DNA of 52,322 bases from Cyclobacteriaceae bacterium (GCA_020436145.1 JAGQYJ010000003.1:9681-62002), one strand, 5' to 3'. Counted from the first letter of the stretch, positions 1 through 52,322 are shown. Numbers and translations: made by a program. Notes: generated from the letters alone by a model not told the origin.

Positions 1-567
1 GGCAATCATGGTCCAGTCAGCTTCGCCCTTGTACATCTGCTGGCGCGTACGACCATGGATGGTTAAGGCTTTTATGCCAGCTTCCTGAAGCCGTTTTGCT
101 ACTTCCACAATTTGGATGGTATTGCTGTCCCAGCCCAGGCGGGTTTTTACGGTAACCGGCAACTCCACCTGTTTTACAATTTCAGCAGTCATCTCCTGCA
201 TTTTGGGGAGATCAAGCAAAATACCGGCACCGGCACCTTTGCATGCCACTTTTTTTACAGGGCATCCATAGTTAATATCGATAAGTTCTGGTTGCGCTTC
301 TTCGGCACGCGCTGCAGCAAGCCGCATAGATTCTATCTTGTCTCCAAAAATCTGGATTCCGATGGGCCGCTCATAGTCAAACACATCCAGCTTTTGTACA
401 CTTTTAGCTGCATCACGTATCAATCCCTCGGCAGAAATAAATTCTGTGTACATTAGGTCGGCTCCATTTTCTTTGCATACAGCTCTGAACGGAGGGTCAC
501 TCACATCCTCCATGGGTGCTAAAAGAAGGGGGAACTCACCTATTTTATGCTTGCCAATTGTAACCAT
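1..567 (-). CDS. dusB: tRNA-dihydrouridine synthase (Dus family, DusB-like); N-terminal 189 codons only, C-terminus lies beyond the left edge
   Basis: Absent from the ORF track because no stop lies in the window. My reverse-strand translation from the ATG at 567-565 reads MVTIGKHKIGEFPLLLAPMEDVSDPPFRAVCKENGADLMYTEFISAEGL...IDINYGCPVKKVACKGAGAGILL...VTVKTRLGWD...LTIHGRTRQQMYKGEADW. These are the conserved Dus TIM-barrel blocks. The frame stays open to nt 1, and the + ORF 112-456 is its antisense shadow. Confidence 0.85.
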   Translation of the reverse strand, partial: MVTIGKHKIGEFPLLLAPMEDVSDPPFRAVCKENGADLMYTEFISAEGLIRDAAKSVQKLDVFDYERPIGIQIFGDKIESMRLAAARAEEAQPELIDINYGCPVKKVACKGAGAGILLDLPKMQEMTAEIVKQVELPVTVKTRLGWDSNTIQIVEVAKRLQEAGIKALTIHGRTRQQMYKGEADWTMIA

Positions 568-591
568 TTATACCATTTCAATAGTAGCCTG

Positions 592-599
592 CAAAGTTA
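592..599 (-). promoter_or_regulatory. Bacteroidota-type -7 box (TAACTTTG on minus strand) upstream of dusB
   Basis: Plus strand CAAAGTTA equals TAACTTTG on the minus strand, matching the TAnnTTTG -7 consensus described for Bacteroides/Flavobacterium promoters. It lies 24 nt before the dusB ATG. Confidence 0.4.
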
Positions 600-625
600 T
601 GGCTTTTCCAAAAAAATAATCCGCT

Positions 626-633
626 TATTTTTG
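626..633 (+). promoter_or_regulatory. Bacteroidota-type -7 box (TATTTTTG) upstream of the CPBP protease gene
   Basis: Exact TAnnTTTG match 16 nt before the ATG at 650. Confidence 0.4.
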
Positions 634-649
634 CCCCAAACAATTCAGG

Positions 650-1585
650 ATGTACAATCATTCAACGCAACCTTTTGCTGAACATATAGGACCATGGAAG
701 CTCCTTATTATTACGGTGGTAAGTAGCTTCCTGGGGTTTCAGTTATTGGGTATATTGATTGGGGTATTGGTTGCGTTGCCGTTTTATGACGGAGGGGCCA
801 TGGGTTTGCTTAATGCAATGGCTGACCCGGTAGGGAATCCGGATGTACGAATGCCAATTTTGATTATACAGGGTGTTGGCTCCGCCTTTGGCCTCATCTT
901 TATTCCCTGGTTCATTTACACAAAAATATTTAGCCTTCAGCTAAATTTTGGTCAAACCAGGGCAAGCCTTCAACCTGTTATTTATACAGTGCTGATAGTG
1001 ATTTTTTTTATGGCAGTAAATTCTCCGGTAGTAGAATGGAACCAGAATATACAATTGCCACAAGCTTTCAGTGGATTTGAGCAGGTATTGAAATCCATGG
1101 AAAAGGATTTGGAAGTTCTTACCAAATACATGACATCTTTTGAAACCACAAGTCAGTTTTTATTTGGGGTATTGATTATCGCAGTTATTCCGGCCATTGG
1201 GGAAGAGCTTGTTTTCAGAGGCCTGGTTCAAAACCATTTTTTCAGAATAACGAAAAATATTCATGTAGCCATCTGGTTGGCAGCATTACTTTTTGGTGCA
1301 ATACATATGCAGTTTTATGGCATGTTTGCCCGTATGCTGTTAGGGGTAGTATTTGGGTATCTTTATTACTATTCTGGAAATTTATTTTATTCAATGCTGG
1401 CCCATTTTATCAATAATGGTGTAGCTGTGCTGGCCGTTTATATGTACAACAAGGGGCAGTTGGAATACGACATGGAATCAGCAGAAGCTTTGCCTTGGTA
1501 CCAGGTATTGTTGTCAACGGTTGTTTTTGTATTGTTGTTTCTTACGTTTATTAGGAATTTTAAACCAAAGAAAAGTGGCGCCTAG
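650..1585 (+). CDS. CPBP-family intramembrane metalloprotease (CAAX protease / Abi family)
   Basis: 311-aa polytopic membrane protein with the three CPBP motifs: EELVFRG (EExxxR), FGAIH (FxxxH) and HFINN (HxxxN). Confidence 0.85.
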   Translation: MYNHSTQPFAEHIGPWKLLIITVVSSFLGFQLLGILIGVLVALPFYDGGAMGLLNAMADPVGNPDVRMPILIIQGVGSAFGLIFIPWFIYTKIFSLQLNFGQTRASLQPVIYTVLIVIFFMAVNSPVVEWNQNIQLPQAFSGFEQVLKSMEKDLEVLTKYMTSFETTSQFLFGVLIIAVIPAIGEELVFRGLVQNHFFRITKNIHVAIWLAALLFGAIHMQFYGMFARMLLGVVFGYLYYYSGNLFYSMLAHFINNGVAVLAVYMYNKGQLEYDMESAEALPWYQVLLSTVVFVLLFLTFIRNFKPKKSGA

Positions 1586-1793
1586 CTGGTCGAAAATATA
1601 TGAAACAAAAAAACCCTACAGGGCTGAAATAGTAAAGGATATTTTGGAACAAAGGGGGGTTACTGCAATTGTGCTTAACAAAAAAGATACTGCTTACGAT
1701 ATTTTTGGACAACTTGAGGTTCATGTAAAAGCAGATGAGGTTTTAATAGCTTTGAAAATAATAGAGGATGACATCAGATTCGAAGAGGTTTAA
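1575..1793 (+). CDS. small DUF2007-like protein (putative signal-transducing fold)
   Basis: The track ORF begins at TTG 1521, inside the upstream gene. An in-frame GTG at 1575 gives 72 aa (..WSKIYETKKPYRAEIVKDILEQRGVTAIVLNKKDTAYDIFGQLEVHVKADEVLIALKIIE..), which resembles the small DUF2007 proteins common in Bacteroidota. Start codon uncertain. Confidence 0.55.
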   Translation: MAPSWSKIYETKKPYRAEIVKDILEQRGVTAIVLNKKDTAYDIFGQLEVHVKADEVLIALKIIEDDIRFEEV

Positions 1794-2598
1794 TTCATTA
1801 AATAAACGAGTGCCAACGGCCATTGTGGGAGTCTTGGCTATTATTGGAGGCGTATCCTATGGAATGTGGGGATACTTTGCGGTGTTTTTAATTATTGGTG
1901 GGTTGAGTTTGTGGGAATTCTACAGGCTTGCCATCATGGATGAGATGGCTCCTTTAAAAGTATGGGGGACCATACTGGGAATGGCTCTTTTTACTACCTC
2001 TTTTCTTATTGAAGCTGATATACTCAAACCGGAATATATCCTGCTCGTTTTCCCGCTTTTTGCTTCGGTATTTCTTATCAAGCTTTATAAAAAGGGAGAG
2101 ACAAAACCCTTTACTCATGTGGCTTATACCTATCTGGGTATTATTTACGTATCGCTCCCATTTGCACTTTTAAATGTTATTGTATTTGACATGGGGCACT
2201 ATCGTTACCAGGTTATTTTGGGTATGCTTTTTATCCTTTGGGCAAGCGATACAGGTGCTTTCTTTTCCGGAATTTTGTTTGGCAGAAAGAAGTTATTTGA
2301 GCGAGTTTCTCCAAAGAAAACTTGGGAAGGTAGTATAGGAGGAGCATTGTTAGGCTTTATTATGGCTTATGTTTTCTCCTTGTATTTTGAAGATCTCACT
2401 ATGATTCAGTGGCTGGTAGCTGCTGCTTTAATTGTAATTGCCGGCACCTATGGAGACCTTGTAGAATCACTTTTTAAACGAAGTATTGCCATTAAAGACT
2501 CAGGCACATCTATCCCGGGTCATGGTGGGTTTTTAGACCGTTTTGATGGTTTATTGCTTGCAAGCCCCTTTATGGCTGCATTTATAAAGCTGATTTAG
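1768..2598 (+). CDS. cdsA: phosphatidate cytidylyltransferase (CDP-diglyceride synthase)
   Basis: Polytopic membrane protein containing the CdsA signature SLFKRSIAIKDSGTSIPGHGGFLDRFD (S-x-x-K-R-x4-K-D-x-G-x3-P-G-H-G-G-x-x-D-R-x-D). Confidence 0.9.
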   Translation: MTSDSKRFNSLNKRVPTAIVGVLAIIGGVSYGMWGYFAVFLIIGGLSLWEFYRLAIMDEMAPLKVWGTILGMALFTTSFLIEADILKPEYILLVFPLFASVFLIKLYKKGETKPFTHVAYTYLGIIYVSLPFALLNVIVFDMGHYRYQVILGMLFILWASDTGAFFSGILFGRKKLFERVSPKKTWEGSIGGALLGFIMAYVFSLYFEDLTMIQWLVAAALIVIAGTYGDLVESLFKRSIAIKDSGTSIPGHGGFLDRFDGLLLASPFMAAFIKLI

Positions 2599-2641
2599 AG
2601 GTAGTTATAAAATATTTGCGATTTTTTGAGATTAGATTGCC

Positions 2642-2649
2642 TAACTTTG
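2642..2649 (+). promoter_or_regulatory. Bacteroidota-type -7 box (TAACTTTG) upstream of psd
   Basis: Exact TAnnTTTG match 41 nt before ATG 2691. A near copy (TAAACTTTG) follows about 12 nt later. Confidence 0.35.
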
Positions 2650-2690
2650 CGGTTCCTAAACTTTGCAATTAGAAACGTTATTTACTTAAG

Positions 2691-3359
2691 ATGCTAAAAA
2701 TGAGAATTCATAAAGAGGGAAGAAGACTGCTGAGTATTCTTTTTTTACTCTTGGTGTCATTCAATTTTGTTGTTGCTTATGGAATGAGGCCGACAGAGCA
2801 AATTCTTAATTTGAGTATAATTGCTTCTATCATTTTTTACCTGGCGGTACTTCAGTTTTTCAGGAATCCCCGTATAGCTGTTTCCAATAATGGTAAGCAT
2901 ATCTTAGCTCCGGCCGATGGAAAAGTAGTGGTAATTGAAAAAACACATGAGCATGAATTTTTTGATGACGAACGAATTCAAATTTCTATTTTTATGTCAC
3001 CCACCAACGTGCATGTTAACAGGGCTCCACTTTCCGGAATTGTAAGATACTTTAAATACCACCCTGGTAAATATAGAGTGGCATGGCATCCTAAGTCATC
3101 TACCGACAATGAAAGAACCACTATGGTGCTTACCTCTCATACGGGTATAGATGTACTTGTACGACAAATTGCAGGAGCTATGGCACGCAGAATCAAATGG
3201 TATGTAAACGAAGGCAGCCAAATTGAGCAAGGTCATGAATATGGCTTTATCAAGTTTGGATCACGAGTAGATGTTTTTCTCCCCTTAGATGCAACTGTTT
3301 TGGTGCATCATGGAACTAAGACCAGGGGCGGCAGAACCGTTTTGGCAGAGCTAGCATAA
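2691..3359 (+). CDS. psd: phosphatidylserine decarboxylase family proenzyme (short, archaeal/Bacteroidota type)
   Basis: 222 aa with N-terminal TM segments and a C-terminal ..GFIKFGSRVDVFLP.. block carrying the G-S self-cleavage site. It sits next to cdsA. The start may be the second ATG at 2700 (MRIHKEG..). Confidence 0.8.
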   Translation: MLKMRIHKEGRRLLSILFLLLVSFNFVVAYGMRPTEQILNLSIIASIIFYLAVLQFFRNPRIAVSNNGKHILAPADGKVVVIEKTHEHEFFDDERIQISIFMSPTNVHVNRAPLSGIVRYFKYHPGKYRVAWHPKSSTDNERTTMVLTSHTGIDVLVRQIAGAMARRIKWYVNEGSQIEQGHEYGFIKFGSRVDVFLPLDATVLVHHGTKTRGGRTVLAELA

Positions 3360-3452
3360 AGTTTGTCTCCTTTTTGACAAAATCTCCATATTTGATGGTT
3401 GATGCAAAACGATTGAATCTTCATTACGTTACTTTGACAAAAATTAACAATC

Positions 3453-4055
3453 ATGAAGTATTCCATTGTAATCGTATTACTTTCACTTGTAACTATGGCA
3501 AATGCACAAAATCAAAAATCAACTAAAGAAGTAGCTGTATTTGGTGCTGGATGCTTTTGGTGTGTGGAGGCTGTTTTTCAGGAACTGAAGGGAGTGGAAT
3601 CGGTTGAATCTGGTTATATGGGAGGTAGTGTTGTTAAGCCAACCTACCAGCAGGTATGTACCGGCAATACGGGTCATGCCGAAGTGGCCAGGATAACATA
3701 CGACCCAAGCGTAATCAGTTTTAAGGAGCTGCTTGAGGTATTCTGGAAAACGCATGATCCTACTACACTTAACCGACAAGGAGCAGACGCAGGTACACAA
3801 TACAGATCCGCTGTTTTTTATATGAATGAAGAGCAGAAGGAGCTGGCGGAGAAGTACAAGAAACGATTGAATGAGTCTGGGGCTTTTGATGCACCTATTG
3901 TTACGGAAATTACGAAAGCGGGTCCATTCTATCCAGCCGAAGACTATCATCAAAATTATTATACTCTTAATCCAAACCAGGGATATTGCCGCTATGTGAT
4001 TCAACCAAAAGTTGAGAAATTCAGAAAGGCATTTGCAGACAAACTAAAGGACTAA
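3453..4055 (+). CDS. msrA: peptide-methionine (S)-S-oxide reductase MsrA with signal peptide
   Basis: N-terminal signal (MKYSIVIVLLSLVTMANA), then the MsrA active-site block FGAGCFWCVEAVF and conserved ..GHAEV..Y..HDPT..N.QG.D.G.QYRS... Confidence 0.9.
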   Translation: MKYSIVIVLLSLVTMANAQNQKSTKEVAVFGAGCFWCVEAVFQELKGVESVESGYMGGSVVKPTYQQVCTGNTGHAEVARITYDPSVISFKELLEVFWKTHDPTTLNRQGADAGTQYRSAVFYMNEEQKELAEKYKKRLNESGAFDAPIVTEITKAGPFYPAEDYHQNYYTLNPNQGYCRYVIQPKVEKFRKAFADKLKD

Positions 4056-4738
4056 TCTCCGTTGTCAATTATTTTTTGATAGTCGGGGCGGGGTAATATA
4101 TATGGGATTACATCCGGGTTGTTGCTGTCGAACCACATATTGTACCGGGCTATAATTTGCTGGTAATTAAGAAACTTATATTCTTCTTCTGCATCCCTTA
4201 CCTTTTTGTTTAACTGGGCATAATCAAAAATCATTGAACTCATGTTTCGGGCAAAGTTAATGGCCAGCCTGCCTACAAAATAGGCTTTTAAAGTTATTGT
4301 ATTTGTAACGAGTCGGTTTACAGTATAATAATCCGGCTGATCATAGGGTTTATTGGGTATCAAAACTATGCTTTCTCGAATGGCGCCTTCTCGCACAACC
4401 ATGACCCAGCGGCTGCTGTCTTCTTCAAAGTGCTCAGGAACATATAATTGTTCATTCACATAGAACCCGGCAATTTTGTCTTTCAGATATGCTTTTTCCT
4501 TATTGTTTTTCTTTCTGTAAGTAATTAGGGGCAAGGTAGGGTCCAACAATAAATAAGGTTCCTCATATTTGATAAGGGCCTCTTCCTTTTCACCACTGTT
4601 TAGTACCACGTAGCCGTCAAGTGACTGGCCATACTTATCAGTGCTCACATACCTTTTATATGCTTCTTTGTTGACATTTTGCGCAATAGCGGCTGCACAA
4701 AACAAAGTAAAGAATGTACCTAAAAGTGCTTGTTTCAT
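4052..4738 (-). CDS. hypothetical secreted protein
   Basis: The ORF is open from 4810, but the ATG at 4738 begins a clean signal peptide (MKQALLGTFFTLFCAAAIAQ). I recognise no family. Confidence 0.55.
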   Translation of the reverse strand: MKQALLGTFFTLFCAAAIAQNVNKEAYKRYVSTDKYGQSLDGYVVLNSGEKEEALIKYEEPYLLLDPTLPLITYRKKNNKEKAYLKDKIAGFYVNEQLYVPEHFEEDSSRWVMVVREGAIRESIVLIPNKPYDQPDYYTVNRLVTNTITLKAYFVGRLAINFARNMSSMIFDYAQLNKKVRDAEEEYKFLNYQQIIARYNMWFDSNNPDVIPYILPRPDYQKIIDNGD

Positions 4739-5012
4739 CAGGTTATTGTTTGGCCATAAAACGCAATTACCATACCACATTGCCAAAGACACTTGCCTAT
4801 AGCAGGCCATTGCAAAAGTAAATATAGAAAACTAACAACAAAATAGACATTTTGACTTCTTCAATTGAGAAAGAAGCTTTTAAAAATAACCAGGTTTAGG
4901 AAAGCATTCTGCCATTTAAACCTCAAATGATCCAATCAAAATTTACTTGCAGCTTTCTAATCTCAATTCTTTATACTTGCGGTTGGAAAAATTCAGTGTT
5001 AGTAAAAGTGTT

Positions 5013-6011
5013 ATGGAGGTTGAAAAAGAAATAACAACACAAAATTCGGTTTCCGAACTACAGGATAAAATTAGTAAGGTCTTTAGTGAAATAGGGAAAG
5101 TGGTTGTCGGCCAGGAGCATATGATTAACCGCTTGTTGGTTGGTCTTTTTTCTAATGGACACGTTTTGTTAGAAGGAGTGCCCGGTATAGCAAAAACACT
5201 CACCGTTAGCACCCTTGCTAAGGTGCTTCATCTTGATTTCCAGCGCATTCAGTTTACACCTGATCTCCTTCCAGCGGATTTGGTCGGAACCATGATCTAT
5301 AATCAAAAGGTTGGGAGTTTTGAAGTAAAAAAAGGCCCTGTGTTTGCCAACATTATTTTGGCGGATGAAGTGAACAGGTCACCGGCAAAGGTACAATCGG
5401 CATTGTTGGAATCGATGCAGGAAAAACAAGTTACCATTGGTGAAACTACCTTTCCATTGGATCGGCCATTTCTTGTGCTTGCCACACAAAACCCCGTTGA
5501 CCAGGAGGGGACCTATCCTCTGCCTGAAGCCCAGGTTGACCGTTTTATGCTGAAGGTTCATGTGGATTACCCTTCCAAAGAGGAGGAAATGGAAGTAATG
5601 CGCAGAATGTCGAATCTTTCGTTTGATGCTTCTGTAGATACCATACTTACCAAGGAAGATATTTTTGCCGTTCGCGAGGCGGTCAATAAGGTACATTTGA
5701 ACGAATCTATTGAGAAATATATTATTGAGCTGGTATACGCCACCCGGGAGCCTAAAAATTATGGCCTTGACCATGAAGCTCAGTATATCCAGTTTGGCGC
5801 ATCGCCTCGAGCCACCATTAATATGAACCTGGCGGCCAAAGTAGTTGCCTTTTTCAATAAGCGCGATTATGTGCTTCCTGAAGATGTAAAAGAGGTTGCC
5901 CCTGATGTGTTGAATCACAGGATCATTCTTAACTATGAGGCAGAAGCAGATGGTGTAACTACCCTGGACATCATTGACGCCTTATTAAAGAAGGTTCCTA
6001 TCAACAACTAA
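5013..6011 (+). CDS. MoxR-family AAA+ ATPase
   Basis: Walker A GVPGIAKT, Walker B ILADEVNR, and the typical MoxR blocks LATQNP..QEGTYPLPEAQ.DRF and ..GASPRA... The track start (TTG 4947) is trimmed to the first ATG at 5013. Confidence 0.9.
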   Translation: MEVEKEITTQNSVSELQDKISKVFSEIGKVVVGQEHMINRLLVGLFSNGHVLLEGVPGIAKTLTVSTLAKVLHLDFQRIQFTPDLLPADLVGTMIYNQKVGSFEVKKGPVFANIILADEVNRSPAKVQSALLESMQEKQVTIGETTFPLDRPFLVLATQNPVDQEGTYPLPEAQVDRFMLKVHVDYPSKEEEMEVMRRMSNLSFDASVDTILTKEDIFAVREAVNKVHLNESIEKYIIELVYATREPKNYGLDHEAQYIQFGASPRATINMNLAAKVVAFFNKRDYVLPEDVKEVAPDVLNHRIILNYEAEADGVTTLDIIDALLKKVPINN

Positions 6012-6443
6012 CTTCATATAATATAGGTCGAAACCTTTGGCCCAATAATCTTCTTCAATTTCAATAAGTTCAAAGCCAAAGCGGGCATAAAAGGTATAGG
6101 CAAACTGCGAGGTGCGCACGTCTATCGTTTTTATGGTTTCTATTGCCATTAGTTCTTCAATGCAATGGTTGATAAGTTGTGTGCCATAGCCTTTTCCTTG
6201 AGCCGTAGGGTGAAGGAAGTCCCAAACTAGTCTGCCTTTGGTTCCATTTTCAAGCACATCAAAACCACCGCAACCCAGAATATTACCATCTTCTTCCACA
6301 ACAAAATAATGTTTGGGGTTGGTTTCCAGGAATGCTTCAAATTCTGATTGCTCCGAAGGGTCGAAATAGGCAGGAGTGTTCAACTCAAATAGCCTGACGA
6401 GTTGTTGTGAATCAGTGGCTTTATACGGACGAACCCTACTCAA
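5985..6443 (-). CDS. GNAT-family N-acetyltransferase
   Basis: 152 aa with an acetyl-CoA binding block (..HPTAQGKGYGTQLINH..) and typical GNAT length and beta-alpha pattern. Its 3' end overlaps the MoxR 3' end convergently by 27 nt. Confidence 0.8.
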   Translation of the reverse strand: MSRVRPYKATDSQQLVRLFELNTPAYFDPSEQSEFEAFLETNPKHYFVVEEDGNILGCGGFDVLENGTKGRLVWDFLHPTAQGKGYGTQLINHCIEELMAIETIKTIDVRTSQFAYTFYARFGFELIEIEEDYWAKGFDLYYMKLVVDRNLL

Positions 6444-6532
6444 TGCTATAAAACTTAGTTATTTAAAGTAAAGTTAGAAATTATAAAATTTAGTAGATTG
6501 GAGCAATTGCCCAATAATAGTAAACAACATTT

Positions 6533-7054
6533 ATGGACTCCTCTGAATATCTTGCTTTCGTGCCACTCTTAATATATGGCATTGCCCTTGCTGATCTTTT
6601 TGGTGAGTGGAAACGCCTTTTTGATAAAACCCAATGGTTTTTGCCCTATATTCTTTTAACAGTAGTGTTTACAGAAGTAGCTGTCTATAATGTATTTATA
6701 TATCTCAAGTTGGTAAACCAAATGGCTGATCTGAATTACATAAATTATCTGGTCACGCTTTTGCCTCCATTTTTGTTTATGCTGTTGGTCAACTCCTTTA
6801 CTCCTGACAAGGGCGATATTACCAAAGATTATTTTCTTAAAAACATGCCCATTTTCATGGGCTTATTGGCAGCGTTTATTGCCAGCCACTTCTTGTTCAA
6901 TTTTGAGGAAAATCCGCTTACCATAGTAGGCAGAGTTGCTAGCATTGTTTTTATAATTATTACCGGCTTATCGCGTAAGATATGGATGGTATACCTGGCT
7001 TCTTTCTTTTGGTTGGTTCTTCTACTAACCAGAATAGACCAGATTGTTATTTAG
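6533..7054 (+). CDS. hypothetical polytopic membrane protein
   Basis: 173 aa with 5-6 hydrophobic segments. No recognisable motif. Confidence 0.5.
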   Translation: MDSSEYLAFVPLLIYGIALADLFGEWKRLFDKTQWFLPYILLTVVFTEVAVYNVFIYLKLVNQMADLNYINYLVTLLPPFLFMLLVNSFTPDKGDITKDYFLKNMPIFMGLLAAFIASHFLFNFEENPLTIVGRVASIVFIIITGLSRKIWMVYLASFFWLVLLLTRIDQIVI

Positions 7055-7153
7055 GGATAAAATTCTATTCTGAATGTTATTAACAATGCTGACGCGCGTT
7101 TCGTGTGGTCGCATTAAATCCTGCACGAGTACACATATGTACCTGAGTTGGGT

Positions 7154-7609
7154 TTATTCTTCAAAGTCAAGTATGGATTTAGCTTGAAAGTGAACTGGTG
7201 CTTTTCTGTACAAAAGGGTTTTAGATAGTTTCAATGAGTCAATTTTTTTGACGTTTCTAAAAATAATTATTTTATCCTCATAGCTATTGATTTGTATGGA
7301 ATCTCCAATTTTAAATTTCTCAAACCAACTTATCATAATTCTCATTTGATGTCCTCTAATTCTTAGAAATTCATAATCCTTTTGGGGATTGAAGCTTCCG
7401 TTGATATTTGTTAATTCTATAACTCCACAGTCTTGTTGTAAAGAGTCTTTCTTATCGACTATGCCCCCCATTTCCATTTTCATGTTTTTTACCTCTTTAT
7501 GAATGGCTTGTATATTATGTTTTTCACATGATCTTACATGCAAAACAAGACTAATCATCATGATCACAAATAGGACGTATTGGGGTTCGATTTTCAAATA
7601 TCTCTTCAA
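7154..7609 (-). CDS. hypothetical small membrane-anchored protein (AT-rich orphan)
   Basis: 151-aa ORF starting at TTG 7609, 8 nt after the AsmA stop. The first ATG is at 7561. It has one N-terminal hydrophobic segment and no recognisable domain. It is visibly more AT-rich than its neighbours. Confidence 0.4.
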   Translation of the reverse strand: MKRYLKIEPQYVLFVIMMISLVLHVRSCEKHNIQAIHKEVKNMKMEMGGIVDKKDSLQQDCGVIELTNINGSFNPQKDYEFLRIRGHQMRIMISWFEKFKIGDSIQINSYEDKIIIFRNVKKIDSLKLSKTLLYRKAPVHFQAKSILDFEE

Positions 7610-7617
7610 AAAAACAC

Positions 7618-10446
7618 TTATTTACTTCCAGTCTTCTTCAAAACCGCATCGCTTTGCTCCTGTGCTTTGGCCATAATGTTATCGGCTTGCTTTTGCCCCT
7701 CTTTTTCCACTGTGGTAGCTTTTTTCTCGCCTTCATCGGTTAGTTTTTTGGCGGCAACTTTGGCTGCTTCCTTTTTAAACGGATTGCTCCCCGCATCTTT
7801 GATCAGTTTTTCAGCTTGCACTTTGGATTCAGCTCGTATTTGGTCTGCCGTGTTCTTAGCTTCTTTTTTTACCTGGTCCGCTTTCTTTTGTGCATCGGCC
7901 AATATTTTGTCTGCTTCTTCCTGTGCTTTGGCAACAGCTTCATCTTTGGTCACAGGTATATCCTCACTTATTTTATCTTTAATAAGCTCCTGGGCTTTGT
8001 CAACTGCTGCCTTGGTTACCTGTTCTTTCACAGCATCTTTAGAGTCTGAACCTAGCAGGCTAACTTTCGGACTATCATACTTACCGGTAATGCCTAAGTT
8101 TACCTTGATTTCAGAGGAAGGTTCCTTCTTACTTCCTGTAAACTTATTTAATGCTGCATTTACCTGTTCACCCACCTGGCCGGCAGGAATACTTGTTTTT
8201 ACAGTGTAGTCAAGTGACCCATCCAGGCTTGTGCTACCTGCCACTGTCGATTTATGCCCATCGATAGTAACGTCAAATGGATCCACATTTACTTTTCCGT
8301 CTTCTATATGCACATTCATGGCAATATCCTGTAGAGCAAGACTATTTTTACCGCCTTTACTGGTAAACTTAGTTATTCCTTCAGCCAGCTTTCCACTTAA
8401 GGCGGCTTCCTTAACGTTCAATAAGCCGCCTCCGTTAAGCGTGTTGTATACGGGCATCATGGTGCTGTCGATTAACCCACTTAAAGCAAATTCGGTACTA
8501 ACATCACCGGCAACATTTTTGGCCACTGGCGCCAGTTGTTGTACTGTATTGAATGAATTAAATGATTCCTGAATGGAAATACTTTTCACACCCAACTTCA
8601 TATCAAACGTTGGTTTGCGCAGTTCCTGTGTATTATAAGTCCCATTAAAAACAATAGAGCCGCCCAGGGTAGAAGTTGAAAGGTTGTCCATGGTGAGCAC
8701 TCCATCTCTCACTATGATTTTTCCTTTGGCATTGTTTAAGGTAAGTCCATCATACACAATCTTGGCAAGGTTGGCGTCCATTACAAAATCAATATCTTTT
8801 GGCACCTCAATGGCGGCATATGAATAATCGGTAGCTGTAGTATCCGTTTCTACAACTTCTTCAGTTGTTTCCTCTTCAGTTTCCGGCATCAATTCATCTA
8901 TAAGCAATTGTTTAGAAGAGATGGATAGGCTCCCATGCAATGTTTCGTTTGGGCTAAGAGCGTATTTTAAATAATTAGAAAGTTTACCAGTAGCTGAAAG
9001 GTCACTTGACGCTATTTTCATATCAAATGTTTCCAGCACTATATTTTCTGGCGTAAACGTGGTAACAGCCTTAGGTATTTCCATGCCCTGTGGCAGGTAT
9101 TCCTGGTCGGCATAATAAAAGGAGGTAAGGTTAATGGCTCCGCTTGCAGGAATGGTGTAGTTAACCGTATCGTACACTCCTTTGGCTTGCAAATTTGCAT
9201 CGAGCTGTCCTTTGAGTTCTGTGCCCTCCATCGGGAACATTTGAAGCAATTCTGCAAAATTAAGCCTGGCAGAAATGCTTGTTTCTACAGGGTAGTCAAT
9301 AAGATTACCCACTTTCAGCATAGCATCAATAGGGTTCTTGCCCAATTCCATATGGAATTTGCTTAAATCTACTTTGGTGTTATCGATGTTGCCATCTGCG
9401 TTATCTATATCCAGCTTCATTTGCACGTTAGAAACAGCAGTGGGCAGGTCGGGGTATTGGAACATCCCGTCATTTATTCCTAAATGCACATTAAATGCCG
9501 GCATTTTTTCATCGGTGTACATGCCTTTTAAGCTGGTGTTAAAATCAACCGTACCCGATGCTTTCAGTCCCTCAAAATCAGTAGCATACATGGCGGGAAT
9601 AAGGGATAGGATGCTTTTAAAACTATTGTCTTTGGAAGTAATGGCTAAATCCATATCGTAACCTTCTTCCGGCATGGAGAACCAACCGTTCATTCCAATG
9701 GTAAAATCATTCAGTTTAAATTCGTTGTCCTTGAATGTAAATTTATATTGTTCAAGATCCATAGAAAGAACAGCATCTGCGACCAAATGGCGGTTTTTAA
9801 TATATTCTACCCCATCGTATGAAACTGTAGCAAGCGTAGCCTCCGATTGGGTGTCCATATCAAAAACGGTCAGGGAAAAGTCTCCTGAACCGGTATGGTT
9901 GAGCGCTGTTATTTCCAGCACAAATGGAATGGTTTCATCATCATAGGTTACATCACCATTTATAATTTGCCAGTGCTCAATGGAAAAAGTAAGTGGTTCC
10001 GATTCATCAGCAACTTCCTCTGTTTCTTCTACCTCTTCTTCAGATGAAATGGCAATATCGTAATTGGCTTTGCCATTGGCCAGCACTTTTATCCATATAT
10101 GCGGGTTCTCCAAAAGCAATCCCTGGATGCTTGTTTCCCCATCAAAAAGAATCTTCTTCAGGTTCACTTCCACTTCAAGATTAGTGGTTGAAAACAGTAC
10201 CTTACCGGCAAAGTCGTCCCTGCCTATAACACTCAAGTCTTCAATGCCAACCGTTAGGTTAGGGAAATTGGGAAATAAAGAAACGCTAAAGTTTTCGAGT
10301 TCAAAGTTAATATCCGCATTTACAGATGAGGCTAGTTCTTTATCTATAGCGGCTTTTATATCATCCTTGAAAAAGTAAGGAAGTGTGAAGAGTAGGATAA
10401 GTACGAGAAAAACAACTGATGCGAGAATGATGAGGGCTTTTTTCAT
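7618..10446 (-). CDS. AsmA-family outer-membrane biogenesis / lipid-transport protein
   Basis: 942 aa from ATG 10446 (MKKALIILASVVFLVLILLFTLPYFFKDDIK..). It has an N-terminal anchor, then the AsmA N-terminal block ..NFSVSLFPNFPNLTVGIEDLSVIG.., a long beta-rich body, and a Lys/Ala/Glu-rich C-terminal tail. Confidence 0.8.
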   Translation of the reverse strand: MKKALIILASVVFLVLILLFTLPYFFKDDIKAAIDKELASSVNADINFELENFSVSLFPNFPNLTVGIEDLSVIGRDDFAGKVLFSTTNLEVEVNLKKILFDGETSIQGLLLENPHIWIKVLANGKANYDIAISSEEEVEETEEVADESEPLTFSIEHWQIINGDVTYDDETIPFVLEITALNHTGSGDFSLTVFDMDTQSEATLATVSYDGVEYIKNRHLVADAVLSMDLEQYKFTFKDNEFKLNDFTIGMNGWFSMPEEGYDMDLAITSKDNSFKSILSLIPAMYATDFEGLKASGTVDFNTSLKGMYTDEKMPAFNVHLGINDGMFQYPDLPTAVSNVQMKLDIDNADGNIDNTKVDLSKFHMELGKNPIDAMLKVGNLIDYPVETSISARLNFAELLQMFPMEGTELKGQLDANLQAKGVYDTVNYTIPASGAINLTSFYYADQEYLPQGMEIPKAVTTFTPENIVLETFDMKIASSDLSATGKLSNYLKYALSPNETLHGSLSISSKQLLIDELMPETEEETTEEVVETDTTATDYSYAAIEVPKDIDFVMDANLAKIVYDGLTLNNAKGKIIVRDGVLTMDNLSTSTLGGSIVFNGTYNTQELRKPTFDMKLGVKSISIQESFNSFNTVQQLAPVAKNVAGDVSTEFALSGLIDSTMMPVYNTLNGGGLLNVKEAALSGKLAEGITKFTSKGGKNSLALQDIAMNVHIEDGKVNVDPFDVTIDGHKSTVAGSTSLDGSLDYTVKTSIPAGQVGEQVNAALNKFTGSKKEPSSEIKVNLGITGKYDSPKVSLLGSDSKDAVKEQVTKAAVDKAQELIKDKISEDIPVTKDEAVAKAQEEADKILADAQKKADQVKKEAKNTADQIRAESKVQAEKLIKDAGSNPFKKEAAKVAAKKLTDEGEKKATTVEKEGQKQADNIMAKAQEQSDAVLKKTGSK

Positions 10447-10543
10447 GGCGGGTTTAAGTACATGGTTATTGTGCAATACGTTATAAAAATACAACTATTG
10501 AACAGTATGTAAAGAATGAAATATTATTTCTCTGTTAAAGCAA

Positions 10544-11437
10544 TTATTCTTTAAATAAGTCTGATGATAAATACCGGTCTCCCCGATCGCAAATAATGGA
10601 GACAATGGTAGCAGATCCCGTTAGGGTTTCGACCAGCTTTTCTGCAACCGCCACTGCACCTCCACTACTCATACCGGCAAAAATACCTTCTTCTTTTGCC
10701 AGGCGTCTGGCCATTTGCGTAGCTTCTTCCTGTGATACTTCAATAACTTTGTCCACGCGACTGGCATCGAATATTTTAGGGAGGTACTCGGGAGACCATT
10801 TGCGAATACCAGGTATGCTACTCCCATCCGAAGGTTGAGCTCCAACTATCTGTACCTCCTTAGACTGTTCCTTCAAATACATGGAGGTGCCCATAATGGT
10901 GCCTGTAGTGCCCATGGCAGATACAAAGTGGGTTATTTTACCTTCGGTATCTTTCCAGATTTCCGGCCCGGTGGTTTTGTAATGGGCCAGGTAGTTGTCT
11001 TTGTTGCCAAACTGGTTGAGATTGAAATACCCTGGCTTTTTCAATTTTTCTTCAACATACCTTATAGAGCCTTCAATGGTCTCTTTGGCAGGCGTGAGAA
11101 TAACAGTCGCTCCATAAGCGCGCATGGTATCCACGCGTTCTTGGGTAGAGTTTTCTGGCATCACGAGTTCAATAGCTATATTGAATTGCTTGGCCATCAT
11201 GGCCAGGGCAATACCAGTATTGCCACTTGTGGCTTCAATTAAAGTAGTTCGCTCATTAATTTCTCCACGCTCCAAAGCTGACCGAATCATGTTATAGGCA
11301 GCACGATCTTTTACACTACCTCCAGGGTTTTGCCCCTCCAGCTTGGCATACACTGTAATATCAGGATTTTTGAAAATGCTGTTAAGCTTAATCAAAGGTG
11401 TATTGCCAACGAGTGAGAAAAGATTAGGATACGTCAT
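10544..11437 (-). CDS. cysM: cysteine synthase, CysM (type B)-like
   Basis: PLP block KLEGQNPGGSVKDR and TSGNTGIALA are present. By eye it shares with E. coli CysM (from memory) the blocks ITHFVSAMGTTGTI, GSSIPGIRKW.PEYLP.IF and IICDRGDRYLS, plus the short 297-aa length. Confidence 0.8.
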   Translation of the reverse strand: MTYPNLFSLVGNTPLIKLNSIFKNPDITVYAKLEGQNPGGSVKDRAAYNMIRSALERGEINERTTLIEATSGNTGIALAMMAKQFNIAIELVMPENSTQERVDTMRAYGATVILTPAKETIEGSIRYVEEKLKKPGYFNLNQFGNKDNYLAHYKTTGPEIWKDTEGKITHFVSAMGTTGTIMGTSMYLKEQSKEVQIVGAQPSDGSSIPGIRKWSPEYLPKIFDASRVDKVIEVSQEEATQMARRLAKEEGIFAGMSSGGAVAVAEKLVETLTGSATIVSIICDRGDRYLSSDLFKE

Positions 11438-12224
11438 TTTGAATTGTCACTTGTGCTTTGTTAAAAACTTTAGAGTTGGCAGGAACACTTGATGTAAGCC
11501 ACACATTACCTCCAATCACAGTGTTTTTTCCGATAATGGTATTGCCTCCCAAAATGGTTGCACCGGAATAAATTACCACATTGTCTTCAATGGAGGGATG
11601 ACGTTTGGTTGAAGCCTGGTCCTTGCTTACACTCAATGCACCTAAAGTTACATTTTGGTACAATTTTACGTGATTACCTATGTGGCATGTTTCACCTATT
11701 ACTATGCCTGTACCATGATCGATAACAAAGTCAGAGCCAATATGAGCTCCGGGATGAATATCAATGCCTGTGTCCCGATGAGCACTTTCTGTAAGCACCC
11801 TTGGTACATAAGGAATTTCCAATTTCCACAACTCATGGGCTATACGGTACATGGCAATGGCATAGAAACCAGGATAGGTTTTAATTACTTCAACCACATC
11901 CCGGGCGGCAGGGTCGTTTGCGGCAATGGCTTTAGCATCTGCTTTCATTTTTCTATGGATTTCCGGAATTCTGTTGAAAAACTCATCTGCCAGAGGTATG
12001 CATTTTTTGGGCAACTTATGATCAATCTTTCTTAAAATTCCAATAAGGGCAACCTTTTGCGCTTCATACCGGTGTTGGAATTCGTTGAAAAAACGAAAAC
12101 CCTTTGGGCAACGGTCTGGGAAGAGCAGGTTCAATAAGTTGTCGGCCATATCAATCACTTCTTCTAGGTGAGGGTTATCCTCGGTGGATTGATGTTCTTC
12201 AAAAAGTTCCTTTAAAAAGTCCAT
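11424..12224 (-). CDS. cysE: serine O-acetyltransferase
   Basis: Left-handed beta-helix hexapeptide repeats (..IHPGAHIGSDFVIDHGTGIVIGETCHIGNHVKLYQNVTLG..) preceded by a SAT-type helical N-domain. It overlaps cysM by 14 nt. Confidence 0.85.
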   Translation of the reverse strand: MDFLKELFEEHQSTEDNPHLEEVIDMADNLLNLLFPDRCPKGFRFFNEFQHRYEAQKVALIGILRKIDHKLPKKCIPLADEFFNRIPEIHRKMKADAKAIAANDPAARDVVEVIKTYPGFYAIAMYRIAHELWKLEIPYVPRVLTESAHRDTGIDIHPGAHIGSDFVIDHGTGIVIGETCHIGNHVKLYQNVTLGALSVSKDQASTKRHPSIEDNVVIYSGATILGGNTIIGKNTVIGGNVWLTSSVPANSKVFNKAQVTIQNDVS

Positions 12225-12325
12225 ACAAATATCTCTTATAATGGTGCTAACAGTTGTGCTTATTAAAAGGTTGCAGAAAAGTTACATTTCAAGGTAGACG
12301 ACTTAAATGCTGCACCTCAAAAATT

Positions 12326-12338
12326 ATTTGTAACAAAT
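12326..12338. promoter_or_regulatory. perfect 13-bp palindrome ATTTGTAACAAAT in the cysE / Mo-operon divergent region (operator candidate)
   Basis: Six-bp arms ATTTGT/ACAAAT around a single central A, read directly from the sequence. It lies 101 nt from the cysE ATG and 146 nt from ATG 12485. Confidence 0.3.
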
Positions 12339-12484
12339 CTAAATTATGAAATAAGCTAGCTCCTTCAAATATTCTATTGTATTTAACCAAGTTTGTAAAA
12401 TATTTAGTTTGTATATATGAATATATCATCATATATTAATGCGTTAATAACAACCGAATTTTTTACTTAACTTAATATCAACCA

Positions 12485-14104
12485 ATGAAATACGGCTTTG
12501 TATTGGACAACCGAAAATGTATCGGTTGTCACGCCTGTACAGTTGCCTGTAAGTCTGAACACGATGTACCCGTAGGGGTAAACAGAACTTATGTAAAGCA
12601 AGTTGAAAAAGGCGAGTACCCCAACTCCAAACGACTGTTTTCAGTTACCCGTTGTAACCATTGTACAGATGCTCCCTGTGTGGAAATCTGTCCGGTGGAG
12701 TGTTTGCATATACGCCCTGACGGAATTGTAGACTTCAATGATGACCGTTGTATCGGGTGTAAATCGTGCATGCAGGCGTGCCCCTACGATGCATTGTACA
12801 TAAACCCTGAGACGAATACAGCGGCTAAATGTAACTATTGTGCCCATAGAATTGACATTGGTCTTGAGCCGGCCTGTGTGAATGTATGCCCCGAGCATGC
12901 GATCATTTCCGGTGATATGGACAATCCTGAATCCGAGATATCTCAATTGATTGCCAATCAGAATGTGATGGTTCGTAAGCCTGAAAAAGGCACTATGCCA
13001 AATGTATTTTATATTAATAGTGACGAAGTGGTGCTTACACCTTCAGCTACTGAAAAGAGCGATGACACTCTGTGGAGCTCTCAATCTAATGGCGTTGGAC
13101 ATTATGCCAAGTTTGCTGAAAGCCTTTCCAAAAAATCGTATGAAGAAATGGCTTCTACATTGGCTGGCAACCCTGATACGGTTAAAACCTATGCAGGCAA
13201 CAAACCTGCTCCTGCCAAAACACAAATGGCAGCTATTATGGAAAAGGCAAACGCCAAACGTGTATATGATACTCCTGACAAAGGTATTCTTTGGGGGTGG
13301 GAAGTATCAGGCTATGTATTTACCAAGGCTATCTCAGCCGGAAGCATTCTTGTTCTATTTCTAGCCAACTTCCTGAATGTTGGATTCTCAGCGGAAACCA
13401 ATTGGTTAGGTATAGGATTAGGGCTTGGCTTCCTGGTTTTAACAGGGGGCTTATTGGTGAAAGACCTTGATCAGCCGCTACGATTTGTTTATGTGTTACT
13501 GCGACCGCAATGGAGATCGTGGCTGGTGCGCGGAGGATATTCTATAACTGCTTTTGGTGGTTTATTGACCCTGTGGGCGGTAGGATTGTATTTTGATATT
13601 CATCTGGTATCGGATATTGCCATGTGGCTTTCTGCAGCATTTGCAGTAGTGGTTGCTATCTATACTGCCTTCCTGTTTGCACAGGCAAAAGGCCGTGATT
13701 TCTGGCAAAGCCCGACTCTGGCCTTCCATATGTTTATTCATAGTGTAATGGCAGGTGCCGGAGCTTTGGCTATTGGCAACTTGCTTATGGCAAACGATGC
13801 CAACTGGGGTGGTTTCCTGGAAACCATCTTATTGATCACTTTGGTCGCCAATGTGGTTCTGTTGGTTGTTGAGTTGGGTACAACGCACCCAACTGCTGAT
13901 GCAAAAGCTACCGTTCATATGATCATGAAAGGTCGTTACAAAAACCGCTTCTGGGGTGGAGTTGTATTCTTTGGCAACCTGCTTCCTATTGCAATGGTAT
14001 TCTTTGGAGCACCGGCAGCAGTCACCGGCCTGGTTGCTTTGATCGGCATCATTTTGCAGGAGAAAATCTGGGTGGAAGCGCCTCAACGTATTCCTTTAGC
14101 TTAA
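12485..14104 (+). CDS. fusion protein: four-cluster [4Fe-4S] ferredoxin (PsrB/NrfC/DmsB type) + NrfD/PsrC-type 8-TM quinone-interacting anchor
   Basis: Four Cys groups: CIGCHACTVAC, CNHCTDAPCVEICP, CIGCKSCMQACP and CNYCAHRIDIGLEPACVNVCP. A hydrophilic linker of about 80 aa follows, then eight hydrophobic helices to the C-terminus. No N-terminal signal. Confidence 0.85.
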   Translation: MKYGFVLDNRKCIGCHACTVACKSEHDVPVGVNRTYVKQVEKGEYPNSKRLFSVTRCNHCTDAPCVEICPVECLHIRPDGIVDFNDDRCIGCKSCMQACPYDALYINPETNTAAKCNYCAHRIDIGLEPACVNVCPEHAIISGDMDNPESEISQLIANQNVMVRKPEKGTMPNVFYINSDEVVLTPSATEKSDDTLWSSQSNGVGHYAKFAESLSKKSYEEMASTLAGNPDTVKTYAGNKPAPAKTQMAAIMEKANAKRVYDTPDKGILWGWEVSGYVFTKAISAGSILVLFLANFLNVGFSAETNWLGIGLGLGFLVLTGGLLVKDLDQPLRFVYVLLRPQWRSWLVRGGYSITAFGGLLTLWAVGLYFDIHLVSDIAMWLSAAFAVVVAIYTAFLFAQAKGRDFWQSPTLAFHMFIHSVMAGAGALAIGNLLMANDANWGGFLETILLITLVANVVLLVVELGTTHPTADAKATVHMIMKGRYKNRFWGGVVFFGNLLPIAMVFFGAPAAVTGLVALIGIILQEKIWVEAPQRIPLA

Positions 14105-14134
14105 TTGTATCAAAAGAATTAAAAGAAGAATAAG

Positions 14135-16999
14135 ATGTCATATAAACATAAACCCACAGTTGTAGAAAGAATAGCAGAAGCCCTGCATTTGATACCCAAT
14201 CTACACAATGTAAAAGATCCCGAAATCCCAAGACTAACTGAACCGGGAGACCTGACCGCATACCCTCCGCCTGAAAAATGGGACAACTGGACAGAATATG
14301 AACCCAAAGGTTGGGGCAAGAAAGAAACAAAAACCTATTCTATTGTGCCCACCACATGCTTTAACTGTGAATCAGCTTGCGGTTTGCTAAGTTACATTGA
14401 CCATGAAACTGGTAAAATACGTAAGTTCGAGGGCAACCCTTACCATCCTGCCAGCCGTGGTAGAAACTGTGCAAAAGGTCCTGCTACTATTAACCAGGTA
14501 GAAGATTCCGATCGGATTTTGTATCCAATGAAGCGCAAAGGCAAAAGAGGCGATGGTGAATGGGAAAGAGTATCTTGGGACGAGGCACTTGATGATATTG
14601 CAGGTAGAATACGAAAAGCGTTACAAGAGAAACGTAATAACGAAGTGGCCTACCATGTAGGCCGTCCAGGCCATGAGGGCTACATGGACCGCGTGCTAAA
14701 ATCGTGGAATGTGGATGGCCATAATAGCCATACCAATGTGTGTTCTTCTGGAGCCCGGTTTGGTTATAATATCTGGCATGGGTACGACAGGCCATCAGCG
14801 GATTTTGCCAACGCCAAGTTTATCCTCTTAATTAGTGCTCATCTTGAGTCAGGCCATTACTTTAACCCGCACGCACAACGCATTATGGAAGGTATGATGG
14901 AAGGAGCCAAACTGGCTACCATGGATCCACGTCTGTCCAATACGGCAAGCATGGCAAACTACTGGATGCCTACCAATCCCGGATCTGAAGCAGCGGTTCT
15001 TTTGGCCATGGCCAAGATTATTATTGAAGAAGACATGGTAAACCATGACTATGTCAAGAATTGGGTTAATTGGGAAGAATATCTTGAAAAGGTACATCCC
15101 GATACTAAAGTTACGTATGAGAACTACATTGAAAAATTAAAAGAAGAATACAAGGAGTATACTCCTGAATATGCGGAACAAGAAAGTGGTGTGAAGGCAG
15201 CAACTATTATAAAAGTAGCACACGAAATAGGTAAGGCCGGTTCCCGCTTTGCAACTCATAACTGGAGAAGTGCCGGATCAGGTAATTTAGGCGGATGGGC
15301 TGTTGCTCGTGCGCTGCATTTCCTGAATGTGCTAACAGGTAGCGTGGGAACCGTAGGGGGTACTTCGCCCAGCGCATGGAACAAGTTTAAGCCTACATTC
15401 TTTGATAATCCTCCAGCGCAAAAATTCTGGAACGAGTTACATTTTCCCAATGAATATCCATTGGCATTTTTTGAAATGAGCCAACTTTTACCTCACTTCT
15501 TAAAAGAAGGTCGCGGTAAAATGGACGTGTACTTCACCCGAGTATTTAACCCGATTTGGACATATCCTGATGGCTTTACCTGGATGGAGGCGCTTTCTAA
15601 TGAAGACATGGTAGGTATGCATATAGCACTTACACCCACCTGGAGCGAAACGGCCTACTTTGCAGACTATGTTTTGCCAATGGGTCTGGCTCCGGAACGG
15701 CATGATGTCAACAGCTATGAAACCCATAGTGGTGTTTGGATTGCCTTCAGACAGCCTGTACTTAGGGAATACGCCCGTAGAACGGGTAAGCCATTCACCT
15801 TTACATATGAAGTAAACCCCGGAGAAGTTTGGGAAGAAGATGAATTCTGGATTGAGCTTTCGTGGAGGATTGACCCGGATGGTAGCCTGGGTATTCGTGA
15901 GCACTTCCTGTCTCCTTACAGGAAAGGTGAAAAAATAACCATTGACGAATACTATCAGTTTATGTTCGAAAATGTGAAAGGTCTGCCTGAGGCTGCTGCG
16001 AAAGAAGGCATGAATGCCTTGGACTACATGAAAAAGTTTGGTGCTTTTGAAATTGAAAATGCAGTGTATAACCTTCACATGAAGGAACTTTCAGCCGAAC
16101 AAATGAAAGGTACTACTGTCGATAAGAAAACTGGAGTTATTACCAAAGACGGTTCGCCATTAGGTGTTCAGGTGGAAGGTAAAAATGTAGTGGGTTTCCC
16201 AACGCCTTCGCGTAAGCAGGAGTTTTTCTCACAAACTATGATCGACTGGAAATGGCCTGAATACACTGTGCCTACCTATATTAAGAGTCATGTGCATGAG
16301 CAGGAAATGGATCGTGAAAAAGGGGATTTCCCTTTGGTTCCAACTTTCCGTTTACCAGTCTTAATCCACTCTCGTTCGGGTAATGCCAAGTGGCTAACGG
16401 AGATTGCCAACCGTAACCCGGTTTGGATGCACACACAGGATGCAACACGCTTTGGTATTAAAACAGGAGATCTTATTCGGGTTAATACAGACATTGGCTA
16501 CTTTGTAGATAAGGTTTGGGTAACAGAAGGAATGAAACCCGGAGTGGTAGCATGTTCTCACCACCTTGGAAGATGGAGAAGGCCACAGGATAAAGAGGCG
16601 AACCGTTGGGCAACCAATACGGTTAAGATCGAGAATGCTGATGGTAAGTGGAAGATGAGTACCATTTCAGGAATTAAGCCTTATCAAAGTAGCGACAAAG
16701 ATTCGAAGCGGATATTCTGGAGCGATGGTGGCGTTCATCAGAACATTACTTTCCCGGTGCACCCCGATCCTATCAGCGGTATGCACTGTTGGCACCAAAA
16801 AGTAAGGATTGAGGTGGCACATCCGGAAGATAAGTATGGTGACATTATGGTGGATACCAATAAATCGCATGAGGTTTATAAAGAATGGTTATCTTGGACC
16901 CGGCCGGCACCTGGCCCTAATGGGGAGAGAAGACCGATCTGGTTCCACAGGGCGCTTAGGCCTGCACCTGAAACATTTTATATAAAGGACAAAAAGTAG
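14135..16999 (+). CDS. molybdopterin (bis-PGD) oxidoreductase catalytic subunit without Tat signal; SoeA-like candidate
   Basis: 954 aa. FS0 motif C75-x2-C78-x3-C82-x29-C112 (TTCFNCESACGLL...GRNCAKG). Candidate Mo-ligand Cys203 sits in HTNVCSSGA. No RRxF twin-arginine motif or hydrophobic leader in the first 74 aa. The general family call is confident (0.9); the Soe-like subtype is inference (about 0.4). Confidence 0.9.
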   Translation: MSYKHKPTVVERIAEALHLIPNLHNVKDPEIPRLTEPGDLTAYPPPEKWDNWTEYEPKGWGKKETKTYSIVPTTCFNCESACGLLSYIDHETGKIRKFEGNPYHPASRGRNCAKGPATINQVEDSDRILYPMKRKGKRGDGEWERVSWDEALDDIAGRIRKALQEKRNNEVAYHVGRPGHEGYMDRVLKSWNVDGHNSHTNVCSSGARFGYNIWHGYDRPSADFANAKFILLISAHLESGHYFNPHAQRIMEGMMEGAKLATMDPRLSNTASMANYWMPTNPGSEAAVLLAMAKIIIEEDMVNHDYVKNWVNWEEYLEKVHPDTKVTYENYIEKLKEEYKEYTPEYAEQESGVKAATIIKVAHEIGKAGSRFATHNWRSAGSGNLGGWAVARALHFLNVLTGSVGTVGGTSPSAWNKFKPTFFDNPPAQKFWNELHFPNEYPLAFFEMSQLLPHFLKEGRGKMDVYFTRVFNPIWTYPDGFTWMEALSNEDMVGMHIALTPTWSETAYFADYVLPMGLAPERHDVNSYETHSGVWIAFRQPVLREYARRTGKPFTFTYEVNPGEVWEEDEFWIELSWRIDPDGSLGIREHFLSPYRKGEKITIDEYYQFMFENVKGLPEAAAKEGMNALDYMKKFGAFEIENAVYNLHMKELSAEQMKGTTVDKKTGVITKDGSPLGVQVEGKNVVGFPTPSRKQEFFSQTMIDWKWPEYTVPTYIKSHVHEQEMDREKGDFPLVPTFRLPVLIHSRSGNAKWLTEIANRNPVWMHTQDATRFGIKTGDLIRVNTDIGYFVDKVWVTEGMKPGVVACSHHLGRWRRPQDKEANRWATNTVKIENADGKWKMSTISGIKPYQSSDKDSKRIFWSDGGVHQNITFPVHPDPISGMHCWHQKVRIEVAHPEDKYGDIMVDTNKSHEVYKEWLSWTRPAPGPNGERRPIWFHRALRPAPETFYIKDKK

Positions 17000-17000
17000 A

Positions 17001-18740
17001 TTGAAGAAGAGTACCCTACATAGAGTATTCCCCTTCCTGGCCTGGACCGGAAGGGTAAATAAGGATACGCTAAAGGCAGATTCAATAGCTGGCCTTACGG
17101 GCGCTATTATTGTGTTGCCTCAGGGTATTGCTTTTGCAGCTATAGCGGGTATGCCACCTATCTATGGTCTGTACACAGCAATGGTCACTCCTATAGTAGC
17201 GGCACTTTTTGGCTCTTCATGGCATTTGATTTCGGGGCCAACGACAGCTATATCACTGGTGGTTTTTGGAACAGTGAGCAAATTTGCAGTTCCGGAAACA
17301 CATGAGTATGTTCAATTTGTATTGACGCTTACATTTCTGGCCGGAGTATTTCAGCTGGCCATGGGGTTGGCCAGATTAGGAACACTTGTCAACTTTGTGT
17401 CCCACTCTGTAGTGGTTGGGTTTACGGCAGGAGCGGCAATTTTAATTGCCACGAGCCAGCTTGGCAAAGTGTTTGGCATAAGCGTATCACGAGAGGGTGA
17501 CTTTATTGGTAAATGGGTAAGCATTTTTAATGGTGTACCTGACACTAATCTTTACGTGTTTGGTGTGGCAATGGTAACACTGATTTCTGCTTTGGTGCTC
17601 AAAAGGTTTGCCCCCCGGGTTCCCAATTTACTTACAGCTATGATTATTGGAAGCCTGTTGTCCTATTTTGTCAAAGGGAGCGTTCATGGTGTAGAATTGG
17701 TTGGTAAGCTGGACTCCACACTGCCTCCGTTTTCGATGCCGGATTTTGCCCGTATTGAAATTGAAGAGCTTGCGCCTTATGCTTTTGCTGTAGCTTTGCT
17801 TGGTCTTATTGAGGCAGTTGCCATTGGGAAATCTATTGCCTCTAAATCTCATCAGCGCATAGACGGAAATCAGGAGTTTATTGGTCAGGGGTTATCTAAT
17901 ATTATTGGTAGTTTTTTTTCAAGTTATGCGGGCTCCGGTTCCTTTACGCGTTCGGGAGTTAATTATACAGCAGGTGCAAAAACACCAATGGCGGCCATTT
18001 TTGCTGCATTAATGCTCATGTTGGTGCTGCTGCTTATTGCACCACTTACTGCATATTTACCCATTGCGGCTATGGGGGGTATTATATTGCTGGTTGCCTA
18101 TAATTTGATTGACTTTAAGAGTATAAAACAAATTGTTAAGTCAGGTAGCGCAGAAACAGCTGTTTTTGGGGTAACCATGCTTTCAACGCTTTTACTGGAA
18201 CTGGAATTTGCCATTTATCTTGGGGTAATTATCTCATTAATTTTTTACCTGCAGCGTACAGCCAGTCCGCATGTGGTGACACTGGCTCCTGATAAAGACA
18301 ATGAGCACAGGGCATTTGTTGATATTGAAAACAAGCCAATGCCTACATGCCCCCAGCTTAGGATTATTCAAATTGATGGCCCGTTGTTTTTTGGTGCGGT
18401 GAGTAAAATGGAAGATAAGTTAGGGGCTTTATATGACCAAGGAGAGCAGAATCTTTTAATTGTTGGTAATGGAATAGGAATGATTGACCTTGCCGGTGCC
18501 GAGTTTTTGGAAAGAGAAACCTATAAATGGCATAACTCAGGGAGGGGACTTTATTTCTGTTCCTTAAGTAAACCAGTACAAAAGTATCTGGAGAAAGGGG
18601 GTTTCATGGAGCATATTGGTAAGGAAAATATGTTTGAAACCAAGCTTACGGCACTCAAATCAATTTATGCCAGATTAGACAAAGGTATTTGCAGTACATG
18701 TACTGCGCGAATATTTAATGAGTGTAAAAATGACAAGTAA
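17001..18740 (+). CDS. SulP-family sulfate/anion transporter with C-terminal STAS domain
   Basis: TTG start 1 nt after the upstream stop. The N-terminus is typical of SulP (..FPFLAWTGRVNKDTLKADSIAGLTGAIIVLPQGIAFAAIAGMPP..). It has a polytopic core and a STAS domain (..IIQIDGPLFFGAVSK..LIVGNGIGMIDLAGAEFL..). Confidence 0.9.
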   Translation: MKKSTLHRVFPFLAWTGRVNKDTLKADSIAGLTGAIIVLPQGIAFAAIAGMPPIYGLYTAMVTPIVAALFGSSWHLISGPTTAISLVVFGTVSKFAVPETHEYVQFVLTLTFLAGVFQLAMGLARLGTLVNFVSHSVVVGFTAGAAILIATSQLGKVFGISVSREGDFIGKWVSIFNGVPDTNLYVFGVAMVTLISALVLKRFAPRVPNLLTAMIIGSLLSYFVKGSVHGVELVGKLDSTLPPFSMPDFARIEIEELAPYAFAVALLGLIEAVAIGKSIASKSHQRIDGNQEFIGQGLSNIIGSFFSSYAGSGSFTRSGVNYTAGAKTPMAAIFAALMLMLVLLLIAPLTAYLPIAAMGGIILLVAYNLIDFKSIKQIVKSGSAETAVFGVTMLSTLLLELEFAIYLGVIISLIFYLQRTASPHVVTLAPDKDNEHRAFVDIENKPMPTCPQLRIIQIDGPLFFGAVSKMEDKLGALYDQGEQNLLIVGNGIGMIDLAGAEFLERETYKWHNSGRGLYFCSLSKPVQKYLEKGGFMEHIGKENMFETKLTALKSIYARLDKGICSTCTARIFNECKNDK

Positions 18741-19047
18741 TCGTCAGGCACATCAGGGAGAGTTGGAAAAAGCAGCTTTTGTTTTGAAAACGATTGCTCA
18801 TCCAACACGGCTTGCTATAATCGATTTTCTTTCCAAAGAGGGTAGAAAAACGGTTTCGGAGATTTGTACCTCTCTTGACCTGGAACAGTCACTTGCTTCA
18901 CACCATTTGAACACAATGAAGCTAAAAGGTGTTTTAGGAAGTACCAAGGAAGGAAAAAACAAATACTACTATTTAAAGCTTATGGAGGTTACACAAATTA
19001 TAAGTTGTATTGACGATTGTGACCTTTCATTTAACATTTACGATTAG
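18718..19047 (+). CDS. ArsR/SmtB-family winged-helix transcriptional regulator
   Basis: LKTIAHPTRLAIIDFLSKEGRKTVSEICTSLDLEQSLASHHLNTMKLKGVL is the ArsR HTH core. The start (ATG 18718 or 18730) overlaps the SulP 3' end. Confidence 0.85.
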   Translation: MSVKMTSNRQAHQGELEKAAFVLKTIAHPTRLAIIDFLSKEGRKTVSEICTSLDLEQSLASHHLNTMKLKGVLGSTKEGKNKYYYLKLMEVTQIISCIDDCDLSFNIYD

Positions 19048-19111
19048 AAAAAAAGAAATATCATCTAAACAACCATAACAATGTTTAAACCTAAATTAAA
19101 CTCAATTAATT

Positions 19112-19684
19112 ATGAATAAGGTAATTGAATTTATCCAGCAACCGTGGCCCTGGTGGGTATCAGGACCGTTGATTGCCTATATCATGTTTTCCTTGTTGTA
19201 TTTTGGAAAAGGGTTTGGGTTATCTACTAACTTCAAAACTGTATGCAACATTTTGGGAGCAGATAAGTTTTCAGATTTTTTCAAATTTGACTGGCGGGAC
19301 CAGATTTGGAACCTGGTATTTGTTACCGGAACAATTATTGGCGGATTCCTTGCTGCGCACTATTTAACACCTTCCCAGGTGGTGGCTATTTCTCCAAGTA
19401 CCATTGCTGATTTGAAAGCAATTGGGGTTGCCAACCCCGGAGCATCTTATGAGCCGGAAATGTTTAATGCTGAAAATGTATGGTCATTACGAAGTATGAT
19501 CTTTTTATTGGCAGGTGGATTCTTTGTAGGCTTTGGAACGCGCTATGCCAACGGGTGTACCTCGGGGCATGCTATTAGTGGCTTAAGTAACCTGCAAAAA
19601 TGGTCGTTGGTAGCGGTGGTTGGTTTCTTTATAGGAGGGCTAACTATGACCCACCTGATCATGCCTTATTTAATGAAACTCTAA
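19112..19684 (+). CDS. YeeE/YedE-family sulfur-compound transport protein, N-terminal-half type
   Basis: 190-aa membrane protein with the family Cys motif ..RYANGCTSGHAISG... Confidence 0.8.
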   Translation: MNKVIEFIQQPWPWWVSGPLIAYIMFSLLYFGKGFGLSTNFKTVCNILGADKFSDFFKFDWRDQIWNLVFVTGTIIGGFLAAHYLTPSQVVAISPSTIADLKAIGVANPGASYEPEMFNAENVWSLRSMIFLLAGGFFVGFGTRYANGCTSGHAISGLSNLQKWSLVAVVGFFIGGLTMTHLIMPYLMKL

Positions 19685-19696
19685 AAAATTATTATA

Positions 19697-20110
19697 ATGA
19701 AATACGTACGTTTTTTTATAATGGGTATCCTTTTTGGGATCATCCTCAGCAAAAGTGAAGTAATTTCCTGGTTCAGGATTCAGGAAATGTTTAGGTTTCA
19801 GAGTATCCATATGTATGGTGTAATTGGAACAGCCGTAATAACCGGTATTCTGGTTATTCAGTTTATTAAAAGAACAAAAATGAAAGATGCCCAGGGCCAA
19901 TATATCCAGGTAGTGGAACAGGAACCGGGATATGCACGCAACCTGATAGGCGGGACCATTTTTGGCTTGGGCTGGGCCTTAACGGGAGCTTGCCCGGGAC
20001 CATTGTTCATACTTCTTGGTCATCAGGGCTTGGTTTTTCTAATACCTTTGGCAGGGGCAGTACTTGGCACTTTTGTGTACGGTATTTTACGGCCTAAGTT
20101 GCCACACTAA
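19697..20110 (+). CDS. YeeE/YedE-family protein, second-half type (DUF6691-like)
   Basis: 137-aa membrane protein with ..GLGWALTGACPGP... It starts 12 nt after the first half-gene. Confidence 0.75.
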   Translation: MKYVRFFIMGILFGIILSKSEVISWFRIQEMFRFQSIHMYGVIGTAVITGILVIQFIKRTKMKDAQGQYIQVVEQEPGYARNLIGGTIFGLGWALTGACPGPLFILLGHQGLVFLIPLAGAVLGTFVYGILRPKLPH

Positions 20111-20144
20111 TATTTTTAGTTCGCTTCATGAAATTAAAATTGTG

Positions 20145-20172
20145 AAAGAGGTTTTTTTAAAACCTCTTTTTT
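20145..20172 (+). terminator. intrinsic terminator closing the 12485-20110 unit (may also serve the convergent M23 gene)
   Basis: AAAGAGGTTTT-ttt-AAAACCTCTTT is an 11-bp perfect stem, followed by a T-run (20167-20172). It sits between the convergent stops at 20110 and 20171. Confidence 0.7.
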
Positions 20173-21460
20173 ATTTCCCACCAAATGAAGCGGGCTGAGT
20201 TTGTGATGGGTAAGGAATTGTATTTAACTGAATTTTAAGGGCGGCAACAGCCAGTTGGAAATCATCCATTGCTTCTTCTTTTATTGGTTCAGAAGCAGGT
20301 ATCTGTACTTTCAGAGCATCTACCTGGTAACCGCCCTTCCAAAACCGGTAGCACACATGGTTTCCATTTGCCAGCCCTGTACTTCCTACAAAACCAATAG
20401 TTTGTCCTTGCTTCACATGGGCTCCCGGCCTCATGCCCGATGCAATTTTAGACATGTGCAGGTACTGGGTAGAGTACATAGAGTTATGCTTGATCTTGAC
20501 ATAATTGCCATTATACTTGGAGTACTGGGCCTCCACTACAACACCGTCTCCCACGGTACGGATAGGAGTACCTTTAGGAGCGGCAAAATCAGTTCCCTTG
20601 TGTGCCTTGTACCTCTTTTGAACTGGATGATACCGGTTTCCTGAGTAGCGCGAACTGATTCTGCTAAACTTTACAGGATATTTCAAAAATGCTTTTCTCA
20701 GGCTTTTGCCTTCTTCGTCAAAGTAATCAATTCCAGTACCCTGGTCATAATAGTAGGCATAGTATTCAAAACCATTATGCTCAAACACTGCTGCTTTAAT
20801 TTTTTTAATTCCAATTTGTTTACCTTCCACTAATTCTTCATCGTAGATCACCTTAAATCTGTCTCCGGGATACAACCGAAAAAAATCTATTTGCCATGCA
20901 AAAACATCGGCAAGGTCGTTTGTAAGGACAGGTGAGAGCCCCATTTCTTCGATGGTTACAGCTAAAGAACTCTGAATAAGACCGGAAGCTGTTCTTTCTT
21001 CAATGGATATCTGCTTAGACCCTGCTTCCACATAAGCGCTGTCTTCCAGATGAAATATTACGTAATCAACATCATTTGGATAATAGACCATGGCCTTAGC
21101 TGTCATCAGGCTATCTGTATAGCATACAATATCGTAAGGCTTATGCACACCCATTTTACGCAGATCAAATACTCCTTTAGCCCTGGTGCTTAAATCATGA
21201 ATAGTTTCTTTAGAAACATTATGAGAAGCAAGTATATCCGAAAGGTACTGGTTTGCATTTATGGTGCTGTGCACCACCTGCATGGAATCGATAGGTATTC
21301 CATGCAAGAAAGTTGGTTCCGGGATAACCACTAATGTATCTACCTCCTGCTCGTATGCCTCAGTCTCTTCTTCAAAGTTTCCTTGCCTGGGAACAAAAAG
21401 ATATATGGCTATTGAAGCAATAACAAGCAAGACAATACCCAGCCAATAGAAGAGTTTCAT
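20171..21460 (-). CDS. M23/LytM-family peptidoglycan metallopeptidase with N-terminal anchor
   Basis: HKGTD (HxxxD) at residues 287-291, ..VKIKHNSMYSTQYLHMSKI.., and GFVGSTGLANGNHVCYRF. The last block reads H-V-C where the canonical motif is HxH. Confidence 0.85.
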   Translation of the reverse strand: MKLFYWLGIVLLVIASIAIYLFVPRQGNFEEETEAYEQEVDTLVVIPEPTFLHGIPIDSMQVVHSTINANQYLSDILASHNVSKETIHDLSTRAKGVFDLRKMGVHKPYDIVCYTDSLMTAKAMVYYPNDVDYVIFHLEDSAYVEAGSKQISIEERTASGLIQSSLAVTIEEMGLSPVLTNDLADVFAWQIDFFRLYPGDRFKVIYDEELVEGKQIGIKKIKAAVFEHNGFEYYAYYYDQGTGIDYFDEEGKSLRKAFLKYPVKFSRISSRYSGNRYHPVQKRYKAHKGTDFAAPKGTPIRTVGDGVVVEAQYSKYNGNYVKIKHNSMYSTQYLHMSKIASGMRPGAHVKQGQTIGFVGSTGLANGNHVCYRFWKGGYQVDALKVQIPASEPIKEEAMDDFQLAVAALKIQLNTIPYPSQTQPASFGGK

Positions 21461-21497
21461 AGGTTAAAACAAGTAATCATTAAAAGGACCCCAAACA

Positions 21498-22895
21498 TTA
21501 AATTTCTGTCTGTTTCCAATTTCCACGCTTAAAAATCGCCACAAATATAATAGCAGCCAAAGAAATTGATCCTAATATGGTTATAAATACCCCTTCGGCT
21601 CCCAAATTTAACGTAACGGAAAGTAGGTAGGCAACGGGAAGCTGGAATATCCAATATGTAAAGAAATTTATCTTGGTTGGGGTCTTGGTATCACCAGCTC
21701 CATTAAAAGCCTGACTAATGACTATTTCATAAGCAAAGAAAATATAGCTTATGCTTATGTATTTTAAAGCCAACATACCTGTATGCAATACGTTACCTTC
21801 AGCATTGAAAAAAGAAACAAGGGGTTCGGCAAAAAGCCACATTATAGTTGCTACAATAAGCATAAATACAAGATTGTACTGGGCACTGCGCCAAACTGAC
21901 CGCTCGGCTCTGTCAGGTTTTCCGGCACCCAAATTTTGACCTACCAGGGTTGAGGCGGCATTGGAGAGACCCCAGGAAGGCAGTATTGTAAACATAATTA
22001 TTCGGAAACTAATGGTATAACCTGCAACAACGTCACTTCCAAACAGGGCAATAATACGTACCAGGAAAATCCAGCTGGCTGTACCAATCAGGTACTGGCC
22101 AATTCCACCAAGCGAAACGTTGATTAACCTAAGAATAATGTTCGGTTTAAACATTAGATTATGGCGCTTTATAGTCACCACACTACCTTTATTGAACAGG
22201 TGATAAAGCTGGTACAGAACCCCGGTGCCTCTTCCAATGGTTGTGGCAATGGCCGCGCCTTCAACGCCCATTGCTTGAATAGGCCCGAAACCGTGTATTA
22301 AAATAGGATCGAGGAGGATATTAATACCATTGGCAAGCCAAAGGGTGCGCATAGCAAGTGAAGCATCGCCTGCTCCACGAAATACTGCATTGATGAGAAA
22401 AAGCAACATAATGGTCAGGTTGCCTCCAAACATCCAACGGGTATAGTTTTGCCCCTGGGCAATAAGTTGTTCACTTCCTCCCATCAGCCTTAAAATATCA
22501 GGAGCGTAAATAAGGCCTGAAATACCCAAAACAGCAGAAACACTAATTCCAAGCAAAATGGACTGCCACGCTGCATCAGCAGCCTCCTCGGGTTTCCCTT
22601 CGCCTATTCTGCGGGCAACCATTGCTGTGGCTGCCATGCTTATGCCAATAGCTATGGCAAAAACGAGCATAATCACAGATTCCGTAAGGCCAATAGTAGC
22701 AACGGCATCAACACTTACCTTAGATACAAAGTATATGTCAACCACAGCAAAGAGCGATTCCATAACCATTTCGAGCACCATAGGAACAGCCAGCATAAAA
22801 ATGGCCCTGTTCAATGACCCTGACGTGAAATTATGTTCGGTACCTGCTATGGCTGTTCTCAGATCACGAAAGAACCTGCTAATATTTTCTGACAT
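21498..22895 (-). CDS. MATE-family efflux transporter
   Basis: 465 aa with 12 predicted TM helices and a typical MATE N-terminal block (..LAVPMVLEMVMESLFAVVDIYFVSK..). Confidence 0.88.
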   Translation of the reverse strand: MSENISRFFRDLRTAIAGTEHNFTSGSLNRAIFMLAVPMVLEMVMESLFAVVDIYFVSKVSVDAVATIGLTESVIMLVFAIAIGISMAATAMVARRIGEGKPEEAADAAWQSILLGISVSAVLGISGLIYAPDILRLMGGSEQLIAQGQNYTRWMFGGNLTIMLLFLINAVFRGAGDASLAMRTLWLANGINILLDPILIHGFGPIQAMGVEGAAIATTIGRGTGVLYQLYHLFNKGSVVTIKRHNLMFKPNIILRLINVSLGGIGQYLIGTASWIFLVRIIALFGSDVVAGYTISFRIIMFTILPSWGLSNAASTLVGQNLGAGKPDRAERSVWRSAQYNLVFMLIVATIMWLFAEPLVSFFNAEGNVLHTGMLALKYISISYIFFAYEIVISQAFNGAGDTKTPTKINFFTYWIFQLPVAYLLSVTLNLGAEGVFITILGSISLAAIIFVAIFKRGNWKQTEI

Positions 22896-22956
22896 GGATG
22901 CGGTCGCCTGGTTTTGATTTTAACCCGGCAATAATAACCAAATGTGTGAAGAAAGT

Positions 22957-23385
22957 TTATTTTTTTGAAAGATGTACCTGCACATCTCTGTAAATAAGAT
23001 AACCAAGAAATACTTCAGCAGTTCCGAATACTAAAAATGCGGACTGTAGTCGATGGCTAAACCCTATCCAGTAAATCTGAAGTACTACCCAGGCGATAAG
23101 AATGGCTCCCATGGCCATTCCAAAAACACCGGAGATATGTCTTTTTGCAAATGAGATAATAGCGGCCAGAATATTTCCCAGTCCATGTACTATAAGAAGG
23201 AACAGGCCGGGATACCAATAGTCTTTAAATGGCGATTCATGCAATAATCTCAAGGAAATACCATCTGTTCTACCACTGGGGTCCATACACATTCCAATGC
23301 CCCCGATAATAGCTCCAACGGCTATAATAGATTGAAGAATACCTAGTACCAGAAAATAACTTTTTATGGATTCTTCTTCTTCCAT
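22957..23385 (-). CDS. hypothetical 4-TM membrane protein
   Basis: 142 aa with four hydrophobic segments. No recognisable motif. Confidence 0.5.
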   Translation of the reverse strand: MEEEESIKSYFLVLGILQSIIAVGAIIGGIGMCMDPSGRTDGISLRLLHESPFKDYWYPGLFLLIVHGLGNILAAIISFAKRHISGVFGMAMGAILIAWVVLQIYWIGFSHRLQSAFLVFGTAEVFLGYLIYRDVQVHLSKK

Positions 23386-23465
23386 AGCAATGCACGACTA
23401 TTGATTAGTAATACAAGTTTACATAAGAAAGTACAATTTTCTAAACTTTCCTCCCTGGCGTAAAC

Positions 23466-23822
23466 TTACTGAGAGATGACGTATTCCTCTACCACCTTAC
23501 CCCCAATCAGGTGCTCCTGAATTATTTGTTCCAGTACATTAGGCGTACATGAATGGTACCAGACACCTTCAGGATAGACAACAGCAATGGGCCCTTTCAT
23601 GCAAACACGCAGGCAATTGGCCTTTGTGCGGTAAATGCCTCCTTCACCGGAAAGGTTGAGTTCTGCTAAGCGTTTTTTCAGAAATTTCCATGACTCCAAC
23701 CCCTTCTTTTTGGGTGCACACTTGGCATCTGAAGGATCGGCACAAATGAAAATATGACGCTTAACAGAACTTAAATAAAGTTCTTCTGCTTTATTGTCGA
23801 GCTTTTTGTTTTTAGTAGCCAT
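23466..23822 (-). CDS. thioredoxin-like [2Fe-2S] ferredoxin family protein
   Basis: 118 aa. The pattern ..[18 protein letters not shown].. and ..[21 protein letters not shown].. gives a C-x7-C ... C-x3-C arrangement, typical of Trx-fold 2Fe-2S ferredoxins. Confidence 0.65.
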
Positions 23823-24598
23823 TAGAAACCTCTTAAATAAACTGATACAAGAGAATCCTGGTCGAGCTTGCTATTATAAAAACCCCTGTTCTGAGCCCAT
23901 TTACCATAAGTAGGATTCGGGAGTACAATGTATTTGCTTCCAAACTTTGAGAGATTCTCTTTTACAGCATTAGCCCGTGCATTTATATCTTCTGTTTCAA
24001 ATTGGGCAGACATGTCGTCCAGATTATCGCCCAAAAACAAGGCAATTTCAAATCCTTGCTCCAGCACTTTATTTCTTCGTTCTTCTTTGCTTGATGTAGT
24101 AGTTTTTAAGTAAATATGAGCACTGTCGGCCTGAGGGTAACCATACTTCTTAAGATTGTTGATGGTGGCATTAAGGTAACGGGCATCTCGGTTAGAAATA
24201 TAGAAAATGACTATTCCTAAAGAATCGGCATGCCGAAAAAATGCCAGCGAGCCCGGTATTGGTTGTGCTTCTTCTTTATGAATCCATTCATCCCAGTAAT
24301 CAGGGTAGTTGATATTGTCCAGTACTTCCTTAGCCTGATAAGGGCTATTGTCCAAAACCGTTTCATCTATATCCGTAACAATGGCCAGGGGTTGGGTTGC
24401 TGATGCCAGGCTTTCGTTAAGAGCAATAGTGGCCATGTTATAGGCTTGCTCAGCAAGGGCCACATATTCCGGGGCCTGTTGAACGTACAGCGTTGCCATA
24501 ATATTTCGTTTGTGAACATCAGTTGCATGTTCATGAGTTACAGGCTGGCAACCGGCAAACCCTGCAAAGACTAAAAAGTATAGGATGGTTTTTCTCAT
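23822..24598 (-). CDS. class C acid phosphatase / 5'-nucleotidase, lipoprotein e(P4) family (HAD superfamily)
   Basis: Lipoprotein signal (..[10 protein letters not shown]), the DDDD-type motifs [12 protein letters not shown] and FLGDNLDD, and a 1-nt TAATG overlap with the ferredoxin gene. Confidence 0.85.
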
Positions 24599-24625
24599 AG
24601 TTTTAAATTGTTAACACTAACAAAT

Positions 24626-25948
24626 TTAAAACTCTGCACTCATAAGGTCACCACTAAACTGCAATAATGCTAACTCGGCTATTTTGGCACTGTATTTTGC
24701 CCGATTAAAATTTAGCTGAGCATTAAGAAGATTTAGCTGCGCTTGCCTGAATTCGATAGAGGTAACCTGACCTAATGTGTACTGCTCTTGCGTACGGCTG
24801 AAGTTACGCTGGTTGGTTGCAAGGTTGGTCCGTTCTGCCTCCAGCACAAAAAGAGCTGTTTGATAAACCGTCCAGGCGTTACTTACATTTCTCTCTACTT
24901 CCATTCGGGTTTGGTCTGCACTTATTTGCTGATTTTCCAGGGCAATTTTTGCATTTTGTTTGCGCGTACTTGTAAGTCCTCCATCAAAAATATTCCAGCT
25001 TAGGCTGGCCCCAAGCGTTGGTCCCCATTGGTCTTGTGTATTAAAAATAGAGGTAGCTCCCAAATTGTTATGTAACCAACTATAGGAAGCGCTTAATCCA
25101 ATTTTAGGAATGGAGCTAGCTCCGGTTATTTTTAAATCGTATTCAGCATTTGCCAAGCTGCTTTGTTCCTGCAAAACATTTACATTACCGGTCCGGGCCT
25201 TCTCCATCAGGTTTTCTTTCTCTAGCCCGCTTGCGTAAACAAGTGTAGTATCTACAATAAAAGAAATATTTACCTGACGGCCAAGCAGCAGATTAAGGTT
25301 ACGTTTCTCATTTTCAAGTTGCTGGGTAAGTGTCAAATAATTAATACTATCGTTATTATAATCTACTTCGGCATTAAGCACATCGAGTTGCGTGTTTTGC
25401 CCATAATCGAAACTATAGCTGGCGCGTGTAAGCCGCTCCCTGCTTATATTAAGACTTTGCTTTTGTGTATTCACATTTTGGGTGAGCCTGGCAATTTCGT
25501 AGTAAACATTAAACAGGTTCAAAAGCGTATTTTCGACTACCAGCCTTGCCTGTAGTTCACTCAGTCTATAGGTTTCCTTAAGTTTTTTGAACGCATATTC
25601 TCTTCCAAGCCCATCAAACACTGAATAATTCAATCCAACAGAAGCATTATATCGAGAGGTGTTTACCCCACTTGCTGATTGAACATCTCCGGTTTGTAAC
25701 TCAAACTCTGAATCTGTAATTGAATAATTGGCGCTTCCGTTGGCAGAAAGAGAGGGAAGGTATCCGCTGTTTTTTATGTCGGCATTATTTTCTGCAATAG
25801 ATACATTATTATCTGCTGTTCTTATATCGAAGTTATTTTCCAGCGCAATAGAAACAGCCTCTTTTTTAGTGAGCAACTCCTGCCCATAGGCAGATGCAAA
25901 TCCACCAAAAAATATAATGCACAAGAAGTAGATATATTTATAGATCAT
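24626..25948 (-). CDS. TolC-family outer-membrane efflux protein
   Basis: 440 aa with a signal peptide and two-repeat OMF architecture. It is the last gene of the marR-MFP-RND-OMF array and overlaps the RND gene by 11 nt. Confidence 0.85.
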   Translation of the reverse strand: MIYKYIYFLCIIFFGGFASAYGQELLTKKEAVSIALENNFDIRTADNNVSIAENNADIKNSGYLPSLSANGSANYSITDSEFELQTGDVQSASGVNTSRYNASVGLNYSVFDGLGREYAFKKLKETYRLSELQARLVVENTLLNLFNVYYEIARLTQNVNTQKQSLNISRERLTRASYSFDYGQNTQLDVLNAEVDYNNDSINYLTLTQQLENEKRNLNLLLGRQVNISFIVDTTLVYASGLEKENLMEKARTGNVNVLQEQSSLANAEYDLKITGASSIPKIGLSASYSWLHNNLGATSIFNTQDQWGPTLGASLSWNIFDGGLTSTRKQNAKIALENQQISADQTRMEVERNVSNAWTVYQTALFVLEAERTNLATNQRNFSRTQEQYTLGQVTSIEFRQAQLNLLNAQLNFNRAKYSAKIAELALLQFSGDLMSAEF

Positions 25949-28900
25949 AGTGTTCCGATTTTTGTTCGATTATGGCCCTTTCAACCTCTTCTCTTGAAGG
26001 TTTGGTGCCGGATTTAAACCAATGCCAATGTACTTTCAGATAATTACCTGTTGAAAGCATTAACGGCAACATTACCAGCGTAAGAACGGTTGACATGATA
26101 ATTCCATAGGCTATGGAAATTGCCATTGGAATTAAGAACTTGGCCTGACGGCTGGTTTCAAAAATAAGTGGCGCCATTCCTGCCACGGTCGTAATAGATG
26201 TTAGGAAAATAGCCCTGAACCTGGATTTTCCGGCAGCAAAAAGCGCTTCGTTGTACTCCATGCCTTCTTTCAGATATCCATTGAACTTGCCTATTAGCAC
26301 AAGACCATCGTTTACAACAATTCCAATCAGGGCGATAATGCCCAAAAATGATAGCATATTAATGGAATACCCGTGGATCCAGTGCCCCCAGGCCACACCA
26401 ATAAGGCTAAAGGGTATCATCAGCATCAGCATAAGCGGCTGACTGAATGATCTGAAAGTAAAAGCAATGATTACGAAAATCAGGAAGACAATAACTGGTA
26501 AAACGGCATTTGCCGAGCTGGCTGTTTTTGCAGCCTCCCTGTTTTGTCCTTCAAAAACAGGGTTAACATTGGGGTAGTTTGCCAGCATGACCGGAAGCAT
26601 ACCGGCTTTTATATCTGCCATAACTTCCGTAGCACTTGTGTTCGGATCTTTCAGGTCAGCATCCACGCGTATCTCCCGTTTTCCATCCAGGTGATTAATA
26701 GATATTTCTCCCCGTTCAATTTCATAATCCGCTATTTCGCTAAAAGGCACCCTCACACCAGAAGGGCTTACCACACGCATATCATCCAAGTTTTTAATGG
26801 ACGAACGCTCCTCTCTGTCGTATCGCACCCAAACACGTATTTCATCACGCCTGCGCTGGAATCGCTGCACCTGGTGTCCAAAGAATCCGCTGCGCACCTG
26901 GGAAATGACATTGCTTAGCTGAAAACCCATAGCATAAGCTTCATCCTTTAACGTGATTTTGATTTCCTTTATGCCAAGCGGGTCATTGTCCGAAACGTCC
27001 TTGAGCAGGGCATTGCTTTTTAACCCTTCCTTCAGGAATTCCTTAGCTGCTTTGAGCTCATCTATGTTATTACTTATAAGTGAAATAGATATGGGCTTTC
27101 CACCAAAGTTGCTTCCCGAGCCAAACTCAACACTTTCGGCCCCATAAACCGGCCCAACTTTATTATTGATAGCCGTTGCAATTTCTGATGCGGCAAAATC
27201 TCTGCTTTCACCTGGCAATAAGTCGAGCAGTAAGGAGGCATTGGCTGTTCCCGGGCCAATGTTTTTAATGATACTTTGAATTACCTGCCTGTTGCCGGTT
27301 TGTCTTTCCGTAAATTCATCATTTACGTTCCACGAGACATCCTCTATATAAGATACGATGGAATCCGTAATCTTTTCATTGGTTCCCTGAGGCATATTCA
27401 GCGTAATCGTAATCCTGTCACTGGCAATCTGAGGGAAAAAGGTAAACCGTATTATTCCTGCGCCTAATGATCCCATGGTGAGCAAAAGCAACGTAAGTGG
27501 GATAGCGAGTCCCAGGAATTTATTATTGAGGAAGAACTGCAAATAAGGCCCATATACGCGGTCACGCATCCAGCTCATAATGCTGTTTCCTATTTTGTTA
27601 AACCAGTAAGTTTTTTGCTCATTTGTGAGCGCTTTGGAATGGGCAACGTGAGCCGGAAGTATCGTAAGGGCCTCTACAAGCGAAAGCCCTAGTGTAAGAA
27701 TAACAATTATAGCTACTTCACCAAAAAACTCACCTACCCGGCCATCCAGGAAGAAGAAGGTTGCAAACGCCACCAGCGTAGTTAAAATGGCCGATGTGAT
27801 TGGAGATATAACTTCCATCGTTCCATCAATAGCTGCTCTAATAGGCGGCTTGCCCAATTCGTGATGGTGGTAAATATTTTCAGCAATTACAATTCCATCG
27901 TCCACCAGAATACCAACAACGATAATCATCCCAAAAAGCGAAAGAACATTGATGGTTACGTTAAAATACCCGGCCACCATAAACATTCCAAGAAAAGAAA
28001 TGGGTAATCCGAAGGCAACCCAGAAAGCCAGCCTTGGCTTTAAGAACAAGGCAAGAAAAAACAATACAAGGAGCAACCCAAAAACACCGTTTTTGACAAG
28101 CAGCTTTGTTCGCTCCATAATTCGTAGTGAAGCATCGCGTGTAATGCTGAGCTGTACATTTTGATGTGTTGCATTAAACTTATCAATGTAGTTTCGTGTG
28201 TTTTCTGCTACAGAAAGCAGGTCTTCTGAGTTGGTAGTATTTACCTGAATTCTAACAGAGGGTTGGCCATTGTAGTAAGCCCTGTTGGGATTTTCAGACC
28301 ACCTGTCGCGAACGGTGGCAATATCTCCAAGCCTTATCTTATTGCCCGATTCATCTGCTTTAACTACTATGTAATTTAACTCTTCGCCATGGTACGAACG
28401 GTTATTTACGCGTATCAGGTATTCTTCCTGCTCTGTTTTGATAGAGCCACCTGTTACCAAAATGTTGGTAGAGGAAACGGCATTGGCTACCTCCTGAAAA
28501 GTAAGATCATAAGCCCTGAGCTTTTCTTCATTAACGGCTATTTCAATTTCTTCGGCAGGATAGCCGGATACCTCTACTTGTGAAATTCCATCAATACTTC
28601 GCAAGTCAGTTTCAATTTCCCTTGCAATTTTCTTCAGCGACAGCAGCGAAACATCTTTGCCACTGACCACAAACGATACGGCTTCTGTCCTGAAAATACT
28701 TTTGGAAATAACCGGAGGTTCCATTCCAACGGGAAAAGAAGGCACTTTATCTACGGCATTTTTGATGTCGGCCAATACAACGTCCACATCATATCCTTTC
28801 AATATTTCAACCGATATTACTGCAGAGTTTTCTGATGAAGTAGAGGTGAAACGATCAACCCCGATAAGCCCGCGTATATTGTCCTCAATTTTAAGTACCA

Positions 28901-29090
28901 CACCTTCCTCCATTTCCTGAGGAGAAGCACCGGGATAGGCTACCTGGATAGTCACAATCCTTGATTCGTTCAGCGGGAAAAATGAGGACTTCAACGAAAG
29001 AGCTCCCATAATCCCCAATACAAAGAACCCCAGTATTACTACATTAACAGCTGCAGGGTACTTGATAAAGTGGGTAATAACTTTCCTCAT
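25938..29090 (-). CDS. RND efflux transporter permease (AcrB/HAE1-like)
   Basis: 1050 aa with 12 TM helices and two large periplasmic loops. The N-terminal block is typical (..FIKYPAAVNVVILGFFVLGIMGALSLKSSFFP..). Confidence 0.92.
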   Translation of the reverse strand: MRKVITHFIKYPAAVNVVILGFFVLGIMGALSLKSSFFPLNESRIVTIQVAYPGASPQEMEEGVVLKIEDNIRGLIGVDRFTSTSSENSAVISVEILKGYDVDVVLADIKNAVDKVPSFPVGMEPPVISKSIFRTEAVSFVVSGKDVSLLSLKKIAREIETDLRSIDGISQVEVSGYPAEEIEIAVNEEKLRAYDLTFQEVANAVSSTNILVTGGSIKTEQEEYLIRVNNRSYHGEELNYIVVKADESGNKIRLGDIATVRDRWSENPNRAYYNGQPSVRIQVNTTNSEDLLSVAENTRNYIDKFNATHQNVQLSITRDASLRIMERTKLLVKNGVFGLLLVLFFLALFLKPRLAFWVAFGLPISFLGMFMVAGYFNVTINVLSLFGMIIVVGILVDDGIVIAENIYHHHELGKPPIRAAIDGTMEVISPITSAILTTLVAFATFFFLDGRVGEFFGEVAIIVILTLGLSLVEALTILPAHVAHSKALTNEQKTYWFNKIGNSIMSWMRDRVYGPYLQFFLNNKFLGLAIPLTLLLLTMGSLGAGIIRFTFFPQIASDRITITLNMPQGTNEKITDSIVSYIEDVSWNVNDEFTERQTGNRQVIQSIIKNIGPGTANASLLLDLLPGESRDFAASEIATAINNKVGPVYGAESVEFGSGSNFGGKPISISLISNNIDELKAAKEFLKEGLKSNALLKDVSDNDPLGIKEIKITLKDEAYAMGFQLSNVISQVRSGFFGHQVQRFQRRRDEIRVWVRYDREERSSIKNLDDMRVVSPSGVRVPFSEIADYEIERGEISINHLDGKREIRVDADLKDPNTSATEVMADIKAGMLPVMLANYPNVNPVFEGQNREAAKTASSANAVLPVIVFLIFVIIAFTFRSFSQPLMLMLMIPFSLIGVAWGHWIHGYSINMLSFLGIIALIGIVVNDGLVLIGKFNGYLKEGMEYNEALFAAGKSRFRAIFLTSITTVAGMAPLIFETSRQAKFLIPMAISIAYGIIMSTVLTLVMLPLMLSTGNYLKVHWHWFKSGTKPSREEVERAIIEQKSEHYDL

Positions 29091-29095
29091 AATTC

Positions 29096-30214
29096 CTACT
29101 TTCCGTCTTGAATATTAACTTCCATACCTGAATAGGCACCGGCAATGGGCCTGGAGACCAATTGCATTCCATCATCTAATCCACGAACAACAACTGATTC
29201 CAGGTTCTTGTGGACAATGCTAACAGGGATAATTTGTAGCTTATTCTCCTTTACCACAAAAACTTTTGTGCCGTCAACTAAAAGCCCGTTTGGGATCTCG
29301 TATGCATCTTTCACAGGATTTCCGGTGATATTGGCTTCCAGGTACATCCCTTCTTTCAGGTCGCTGGCTGATATTTGAATATAAACCTTAACTGTTTGTG
29401 TGGAAGCATCTACTTTCCCATTGATTCGGGTTATAGTACCTTTCCAAACCTTGGAATCACCGCTATTTTCATTTCTCACGGTCACGTTTTCTCCAATGGA
29501 TACAGAGGCCATATCAGATTTGCTTACGGAAACCTCCATTTCATAAATACTGGGATCAATAAATTCGCCTAATTTTTGACCCTGACGAACTACTGTGCCG
29601 GGTGTAACCATAGCATCGGTAAGAATGCCATTAAACGGAGCCCGAATAGAATATTTAGCGTACACTATTTCAAGATTTTTTGTGTTGTAGTAAGTTGTGT
29701 AAATGTTTTTACCCGTGATAAAAAACTTTTCTTTATCTGAGCCTGGCTGGGGCAATTCCCCAATAGGCTTATGCATGTCAAAATTTCTAAGGTATTCATC
29801 CCAGCGAACATAAGCATCCGGGTAGTCGAGTCTTAGATCTGGTAAAATACTGGTTATCAGGTTTTGAAGCACACTTTTTTGTGCCTGGAGATTAGCATAG
29901 AAATCATTGTCCCTGATTTTTACCAGCACTTCTCCCTTACTATAATGTGCACCGGGTTTAAACTCTTTGGAAGTTGCCTCCATAACACCCTGAACTTCTG
30001 AATAGATTTCTATTCTATTTTTAGCAGAAAGTCTTCCGCTTTCTATTATAGTAATGGGCACATCATGGTTTAGTACTTCCTCTGTATAAACCGTTTGAAG
30101 CACCTTAGCTTCCTGGGGTGCTTTTTTCTTCTTTTTATTTACAAGAAGATTATAGGTATACGCCCCACCTAAAATGATGAGTAAACCAATAATTATAGAT
30201 ACACTTTTTTTCAT
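29096..30214 (-). CDS. RND periplasmic adaptor (membrane fusion protein, HlyD_D23 type)
   Basis: 372 aa with an N-terminal anchor plus lipoyl, hairpin and beta-barrel pattern. It lies directly upstream of the RND pump. Confidence 0.85.
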   Translation of the reverse strand: MKKSVSIIIGLLIILGGAYTYNLLVNKKKKKAPQEAKVLQTVYTEEVLNHDVPITIIESGRLSAKNRIEIYSEVQGVMEATSKEFKPGAHYSKGEVLVKIRDNDFYANLQAQKSVLQNLITSILPDLRLDYPDAYVRWDEYLRNFDMHKPIGELPQPGSDKEKFFITGKNIYTTYYNTKNLEIVYAKYSIRAPFNGILTDAMVTPGTVVRQGQKLGEFIDPSIYEMEVSVSKSDMASVSIGENVTVRNENSGDSKVWKGTITRINGKVDASTQTVKVYIQISASDLKEGMYLEANITGNPVKDAYEIPNGLLVDGTKVFVVKENKLQIIPVSIVHKNLESVVVRGLDDGMQLVSRPIAGAYSGMEVNIQDGK

Positions 30215-30687
30215 ATTTCTTTCTGGTTCAGTGAGACTGTCATCTCTGCTGGTTGAATATTTTTACTTAAACTTTTTAACACTTTTATAGTTGTCTCCAT
30301 TTCGGATACGGAAATTTCACCATGAATAGTCTCGATAACTTCATGGAGAACCGGAATTGCTTTTTCCATTATCTTTCGGCCATAACTTGTAATGAATATA
30401 TGGTTAATTCTCCTGTCATTTTCGCACACCTTTCGCTGTACCATTTCCTTCTTTTCCATGGTGCTTATAAGCCTTGCCAGGGAAGCTTTGTCACGATTAG
30501 TTAAAAAAGCCAGATTATGTTGAGGTTGTCCATCGTTTTCTGCAAGTTTCTTAAGCAGTATAAATTGAACTTTGGTCAGCTCAATTCCGTGCGTATGAAA
30601 ACATTCTGAAATGAAGTAGTCCACACCTTTGCTGGCTCTTCCCAGCCAGGGCAATATGGATTGATCTATATCGGACAATAATTTCAT
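30211..30687 (-). CDS. MarR-family transcriptional regulator
   Basis: 158 aa with a winged-helix core (..LTKVQFILLKKLAENDGQPQHNLAFLTNRDKASLARLISTMEKKEMVQRKV..NDRR..). It overlaps the MFP gene by 4 nt (ATGA). Confidence 0.85.
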   Translation of the reverse strand: MKLLSDIDQSILPWLGRASKGVDYFISECFHTHGIELTKVQFILLKKLAENDGQPQHNLAFLTNRDKASLARLISTMEKKEMVQRKVCENDRRINHIFITSYGRKIMEKAIPVLHEVIETIHGEISVSEMETTIKVLKSLSKNIQPAEMTVSLNQKEI

Positions 30688-30704
30688 AGCCTAAAAACGG
30701 ACAG

Positions 30705-30712
30705 CAAAACTA
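30705..30712 (-). promoter_or_regulatory. Bacteroidota-type -7 box (TAGTTTTG on minus strand) for the marR-RND operon
   Basis: Plus strand CAAAACTA equals TAGTTTTG on the minus strand, an exact TAnnTTTG match 17 nt before the marR ATG. Confidence 0.45.
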
Positions 30713-30730
30713 AATCATAAGCTTTTAAAT

Positions 30731-30744
30731 GTTGCATGTGCAAC
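30731..30744. promoter_or_regulatory. inverted repeat GTTGCA-tg-TGCAAC, candidate MarR operator overlapping the -33 region
   Basis: Perfect 6-bp arms read directly. It lies 19-32 nt upstream of the -7 box on the minus strand and contains a TTG in the expected -33 position. Confidence 0.4.
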
Positions 30745-30813
30745 TAGATATTTTTTATTATAAAAGAATAATAATTTATTGTTAAACAATAATGCATTGA
30801 TTAACAGTTAAAT

Positions 30814-30821
30814 TACATTTG
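30814..30821 (+). promoter_or_regulatory. Bacteroidota-type -7 box (TACATTTG) upstream of the DUF2975 gene
   Basis: Exact TAnnTTTG match 95 nt before ATG 30917. The distance is rather long. Confidence 0.3.
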
Positions 30822-30916
30822 TGCTACAAGGGAAATATTCCTTTCAGGAATCTGCTAAAGTCCTTAGTTTCTTTTTTGCTAATTTGGGGCGCATATTCTT
30901 ACATTAATTCTGTGAA

Positions 30917-31540
30917 ATGGGAAATTATAAGATCTTAAAAATCACACGAAGTATACTAAATGTTTACTGGTACCTGCAGTTGCTCCTTATTGCCACTATT
31001 GTGATCATTGGCTTTCTTTTGTTCTTTAATGTTGATTTTATAAACCTCAACTACCTGAACGGGTTTAGAATTCATTTTTCAAGAATCAATTTTACTGAGC
31101 CTCTGTTGTATAACGGTACAGAATATAAGTTTTCACTGACCAATGGAGATGGCCGGCTACACATAGATGATTTGAACCAAAAGTTTGTTTATTTAAGAAT
31201 GTTGGCAGCTTTTGTTCATTCAGCTATTTATTTAATGATCATTTATTTTTTGCGTAAGATATTCAAAAACCTTACGGAGAATGAATATTTTATACCTGCA
31301 AATGGTATGTACATTAAGAAAATAGCACTGTCCATAATTCTATTGTCCCTGATTCCTGAACTTATCCACTATTTAACAGACAGGTGGATACTTCAGTCCA
31401 TTCAGTTTAGCAATGTGATGATAAAAAATGAATTTAATGTGGACTTTCAAACAATCCTGCTTGGATTACTTGTCTTTGTAATAAGCATAATATTCTTAAG
31501 AGGAATTGAATTAAGAGAAGATCAAAAATTGACCATTTAA
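30917..31540 (+). CDS. DUF2975-family membrane protein
   Basis: 207 aa with 4-5 TM segments, AT-rich. It is immediately followed (0-nt spacer) by a YozG-type HTH gene, which is the classic DUF2975 + HTH pairing. Confidence 0.65.
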   Translation: MGNYKILKITRSILNVYWYLQLLLIATIVIIGFLLFFNVDFINLNYLNGFRIHFSRINFTEPLLYNGTEYKFSLTNGDGRLHIDDLNQKFVYLRMLAAFVHSAIYLMIIYFLRKIFKNLTENEYFIPANGMYIKKIALSIILLSLIPELIHYLTDRWILQSIQFSNVMIKNEFNVDFQTILLGLLVFVISIIFLRGIELREDQKLTI

Positions 31541-31765
31541 ATGCCAATCATTACCAACCTGGATGTAGTATTAGCCAAACGCAAGATGTCTCTGACAGAG
31601 TTATCCGAGCGAGTAGGTATCACCATTGCGAACCTGTCTATCCTGAAGAGTGGAAAAGCGAGAGCCATCCGTTTTTCTACCCTGGAGCTGATTTGTAACG
31701 AACTCGAATGCCAGCCAGGCGATCTTTTTGAGTTTGTCAACGAGGAGGCAAATGCGGAAGTTTAG
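31541..31765 (+). CDS. small Xre/YozG-type helix-turn-helix transcriptional regulator
   Basis: MPIITNLDVVLAKRKMSLTELSERVGITIANLSILKSGKARAIRFSTLELICNELECQPGDLFEF is the conserved HTH_26-type sequence. Confidence 0.85.
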   Translation: MPIITNLDVVLAKRKMSLTELSERVGITIANLSILKSGKARAIRFSTLELICNELECQPGDLFEFVNEEANAEV

Positions 31766-31924
31766 TTGAAGCATAAATTCTAATTACCGTTTAATTAGGG
31801 AGAGCAATTGGTAGTTGCATCATTTACTACCGAGGAATGCGCTAGTAGCTAACCAGTTAATTTATAGTTAATAAAAAATTATCGAAAAACAATAATAAAT
31901 CGTTGTTTAAAGGAAAAACGAAAT

Positions 31925-31932
31925 TATATTTG
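31925..31932 (+). promoter_or_regulatory. Bacteroidota-type -7 box (TATATTTG) upstream of the peptidase operon
   Basis: Exact TAnnTTTG match 39 nt before ATG 31972, with a TTG about 20 nt further upstream. Confidence 0.45.
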
Positions 31933-31971
31933 TCATTAAAGTTTTTTCTGAGAAGTTTCAATAAATAAATT

Positions 31972-34110
31972 ATGAAAAAAGGAAAACTATTACTCGCTTT
32001 TTATCTGGGGCTGCTCCATATTTCACTGGCTCAGAATATGCACCAGCAAATTCTGGCTACCATTAATGTCAAGGAATCTGCCATTTCTGTTAGCGATAAG
32101 GTAGAGGTGCCTGCTGGGCTTTTTGATGACAAAAACACTGCGTTTCTGTACCTTAACAAAAACCTGAAAATTACAAACGTTGATGGTGGTAGTATAGTGG
32201 CCGTGGAAACAGAAAAGGAGGATGCCATTTTCAAAAAATACAAGCTTACACTAAAAAAGTCGTCCAAAGGTTCATTTGCAATTTCGTACTCCGGAAGCAT
32301 CAAGGATGATATTAAAGAATCAGCGGCTGAATACGCCAGGGGCTTTAGTGAAACCAAAGGAACAATATCTGAGCAAGGTATATATCTTGCAGGATCTACC
32401 TACTGGCTTCCAAAGTTTGATAAAGATGTACTTTCCTCCTTTGATCTGGATGTAGCAATAGACAAGGAATGGCTGATCGTTTCACAAGGAGTTCGAACTA
32501 AAAATGAGATTCAGGATGGGGAGAGAAAAATAACCTATCAGTCACCTGAGCCAATGGATGAAGTGTACCTGATAGGAGCGAAATGGACGGAATACTCAAA
32601 ACAACTTGACAAGGTAGAAGTTCAGGCGTTCCTGAGGACTCCTGACGAGGAGCTGGCCAACAAATACCTGGACGTAACCAGTGGCTATCTTAAAATGTAT
32701 GAAGCATTGATTGGGCCTTACCCATATGCAAAGTTTGCACTGGTAGAGAATTTTTGGGAAACAGGATACGGTATGCCGTCTTTTACCCTCCTGGGTGAAA
32801 AAATTATTCGGTTTCCGTGGATTCTCTATTCCTCATATCCGCATGAGCTACTTCATAACTATTGGGGTAATGGCGTTTTTGTAGATTACTCACAAGGTAA
32901 CTGGTGTGAAGGAATTACGGCTTATATGGCCGACCACCTGTTACAGGAACAGCAAGGAAACGGAAGTACATATAGAAGGACAACGTTGCAAAAATTTACC
33001 GATTATGTGAATGAGGAGAACGATATGCCTATTAACAAATTCCTGAACAGGAATAATTCGGCAGAGGAGGCGATCGGTTATGGGAAAGTACTTATGGTTA
33101 ACAACATGCTGCGGAAAGATTTGGGTGATGAAACATTTCTCAAAGCATACCAGAAATTCTATAAGGACAATAAATTTTCAAAGGCCTCTTTTTCTGACAT
33201 CCGAAAAAGCTTTGAAGAAGTTTCAGGTCAGAATATGACATCATTCTTTGATCAATGGATCAATCGAAAAGGCGCTCCTTCCTTGGCAATTGAAAAGGTT
33301 GAATCTTCTAAAAATGGAAACGAATTCCAGCTTACATTCACATTGAATCAAATGCAAAAAGAAGATGTATTTGATGTAAAGATACCTGTGGCTGTTTATC
33401 TCGAAAATGCGGAAGAGGTCAGGTGGGAAAATGTTGTAATGGACAAAAGGACTCAAAACTACAGTTTTACTTATGCACAAAAACCATTAAAAGTGGCTGT
33501 TGACCCAGAGTTCAATATTATGAGAAGACTTGACAGGCTAGAGGTGCCAAGTTCGTTGTCACAGGTTTTTGGAGGTGTAAAAACAACACTAATTGTTCCA
33601 TCTTCTGGTGATCATACAACAGCGTATAAGGCATTGGCAGATACGTGGAAAGCGACACAGGAAGCTCAGGGAAAAAATGCTTTGGTGGTTATGGATTCTG
33701 AATTAGATAAGATTCCTACCGGTGAATCTGTATGGATTCTTGGTTTTGAAAACAAGTTTTATGAAAACGATTTACAGACTACATATACATCAGCCTTTGA
33801 CGATAAAACAAATGAGCTTATCAGCAACCTGATACAAAACGGGTCTCTTGTATATGCTATTCCTAATCCTGAAAATGCTGCTCAAAGCGTGGGTTTTGTA
33901 GGAGCAGCTTCTGATGAAGCCATAGCCGCACTTACCAGAAAATTACCTCACTATGGGAAATATGGTTATTTGGGATTTGAAGGAAATGAAGCCACCAATG
34001 TGCTGAAAGGGTCATTGCCAGCGCTTGGTTCCCCACTGGAAGTAACTATTAATGAAGGGATGGTCAAGGCGAAAATCGTTCCCGGGAATGCACTTTACCC
34101 TATGAATTAA
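31972..34110 (+). CDS. secreted M1-family zinc metallopeptidase (atypical exopeptidase motif)
   Basis: Signal peptide, HELLH at 32842-32856 and a downstream Glu (WCEG). The position of the GAMEN motif reads GYGMPS (32764-32781). Confidence 0.85.
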   Translation: MKKGKLLLAFYLGLLHISLAQNMHQQILATINVKESAISVSDKVEVPAGLFDDKNTAFLYLNKNLKITNVDGGSIVAVETEKEDAIFKKYKLTLKKSSKGSFAISYSGSIKDDIKESAAEYARGFSETKGTISEQGIYLAGSTYWLPKFDKDVLSSFDLDVAIDKEWLIVSQGVRTKNEIQDGERKITYQSPEPMDEVYLIGAKWTEYSKQLDKVEVQAFLRTPDEELANKYLDVTSGYLKMYEALIGPYPYAKFALVENFWETGYGMPSFTLLGEKIIRFPWILYSSYPHELLHNYWGNGVFVDYSQGNWCEGITAYMADHLLQEQQGNGSTYRRTTLQKFTDYVNEENDMPINKFLNRNNSAEEAIGYGKVLMVNNMLRKDLGDETFLKAYQKFYKDNKFSKASFSDIRKSFEEVSGQNMTSFFDQWINRKGAPSLAIEKVESSKNGNEFQLTFTLNQMQKEDVFDVKIPVAVYLENAEEVRWENVVMDKRTQNYSFTYAQKPLKVAVDPEFNIMRRLDRLEVPSSLSQVFGGVKTTLIVPSSGDHTTAYKALADTWKATQEAQGKNALVVMDSELDKIPTGESVWILGFENKFYENDLQTTYTSAFDDKTNELISNLIQNGSLVYAIPNPENAAQSVGFVGAASDEAIAALTRKLPHYGKYGYLGFEGNEATNVLKGSLPALGSPLEVTINEGMVKAKIVPGNALYPMN

Positions 34111-34121
34111 AACACTACCTT

Positions 34122-35156
34122 ATGTATAAAAAAATGGATATTATAAAACTGGCAGCAATTGCTTTAGTACTGTTGGCAGGATGTTCCGGTGTCAATCAAA
34201 AGGATGACGAAAAATCGGCAACTGCTGATATTTTAAGTGAACAAATGGAATTGCCCATCAAGCGAATTGATAATGTTACCAATGGGGCTGAATCTTATTT
34301 TTCACCAGATAGCAAATCAGTGATTTTTAATGGGAAACTGGGAGAGGATACCACGCACCAGGTATATACAATCAATATTGATGGAAGTGACCTCAAAAAG
34401 ATAAATGCAATAGGCGATGATGCCTGCTCTCATTTTACACCTGATGGTCAACATTTGATATGGACCTCTACAAAAGATAATTTGCACATGCATCGGGGAA
34501 ATTACTCTGACCCTAAAGACTATCCTCAGGGAGCGGAGCTGTACATGAGCGATTTGGACGGGAATAATATCGTCAGGCTAACCAATAATGAACAATATGA
34601 CGCTGAAGTAGGGATCAGCCCGGATGGCAAAACAATTTTATTTAGCCGCCAAACAGACGGAATGATTGACCTATGGACAATGAATGCGGATGGCACTAAC
34701 CAGAAACAGATCACTTTTACGCCTGACTGGCAGGAAGGTGGTGCCTTCATAATGCCTGACAATACAACCATTTTGTATCGTGCCTGGAAAAAATCTGAAG
34801 AAGGTCTGGACAAAAAGGACATGCATCTATTTACCATCAGCATTAATGGCGAAAACATGAAGCAACTTACTCATGAGAGCGGCACGCATTGGGCTCCATT
34901 TCCAGCTCCTGACGGAGAGCATTTTGCCTATGTTACGGTTTTCCCTCCTCATAATTACGAAATCATGCTTCGTAACCTGAAAACAGGAGAAGAACAACGG
35001 CTTACAAATAATCCTGCCTTTGACGGATTTCCTTCGTTTTCTCCGGATGGCAAATTGATATCCTTTTCTTCCAGCAGAGGTAACGAAAAAGGGGACAGGT
35101 CATTAAAGCTCTATGTAATGGATGTTTCATCTCTAAACCTGGGACCTAAGAATTAA
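34122..35156 (+). CDS. TolB-like PD40/WD40 beta-propeller lipoprotein
   Basis: Lipobox LLAGC. Repeated PD40 signatures: SPDSKSVIF, TPDGQHLIW, SPDGKTILFS, PDNTTILY, APDGEHFAY, SPDGKLISFS. Confidence 0.75.
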   Translation: MYKKMDIIKLAAIALVLLAGCSGVNQKDDEKSATADILSEQMELPIKRIDNVTNGAESYFSPDSKSVIFNGKLGEDTTHQVYTINIDGSDLKKINAIGDDACSHFTPDGQHLIWTSTKDNLHMHRGNYSDPKDYPQGAELYMSDLDGNNIVRLTNNEQYDAEVGISPDGKTILFSRQTDGMIDLWTMNADGTNQKQITFTPDWQEGGAFIMPDNTTILYRAWKKSEEGLDKKDMHLFTISINGENMKQLTHESGTHWAPFPAPDGEHFAYVTVFPPHNYEIMLRNLKTGEEQRLTNNPAFDGFPSFSPDGKLISFSSSRGNEKGDRSLKLYVMDVSSLNLGPKN

Positions 35157-36979
35157 TGTTTACTTTTTATATTAAGATGAAGAATATTTTTAGACATACT
35201 ACAGCTTTTGGTATAGGAGCACTCTTCCTATTAGGTGCATGCAAACCCGGCACAAACCCTGAGATTACAACGGACGATTTGAAGGAATCTCTGACCTATT
35301 TGGCATCAGATGAATTGGAAGGAAGACTTCCGGGAAGCAATGGGGGCAAATTAGCGGCAGAGTATGTTGCTTCCAAATTTGAACTATATGGAATTACGCC
35401 CGGAGGAGAAGATGGATACTTCCAGAATTTTGACGTGGTGACAAAAACCGAAGCCCCAGTTGAAGCAAACATTTTAAGAGCTGGAGATATAACAGGTGAA
35501 TTAGGCAAGGATTTTACACCATTGAGCTATTCGGATAATGCTACATTAACCGCAGATGTGGTATTTGCCGGATACGGGTTCGCTATTGATCAGGATAGTT
35601 TACAGTGGGATGACTATGGAGGAACGAATGTGGAGGGCAAGTGGGCGCTTGTGTTGCTAAACGATCCTGAAATAAGGGACCCCAACAGCTTATTTATTCC
35701 CTATTCCGGGGAGAAATCAAAGGTAGTAACGGCTAAGGAAAAGGGAGCGGGGGGGATCCTATTTGTGGCGGGCCCTAAGGTATCTCGTAACGACAAGCTC
35801 CTTTCTTTGGAGGTCGATCAAACAGAGTCAAATCTGGGTATTCCGGCATTCAGTATATCAAGAGAATTTGCAGACAAACTGTTGGCAAAAGGAGGAACCA
35901 CCGTAGAAAAATTAGAGGAAGGATTGGTTAGCACTATGAAACCTAATTCATTTTCAATAGATATGGAACTGGAAGGAACTTCCAATGTAGTATTCCATAA
36001 AACATCAACAGAAAATGTTATAGGAGTACTGGAGGGTTCAGATAAGGAACTGAAATCGGAGTATGTAGTTGTGGGGGCACATTTTGATCATTTGGGATGG
36101 GGTGGCACGGAAGCATCCAGGGAACCGGATACATTGGCTATTCATTATGGAGCTGATGACAACGGATCGGGCACTTCTGGTTTACTGGAAATAGCGGATA
36201 AGCTTGCCCATGCAAAGCTTAAACGCAGTGTAGTCTTAATTGCCTTTGGAGCGGAAGAAATTGGAACCATTGGCTCTAAATACTTCACAAATAACCCAAC
36301 TGTTCCTAAAGATAAAATTGTGGCCATGGTAAATTTGGATATGGTGGGGAGACTAAAGGACACGAAAGAAATAACCGTAAGCGGAGTGGGTACTTCCAAA
36401 GAAGGAGAGCAGCTTTTAAAGGATATTTTAAATGAAAAGGAAAGAGACCTTGTTTTAAGCGTTGAGTACAACGGTTTCGGGCCTTCGGACCACGCCAACT
36501 TTTATGTGGAGAATATACCTGTGTTTTTCTTTAATACAGGAGCACATGAAGATTATCATACATCCAGGGATGTAGTTGAAAAAATCAATTTTGAAGGATT
36601 GCAAAGAGTAACGGAATATGCTTATGATTTGTCTGAATACCTGGCTAATGCGCCTAACAATTTAACATTCCAGGAAGCAGGGCCGAAAGGAAAGGCCAGG
36701 AATACCAGAAAGGGAAAGGTTAAGCTTGGGATTATGCCAAATTTTGGAAAATCAGAGGAAGATGGCTTGAGGGTGGATGGCGTTACACCTAACTCAGCCG
36801 CTGACAGAGGTAATATTAAAAAGGGCGATGTGATTGTGGGCATTGCTGGTAAGGAGGTACGCAACATTTATGAGTACATGGCCAGAATGACCAACGTGAG
36901 GCCCGGACAAACTATAAATGTTGATATAATTAGAGATGGCGAAAAGAAAGTATTAATTATTCAAATAGATCAAGATTAA
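35156..36979 (+). CDS. M28-family aminopeptidase with PA domain and C-terminal PDZ domain
   Basis: M28 metal-ligand blocks GAHFDHLGWG, ADDNGSGTSGLLE, FGAEEIG, NLDMVG and HTSRD. C-terminal PDZ (..LRVDGVTPNSAADRGNIKKGDVIVGIAG..). Lipobox LLGAC. The start is ATG 35156 (TAATG overlap) or ATG 35177. Confidence 0.85.
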   Translation: MFTFYIKMKNIFRHTTAFGIGALFLLGACKPGTNPEITTDDLKESLTYLASDELEGRLPGSNGGKLAAEYVASKFELYGITPGGEDGYFQNFDVVTKTEAPVEANILRAGDITGELGKDFTPLSYSDNATLTADVVFAGYGFAIDQDSLQWDDYGGTNVEGKWALVLLNDPEIRDPNSLFIPYSGEKSKVVTAKEKGAGGILFVAGPKVSRNDKLLSLEVDQTESNLGIPAFSISREFADKLLAKGGTTVEKLEEGLVSTMKPNSFSIDMELEGTSNVVFHKTSTENVIGVLEGSDKELKSEYVVVGAHFDHLGWGGTEASREPDTLAIHYGADDNGSGTSGLLEIADKLAHAKLKRSVVLIAFGAEEIGTIGSKYFTNNPTVPKDKIVAMVNLDMVGRLKDTKEITVSGVGTSKEGEQLLKDILNEKERDLVLSVEYNGFGPSDHANFYVENIPVFFFNTGAHEDYHTSRDVVEKINFEGLQRVTEYAYDLSEYLANAPNNLTFQEAGPKGKARNTRKGKVKLGIMPNFGKSEEDGLRVDGVTPNSAADRGNIKKGDVIVGIAGKEVRNIYEYMARMTNVRPGQTINVDIIRDGEKKVLIIQIDQD

Positions 36980-36989
36980 GAAAATAAGG

Positions 36990-36997
36990 TAGTTTTG
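36990..36997 (+). promoter_or_regulatory. Bacteroidota-type -7 box (TAGTTTTG) upstream of the ChaN gene
   Basis: Exact TAnnTTTG match 22 nt before ATG 37020. Confidence 0.45.
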
Positions 36998-37019
36998 AAG
37001 TTCTAACATAATTTATAAA

Positions 37020-37898
37020 ATGAAAAAAATACAATTAACACTTACGCTTTTGACCTTGATGGTTATGGCTGGATATGCTCAGGATAAGCCTGCTTATCAA
37101 TTGTATAATCAAAAAGGAAAAGTTGCTGATTATGACAAGATGATTAAAGATCTGGCAGAGGCCGACATGGTATTTTTTGGGGAACACCATACCAACCCTA
37201 TTTCTCACTGGTTGCAGCTAGAAATGTGTAAAAGTTTTTATGAAATAAAAGGTGATAAACTGGTTTTGGGAGCCGAAATGTTTGAAAACGGGAACCAATT
37301 GGTGTTAGATGAGTATCTGGCTGACTTTTATCCGGAAGAAAAAATGCTGCCTGAGATAACTCAACTATGGGGCAATTATCAGACAGACTACAAGCCTTTG
37401 GTAGAATTTGCGAAAGAGAATAAACTTAAATTTGTTGCCTCCAACATTCCAAGAAGATATGCTTCTATGATTAACAAAAAAGGAATGGAAGCATTAAAAG
37501 AGCTGAGCCCGGAAGCGCTGGCACTGATAGGACCTGACCTTGAAAAGTATTTTGATGCAGAAGTATATGCCGACATGAAAGATATGATGGGAGGCCATGT
37601 GCCACCTACAATGTTGAATATTCAAATGGCCCAGGCGTCAAAAGATGCTACAATGGCTCATTTTTCGGTAAAAAACTTTGAAAAAGGAGATTTATATTTT
37701 CACTTTGATGGTTCATACCATTCCAACAACAAGAGAGGCATTATTTGGTGGGTTAATAAAATCAATCCTGGATTGAACATAAAATCCATTACAACAGTTA
37801 TGCAGTCACAATGGGACGAAATGACGGAGGAGGATAAGGAGATGATTGCTGAGTACATAATCGTTGTACCAGATAATATGACTCAAACAAAGCGGTAA
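37020..37898 (+). CDS. ChaN-family (haem-binding uptake, Tiki superfamily) periplasmic protein
   Basis: Signal peptide plus the ChaN block ..ADMVFFGEHHTNPISHWLQLEM... It lies immediately upstream of a TonB-dependent receptor. Confidence 0.7.
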   Translation: MKKIQLTLTLLTLMVMAGYAQDKPAYQLYNQKGKVADYDKMIKDLAEADMVFFGEHHTNPISHWLQLEMCKSFYEIKGDKLVLGAEMFENGNQLVLDEYLADFYPEEKMLPEITQLWGNYQTDYKPLVEFAKENKLKFVASNIPRRYASMINKKGMEALKELSPEALALIGPDLEKYFDAEVYADMKDMMGGHVPPTMLNIQMAQASKDATMAHFSVKNFEKGDLYFHFDGSYHSNNKRGIIWWVNKINPGLNIKSITTVMQSQWDEMTEEDKEMIAEYIIVVPDNMTQTKR

Positions 37899-37916
37899 TT
37901 CGTTAAAGTAAAAACT

Positions 37917-40127
37917 ATGAGGTTTACATTCAGCTTTATTGCCACATTAGCTACCTGCATTCTATGTTCCGGTTTGGCCAGTGCTCAAAACACGAGCATC
38001 AGGTTAATTGATAGTAATACAGAAAAAGGCATGCCTTATGCCAATGTGGTGCTCTATAAGTTGGATGGCAACTATTTTAGAGGACTTACTACGGACGGAA
38101 ATGGTCAGACAAGCTTTGACTTAACGGATCGTGTTACCTATAAAATATCGTTTATTGGGTATGAAAGCATGGAGGGCCAGATAAGTAAGGGAGAACACCT
38201 GACGCTCGAAATGATCGAACAGAGTGGCATATTGGATGCTGTGGTTGTCACAGGTCAATACGGTCCCCAAAAAGCTGACCAGTCAATTTATAAGGTTGAT
38301 GTTGTTGATAGCAAGCAAATGCAACAGAGAGGCATAAATAACTTAGCTGAGGCATTAAGCAATGAAGTCAATTTAAGAGTTAATACAAATACAGTTACCG
38401 GTACAACAATTGAAATGCAGGGAATGAGTGGTGAAAACATTAAATTTTTGATTGATGGGGTTCCGATAGTTGGTAGAGTAGATGGAAACATTGATTTATC
38501 ACAAATAAATATGGACAATGTGGATCATGTTGAGATCATACAAGGCCCGATGTCTGTAGTATATGGAACAAGTGCAATTGCGGGCGTAATAAATATTATC
38601 ACAAAAAAGAATACAACACATAAGAACTTTGGGAAAATAAATGGTTATGCAGATAATAAATACACCTATAATTTTGGAGCATATGGCTCCATGATAAGAG
38701 GTAATCATGCAATTACTGTATCAGGAAATAGGAATATGTTTCAAGGTACAGACATAAATTTAGATGAGGAGGGAAATCTGAATTCTACAGATGATAGAAG
38801 GATGGAGTTCAAACCAAAGTTAACGTACAATGCAGAATTAGAATATGCATACAGAAAGAAGGACTTCAGTGTAAGTGTTAACTCTTCATTAATGAATTCT
38901 GAGTTGCGAGACTACACTAATATTGGACAAGACTTTTATTATTTCACTCTTCGTTCTATAAACAAGATAACACTTGCAGATAAATTGACTGAGAATTTGT
39001 CGTATAATGTAGTAGGTTCTTATACATATTTTAACAGAGATGTTGAGACACTTATTCAAAGTGAAGTATTTAACACTACTTCAACAAGATTTGATAATAC
39101 AATGACTCGGGGTAATTTTACATTTGCAAAAGGAGATTCAAAAATAGCTTACCAGTTCGGGTGGGATATCAATCATGAAATTGGCAAAGGCGAACGAATT
39201 TCTGAAGATTCTGCTAAAATTACTGATTACGCAGCATTTGCAAGTGCACAGTGGAAATTACTTAAAAGCTTGTCTTTTCAACCGGGATTGCGTTTTATTT
39301 ATAATACATCCTTCGCTGCTCCTATAATTCCCTCATTAAATATTCAGTATAGGTTATTTGAAGACCTTAATGTCAGGGTATCTTATGCTAAAGGGTTTAG
39401 AGCTCCTTCTCTAAAGGAATTGTATTTAAATTTCCAAGATGTTAATCATGATATTACGGGTAACCAAGATCTACTTGCAGAAACAACAAATAGCTATAAT
39501 GCCTCTTTAAGTTATTGGATGAAAAGAGAAGTTTATTCCATTAGAATTGAACCATCTTTCTTCTTTAACGATGGAAAAGATGTGATTTCTTTAGTAACAA
39601 CTCCTGAAAAAGGACCCACTTCAGCAACCTATAGAAACCTTGATGGTCAAAGACATTTGGGGGGAAATCTTAATGTTACTTTTAAACATCAAAACGGCAT
39701 GACCTTATCTGCAGGTTATAGTTTAACCAGTGAATCTTTTGAAGATGGTGACGATTCGTGGTCGGATCCCATCAGGTATTATAATGTAACTGTAAATGCG
39801 CAATATCAATTCAAAAGCTTGGGATTGGTGACCATGGCTAATTATAAGTTATATGGGGAAACTCCTGGTTTGGTTGTAGATATAGATACAGAGGAGCTAT
39901 ATAATGTTTTTACTGAAGCGTATAGCGACTTGGAAATCACGTTTGGGAGGAAGTTCTTAAATGATAGGTTAAATGTTGTAATAGGAGGGAAAAACTTGTT
40001 TGATAACTATACCTCAAGAACCTATGGTTATCGTCCAACTACAAGTAACCCTAATGACGATCGATATAGTGCTATTAACTTAGGAAGGACTTATTTTGCC
40101 AAATTGATTTTAAGTGTGGGTAATTAA
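37917..40127 (+). CDS. TonB-dependent outer-membrane receptor with N-terminal CarboxypepD_reg-like domain
   Basis: Signal peptide, carboxypeptidase-regulatory-like domain (..IRLIDSNTEKGMPYANVVLYKLDG..TTDGNGQTSFDL..) and plug blocks (..NLAEALSNEVNLRV.., ..IKFLIDGVPIVGR.., ..VEIIQGPMSVVYGTSAIAGVINIITK..), then a long beta-barrel region. Confidence 0.88.
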   Translation: MRFTFSFIATLATCILCSGLASAQNTSIRLIDSNTEKGMPYANVVLYKLDGNYFRGLTTDGNGQTSFDLTDRVTYKISFIGYESMEGQISKGEHLTLEMIEQSGILDAVVVTGQYGPQKADQSIYKVDVVDSKQMQQRGINNLAEALSNEVNLRVNTNTVTGTTIEMQGMSGENIKFLIDGVPIVGRVDGNIDLSQINMDNVDHVEIIQGPMSVVYGTSAIAGVINIITKKNTTHKNFGKINGYADNKYTYNFGAYGSMIRGNHAITVSGNRNMFQGTDINLDEEGNLNSTDDRRMEFKPKLTYNAELEYAYRKKDFSVSVNSSLMNSELRDYTNIGQDFYYFTLRSINKITLADKLTENLSYNVVGSYTYFNRDVETLIQSEVFNTTSTRFDNTMTRGNFTFAKGDSKIAYQFGWDINHEIGKGERISEDSAKITDYAAFASAQWKLLKSLSFQPGLRFIYNTSFAAPIIPSLNIQYRLFEDLNVRVSYAKGFRAPSLKELYLNFQDVNHDITGNQDLLAETTNSYNASLSYWMKREVYSIRIEPSFFFNDGKDVISLVTTPEKGPTSATYRNLDGQRHLGGNLNVTFKHQNGMTLSAGYSLTSESFEDGDDSWSDPIRYYNVTVNAQYQFKSLGLVTMANYKLYGETPGLVVDIDTEELYNVFTEAYSDLEITFGRKFLNDRLNVVIGGKNLFDNYTSRTYGYRPTTSNPNDDRYSAINLGRTYFAKLILSVGN

Positions 40128-40137
40128 TGATAAAGCC

Positions 40138-41151
40138 ATGAAATCTCTATATAAATACACAATGATTATTTTGTTAGGTTCAGTTTTGACCTCATGCTTT
40201 AATGATGTACCAAGCCTTCCTGAAACTAATGGAATTACAAGTAACTATGATATTTATGGAAATGTGACATTTTTTAAAATTTATGAAAATATTACCATTG
40301 AGGTTTCAAATCAACCAATTGGAAGATGGGATTTAGCATTTCAGTCTGCACTTGATGGGGATATTGTTTTGGTAAATTATACTGTTTCTGCAAGAGCGGT
40401 GAAAACCGGTGAGTTTGATTTTTCAAAAGTTAATAAAAATGCTGCAGAGAATTTATTAGGCTCAAACCCATTATTAGAGTGGCCATTTGATGACCCAGCT
40501 TATTCCAACATTGTTGATTCTACAGCACTAAATAGTTGGGAAAATGGTGAGGTTTACTTGGTTTATAGAGGAGAAAGGACTGTGGCGCAAGAGGCCTATT
40601 ATAAAATTCAGTTTATTTCCAAAACAGCTGATACTTATACATTTAGATATGCCCATATAGAAAGTACAGAAGAAAAGGAATTTACAATTACAAGAAATGC
40701 AGATTTTGCCAACATATATTTTTCATTCGAACAAAATGATATTGTTACACATGAACCACCTCTTTCAGAATGGGACTACTATTTAGCTCCTTATTATGGG
40801 TGGTTTGAAACTTTAACGGCTGGAGTTTATTCTCCATATCTTCAAACTGGATCGATGATAAATAATGAAGGGGGAGTTCGTATTTCTCAAGTATTTGATG
40901 AGTCAATTTTGTATGAGGACATAAATTTAAGTATGGCAGAAGGGTTAACATTTACAGACTGGAAAGGAGCCATTGGATCAAAATGGAAATTAACACCAAA
41001 TCCAGAAAACCCTGTATATAACATGGATCCTGATAAAAAATATGTGTTAAAACTTAATGATGGGAACTATTATAAAATGAGATTCACAAATTTTTATAAC
41101 CAGATAGGAGAAAAAGGATATCCCACTATGGAGATAAAACTGCTTGAATAA
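40138..41151 (+). CDS. HmuY-like lipoprotein (tentative)
   Basis: Start trimmed to ATG 40138, which gives the lipobox signal MKSLYKYTMIILLGSVLTSC. A ..GRWDLAFQS.. block and the position next to a TonB receptor resemble HmuY-family proteins. Assigned from memory only. Confidence 0.45.
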   Translation: MKSLYKYTMIILLGSVLTSCFNDVPSLPETNGITSNYDIYGNVTFFKIYENITIEVSNQPIGRWDLAFQSALDGDIVLVNYTVSARAVKTGEFDFSKVNKNAAENLLGSNPLLEWPFDDPAYSNIVDSTALNSWENGEVYLVYRGERTVAQEAYYKIQFISKTADTYTFRYAHIESTEEKEFTITRNADFANIYFSFEQNDIVTHEPPLSEWDYYLAPYYGWFETLTAGVYSPYLQTGSMINNEGGVRISQVFDESILYEDINLSMAEGLTFTDWKGAIGSKWKLTPNPENPVYNMDPDKKYVLKLNDGNYYKMRFTNFYNQIGEKGYPTMEIKLLE

Positions 41152-41192
41152 ACAATAAACAATTGCACAGTAATCACTTAAACTCAATAATT

Positions 41193-41999
41193 ATGAAAAA
41201 AACAATTAGAGCTATTTTCGTATTAGTAGCAGCGACCCTAATATTGGCAGGGTGCAAAAAAGATGAAAAGAATCCACCGGTAGCTGGATTTACAGTAAGT
41301 AATGAAACGCTTGTTCAATGGGATAAGGCTACAATTACCAGTACCGCAACAGGTGCTGATGAGGAAACCTATGAGGTAACAGGGGGGGCATTTGAAATGG
41401 ATGAAGCCACACTAACAATTCAGTTTTTGGAGGCAGCCACGTATACCATTACACAAACTGCAACCAATGTAGATGGAACAGTTGAAGCTTCTCAGGATGT
41501 AACAGTAACTGAACCTGATAATACCTATAACATGAGTGCGTATGGTACTAGTGATTTGCCGATCAATGGTGATGCATACTGGTTTTCAGCGACTCAAATT
41601 AGGATGGATGGTGAAGGTGAAACTACTCAGGAAACAGACAATACAGTTAAAACATCAGTTGAAATGGGGCTGGACCCATTTTATGGAAGTGGAACACGTA
41701 ATTATGTATTTGATGCAGAAGGCGGATCTGGAACCTATATTGGTGAATTCACACACTATCCAGCTACAGGAGATGCCTGGGATGCAGCTTGGGGATTTGG
41801 CACCACATCGGCTGGGGATGGTTTAGAAGTAACTTTAATATATGCTCCTGAAGGTGCATCAGATGAATCTGACTACGTGTATGATATTACTATGTCTAAA
41901 ACAACCATTGATGGTTATTATGATGGAGGTTTTGGATTTCATGAAGAAACCAGTTTCCTTACTTATAAATACAGAGGAAAAATTACTCCTTTAGAATAG
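41193..41999 (+). CDS. lipoprotein with PKD-like Ig domain
   Basis: ATG 41193 gives MKKTIRAIFVLVAATLILAGC (lipobox). A PKD-like segment follows: PPVAGFTVSNETLVQWDKATITSTATGADEETYEVTGG....TYTITQTATNVDGTVEASQDVTV. Confidence 0.55.
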   Translation: MKKTIRAIFVLVAATLILAGCKKDEKNPPVAGFTVSNETLVQWDKATITSTATGADEETYEVTGGAFEMDEATLTIQFLEAATYTITQTATNVDGTVEASQDVTVTEPDNTYNMSAYGTSDLPINGDAYWFSATQIRMDGEGETTQETDNTVKTSVEMGLDPFYGSGTRNYVFDAEGGSGTYIGEFTHYPATGDAWDAAWGFGTTSAGDGLEVTLIYAPEGASDESDYVYDITMSKTTIDGYYDGGFGFHEETSFLTYKYRGKITPLE

Positions 42000-42023
42000 T
42001 ACTTACATAATATTCAAAAGTTA

Positions 42024-42069
42024 AATCCAGGAAGTATAGTTGTACCTAACTTATATTCCTGGATTTTTT
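42024..42069 (+). terminator. intrinsic terminator after the PKD lipoprotein gene
   Basis: AATCCAGGAA ... TTCCTGGATT is a 10-bp perfect stem, extendable by TATA/TATA with one bulge. It is followed by TTTTTT. Confidence 0.75.
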
Positions 42070-42086
42070 ATTAAAACCAGAAAGCA

Positions 42087-43025
42087 ATGAACAAATTTTT
42101 TCTCCTATCCATTATAATTTTTTGTGCCGGCATTAAATCAAGTGCTCAGGTTATTGGTGCCAAAGAAGCGGGCTTTGAAGACGGGCAGCAGCCTAAAATG
42201 GATAAACCCATACGACTGTGTACCTATAAAAATGGTGAGGTACTGTTTGTCGATTTTAATAATAATGCCATTCGCTCTGTTAATCGGAAAGGAGAGGTAA
42301 GTACAATAGTGGGAGGCCCTGATAAAAAGGGATATAAAGACGGAGCAGCAGACCAGGCGCTCTTTGCCGGAATACATGGTGTTGCGTATGATGCTAATAA
42401 GGACATTATTTACATTGCCAGTGCCACCAACAATGTGGTTAGGAAAATCAGTGATAAGTCCGGTCAGCTTTATGTTGAAACCATTGCAGGCAATCAGGCT
42501 GAGAAAGGGTTTCAAGATGGGGAAGCCTTATCCGCTAAGTTTAATTCTTTACACCAACTACTTTTAGGAAAAAATGGAGAAATCTATATTCTCGATATTG
42601 GCAATGCCAAAGTGAGAATGCTTAAAGATGGAGCGGTTTCTACCGTTGCAGGCAATGATGATCAATCTCCTTTAAAAGCGGATTTCAAATACCCCATTGA
42701 TATGGCCTTTGATGGAGACAATATCGTGATATGTGATGCAGGTAATATGAATCTTTACCGATTGGTTCTTGGCAAGACGGTGGAAAAAATAGTGACCGGC
42801 AGGAAATTAAACATGCCTCATGGAATTTCAAGTAATGGAAAGGGTGAGCTTTTTATTGCCGATATGGGCGCTAATGAAATTCTTGAAATTAGTAATAAAG
42901 GAGATGTATCTGTAATTGAAGACAAAGACCTAAACAAACCGGCAGCGGTTTTAGTAGATGGAGATGTTCTTTGGGTAGCCGATTTATATAACCATCAGGT
43001 AAAGTTTTTTACTATCAGCAAATAG
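42087..43025 (+). CDS. NHL-repeat beta-propeller protein, secreted
   Basis: Signal peptide and repeated NHL-like units (..VLFVDFNNNAIRSV.., ..IYIASATNNVVRKI.., ..IYILDIGNAKVRML.., ..IVICDAGNMNLYRL.., ..LFIADMGANEILEI.., ..LWVADLYNHQVKFF..). Confidence 0.75.
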   Translation: MNKFFLLSIIIFCAGIKSSAQVIGAKEAGFEDGQQPKMDKPIRLCTYKNGEVLFVDFNNNAIRSVNRKGEVSTIVGGPDKKGYKDGAADQALFAGIHGVAYDANKDIIYIASATNNVVRKISDKSGQLYVETIAGNQAEKGFQDGEALSAKFNSLHQLLLGKNGEIYILDIGNAKVRMLKDGAVSTVAGNDDQSPLKADFKYPIDMAFDGDNIVICDAGNMNLYRLVLGKTVEKIVTGRKLNMPHGISSNGKGELFIADMGANEILEISNKGDVSVIEDKDLNKPAAVLVDGDVLWVADLYNHQVKFFTISK

Positions 43026-43037
43026 GTTGGGACTTTC

Positions 43038-43574
43038 TCACCCTTTTTTGTTATAGGTTAATTGCACAAATCCATTTTTAAAGGTTTTGCTATCTTCTAA
43101 TCTAAAGTGGTTGTCTATTTGACCAGAACCCGAAAACAAGGGAATCCCTGTACCCAGAGTAACCGGAATCAATGTTAGAATTATTTTATCAATAAGCCCC
43201 TGGCTTAATAGGGGGCCATTTATTTGGCTTCCGCCAACCAGCCATATATCTCTTCCTTCCTCCTTTTTGAGAGCGGCAATAAAGTCGGGAATATCGGAGT
43301 TGATAAACTGAACATGCTCATCATGTCCACTTTTGGAGCGGCTAAAAACATAGTTTGTTTTATCGGGGTAGGGAAATGGCACATCAAATCCCAACACCTG
43401 CCGGTAAGTTTGGTTACCCATTAAGGTTGTGTCAATAGAATCATAGAATTCATCGTATCCGAAACTTTCACCTTCAATATGGTAGTTGGGGTTTTCGAGC
43501 CAATCGATTTCTCCATTTTCTCTGGCAATAAATCCGTCTATTGAAGCAGCTATGTAAAGTATTACTTTTCTCAT
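43038..43574 (-). CDS. dihydrofolate-reductase-like (RibD C-terminal domain) family protein
   Basis: MRKVILYIAASIDGFIARENGEIDWL ... DIWLVGGSQINGPLL ... is typical of the RibD_C/DHFR-like family. Confidence 0.8.
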   Translation of the reverse strand: MRKVILYIAASIDGFIARENGEIDWLENPNYHIEGESFGYDEFYDSIDTTLMGNQTYRQVLGFDVPFPYPDKTNYVFSRSKSGHDEHVQFINSDIPDFIAALKKEEGRDIWLVGGSQINGPLLSQGLIDKIILTLIPVTLGTGIPLFSGSGQIDNHFRLEDSKTFKNGFVQLTYNKKG

Positions 43575-43597
43575 CAGGTCAAATTAGTAAAACTTTG

Positions 43598-43634
43598 TAA
43601 ACAAAAGAAGCCGACATATTTCTATACCGGCTTC
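43598..43634 (-). terminator. intrinsic terminator after the FtsX permease gene
   Basis: The minus strand reads GAAGCCG-(14 nt loop)-CGGCTTC followed by TTTTGTTT. It lies 24 nt downstream of the stop at 43658. Confidence 0.6.
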
Positions 43635-43657
43635 ATCATTCTTACATCTAACGTATT

Positions 43658-46072
43658 CTATTCGTATTTAAGGGCTTCCATAGGGTTGGCCCGGGCAGCT
43701 TTTTGTGCCTGGAAACTAACCGTTACCCATGAAATTATCAGGCTAATGATTCCTCCCATTACAAACACCCAAATTCCCATACTTATGCGGAAAGCAAAAT
43801 TGTTTAACCAACCATTCATTAGGTAGTAAACAGGGAAAATGGCCAGAACAAATGCAATGAGTACCAACTTGTTGAATTCGCGGGTAAGCAGGGTATTGAT
43901 TTGCCATACAGAGGCTCCTAAAGCTTTGCGAATACCAATTTCTTTGGTGCGTTGTTCTGCTGTAAATGCTGTTAATCCAAACAAGCCTAAACAGGCAATA
44001 AAGATGGCCAGTCCGGTAAGCAAGGTAAACAATTTCATAAGTCGTTGTTCAGAGCGGAATTGCGAATCAAACTCGTCTGACATAAAACTATATTCAAAAG
44101 GTTCATTAGGCACCAGCTTATCCCATTCTTCTTCTGCTTTGGAAATAACTTCTTTGTAGTCCTTGCCATTAAACCTTATAGCAATAGAAGGAGTGTTTGT
44201 TGCATAAAGAATAAGCAATGGCCTGATTTCGTCTTTGAGCGACTCGAAGTTAAAATCTTCGACTACCCCAATTACTTTACGTTCAATTTGCTCCGCATCT
44301 CCATTGAAATCAATAATAGTTTCTTCCAGTGGGTGGGTCCAGCCCATTTCCCGAACGGTTGCTTCGTTTACCACTGCTGCAGCCGTATCGGTTGGAAAAT
44401 CAGGTGAGAAGAACCTCCCTTCCTTAATTTTAAAACCCAGTGTTTTTTGATTATTGTAATCGGCAGCATAACTGGCCAGTAGGTGGTCGCGCTCATCACC
44501 TTTCGACCTATAAACAGAGTTGTTATTGGTGCCAGGAAAGCGTGTAGTAGTGAAGCTGGTAGATTCGACTTCAGGATAAGCATCCAATGCGTTTTTATAG
44601 GCTTCACTGTTATTTTTTAGTCGAAATGCACTTATAACGTAAAGCACACGGTCTTTATCAATGCCTAATTTTTTGTCCTGGGCATATTTTAATTGTTTAT
44701 AAACAATGGCAGTCGAAATAATTAAAACTATTGAAATCCAAAACTGGAAAGTTACCAGTACACCTCTTACTGCCCTGTTTTTTGAACCTGCATTTAACTT
44801 GCCTTTTATTACATCAATCACCTCAAACGATGTTAGGTAAAAAGCAGGATAGCTTCCTGCCAGGATGCCGACCACAAACACAACGGCAATTAAAATAGAC
44901 ACAATAGTGGGTTGAAATACAGACTGCATTATCAGCATTTTATCGGTAAGCATATTGTATGATGGAACCAGCAGATAAATAATGAGTAAGGCGATTACAG
45001 CCGAAGCAATGCTAAAAATCATTGATTCAATTAAAAACTGGCCAATTAGCTGTTGGCGGGTAGCCCCCATTGTTTTACGCAGGCCAACCTCCTTGGCCCT
45101 GTTGGCCGATTTGGCAGTTGACAGGTTCATAAAATTGATGCTGGCAATAATGAGGATGAACACACCTATAGCAAGCAAAATATAGATGTAACTTACATCG
45201 CCCTGGGGGTCCAGCTCGTCAGAGTAAATAGAATGCAGGTGGATGTCATAGATGGGTTGGCTCGAATAGCGGTACTCGCCACCAGCCGCCCGCATTTCAT
45301 TCAGGGTTGCTCCCATAAACTGTTGCAGGATAGGGGAGGTATATTTCTGCAACAGACCTTCCATTTGTTCATCTACCTGCTGGTAGGTTGCATTGGGACC
45401 GAGCAGATAATAGGTTTGCACGTTATTGTTTAGCCATACATCGTTATCAAACCTTTTCTTGAAAGAGTCTTGAGAAAGAAGGGCCGTAAATTTCAAATGT
45501 GAATTGTCGGGCACGTCTTTTGCTACACCGGTAACCTTAAAGCTTACCGAATCGCCATCAATTACCATAAGCTTGCCCAAGGCTTCGCTGGCATTGCCAA
45601 AGTACTTAACGGCTAGTTTTTCGGTTAGCACAACCGAATTAGGTTCCTTAAGAGCTGTTTTTTCATCACCATAAAGAAGCGGGTAGGTAAACACCTTAAA
45701 GAAGGCACTGTCCGCCACAATGGCCTTGCGCTCGATAAAGCTCCTGTCTTCGTACAGCATAGAGGTGCTGCCCCAACCCCGTACGGTGGTTGCAGTAACA
45801 ACAGCGGGCACTTCGGTTCTTAATGCATCCGACAGCTTGCCCGTGGTGTTGGTAGTGTAAATAACCTGATCACCCAACTTGCCATCCAGAACCACCCGGT
45901 AAATACGGTCTCCGTTTTTGTTAAAGTGATCGTAGCTCAGTTCATCCACAATATACATGGCAATAAACATGCTGCTGGCTATGCCTATGGATAGCCCCAG
46001 AATATTAATGACTGCAAAAAACTTATGCTTTCTAATGTTCTGAAGGGTCGTTTTTAAGTAGTTCTTAATCAT
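43658..46072 (-). CDS. ABC transporter permease, double FtsX-domain (MacB-like)
   Basis: Start trimmed to ATG 46072 (MIKNYLKTTLQNIRKHKFFAVINILGLSIGIA..), the typical N-terminus of Bacteroidota FtsX-type permeases. Two large extracytoplasmic domains, each followed by a 3-TM FtsX module. Confidence 0.88.
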   Translation of the reverse strand: MIKNYLKTTLQNIRKHKFFAVINILGLSIGIASSMFIAMYIVDELSYDHFNKNGDRIYRVVLDGKLGDQVIYTTNTTGKLSDALRTEVPAVVTATTVRGWGSTSMLYEDRSFIERKAIVADSAFFKVFTYPLLYGDEKTALKEPNSVVLTEKLAVKYFGNASEALGKLMVIDGDSVSFKVTGVAKDVPDNSHLKFTALLSQDSFKKRFDNDVWLNNNVQTYYLLGPNATYQQVDEQMEGLLQKYTSPILQQFMGATLNEMRAAGGEYRYSSQPIYDIHLHSIYSDELDPQGDVSYIYILLAIGVFILIIASINFMNLSTAKSANRAKEVGLRKTMGATRQQLIGQFLIESMIFSIASAVIALLIIYLLVPSYNMLTDKMLIMQSVFQPTIVSILIAVVFVVGILAGSYPAFYLTSFEVIDVIKGKLNAGSKNRAVRGVLVTFQFWISIVLIISTAIVYKQLKYAQDKKLGIDKDRVLYVISAFRLKNNSEAYKNALDAYPEVESTSFTTTRFPGTNNNSVYRSKGDERDHLLASYAADYNNQKTLGFKIKEGRFFSPDFPTDTAAAVVNEATVREMGWTHPLEETIIDFNGDAEQIERKVIGVVEDFNFESLKDEIRPLLILYATNTPSIAIRFNGKDYKEVISKAEEEWDKLVPNEPFEYSFMSDEFDSQFRSEQRLMKLFTLLTGLAIFIACLGLFGLTAFTAEQRTKEIGIRKALGASVWQINTLLTREFNKLVLIAFVLAIFPVYYLMNGWLNNFAFRISMGIWVFVMGGIISLIISWVTVSFQAQKAARANPMEALKYE

Positions 46073-46088
46073 GATTTCCGGGTTTTGG

Positions 46089-46781
46089 TTAAACGTGAAA
46101 TTCTTTTTTAACACTTTCTGTTACCAGCTGGCCGTCAAACAGGTTGATGATCCTGTGGGCGTAGTTGGCATCATAAGGAGAGTGCGTTACCATTACAATG
46201 GTGGTTCCATCAGCATTCAATTCAGAAAGAAGTTTCATTACTTCCTCTCCATTGGCAGAATCGAGGTTACCGGTAGGCTCATCGGCAAGTATCAGACTTG
46301 GCTCTGAAACAATAGCACGTGCAATGGCTACCCTCTGTTGTTGCCCACCAGATAGCTGTTGAGGGAAGTGGTTTTTACGGTGCATAATGTTCATTCGCTC
46401 CAGTGCTTTTTCAACACGCTCCCTGCGCTCAGAAGTACCTATTTTCTGGTAGAGAAGAGGCAGCTCCACGTTGTCAAAAACCGAAAGTTCTTCAATGAGG
46501 TTAAAACTTTGGAAGATAAAGCCAATGGAGCCCTTTCTGGCTTGCGAGCGTTGTTTTTCTGAGAACCTTGAAACGTCTGTTCCATTAAAGATATAATCGC
46601 CAGAAGAGGGCCTGTCGAGCATGCCCAGTATGCTAAGCAGGGTGGATTTACCGCAACCCGATGGCCCCATAATAGCTACAAATTCACCATCGTTAATTTC
46701 AATGGAAATATGGTCGAGGGCCGTGGTTTCAATTTCATCGGTGGTATACACTCGTGTTAGATCTTTCGTTTTAATTATCAT
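46089..46781 (-). CDS. ABC transporter ATP-binding protein (MacB/LolD class)
   Basis: Walker [10 protein letters not shown], signature [14 protein letters not shown], Walker [13 protein letters not shown] and H-loop VTHS. Confidence 0.92.
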
Positions 46782-46803
46782 GATTGTGTTGTTTATTGAG
46801 TTC

Positions 46804-48054
46804 CTATTTTATGAGTAAAAGTTCTTTGTCGCTAAAGTTTTGATAGGTAGAGGTAATTACCTTTTCACCCGGGTTAAGGCCATCGAGCACTTCATAGCTC
46901 AACTTGTTTTTACGGCCTATTTTAATACGCCTCTTTTCAGCCTGGGTTCCATCTGAATTGAGCACATAAATCCATTGGCCTCCGGTATCGTTGTAAAAGC
47001 CACCAAGGGGTACCAGCACAGCATCACTCGATTCGCCCAGCGCAATGGTCATTCTAAGCGAAAGGCCCGGCTTTATATCCTTGGGAAGCTCGCCTTCAAA
47101 TTCCATGTCAACCGTAAAAGCACCACTCGAAACCGTAGGATAGATGTAGGTAATCTTAAGGGTATATTCCCTGCCTGCGTAGGTGGTGGTGCCTGTCAGG
47201 CCCTTATGAATACGTGCCAGGTATATTTCGTCAATAGGTACTCGCACTTTGTAGCTGCCAACCACATCCACCTGACCAAGCCGCTGTCCCGGGTCAATGG
47301 ATTGGCCTTCGAACAGTTGAGGTGTAGAAAGCTGCCCGTCAATAGGCGAGCGGATAATAAGGTTGTCCAGTATCTGGCCTACCCGCTTCAGACTTTTGAT
47401 CATTCGCGTCTCGGATTCATTGAGTTGGGTAATTTGGCTCTTCATATTCATGGAATCCTTTCTATAGCTTGCTGAGGTTATTTCTAACCTCTTTAAATAG
47501 TATTTGTAATCAGCCTCTGTGGTTTCAAATTCTTGTTTAGAAATATACCCACCATCAAATAGCTGTTTGTCACGCTCATATTTGGGAGCCAGTTTCTCCA
47601 ACTCATTCTGGATCAACGCCAGATTTTGTTGATGATTCAGGTTATTTTGTTCCAGGGAAAGGCGCGTTTCACGAACGCGATTAATACTCTCGTTCAGACT
47701 GGCTTCCTGGCTTAGCACGCTTAGTTCCCTATTCAGGTTAGTAAGTTCTACAATCAGTTGGCCTTTCTTAAGCAGGGTGCCGCTTTCGGCATATACCTTT
47801 TTTATGGCCCCGCCCTCAATGGCATCGAGGTAGAAGGTCTGGCTTGGGGTTACGGTACCGGTTTCAGGAATGTTTTCCTGGAACTCCCCTCGTGTAACCG
47901 TACTTACAATTATTTTTTCCCTGTCAATTTTTAGTTTAGACCGCCTGTCTGCAAAAACAAATTGAAAAAGAAGCACCAAAAGAATGGCCCCACTTCCAAC
48001 GTATATTGTGACCCGTTTTAATGGCCATTTCTTTTTTTCAATTCTTCTATCCAT
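46804..48054 (-). CDS. HlyD-family periplasmic adaptor
   Basis: 416 aa with an N-terminal anchor, a long coiled-coil hairpin (..LSQEASLNESINRVRETRLSLEQNNLNHQQNLALIQNELEKL..) and a beta-barrel C-terminus. It is the first gene of the adaptor-ATPase-permease operon. Confidence 0.85.
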   Translation of the reverse strand: MDRRIEKKKWPLKRVTIYVGSGAILLVLLFQFVFADRRSKLKIDREKIIVSTVTRGEFQENIPETGTVTPSQTFYLDAIEGGAIKKVYAESGTLLKKGQLIVELTNLNRELSVLSQEASLNESINRVRETRLSLEQNNLNHQQNLALIQNELEKLAPKYERDKQLFDGGYISKQEFETTEADYKYYLKRLEITSASYRKDSMNMKSQITQLNESETRMIKSLKRVGQILDNLIIRSPIDGQLSTPQLFEGQSIDPGQRLGQVDVVGSYKVRVPIDEIYLARIHKGLTGTTTYAGREYTLKITYIYPTVSSGAFTVDMEFEGELPKDIKPGLSLRMTIALGESSDAVLVPLGGFYNDTGGQWIYVLNSDGTQAEKRRIKIGRKNKLSYEVLDGLNPGEKVITSTYQNFSDKELLLIK

Positions 48055-48081
48055 AAAAAAGAAGCGTTATGTTTGGTTATT

Positions 48082-48101
48082 GCTTTACGACAAGTGTGCC
48101 A
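48082..48101 (-). promoter_or_regulatory. sigma-54-like promoter candidate for the HlyD-ABC-FtsX operon
   Basis: The minus strand reads TGGCACACTTGTCGTAAAGC. It has a perfect -24 TGGCAC, but the -12 reads TCGTA instead of TTGCW. It ends 27 nt before the HlyD ATG and shares 15/20 positions with the motif at 48268-48287. Confidence 0.45.
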
Positions 48102-48174
48102 ACAATCATAAATGGGCTTTTATAGTATATGAGTACATTTTTTAGCAAAAGGTTGCTTGTTCACACCTGAACAA

Positions 48175-48196
48175 AACCGACCGCTGGCGGACGGTT
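48175..48196. promoter_or_regulatory. GC-rich imperfect palindrome, candidate enhancer (UAS) for the adjacent sigma-54 activator
   Basis: AACCGACCGC-TG-GCGGACGGTT has 9 of 11 base pairs self-complementary. It is the only GC-rich element in the spacer and is centred within 1 bp of the midpoint between the two TGGCA motifs. Confidence 0.45.
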
Positions 48197-48267
48197 GGAA
48201 AATTTGAATATTGGTTTTCTACAGGATGATTGGTCATTTCTGTTAAACAAATACGGAAATAGGGTTT

Positions 48268-48287
48268 TGGCAAACAGTTTGTAAAGC
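48268..48287 (+). promoter_or_regulatory. sigma-54-like promoter candidate for the activator-kinase operon
   Basis: TGGCAAACAGTTTGTAAAGC has a -24 TGGCA and a -12 reading TTGTA. It ends 23 nt before ATG 48311. Confidence 0.45.
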
Positions 48288-48310
48288 TTCAATAAACCCT
48301 GAAAACATAA

Positions 48311-49702
48311 ATGGACGAAAGTCAGAAACATCCCGGGAGATTACTTATTGTCGATGATAATCTCGACTTACTCAAAGCAGTGAAGGTTTTCCTGAAGCGC
48401 TACTTCGAAGTGGTTGAAACTGAAACAAATCCGGAAAAAATCCCAAGCCTTCTGCAAAATAACAAATACGATATCATTCTGTTGGATATGAATTTTACCA
48501 AGGATGTGAGCAGTGGACATGAGGGATACTTTTGGTTGGATAAGATTTTGGGAATCGACCCTTCAGCGGTAGTAGTGTTGATTACTGCTTATGGAGATGT
48601 ACAAACTGCTGTAAAGGCAATTAAAGCAGGAGCTACCGATTTTGTTTTGAAACCATGGGACAATGAGAAGCTTTTAGCTACTATTTATTCCTCTTTAATG
48701 TTGAGTGAAAGCAAGCAGGAAATTAAGGGCCTTAAACAGCGGCAGCAAGCGCTCAATAAAAGTACGAGCGCTTATGATGAGATGATAGGGGAAAGTGATG
48801 TTATGCGGAATGTTTTTGAGACCATTAACAGAGTGGCAGAAACGGATGCCAATATCCTGATTTTAGGTGAAAACGGAACCGGGAAAGAACTGATTGCCAA
48901 GGCAATTCATAATCGTTCGCTAAGAAACAGCGAAGTATTTCTCCCCATTGATATGGGATCGATAAGTGAAAGCATATTTGAAAGCGAACTATTTGGCCAT
49001 AAGAAAGGGGCTTTTACAGATGCCAAGGAAAACAGGATTGGAAAGTTTGAGCTTGCCAATAGAGGCACTCTGTTCTTGGATGAAATTGGTAACCTTTCAG
49101 TACCTATGCAAGCCAAATTGCTTACGGTGCTGCAAAACAGAAAACTTATACCGGTAGGTGACAACCGGGAAGTAAATCTGGATGTTCGGCTTATATGCGC
49201 CACAAATATGAATATTATGAATATGATAAAGAACGGCTCATTTCGCCAGGACGTGCTCTACCGGATTAATACTATTGAAATACACATACCTCCTTTAAGG
49301 GAAAGAAGTGGAGATATCCGGCTTTTAGCAAATCATTTTTTACAGATGTATGCCAAAAAATACAACAAGAATGCACACAAACTTAGCACAGCTTCCATAG
49401 CACGACTTGAAAAACATAGCTGGCCGGGCAATATTCGCGAATTACAACATGCTATTGAAAGGGCGGTGATCATGAGTAATTCAGGTGTTGTGCAGCCAGA
49501 AGACTTCAATTTCAGTGCAAGTGCAACCAAAAGGGAGCAAGAAGCATCTGTAGTATTAGACCAGTTTAACTGGGAAGATGTGGAACGCATTCTAATAAAG
49601 AAAGTTTTAGCTAAAAATAATGGAAACATTACGCACGCTGCCAGCGAAATGGGGCTCACCCGTTCATCTTTTTACCGTAGGCTTGAAAAATATGGGCTTT
49701 AA
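48311..49702 (+). CDS. sigma-54-dependent response regulator (NtrC-family enhancer-binding protein)
   Basis: Receiver domain (..DIILLDMNF..KPW..), AAA+ domain with Walker A GENGTGKE, the sigma-54 contact loop GAFTDA (GAFTGA variant) and Walker B LFLDEIG, plus a C-terminal Fis-type HTH (..NITHAASEMGLTRSSFYRRLEKYGL). Confidence 0.92.
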   Translation: MDESQKHPGRLLIVDDNLDLLKAVKVFLKRYFEVVETETNPEKIPSLLQNNKYDIILLDMNFTKDVSSGHEGYFWLDKILGIDPSAVVVLITAYGDVQTAVKAIKAGATDFVLKPWDNEKLLATIYSSLMLSESKQEIKGLKQRQQALNKSTSAYDEMIGESDVMRNVFETINRVAETDANILILGENGTGKELIAKAIHNRSLRNSEVFLPIDMGSISESIFESELFGHKKGAFTDAKENRIGKFELANRGTLFLDEIGNLSVPMQAKLLTVLQNRKLIPVGDNREVNLDVRLICATNMNIMNMIKNGSFRQDVLYRINTIEIHIPPLRERSGDIRLLANHFLQMYAKKYNKNAHKLSTASIARLEKHSWPGNIRELQHAIERAVIMSNSGVVQPEDFNFSASATKREQEASVVLDQFNWEDVERILIKKVLAKNNGNITHAASEMGLTRSSFYRRLEKYGL

Positions 49703-51038
49703 AAGTTTTAAATCGAAATTAGCAATTCGTATTTTGCTATTGGCAATTACAGTAGCACTGGCCGTTACTTTCCTATGGGTGTATCATATGTGGCCTGTTT
49801 CTGTGACTTTGGCGCTTATTTTTGTCTGGCAAGCTGTTGAACTCCACAACTTCGTAAACAACACCAATCGTAAACTGCAACTCTTCCTCGATTCGGTACA
49901 GTACTCCGATTTTGTGACCACTTTTTCTGTTGATAATGCGCTTGGGAATTCATTTAAAAACTTAAATGAATCATTTAACTCAGTGCTTGATGCTTTTAAA
50001 GATGCCAGGATTTCAACGGAAGAGAATCTGCAGTATTTGAACCTTGTAGTTGAGCATGTAGATACAGGCCTGATCTCGTTTGATGAAGATGGAAAAGTGG
50101 AGGTAATGAATGGTATTGCAGTGGATTTACTGGGAACCCGTAAAATACGGAGCATGAATGAGCTGAAGGAGACAAACCCTGACCTGTATGCTACCATTTG
50201 GGAACTTCCGGTGGGTGAAAAGGCGCTTTTCCATGTAAATGAAAACATAAACCTTTCTATTAGAGCTACTCAATTCACACGAAGAGGAAAGTTTGTTAAG
50301 TTGGTTGCATTGCAAAACATTCAACATGAATTAAATGCAAAGGAATTAGAGTCCTGGCAAAACCTATTGCGTGTACTTCGTCATGAGATTATGAATTCCA
50401 TGACGCCAATCTCTTCCATGGCTTCAACACTTCAAATGATATTGGATGAGGATCTTGAGAAGAAGGGAGAAACCCTTGAGCTATCTGAAAGTGTTTTTAA
50501 TGATATTCAGGATAGTTTGGGCACAATAGAAAGCAGAAGTAAAGGACTCATCAATTTTATAAAAGGATATCAGGAATACACCAGTTTGCCTGCTCCCCGA
50601 TTTAAGGTTGTTTCTGTTAAAAACCTGGTATCCAATGTAGAGCAGCTTATGCTAAACGATTTCAGAGAGTTGGGTATTAGCTTGAACTGCGAATTCGTTA
50701 AAAAAGATTTTCAGTTACTCGTAGATGAACAACAAATTGAGCAGGTGCTCATTAACCTTGTGAAGAATGCGCGAGAAGCTTTTACCAATCAGGAAGTTAA
50801 GAGGGTAGTAATTCGAAGCTACCAGCAATATCAGTACAAGGTGATTGAGGTGGAAGACAATGGTCCGGGTATTATACCTGAAGCTTTGGACCAGATTTTT
50901 ATTCCATTTTACACCACAAAGAAAAGTGGTTCAGGCATTGGACTAAGCTTATCCAGGCAACTGGTGCAAATGAACAATGGTAATTTAACTGTCAGTTCGG
51001 AACCTAATAGGAAGACGGTCTTCAAGTTAGTTTTCTAA
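49692..51038 (+). CDS. sensor histidine kinase
   Basis: Start trimmed to ATG 49692 (11-nt overlap with the regulator gene). Two N-terminal TM segments, H-box LRHEIMNSMTPI, N-box LINLVKNAREA, G1 VEDNGPGI and G2 GSGIGLSL. Confidence 0.88.
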   Translation: MGFKSFKSKLAIRILLLAITVALAVTFLWVYHMWPVSVTLALIFVWQAVELHNFVNNTNRKLQLFLDSVQYSDFVTTFSVDNALGNSFKNLNESFNSVLDAFKDARISTEENLQYLNLVVEHVDTGLISFDEDGKVEVMNGIAVDLLGTRKIRSMNELKETNPDLYATIWELPVGEKALFHVNENINLSIRATQFTRRGKFVKLVALQNIQHELNAKELESWQNLLRVLRHEIMNSMTPISSMASTLQMILDEDLEKKGETLELSESVFNDIQDSLGTIESRSKGLINFIKGYQEYTSLPAPRFKVVSVKNLVSNVEQLMLNDFRELGISLNCEFVKKDFQLLVDEQQIEQVLINLVKNAREAFTNQEVKRVVIRSYQQYQYKVIEVEDNGPGIIPEALDQIFIPFYTTKKSGSGIGLSLSRQLVQMNNGNLTVSSEPNRKTVFKLVF

Positions 51039-51645
51039 TTACCTTTTCCATTCGCTTGCGCTTACTTTCCTTTTCTATATCATTCAAGCGGTCGGAAAGA
51101 ACTTCGGCAAAAATTTTCATATCAGAACTACGAATAACCGGAAGTGCCCGTTCTGCATACATTGGTAGTTGATTAATTGCACTTATTTTTAATTGTTCCA
51201 ATAGCAACGGAATGGTTTCATTCCTATACTTTTCGTGAGTAGATAACTTGATAAGAATATTAACAGTGTGGTCCTTTGTAATTACAGATCCTTTGTCAGC
51301 AATTTCCAAAATTTTACCTAAATTGTTATAGATACCCTTAGGGTTGATACTCGAAATGGTATCAAGGGCTGTCATAGCACCCCAGACCAATCGATTGTTT
51401 TTGCTGTTTAGCAATTGAAGAAAAGCCCTATCATACTGCTGAATTAAATCTGGTGCCTGTTCACCCACTTCATAAAGCACTTTTATACAATCACTTTGAA
51501 TGGCTTTAGACGAATTATTCAAATTGTCCACCAGCTCCTGAACGGCAGAATGATCCTTTTTACTAGCTATTTTAGCTGCCAGTTCCTGATTGGGTTTCTC
51601 ATCCCTTTGACCCAATGCACTAGATAGTTGATTTAAAACTGTCAT
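51022..51645 (-). CDS. hypothetical all-alpha (HEAT/ARM-like repeat) protein
   Basis: 207 aa from ATG 51645; the track start 51657 is TTG. The sequence is helical-repeat-like, reminiscent of DNA-alkylation-repair-type HEAT proteins, with no catalytic motif. ATGA overlap with the upstream Zn-ribbon gene. Confidence 0.45.
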   Translation of the reverse strand: MTVLNQLSSALGQRDEKPNQELAAKIASKKDHSAVQELVDNLNNSSKAIQSDCIKVLYEVGEQAPDLIQQYDRAFLQLLNSKNNRLVWGAMTALDTISSINPKGIYNNLGKILEIADKGSVITKDHTVNILIKLSTHEKYRNETIPLLLEQLKISAINQLPMYAERALPVIRSSDMKIFAEVLSDRLNDIEKESKRKRMEKVIRKLT

Positions 51646-51908
51646 GTGTTTGTCCAACGCTCCAGTTTGGGAATGCCTTTCGTGAAGAAGCCTGCAACAA
51701 AACCAGGGAATCCCATTTCCTTAAGTTTTCCTTTTACAAGCTTTTGCATTTCCTGAGCAGACATGTTCGGGTTGGTAAATGCTCCGTTTTCATAACAACG
51801 TGAGCAATACATTGCGCTTTTAGAACCATCAGCATTAGTGCCTCCACCCTTTTCATCTTTTTTAAGTGGCATGCCACAGCTTTGGCAGTATTTGTAGGTC
51901 TTTTCCAT
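51642..51908 (-). CDS. putative zinc-ribbon domain protein
   Basis: MEKTYKYCQSCGMPLKKDEKGGGTNADGSKSAMYCSRCYENGAF.. gives CxxC ... CxxC, as in the widespread putative zinc ribbon family. Confidence 0.65.
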   Translation of the reverse strand: MEKTYKYCQSCGMPLKKDEKGGGTNADGSKSAMYCSRCYENGAFTNPNMSAQEMQKLVKGKLKEMGFPGFVAGFFTKGIPKLERWTNT

Positions 51909-51992
51909 AATTGGCCATAAGGTTTTGGTTTTCCTTAAATATAAGAAAATTGAAATAATCTTTTGTCTTAGGGTGTTATGAAAAGGAAATAC

Positions 51993-52047
51993 TCTGCATG
52001 ACGAATATTTTTACTAAATTAGTCTGCATGCCGAGTATTTTTTAGTA
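51993..52047 (+). repeat. two direct repeats (about 24 nt, 30-bp phase) in the promoter of the downstream MarR gene
   Basis: TCTGCATGACGAATATTTTTACTA (51993-52016) versus TCTGCATGCCGAGTATTTTTTAGTA (52023-52047). Each copy contains an imperfect palindrome around GCATG(A/C). Confidence 0.6.
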
Positions 52048-52053
52048 GCTTTG
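52046..52053 (+). promoter_or_regulatory. Bacteroidota-type -7 box (TAGCTTTG) upstream of the partial MarR gene
   Basis: Exact TAnnTTTG match 15 nt before ATG 52069. It overlaps the end of the second direct repeat. Confidence 0.45.
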
Positions 52054-52068
52054 GGTACTACCCAAAAA

Positions 52069-52322
52069 ATGAAACCAGAAGAAACAGTTGATTACCATAT
52101 TCGTGCAGCCTGGTATGGCATTTATCGAATGTACAACCAGGAAGCAGTTAAGCACGATATAACCACTTCGTTGGGGTTTGTGTTGCTTAACCTGCATATG
52201 GGAGAGGGCACCCCTGCAACCAAAATTGCACCATTGATGGGCATGGAAGCAAGGAGTTTGTCACGGATGCTGAAAAGCATGGAAGAGCAAGGTCTCATTC
52301 GTAAAGAGAAGGATGAGAACGA
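52069..52322 (+). CDS. MarR-family transcriptional regulator, N-terminal part (runs off the right edge)
   Basis: Own translation: MKPEETVDYHIRAAWYGIYRMYNQEAVKHDITTSLGFVLLNLHMGEGTPATKIAPLMGMEARSLSRMLKSMEEQGLIRKEKDEN.. This is the MarR winged-helix core and is not in the ORF track. Confidence 0.8.
   Translation, partial: MKPEETVDYHIRAAWYGIYRMYNQEAVKHDITTSLGFVLLNLHMGEGTPATKIAPLMGMEARSLSRMLKSMEEQGLIRKEKDEN

What the first reader, a model, noticed from the sequence alone, without database searches (positions are those of the whole stretch)
12485..20110. Candidate uncharacterised sulfur module: cytoplasm-facing Soe-like molybdoenzyme + SulP + ArsR + split YeeE/YedE in one transcription unit
Seen: six plus-strand genes are packed with spacers of 30 nt, 1 nt, a 23-nt overlap, 64 nt and 12 nt. 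The first convincing hairpin/T-run terminator after 12485 is at 20145-20172. Upstream is a 260-bp AT-rich region shared divergently with cysE-cysM. Known: NrfD-anchored Mo-bisPGD enzymes (Psr, Phs, Ttr types) normally carry a Tat leader and face the periplasm. The characterised exception is SoeABC, the cytoplasmic sulfite:quinone oxidoreductase of Allochromatium vinosum and Ruegeria pomeroyi, whose SoeA is (from memory) in the same size class of about 950 aa. YeeE/YedE (TsuA) imports thiosulfate, and SulP carriers move sulfate. Inference: the unit could import thiosulfate, oxidise cytoplasmic sulfite to sulfate while feeding electrons into the quinone pool, and export the sulfate, all under an ArsR-type sensor. 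An alternative is a cytoplasmic thiosulfate/polysulfide reductase supplying sulfide to CysM. I am not aware that this gene combination, with the B-C fusion and BC-before-A order, has been characterised in Bacteroidota. I cannot verify that without a database search.
Basis: partly seen in the sequence, partly recalled or inferred. Interest (0 to 1): 0.7.

Follow-up and report, generated by a model that had tools for sequence, protein, structure and literature searches.

The report
Cytoplasm-facing Soe-like sulfite-oxidising operon
This is a Bacteroidota copy of a widespread but biochemically untested two-gene molybdenum enzyme (called PSRLC3 in green sulfur bacteria) that most likely oxidises sulfite inside the cell, here linked to a sulfate-type permease, a repressor with a conserved binding site, and a split sulfur transporter.

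Summary
Six plus-strand genes lie at the stated coordinates with the stated spacings: a fused FeS-NrfD protein ("BC"), a Tat-less Mo-bisPGD subunit ("A"), SulP, ArsR and two YeeE/YedE halves. One strong terminator follows at 20144-20170.

The claim of novelty is overstated. The B-C fusion and the BC-before-A order are the norm for a very large family. More than 8000 database relatives were found. The 80 best genome loci span about a dozen bacterial phyla and one euryarchaeote, and plasmid hits add haloarchaea and Actinomycetota. Chlorobium homologues are 69% identical and sit next to the dsr genes. This matches the two-gene "PSRLC3" of green sulfur bacteria, which the literature infers to be a sulfite oxidase.

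No curated family of known substrate is matched (Phs, Dms, Arr, Ttr, Fdh, Nar and others). Across at least seven phyla the pair sits beside persulfide dioxygenase-rhodanese, SQR, TusA/DsrE and anion exporters. That supports cytoplasmic sulfite:quinone oxidation.

The six-gene set is a mosaic. The closest relative lacks SulP, another lacks the YeeE halves, and cysE-cysM adjacency is seen only in the window and its closest relative (L095).

One new detail emerged. An invariant palindrome, ATATATGA-N8-TCATATAT, lies upstream of BC in all four loci that carry this ArsR, and was not found in the other fetched loci.

I could not compare the protein directly with Allochromatium SoeA.

The parts
12413..12436 (.). 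Palindrome ATATATGA-N8-TCATATAT, 49 nt upstream of the first gene. It is the candidate operator of the ArsR-family repressor.
   Evidence: Inverted repeat I3. It is the only match in the window at up to 2 mismatches, with 0.05 expected. Zero-mismatch copies lie at the same position upstream of BC in L071, L095 and L096, the three related loci that carry the same ArsR gene. It is absent from L015, which has no ArsR, at up to 3 mismatches, and from the other 93 loci held at the time at 0 mismatches. The arms are invariant and the spacer differs in each locus.
12485..14104 (+). Fused electron-transfer and membrane-anchor subunit ("BC"). The N-terminal domain carries four [4Fe-4S] clusters (residues ~1-180). 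A ~90-residue linker follows, then an 8-helix NrfD/PsrC-type quinone-binding domain (~278-523).
   Evidence: Fer4_11 at residues 51-144 and NrfD at 267-505. The closest solved relatives of the FeS part are ArrB and PsrB. There are 16 Cys in four cluster motifs and no signal peptide. K/R count is 14 on the loops on the same side as the FeS domain and 0 on the opposite side. The fusion lies upstream of A in 74 of 80 related genome loci.
14135..16999 (+). Catalytic Mo-bisPGD subunit ("A"), 954 aa, cytoplasmic. The FS0 cluster uses Cys75/78/82/112. Cys203 is the predicted Mo ligand.
   Evidence: Three Pfam domains. No NCBIfam model reaches its cut-off; the best is PhsA at 209 bits against 694. The closest solved structures are ArrA (1e-41) and PsrA (1e-36). 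Cys203 aligns with their Mo-ligand Cys motifs; the identity of those Cys residues as Mo ligands is from memory. There is no Tat leader. Identity to Chlorobium homologues is 69%.
17001..18740 (+). SulP-family anion permease with a STAS domain, the proposed sulfate exporter.
   Evidence: TIGR00815 scores 403 bits against a cut-off of 380. An orthologous SulP (50-65% identity) lies directly downstream of A in many Bacteroidota. It is missing in the closest relative. In Chlorobium a TauE/SafE exporter gene occupies this position.
18718..19047 (+). ArsR/SmtB-family repressor with an invariant C-terminal CxxxC pair (Cys97, Cys101).
   Evidence: NF033788 scores 68 bits against a cut-off of 55. The BigR model scores only 38 bits against 155. 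Cys97 and Cys101 are invariant in four orthologues, and Cys50 is not. The gene co-occurs with the upstream palindrome in 4 of 4 loci.
19112..19684 (+). [quoted passage not shown]
   Evidence: Sulf_transp profile positions 256-309. GCTSGH Cys motif. The classification of short Pmp proteins follows PMC11582611.
19697..20110 (+). PmpB-like half of the split YeeE/YedE transporter, matching the N-terminal half.
   Evidence: Sulf_transp profile positions 10-103, plus DUF6691. GACPGP Cys motif. The pair recurs beside BC-A in L023, L028, L036, L047 and L071 and in L095.
20144..20170 (+). Intrinsic terminator closing the unit.
   Evidence: 12-bp stem, 3-nt loop and T run. It is the strongest + strand site between 12000 and 20400.
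10544..12224 (-). Divergent cysE-cysM pair. This is neighbouring context, not a conserved part of the module.
   Evidence: CysM NF008735 scores 460 bits against a cut-off of 413. CysE matches the EpsC-type SAT model. The adjacency is kept only in the closest relative L095, not in L071, L096 or L097.

Best explanation
Genes 1 and 2 encode a cytoplasm-facing, membrane-bound Mo-bisPGD enzyme of the PSRLC3 / Soe-like kind. It most likely works as a sulfite:menaquinone oxidoreductase.

Proposed mechanism:
1. Sulfite formed in the cytoplasm is oxidised to sulfate at the Mo centre of subunit A (Cys203 ligand). Possible sources are thiosulfate or S-sulfocysteine assimilation, persulfide dioxygenase encoded elsewhere in the genome, and cysteine or sulfonate breakdown.
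2. Electrons pass through FS0 and the four [4Fe-4S] clusters of the N-terminal domain of the BC fusion to a quinone bound in its NrfD domain. That domain sits in the membrane upside-down relative to periplasmic Psr-type enzymes.
3. The SulP permease removes the sulfate.
4. The PmpAB-like split YeeE/YedE pair moves a sulfur anion across the membrane, either thiosulfate or sulfane sulfur.
5. The ArsR-family protein, with its conserved CxxxC pair, represses the whole unit by binding the palindrome ATATATGA-N8-TCATATAT upstream of gene 1.

Shown by these analyses: gene content, cytoplasmic topology, family membership, neighbourhood statistics, and the co-occurrence of repressor and palindrome.

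Inferred: the substrate (sulfite), the direction of catalysis, what the two transporters carry and in which direction, and what the repressor senses.
For: Topology:
- No Tat or Sec signal on A or BC, and none in any homologue whose N-terminus could be read among the 86 inspected.
- Positive-inside count of 14 against 0.

Family:
- The best 80 loci from a scan of 185,579 species genomes are 59-84% identical. They come from Bacteroidota, Chlorobiaceae, Acidobacteriota, Planctomycetota, Chloroflexota, Calditrichota, Marinimicrobia, Gemmatimonadales, Binatia and others.
- Haloarchaea, Thermomicrobium and Rhodococcus homologues are 54-58% identical.
- Chlorobium sp. N1 has fused BC, then A, TauE/SafE, DsrE2, rhodanese, TusA, DsrN and DsrA. 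This matches the "2 genes encoding PSRLC3" of green sulfur bacteria (PMC5473276), which is inferred to be a sulfite oxidase (PMC9324843; PMC6338057).

Guilt by association with enzymes that produce sulfite:
- A PDO-rhodanese fusion lies within 9 kb in 25 of 80 loci. SQR-like genes occur in 10, SulP in 20, TusA in 7, DsrE in 6 and TauE in 5.
- The association appears in at least seven phyla. Examples are Gaetbulibacter (YeeE-YeeE-BC-A-SulP-SulP-PDO_Rhd-..-Trx-SQR) and Rhodococcus jostii pRHL3 (PDO, ArsR, DsrE, TusA, BC, A, Mrp). In T. roseum a CsoR-like regulator gene lies directly upstream.

Known substrates excluded: every NCBIfam equivalog of known substrate scores far below its cut-off.

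Regulation: the palindrome and ArsR co-occur in 4 of 4 loci, and the palindrome was not found in the other fetched loci.

Energetics, from established redox potentials and not computed here: sulfite/sulfate at about -516 mV against menaquinone at about -74 mV makes oxidation strongly favourable.
Against: - No member of this fused-BC clade has been assayed, and the PSRLC3 function is itself only inferred in the literature.
- I could not obtain the A. vinosum, R. pomeroyi or A. aeolicus SoeA sequences. The relationship to the only biochemically proven Soe enzymes is therefore untested.
- Indirect signs point to a separate clade. IMG gives these proteins only a generic COG name rather than the soeA KO name. 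A published survey of NrfD-like subunits found SoeC only in Proteobacteria, Clostridia and Aquificae (PMC8076601).
- The window holds no PDO, SQR, TusA or DsrE, so the local source of sulfite is unknown.
- SulP is missing in the closest relative, so sulfate export by SulP is not essential to the enzyme.
- 41 of the 80 loci show no sulfur-linked neighbour within the sequence held, although many of those contigs are short.
Confidence: 0.6

Rival explanations
1. The enzyme is cytoplasmic and of the same family, but it acts on a different sulfur species. Candidates are thiosulfate, tetrathionate, or a TusA/DsrE-bound persulfide or thiosulfonate, rather than free sulfite.
For: TusA and DsrE genes lie directly upstream of BC in Rhodococcus jostii pRHL3. 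They lie close by in Chlorobium, Marinimicrobia and one Bacteroidota MAG. PDO-rhodanese fusions also make thiosulfate. The closest scoring curated model is PhsA. No substrate has been measured for this clade.
Against: No Mo-bisPGD enzyme that oxidises thiosulfate or a carrier-bound sulfur is known (from memory). The literature on the green sulfur bacterial homologue proposes sulfite. The anion exporter genes (SulP, TauE/SafE) placed right after A fit a free oxyanion product.
Confidence: 0.15
2. The locus is not one functional module. BC-A (with or without SulP) is a self-contained enzyme cassette, and ArsR-PmpA-PmpB is an independent sulfur-stress cassette that happens to lie next to it.
For: The parts occur separately. 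There is BC-A-SulP without ArsR or YeeE in most Bacteroidota, BC-A-ArsR-YeeE-YeeE without SulP, and BC-A-SulP-ArsR without YeeE. ArsR plus PmpAB cassettes are known elsewhere, for example in Serratia (PigS-PmpAB; from memory, and see PMC11582611). A 64-nt spacer with weak promoter-like hits precedes the first YeeE gene.
Against: The palindrome linked to ArsR lies upstream of BC, not upstream of the YeeE genes. It is kept there in all four loci with this ArsR, including L096, which has no YeeE genes. No inverted repeat was found in the ArsR-YeeE spacer. The YeeE pairs also recur beside BC-A in Saprospiraceae and Flavobacteriaceae that lack ArsR.
Confidence: 0.2
3. The enzyme is a cytoplasmic thiosulfate or polysulfide reductase that makes sulfide for CysM.
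For: cysE-cysM lie divergently next to the unit in the window and in the closest relative. The best curated model hit is PhsA, and a close solved relative is PsrA.
Against: The cysEM adjacency is lost in L071, L096, L097 and all more distant loci. The conserved partners are oxidative: PDO, SQR and the dsr cluster of sulfur-oxidising Chlorobium. Reducing thiosulfate or polysulfide with menaquinol is endergonic (established redox potentials). The PhsA score is 209 against a cut-off of 694.
Confidence: 0.05
4. The enzyme is a formate:quinone oxidoreductase. Some database records name family members "formate dehydrogenase". A published survey tentatively named an uncharacterised Chlorobi, Actinobacteria and Chloroflexi complex FqoABC.
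For: NCBI names for P0036 and P0070. The taxa listed for the tentative FqoC group in PMC8076601 overlap those found here.
Against: Formate dehydrogenase models score 158 bits against a cut-off of 666, and 124 against 814. The Mo-ligand Cys203 is followed by Ser, not by the His of the Cys/Sec-His pair typical of formate dehydrogenases (the motif is from memory). The nearest solved structures are ArrA and PsrA, not Fdh. The neighbourhoods are all sulfur-related. I could not check whether Fqo and this family are the same thing.
Confidence: 0.03
5. The enzyme is an arsenic or other metalloid oxyanion oxidoreductase under an ArsR metalloregulator.
For: The best solved-structure match is ArrA/ArrB. 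The regulator belongs to the ArsR/SmtB family.
Against: ArrA scores 142 bits against a cut-off of 1600, and ArrB 168 against 450. ArrA is Tat-exported (from memory), and this protein is not. No ars, arr or arx genes appear in the window or in the related loci whose annotated or called genes were read. ArsR is absent from most loci that carry the enzyme.
Confidence: 0.02

Closest known systems
PSRLC3 (polysulfide-reductase-like complex 3) of green sulfur bacteria (Frigaard & Bryant 2008; Gregersen et al. 2011, as cited in PMC9324843 and PMC5473276)
   Same: Both have a two-gene layout: a fused FeS-NrfD protein followed by a Tat-less Mo subunit. The A subunit is 69% identical and the BC subunit 48-50% identical to Chlorobium sp. 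N1 and three Chlorobiaceae MAGs. An anion exporter gene lies directly downstream. Both share the predicted cytoplasmic orientation and the inferred sulfite-oxidising role.
   Different: The host is an aerobic heterotrophic Cyclobacteriaceae, not an anoxygenic phototroph. There is no dsr cluster nearby. The exporter is SulP instead of TauE/SafE. An ArsR repressor with its own operator and a PmpAB pair have been added. I matched the label PSRLC3 to the Chlorobium loci by its published description (two genes, cytoplasmic), not by locus tags.
SoeABC sulfite:quinone oxidoreductase of Allochromatium vinosum, Ruegeria pomeroyi and Aquifex aeolicus (Dahl et al. 2013; Boughanemi et al. 2020, as cited in PMC8076601)
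   Same: Both are membrane-bound Mo-bisPGD + 4x[4Fe-4S] + NrfD-type enzymes whose catalytic subunit lacks a Tat signal and faces the cytoplasm. In both, the NrfD subunit is expected to be inverted in the membrane. From memory, the abstract of Dahl et al. 2013 treats the green sulfur bacterial complex as a Soe homologue.
   Different: Here B and C are one polypeptide and come before A. From memory, soeA, soeB and soeC are three separate genes in the order A-B-C. Sequence relatedness could not be measured because no SoeA sequence could be retrieved. IMG does not give these proteins the soeA KO name. A published survey did not find SoeC in Bacteroidetes or Chlorobi.
PsrABC / PhsABC / ArrAB periplasmic reductases (solved structures 2VPZ and 6CZ7)
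   Same: They share the domain architecture, the FS0 motif and a Cys ligand to Mo. They are the nearest solved structures (ArrA 1e-41, PsrA 1e-36).
   Different: Those enzymes are Tat-exported and face the periplasm, have separate B and C subunits, and are about 760-815 aa long against 954 aa here. The PhsA and ArrA equivalog scores are far below their cut-offs.
PigS/BigR-type ArsR regulators with PmpAB (short YeeE/YedE) transporters; SoxT/TsuA full-length YeeE proteins (PMC11582611)
   Same: There is an ArsR-family repressor next to two short YeeE/YedE halves. [quoted passage not shown]
   Different: The repressor is not a BigR equivalog (38 bits against 155). It lacks the alpha2/alpha5 Cys pair and has a C-terminal CxxxC instead. 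Its candidate operator lies in front of the molybdoenzyme genes.

Membership tests
PSRLC3-type two-gene cytoplasmic Psr-like complex (green sulfur bacteria) | Encoded by two genes: a PsrB-PsrC fusion and a PsrA-like Mo subunit | tested here: met
   Fer4_11 and NrfD lie in one 539-aa ORF, followed by the Mo subunit. The literature speaks of "2 genes encoding PSRLC3" (PMC5473276). The Chlorobium loci show the same fusion and gene order.
PSRLC3-type two-gene cytoplasmic Psr-like complex (green sulfur bacteria) | No export signal, so the catalytic side faces the cytoplasm | tested here: met
   No RR motif or hydrophobic leader is present. The positive-inside count is 14 against 0.
PSRLC3-type two-gene cytoplasmic Psr-like complex (green sulfur bacteria) | Close sequence relationship to the green sulfur bacterial proteins | tested here: met
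   The A subunit is 69% identical over its full length, and BC is 48-50% identical, to Chlorobium sp. N1 (L052) and the Chlorobiaceae MAGs L051, L053 and L062.
PSRLC3-type two-gene cytoplasmic Psr-like complex (green sulfur bacteria) | Identity with the specific locus tags that Frigaard & Bryant called PSRLC3 | not testable with these tools
   The defining papers are not held, and no locus tags are available in the tools.
SoeABC sulfite:quinone oxidoreductase | Cytoplasm-facing Mo-bisPGD subunit with an FS0 cluster, a four-cluster FeS subunit and an NrfD-type anchor | tested here: met
   The Soe description is taken from PMC8076601.
SoeABC sulfite:quinone oxidoreductase | Three separate genes, soeA-soeB-soeC | tested here: not met
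   B and C are fused and precede A. The same holds in at least 67 of 80 related loci. The A-B-C order of soe is from memory.
SoeABC sulfite:quinone oxidoreductase | Orthology of the A subunit to A. vinosum SoeA (D3RNN8) | not testable with these tools
   No SoeA sequence could be retrieved. There is no SoeA model in NCBIfam and no solved structure. Indirect evidence: the generic IMG name, and the fact that apart from this family's own cluster the 50%-identity representative library shows no other Tat-less, ~950-aa relative above 263 bits.
SoeABC sulfite:quinone oxidoreductase | Sulfite-dependent quinone reduction | not testable with these tools
   This needs a biochemical assay.
Periplasmic thiosulfate/polysulfide reductase (PhsA/PsrA) | Tat leader and an equivalog-level match | tested here: not met
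   There is no Tat leader. NF012032 PhsA scores 208.8 bits against a cut-off of 694.
Respiratory arsenate reductase ArrAB | Equivalog-level match to ArrA and ArrB | tested here: not met
   ArrA scores 142 bits against 1600, and ArrB 168 against 450.
Formate dehydrogenase (FdnG/FdhA type) | Equivalog-level match and a Cys/Sec-His active-site pair | tested here: not met
   TIGR01591 scores 158 bits against 666, and TIGR01553 scores 124 against 814. The ligand context is NVCSS, with no His after the Cys.
PmpAB-type split YeeE/YedE transporter | Two short proteins matching the C-terminal and the N-terminal half of full-length YeeE, each with one conserved Cys | tested here: met
   The matches are to profile positions 256-309 and 10-103 of PF04143. 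The Cys motifs are GCTSGH and GACPGP. The definition comes from PMC11582611. The first protein is 190 aa, longer than the ~130 aa quoted there.
BigR/SqrR-type persulfide-sensing ArsR repressors | Equivalog-level match and a Cys pair in helices alpha2 and alpha5 | tested here: not met
   NF040642 scores 38 bits against 155. Only the C-terminal Cys97 and Cys101 are conserved. The position of the BigR Cys pair is from memory.
SulP anion permease | TIGR00815 above its cut-off, with Sulfate_transp and STAS domains | tested here: met
   403 bits against 380. The Pfam E-values are 1.3e-102 and 2.1e-9. The substrate and the direction of transport were not tested.

The most novel reading that the evidence does not exclude
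The fused-BC/A enzyme is the main cytoplasmic sulfite:quinone oxidoreductase of aerobic heterotrophic Bacteroidota and of many other phyla (Acidobacteriota, Planctomycetota, Chloroflexota, Actinomycetota, haloarchaea). On this reading it completes the SQR-PDO sulfide-oxidation route to sulfate. It goes uncounted in KO-based sulfur-cycle surveys because it is not annotated as soeABC. In this lineage it has come under an ArsR-type sulfur sensor that uses a previously undescribed palindromic operator.
Probability: 0.45. Interest if true: 0.6.

Novelty: new member of a known kind. Interest (0 to 1): 0.4.

Why it matters
Metagenomic sulfur budgets usually count sulfite oxidation through soeABC, sorAB, SUOX and aprAB/sat. 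[quoted passage not shown]

If this family does oxidise sulfite, a large share of sulfite-oxidising capacity in Bacteroidota and other heterotrophs is being missed. The family is found in several hundred species genomes and is named only "molybdopterin-dependent oxidoreductase".

The family is present in culturable strains: Gaetbulibacter, Lutibacter, Flavilitoribacter, Rhodococcus jostii RHA1 and Thermomicrobium roseum. The long-standing PSRLC3 hypothesis is therefore directly testable outside green sulfur bacteria. The ArsR-palindrome pair offers a simple system for finding what signal switches the enzyme on.

Tried and rejected
1. Getting a genuine SoeA sequence for a tree failed by every route.
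- NCBIfam has no SoeA model.
- No Soe structure is in the PDB copy.
- The plasmid collection gave only the same family, or unrelated ~730-aa Mo enzymes in Alpha- and Betaproteobacteria.
- The Azoarcus plasmid homologue carries a Tat leader.
- Cluster look-ups returned no useful names.
- The best 80 genome loci contained no Alpha- or Gammaproteobacteria.
- Gregersen et al. 2011 is not held.
For this reason I built no MopB phylogeny that includes SoeA. Placement rests on model scores, identities and gene context.

2. Literature searches for a described Bacteroidota version found only KO-based surveys.

3. Rfam found no riboswitch or other RNA family in the window, so there is no Moco riboswitch.

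4. A search for PDO, SQR, TusA or DsrE inside the window found none.

5. I rejected a BigR/SqrR-type sensor, formate dehydrogenase, arsenate reductase and periplasmic Psr/Phs as classifications, on model scores and motifs.

6. I did not run AlphaFold on the BC fusion. The signal-peptide and positive-inside evidence already settles the orientation, and the tool would have needed another large database search to build an allowed alignment.

Full report
**Observation.** The spacings are 30 nt, 1 nt, a 23-nt overlap, 64 nt and 12 nt. Domain scans confirm every assignment:
- a 539-aa fusion of a four-cluster ferredoxin domain (Fer4_11) with an NrfD/PsrC membrane domain;
- a 954-aa Mo-bisPGD subunit with an N-terminal Fe4S4 domain;
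- a SulP/STAS permease (TIGR00815 above its cut-off);
- a 109-aa ArsR/SmtB regulator;
- two short YeeE/YedE proteins that match the C-terminal half (profile positions 256-309) and the N-terminal half (10-103) of Pfam Sulf_transp.

The strongest terminator-like structure on this strand is at 20144-20170. The weaker hits inside the unit are no more numerous than chance. The 260-bp upstream region is AT-rich and is shared with divergent cysE and cysM. No Rfam family matches anywhere in the window. The closest database relatives are labelled Cyclobacteriaceae, so the window probably comes from that family.

**Orientation.** The Mo subunit begins MSYKHKPTVVERIAEALHLIPNLH, with no twin-arginine motif and no hydrophobic stretch. 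The ferredoxin domain starts at residue 1 of the fusion protein. None of the homologues whose N-terminus could be read, among the 86 loci I inspected, carries a Tat leader. A hydropathy scan, which I read by eye as eight helices, puts 14 Lys/Arg on the loops that share a side with the N-terminal FeS domain and none on the other side. The FeS domain cannot be exported without a signal and is covalently joined to helix 1. The enzyme therefore faces the cytoplasm, and its NrfD domain is inverted relative to periplasmic Psr-type enzymes. The same inversion has been proposed for SoeC (PMC8076601).

**What the enzyme is not.** No NCBIfam model reaches its cut-off for the A subunit: PhsA 209 bits against 694, DmsA/YnfE 208 against 778, ArrA 142 against 1600, TtrA 113 against 1750, formate dehydrogenases 158 against 666 and 124 against 814, with NarG, NapA and TorA lower still. 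The nearest solved structures are ArrA (1e-41) and PsrA (1e-36), matching over parts of the sequence only. Cys203 aligns with the Cys motifs of both that, from memory, hold the Mo ligand. It is followed by Ser, not by the His typical of formate dehydrogenases. That condition is not met for any family that has a curated model.

**What the enzyme is.**
- The protein search returned more than 8000 relatives, and the top 120 are 75-95% identical. Those that carry a taxon label are from Cyclobacteriaceae, Flavobacteriales, Saprospiraceae, Lewinellaceae or unclassified Bacteroidota, and none has an informative name.
- The plasmid collection holds full-length homologues, 54-58% identical, in haloarchaea (Natrinema, Halomarina, Halomicrococcus), Thermomicrobium roseum and Rhodococcus jostii RHA1.
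The best 80 loci are 59-84% identical. They come from Bacteroidota, Chlorobiaceae, Acidobacteriota, Planctomycetota, Calditrichota, Marinimicrobia, Chloroflexota, Gemmatimonadales, Binatia, "Deltaproteobacteria" MAGs, a Spirochaetia MAG and a euryarchaeote.
- In 74 of the 80 loci the BC gene lies directly upstream of A, and in at least 67 it is clearly a single fused gene.

The B-C fusion and the BC-before-A order are therefore the family norm, not a peculiarity of this locus.

**Link to the literature.** Chlorobium sp. N1 and three Chlorobiaceae MAGs carry a 69%-identical A subunit behind a fused BC. In Chlorobium sp. N1 the pair is followed by a TauE/SafE-type exporter gene, dsrE2, a rhodanese gene, tusA, dsrN and dsrA. 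Green sulfur bacteria are reported to have "2 genes encoding PSRLC3" (PMC5473276). That complex is "inferred to be sulfite oxidase" (PMC9324843) and is called "an alternative sulfite-oxidizing system" (PMC6338057). From memory, the abstract of Dahl et al. 2013 treats this complex as the green sulfur bacterial counterpart of SoeABC. I therefore file the window's BC-A pair as a Bacteroidota member of the PSRLC3 kind. I matched that label to the Chlorobium loci by its published description, not by locus tags, because the defining papers are not held.

**Relationship to proven SoeABC.** I could not test this directly, because no SoeA sequence could be obtained (see the record of failed attempts). 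Three indirect observations suggest a clade distinct from the proteobacterial enzyme:
- IMG gives these proteins a generic COG name rather than the soeA KO name.
- A survey of NrfD-like subunits found SoeC only in Proteobacteria, Clostridia and Aquificae.
- In the 50%-identity representative library the whole family collapses into one cluster. The only other Tat-less hits of comparable or greater length are divergent members of the same family. The remaining relatives, at 31-46% identity, carry Tat leaders.

**Function.** The strongest evidence is gene context repeated across unrelated phyla.
- Within at most 9 kb of BC-A, 25 of 80 loci carry a persulfide dioxygenase-rhodanese fusion. Ten carry an SQR-like flavoprotein, 20 a SulP, 7 a TusA, 6 a DsrE, 5 a TauE/SafE and 5 a YeeE pair.
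- The PDO association appears in Saprospiraceae, Flavobacteriaceae, Ktedonobacterales, Terriglobia, Marinimicrobia, a euryarchaeote, a "Deltaproteobacteria" MAG and Rhodococcus.
- Gaetbulibacter sp. S0825 has the full set in one row: Crp-like regulator, YeeE, YeeE, BC, A, SulP, SulP, PDO-rhodanese, a Tll0287-like gene, thioredoxin, SQR-like.
- Rhodococcus jostii pRHL3 has thioredoxin, PDO, ArsR, two DUF202 genes, PDO, DsrE, TusA, BC, A and Mrp/NBP35.
- Thermomicrobium roseum has a CsoR-like "metal-sensitive" regulator gene directly upstream.

PDO and reverse Dsr both release sulfite into the cytoplasm (established biochemistry). An anion exporter gene (SulP or TauE/SafE) sits immediately after A in 13 of the 69 loci that have enough downstream sequence, and in further loci from the contig look-ups. 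Sulfite oxidation with menaquinone is strongly exergonic. Thiosulfate or polysulfide reduction with menaquinol is endergonic. Cytoplasmic sulfite:quinone oxidation followed by sulfate export is thus the best-supported mechanism, at about 0.6 confidence. The substrate has never been measured for any member of the clade.

**The six-gene unit.** It is a mosaic.
- One Cyclobacteriaceae MAG (L071, A subunit 84% identical) has the identical order BC-A-SulP-ArsR-YeeE-YeeE.
- The closest relative (L095, 95% identical) shares the cysM-cysE, M23 peptidase and MatE flanks but lacks SulP.
- L096 (87% identical) has BC, a small inserted gene, A, SulP and ArsR, but no YeeE genes.
- L097 (80% identical) has BC-A-SulP-SulP.
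- cysE-cysM adjacency is limited to the window and L095.

The window itself holds no PDO, SQR, TusA or DsrE, and the other flanking genes I scanned are unrelated to sulfur.

**Regulation (new here).** A perfect palindrome, ATATATGA-N8-TCATATAT, lies at 12413-12436, 49 nt before the BC start codon. It is the only match in the window at up to two mismatches, with 0.05 expected. Zero-mismatch copies occur 55-67 nt upstream of BC in L071, L095 and L096. Those are exactly the loci that carry an orthologue of this ArsR. The palindrome is absent from L015, a Cyclobacteriaceae locus without ArsR, at up to three mismatches. It is absent at zero mismatches from the other 93 loci held when one search was run. 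The arms never vary and the 8-nt spacer differs in every copy, which is the pattern expected of a protein-binding site. The four ArsR orthologues share an invariant C-terminal CxxxC (Cys97, Cys101), while Cys50 is not conserved. The protein is not a BigR equivalog (38 bits against 155). This supports the idea that ArsR controls the promoter of the molybdoenzyme genes.

**The transporters.** The two YeeE/YedE halves fit the PmpA/PmpB type. [quoted passage not shown] The window proteins carry GCTSGH and GACPGP motifs. Whether they import thiosulfate, import sulfane sulfur or export an anion is unknown. The same holds for the direction of transport by SulP.

**Verdict.** A Soe-like, cytoplasm-facing sulfite oxidoreductase is the best reading. 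The enzyme, however, is a member of a known and very widespread family, although one that has not been characterised biochemically. The specific six-gene combination is a lineage-specific and unstable arrangement. Novelty: a new member of a known kind. Two points are worth follow-up: the ArsR-palindrome pair, and the likely under-annotation of this family in sulfur-cycle surveys.

Noticed in passing
window 12413-12436; L071 7281-7304; L095 7256-7279; L096 6822-6845: A perfect palindrome, ATATATGA-N8-TCATATAT, has invariant arms and a variable spacer. It lies 49-67 nt upstream of the BC start codon in all four loci that carry this ArsR gene and in no other fetched locus. It is the candidate operator.
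   Followed up: yes
L095 (closest relative, A subunit 95% identical), 9001-13358: The closest relative has the same flanks (cysM-cysE upstream, M23 peptidase and MatE downstream) but no SulP gene between A and ArsR. SulP was therefore recently gained or lost in this lineage.
   Followed up: partly
P0128 (1115 aa) and P0164 (1123 aa) from the representative search: Tat-bearing relatives (46% and 35% identity) keep the family's N-terminal YPPxE(K/Q)W motif right after a twin-arginine leader. The cytoplasmic family thus appears to have a periplasmic relative, which implies a change of orientation during evolution.
   Followed up: no
P0125 (958 aa, 39% identity): This divergent full-length, Tat-less family member lacks the HNSHTNVCS motif, including the Mo-ligand Cys. 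It may be a cofactor-less paralogue.
   Followed up: no
window 14135-14210 (residues 1-25 of A) and homologues in L015-L066: A conserved N-terminal motif, x-I-E-[KR]-[IFL]-A-E-x-[LI]-x-[LI]-I-P-x-L-H, precedes the FS0 domain in Bacteroidota, Chlorobiaceae, Calditrichota, Acidobacteriota and others. It is missing in the Chloroflexota and Actinomycetota members. Its function is unknown; it could be a docking or chaperone-binding helix.
   Followed up: no
L096 8558-8932: A 124-aa gene with a 23S_rRNA_IVP (four-helix-bundle) domain is inserted between BC and A in one relative.
   Followed up: no
L007 (Rhodococcus jostii RHA1 pRHL3), L008 (Natrinema halophilum plasmid): In Actinomycetota and haloarchaea an Mrp/NBP35 Fe-S cluster carrier gene lies directly downstream of A in place of SulP. 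On pRHL3 the pair is embedded in a PDO/ArsR/DsrE/TusA/thioredoxin cluster on a mobilizable linear plasmid.
   Followed up: partly
L009 (Sulfurovum mangrovi plasmid) 4084-9169; L014 (Azoarcus sp. KH32C plasmid) 4245-12136: More distant relatives (33-45% identity) have unfused B and C, a TorD-type chaperone and an extra 4Fe-4S protein. The Azoarcus A subunit has a Tat leader. The Sulfurovum A gene is split into two ORFs, which may reflect a frameshift or a pseudogene.
   Followed up: no
L039-L041, L044, L046-L050 (Flavobacteriaceae) and L097: Two different SulP genes often lie in tandem after BC-A. One is 50-60% identical to the window's SulP. The other is only about 32% identical and usually sits next to the PDO-rhodanese gene. 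This hints at two different anion specificities.
   Followed up: no
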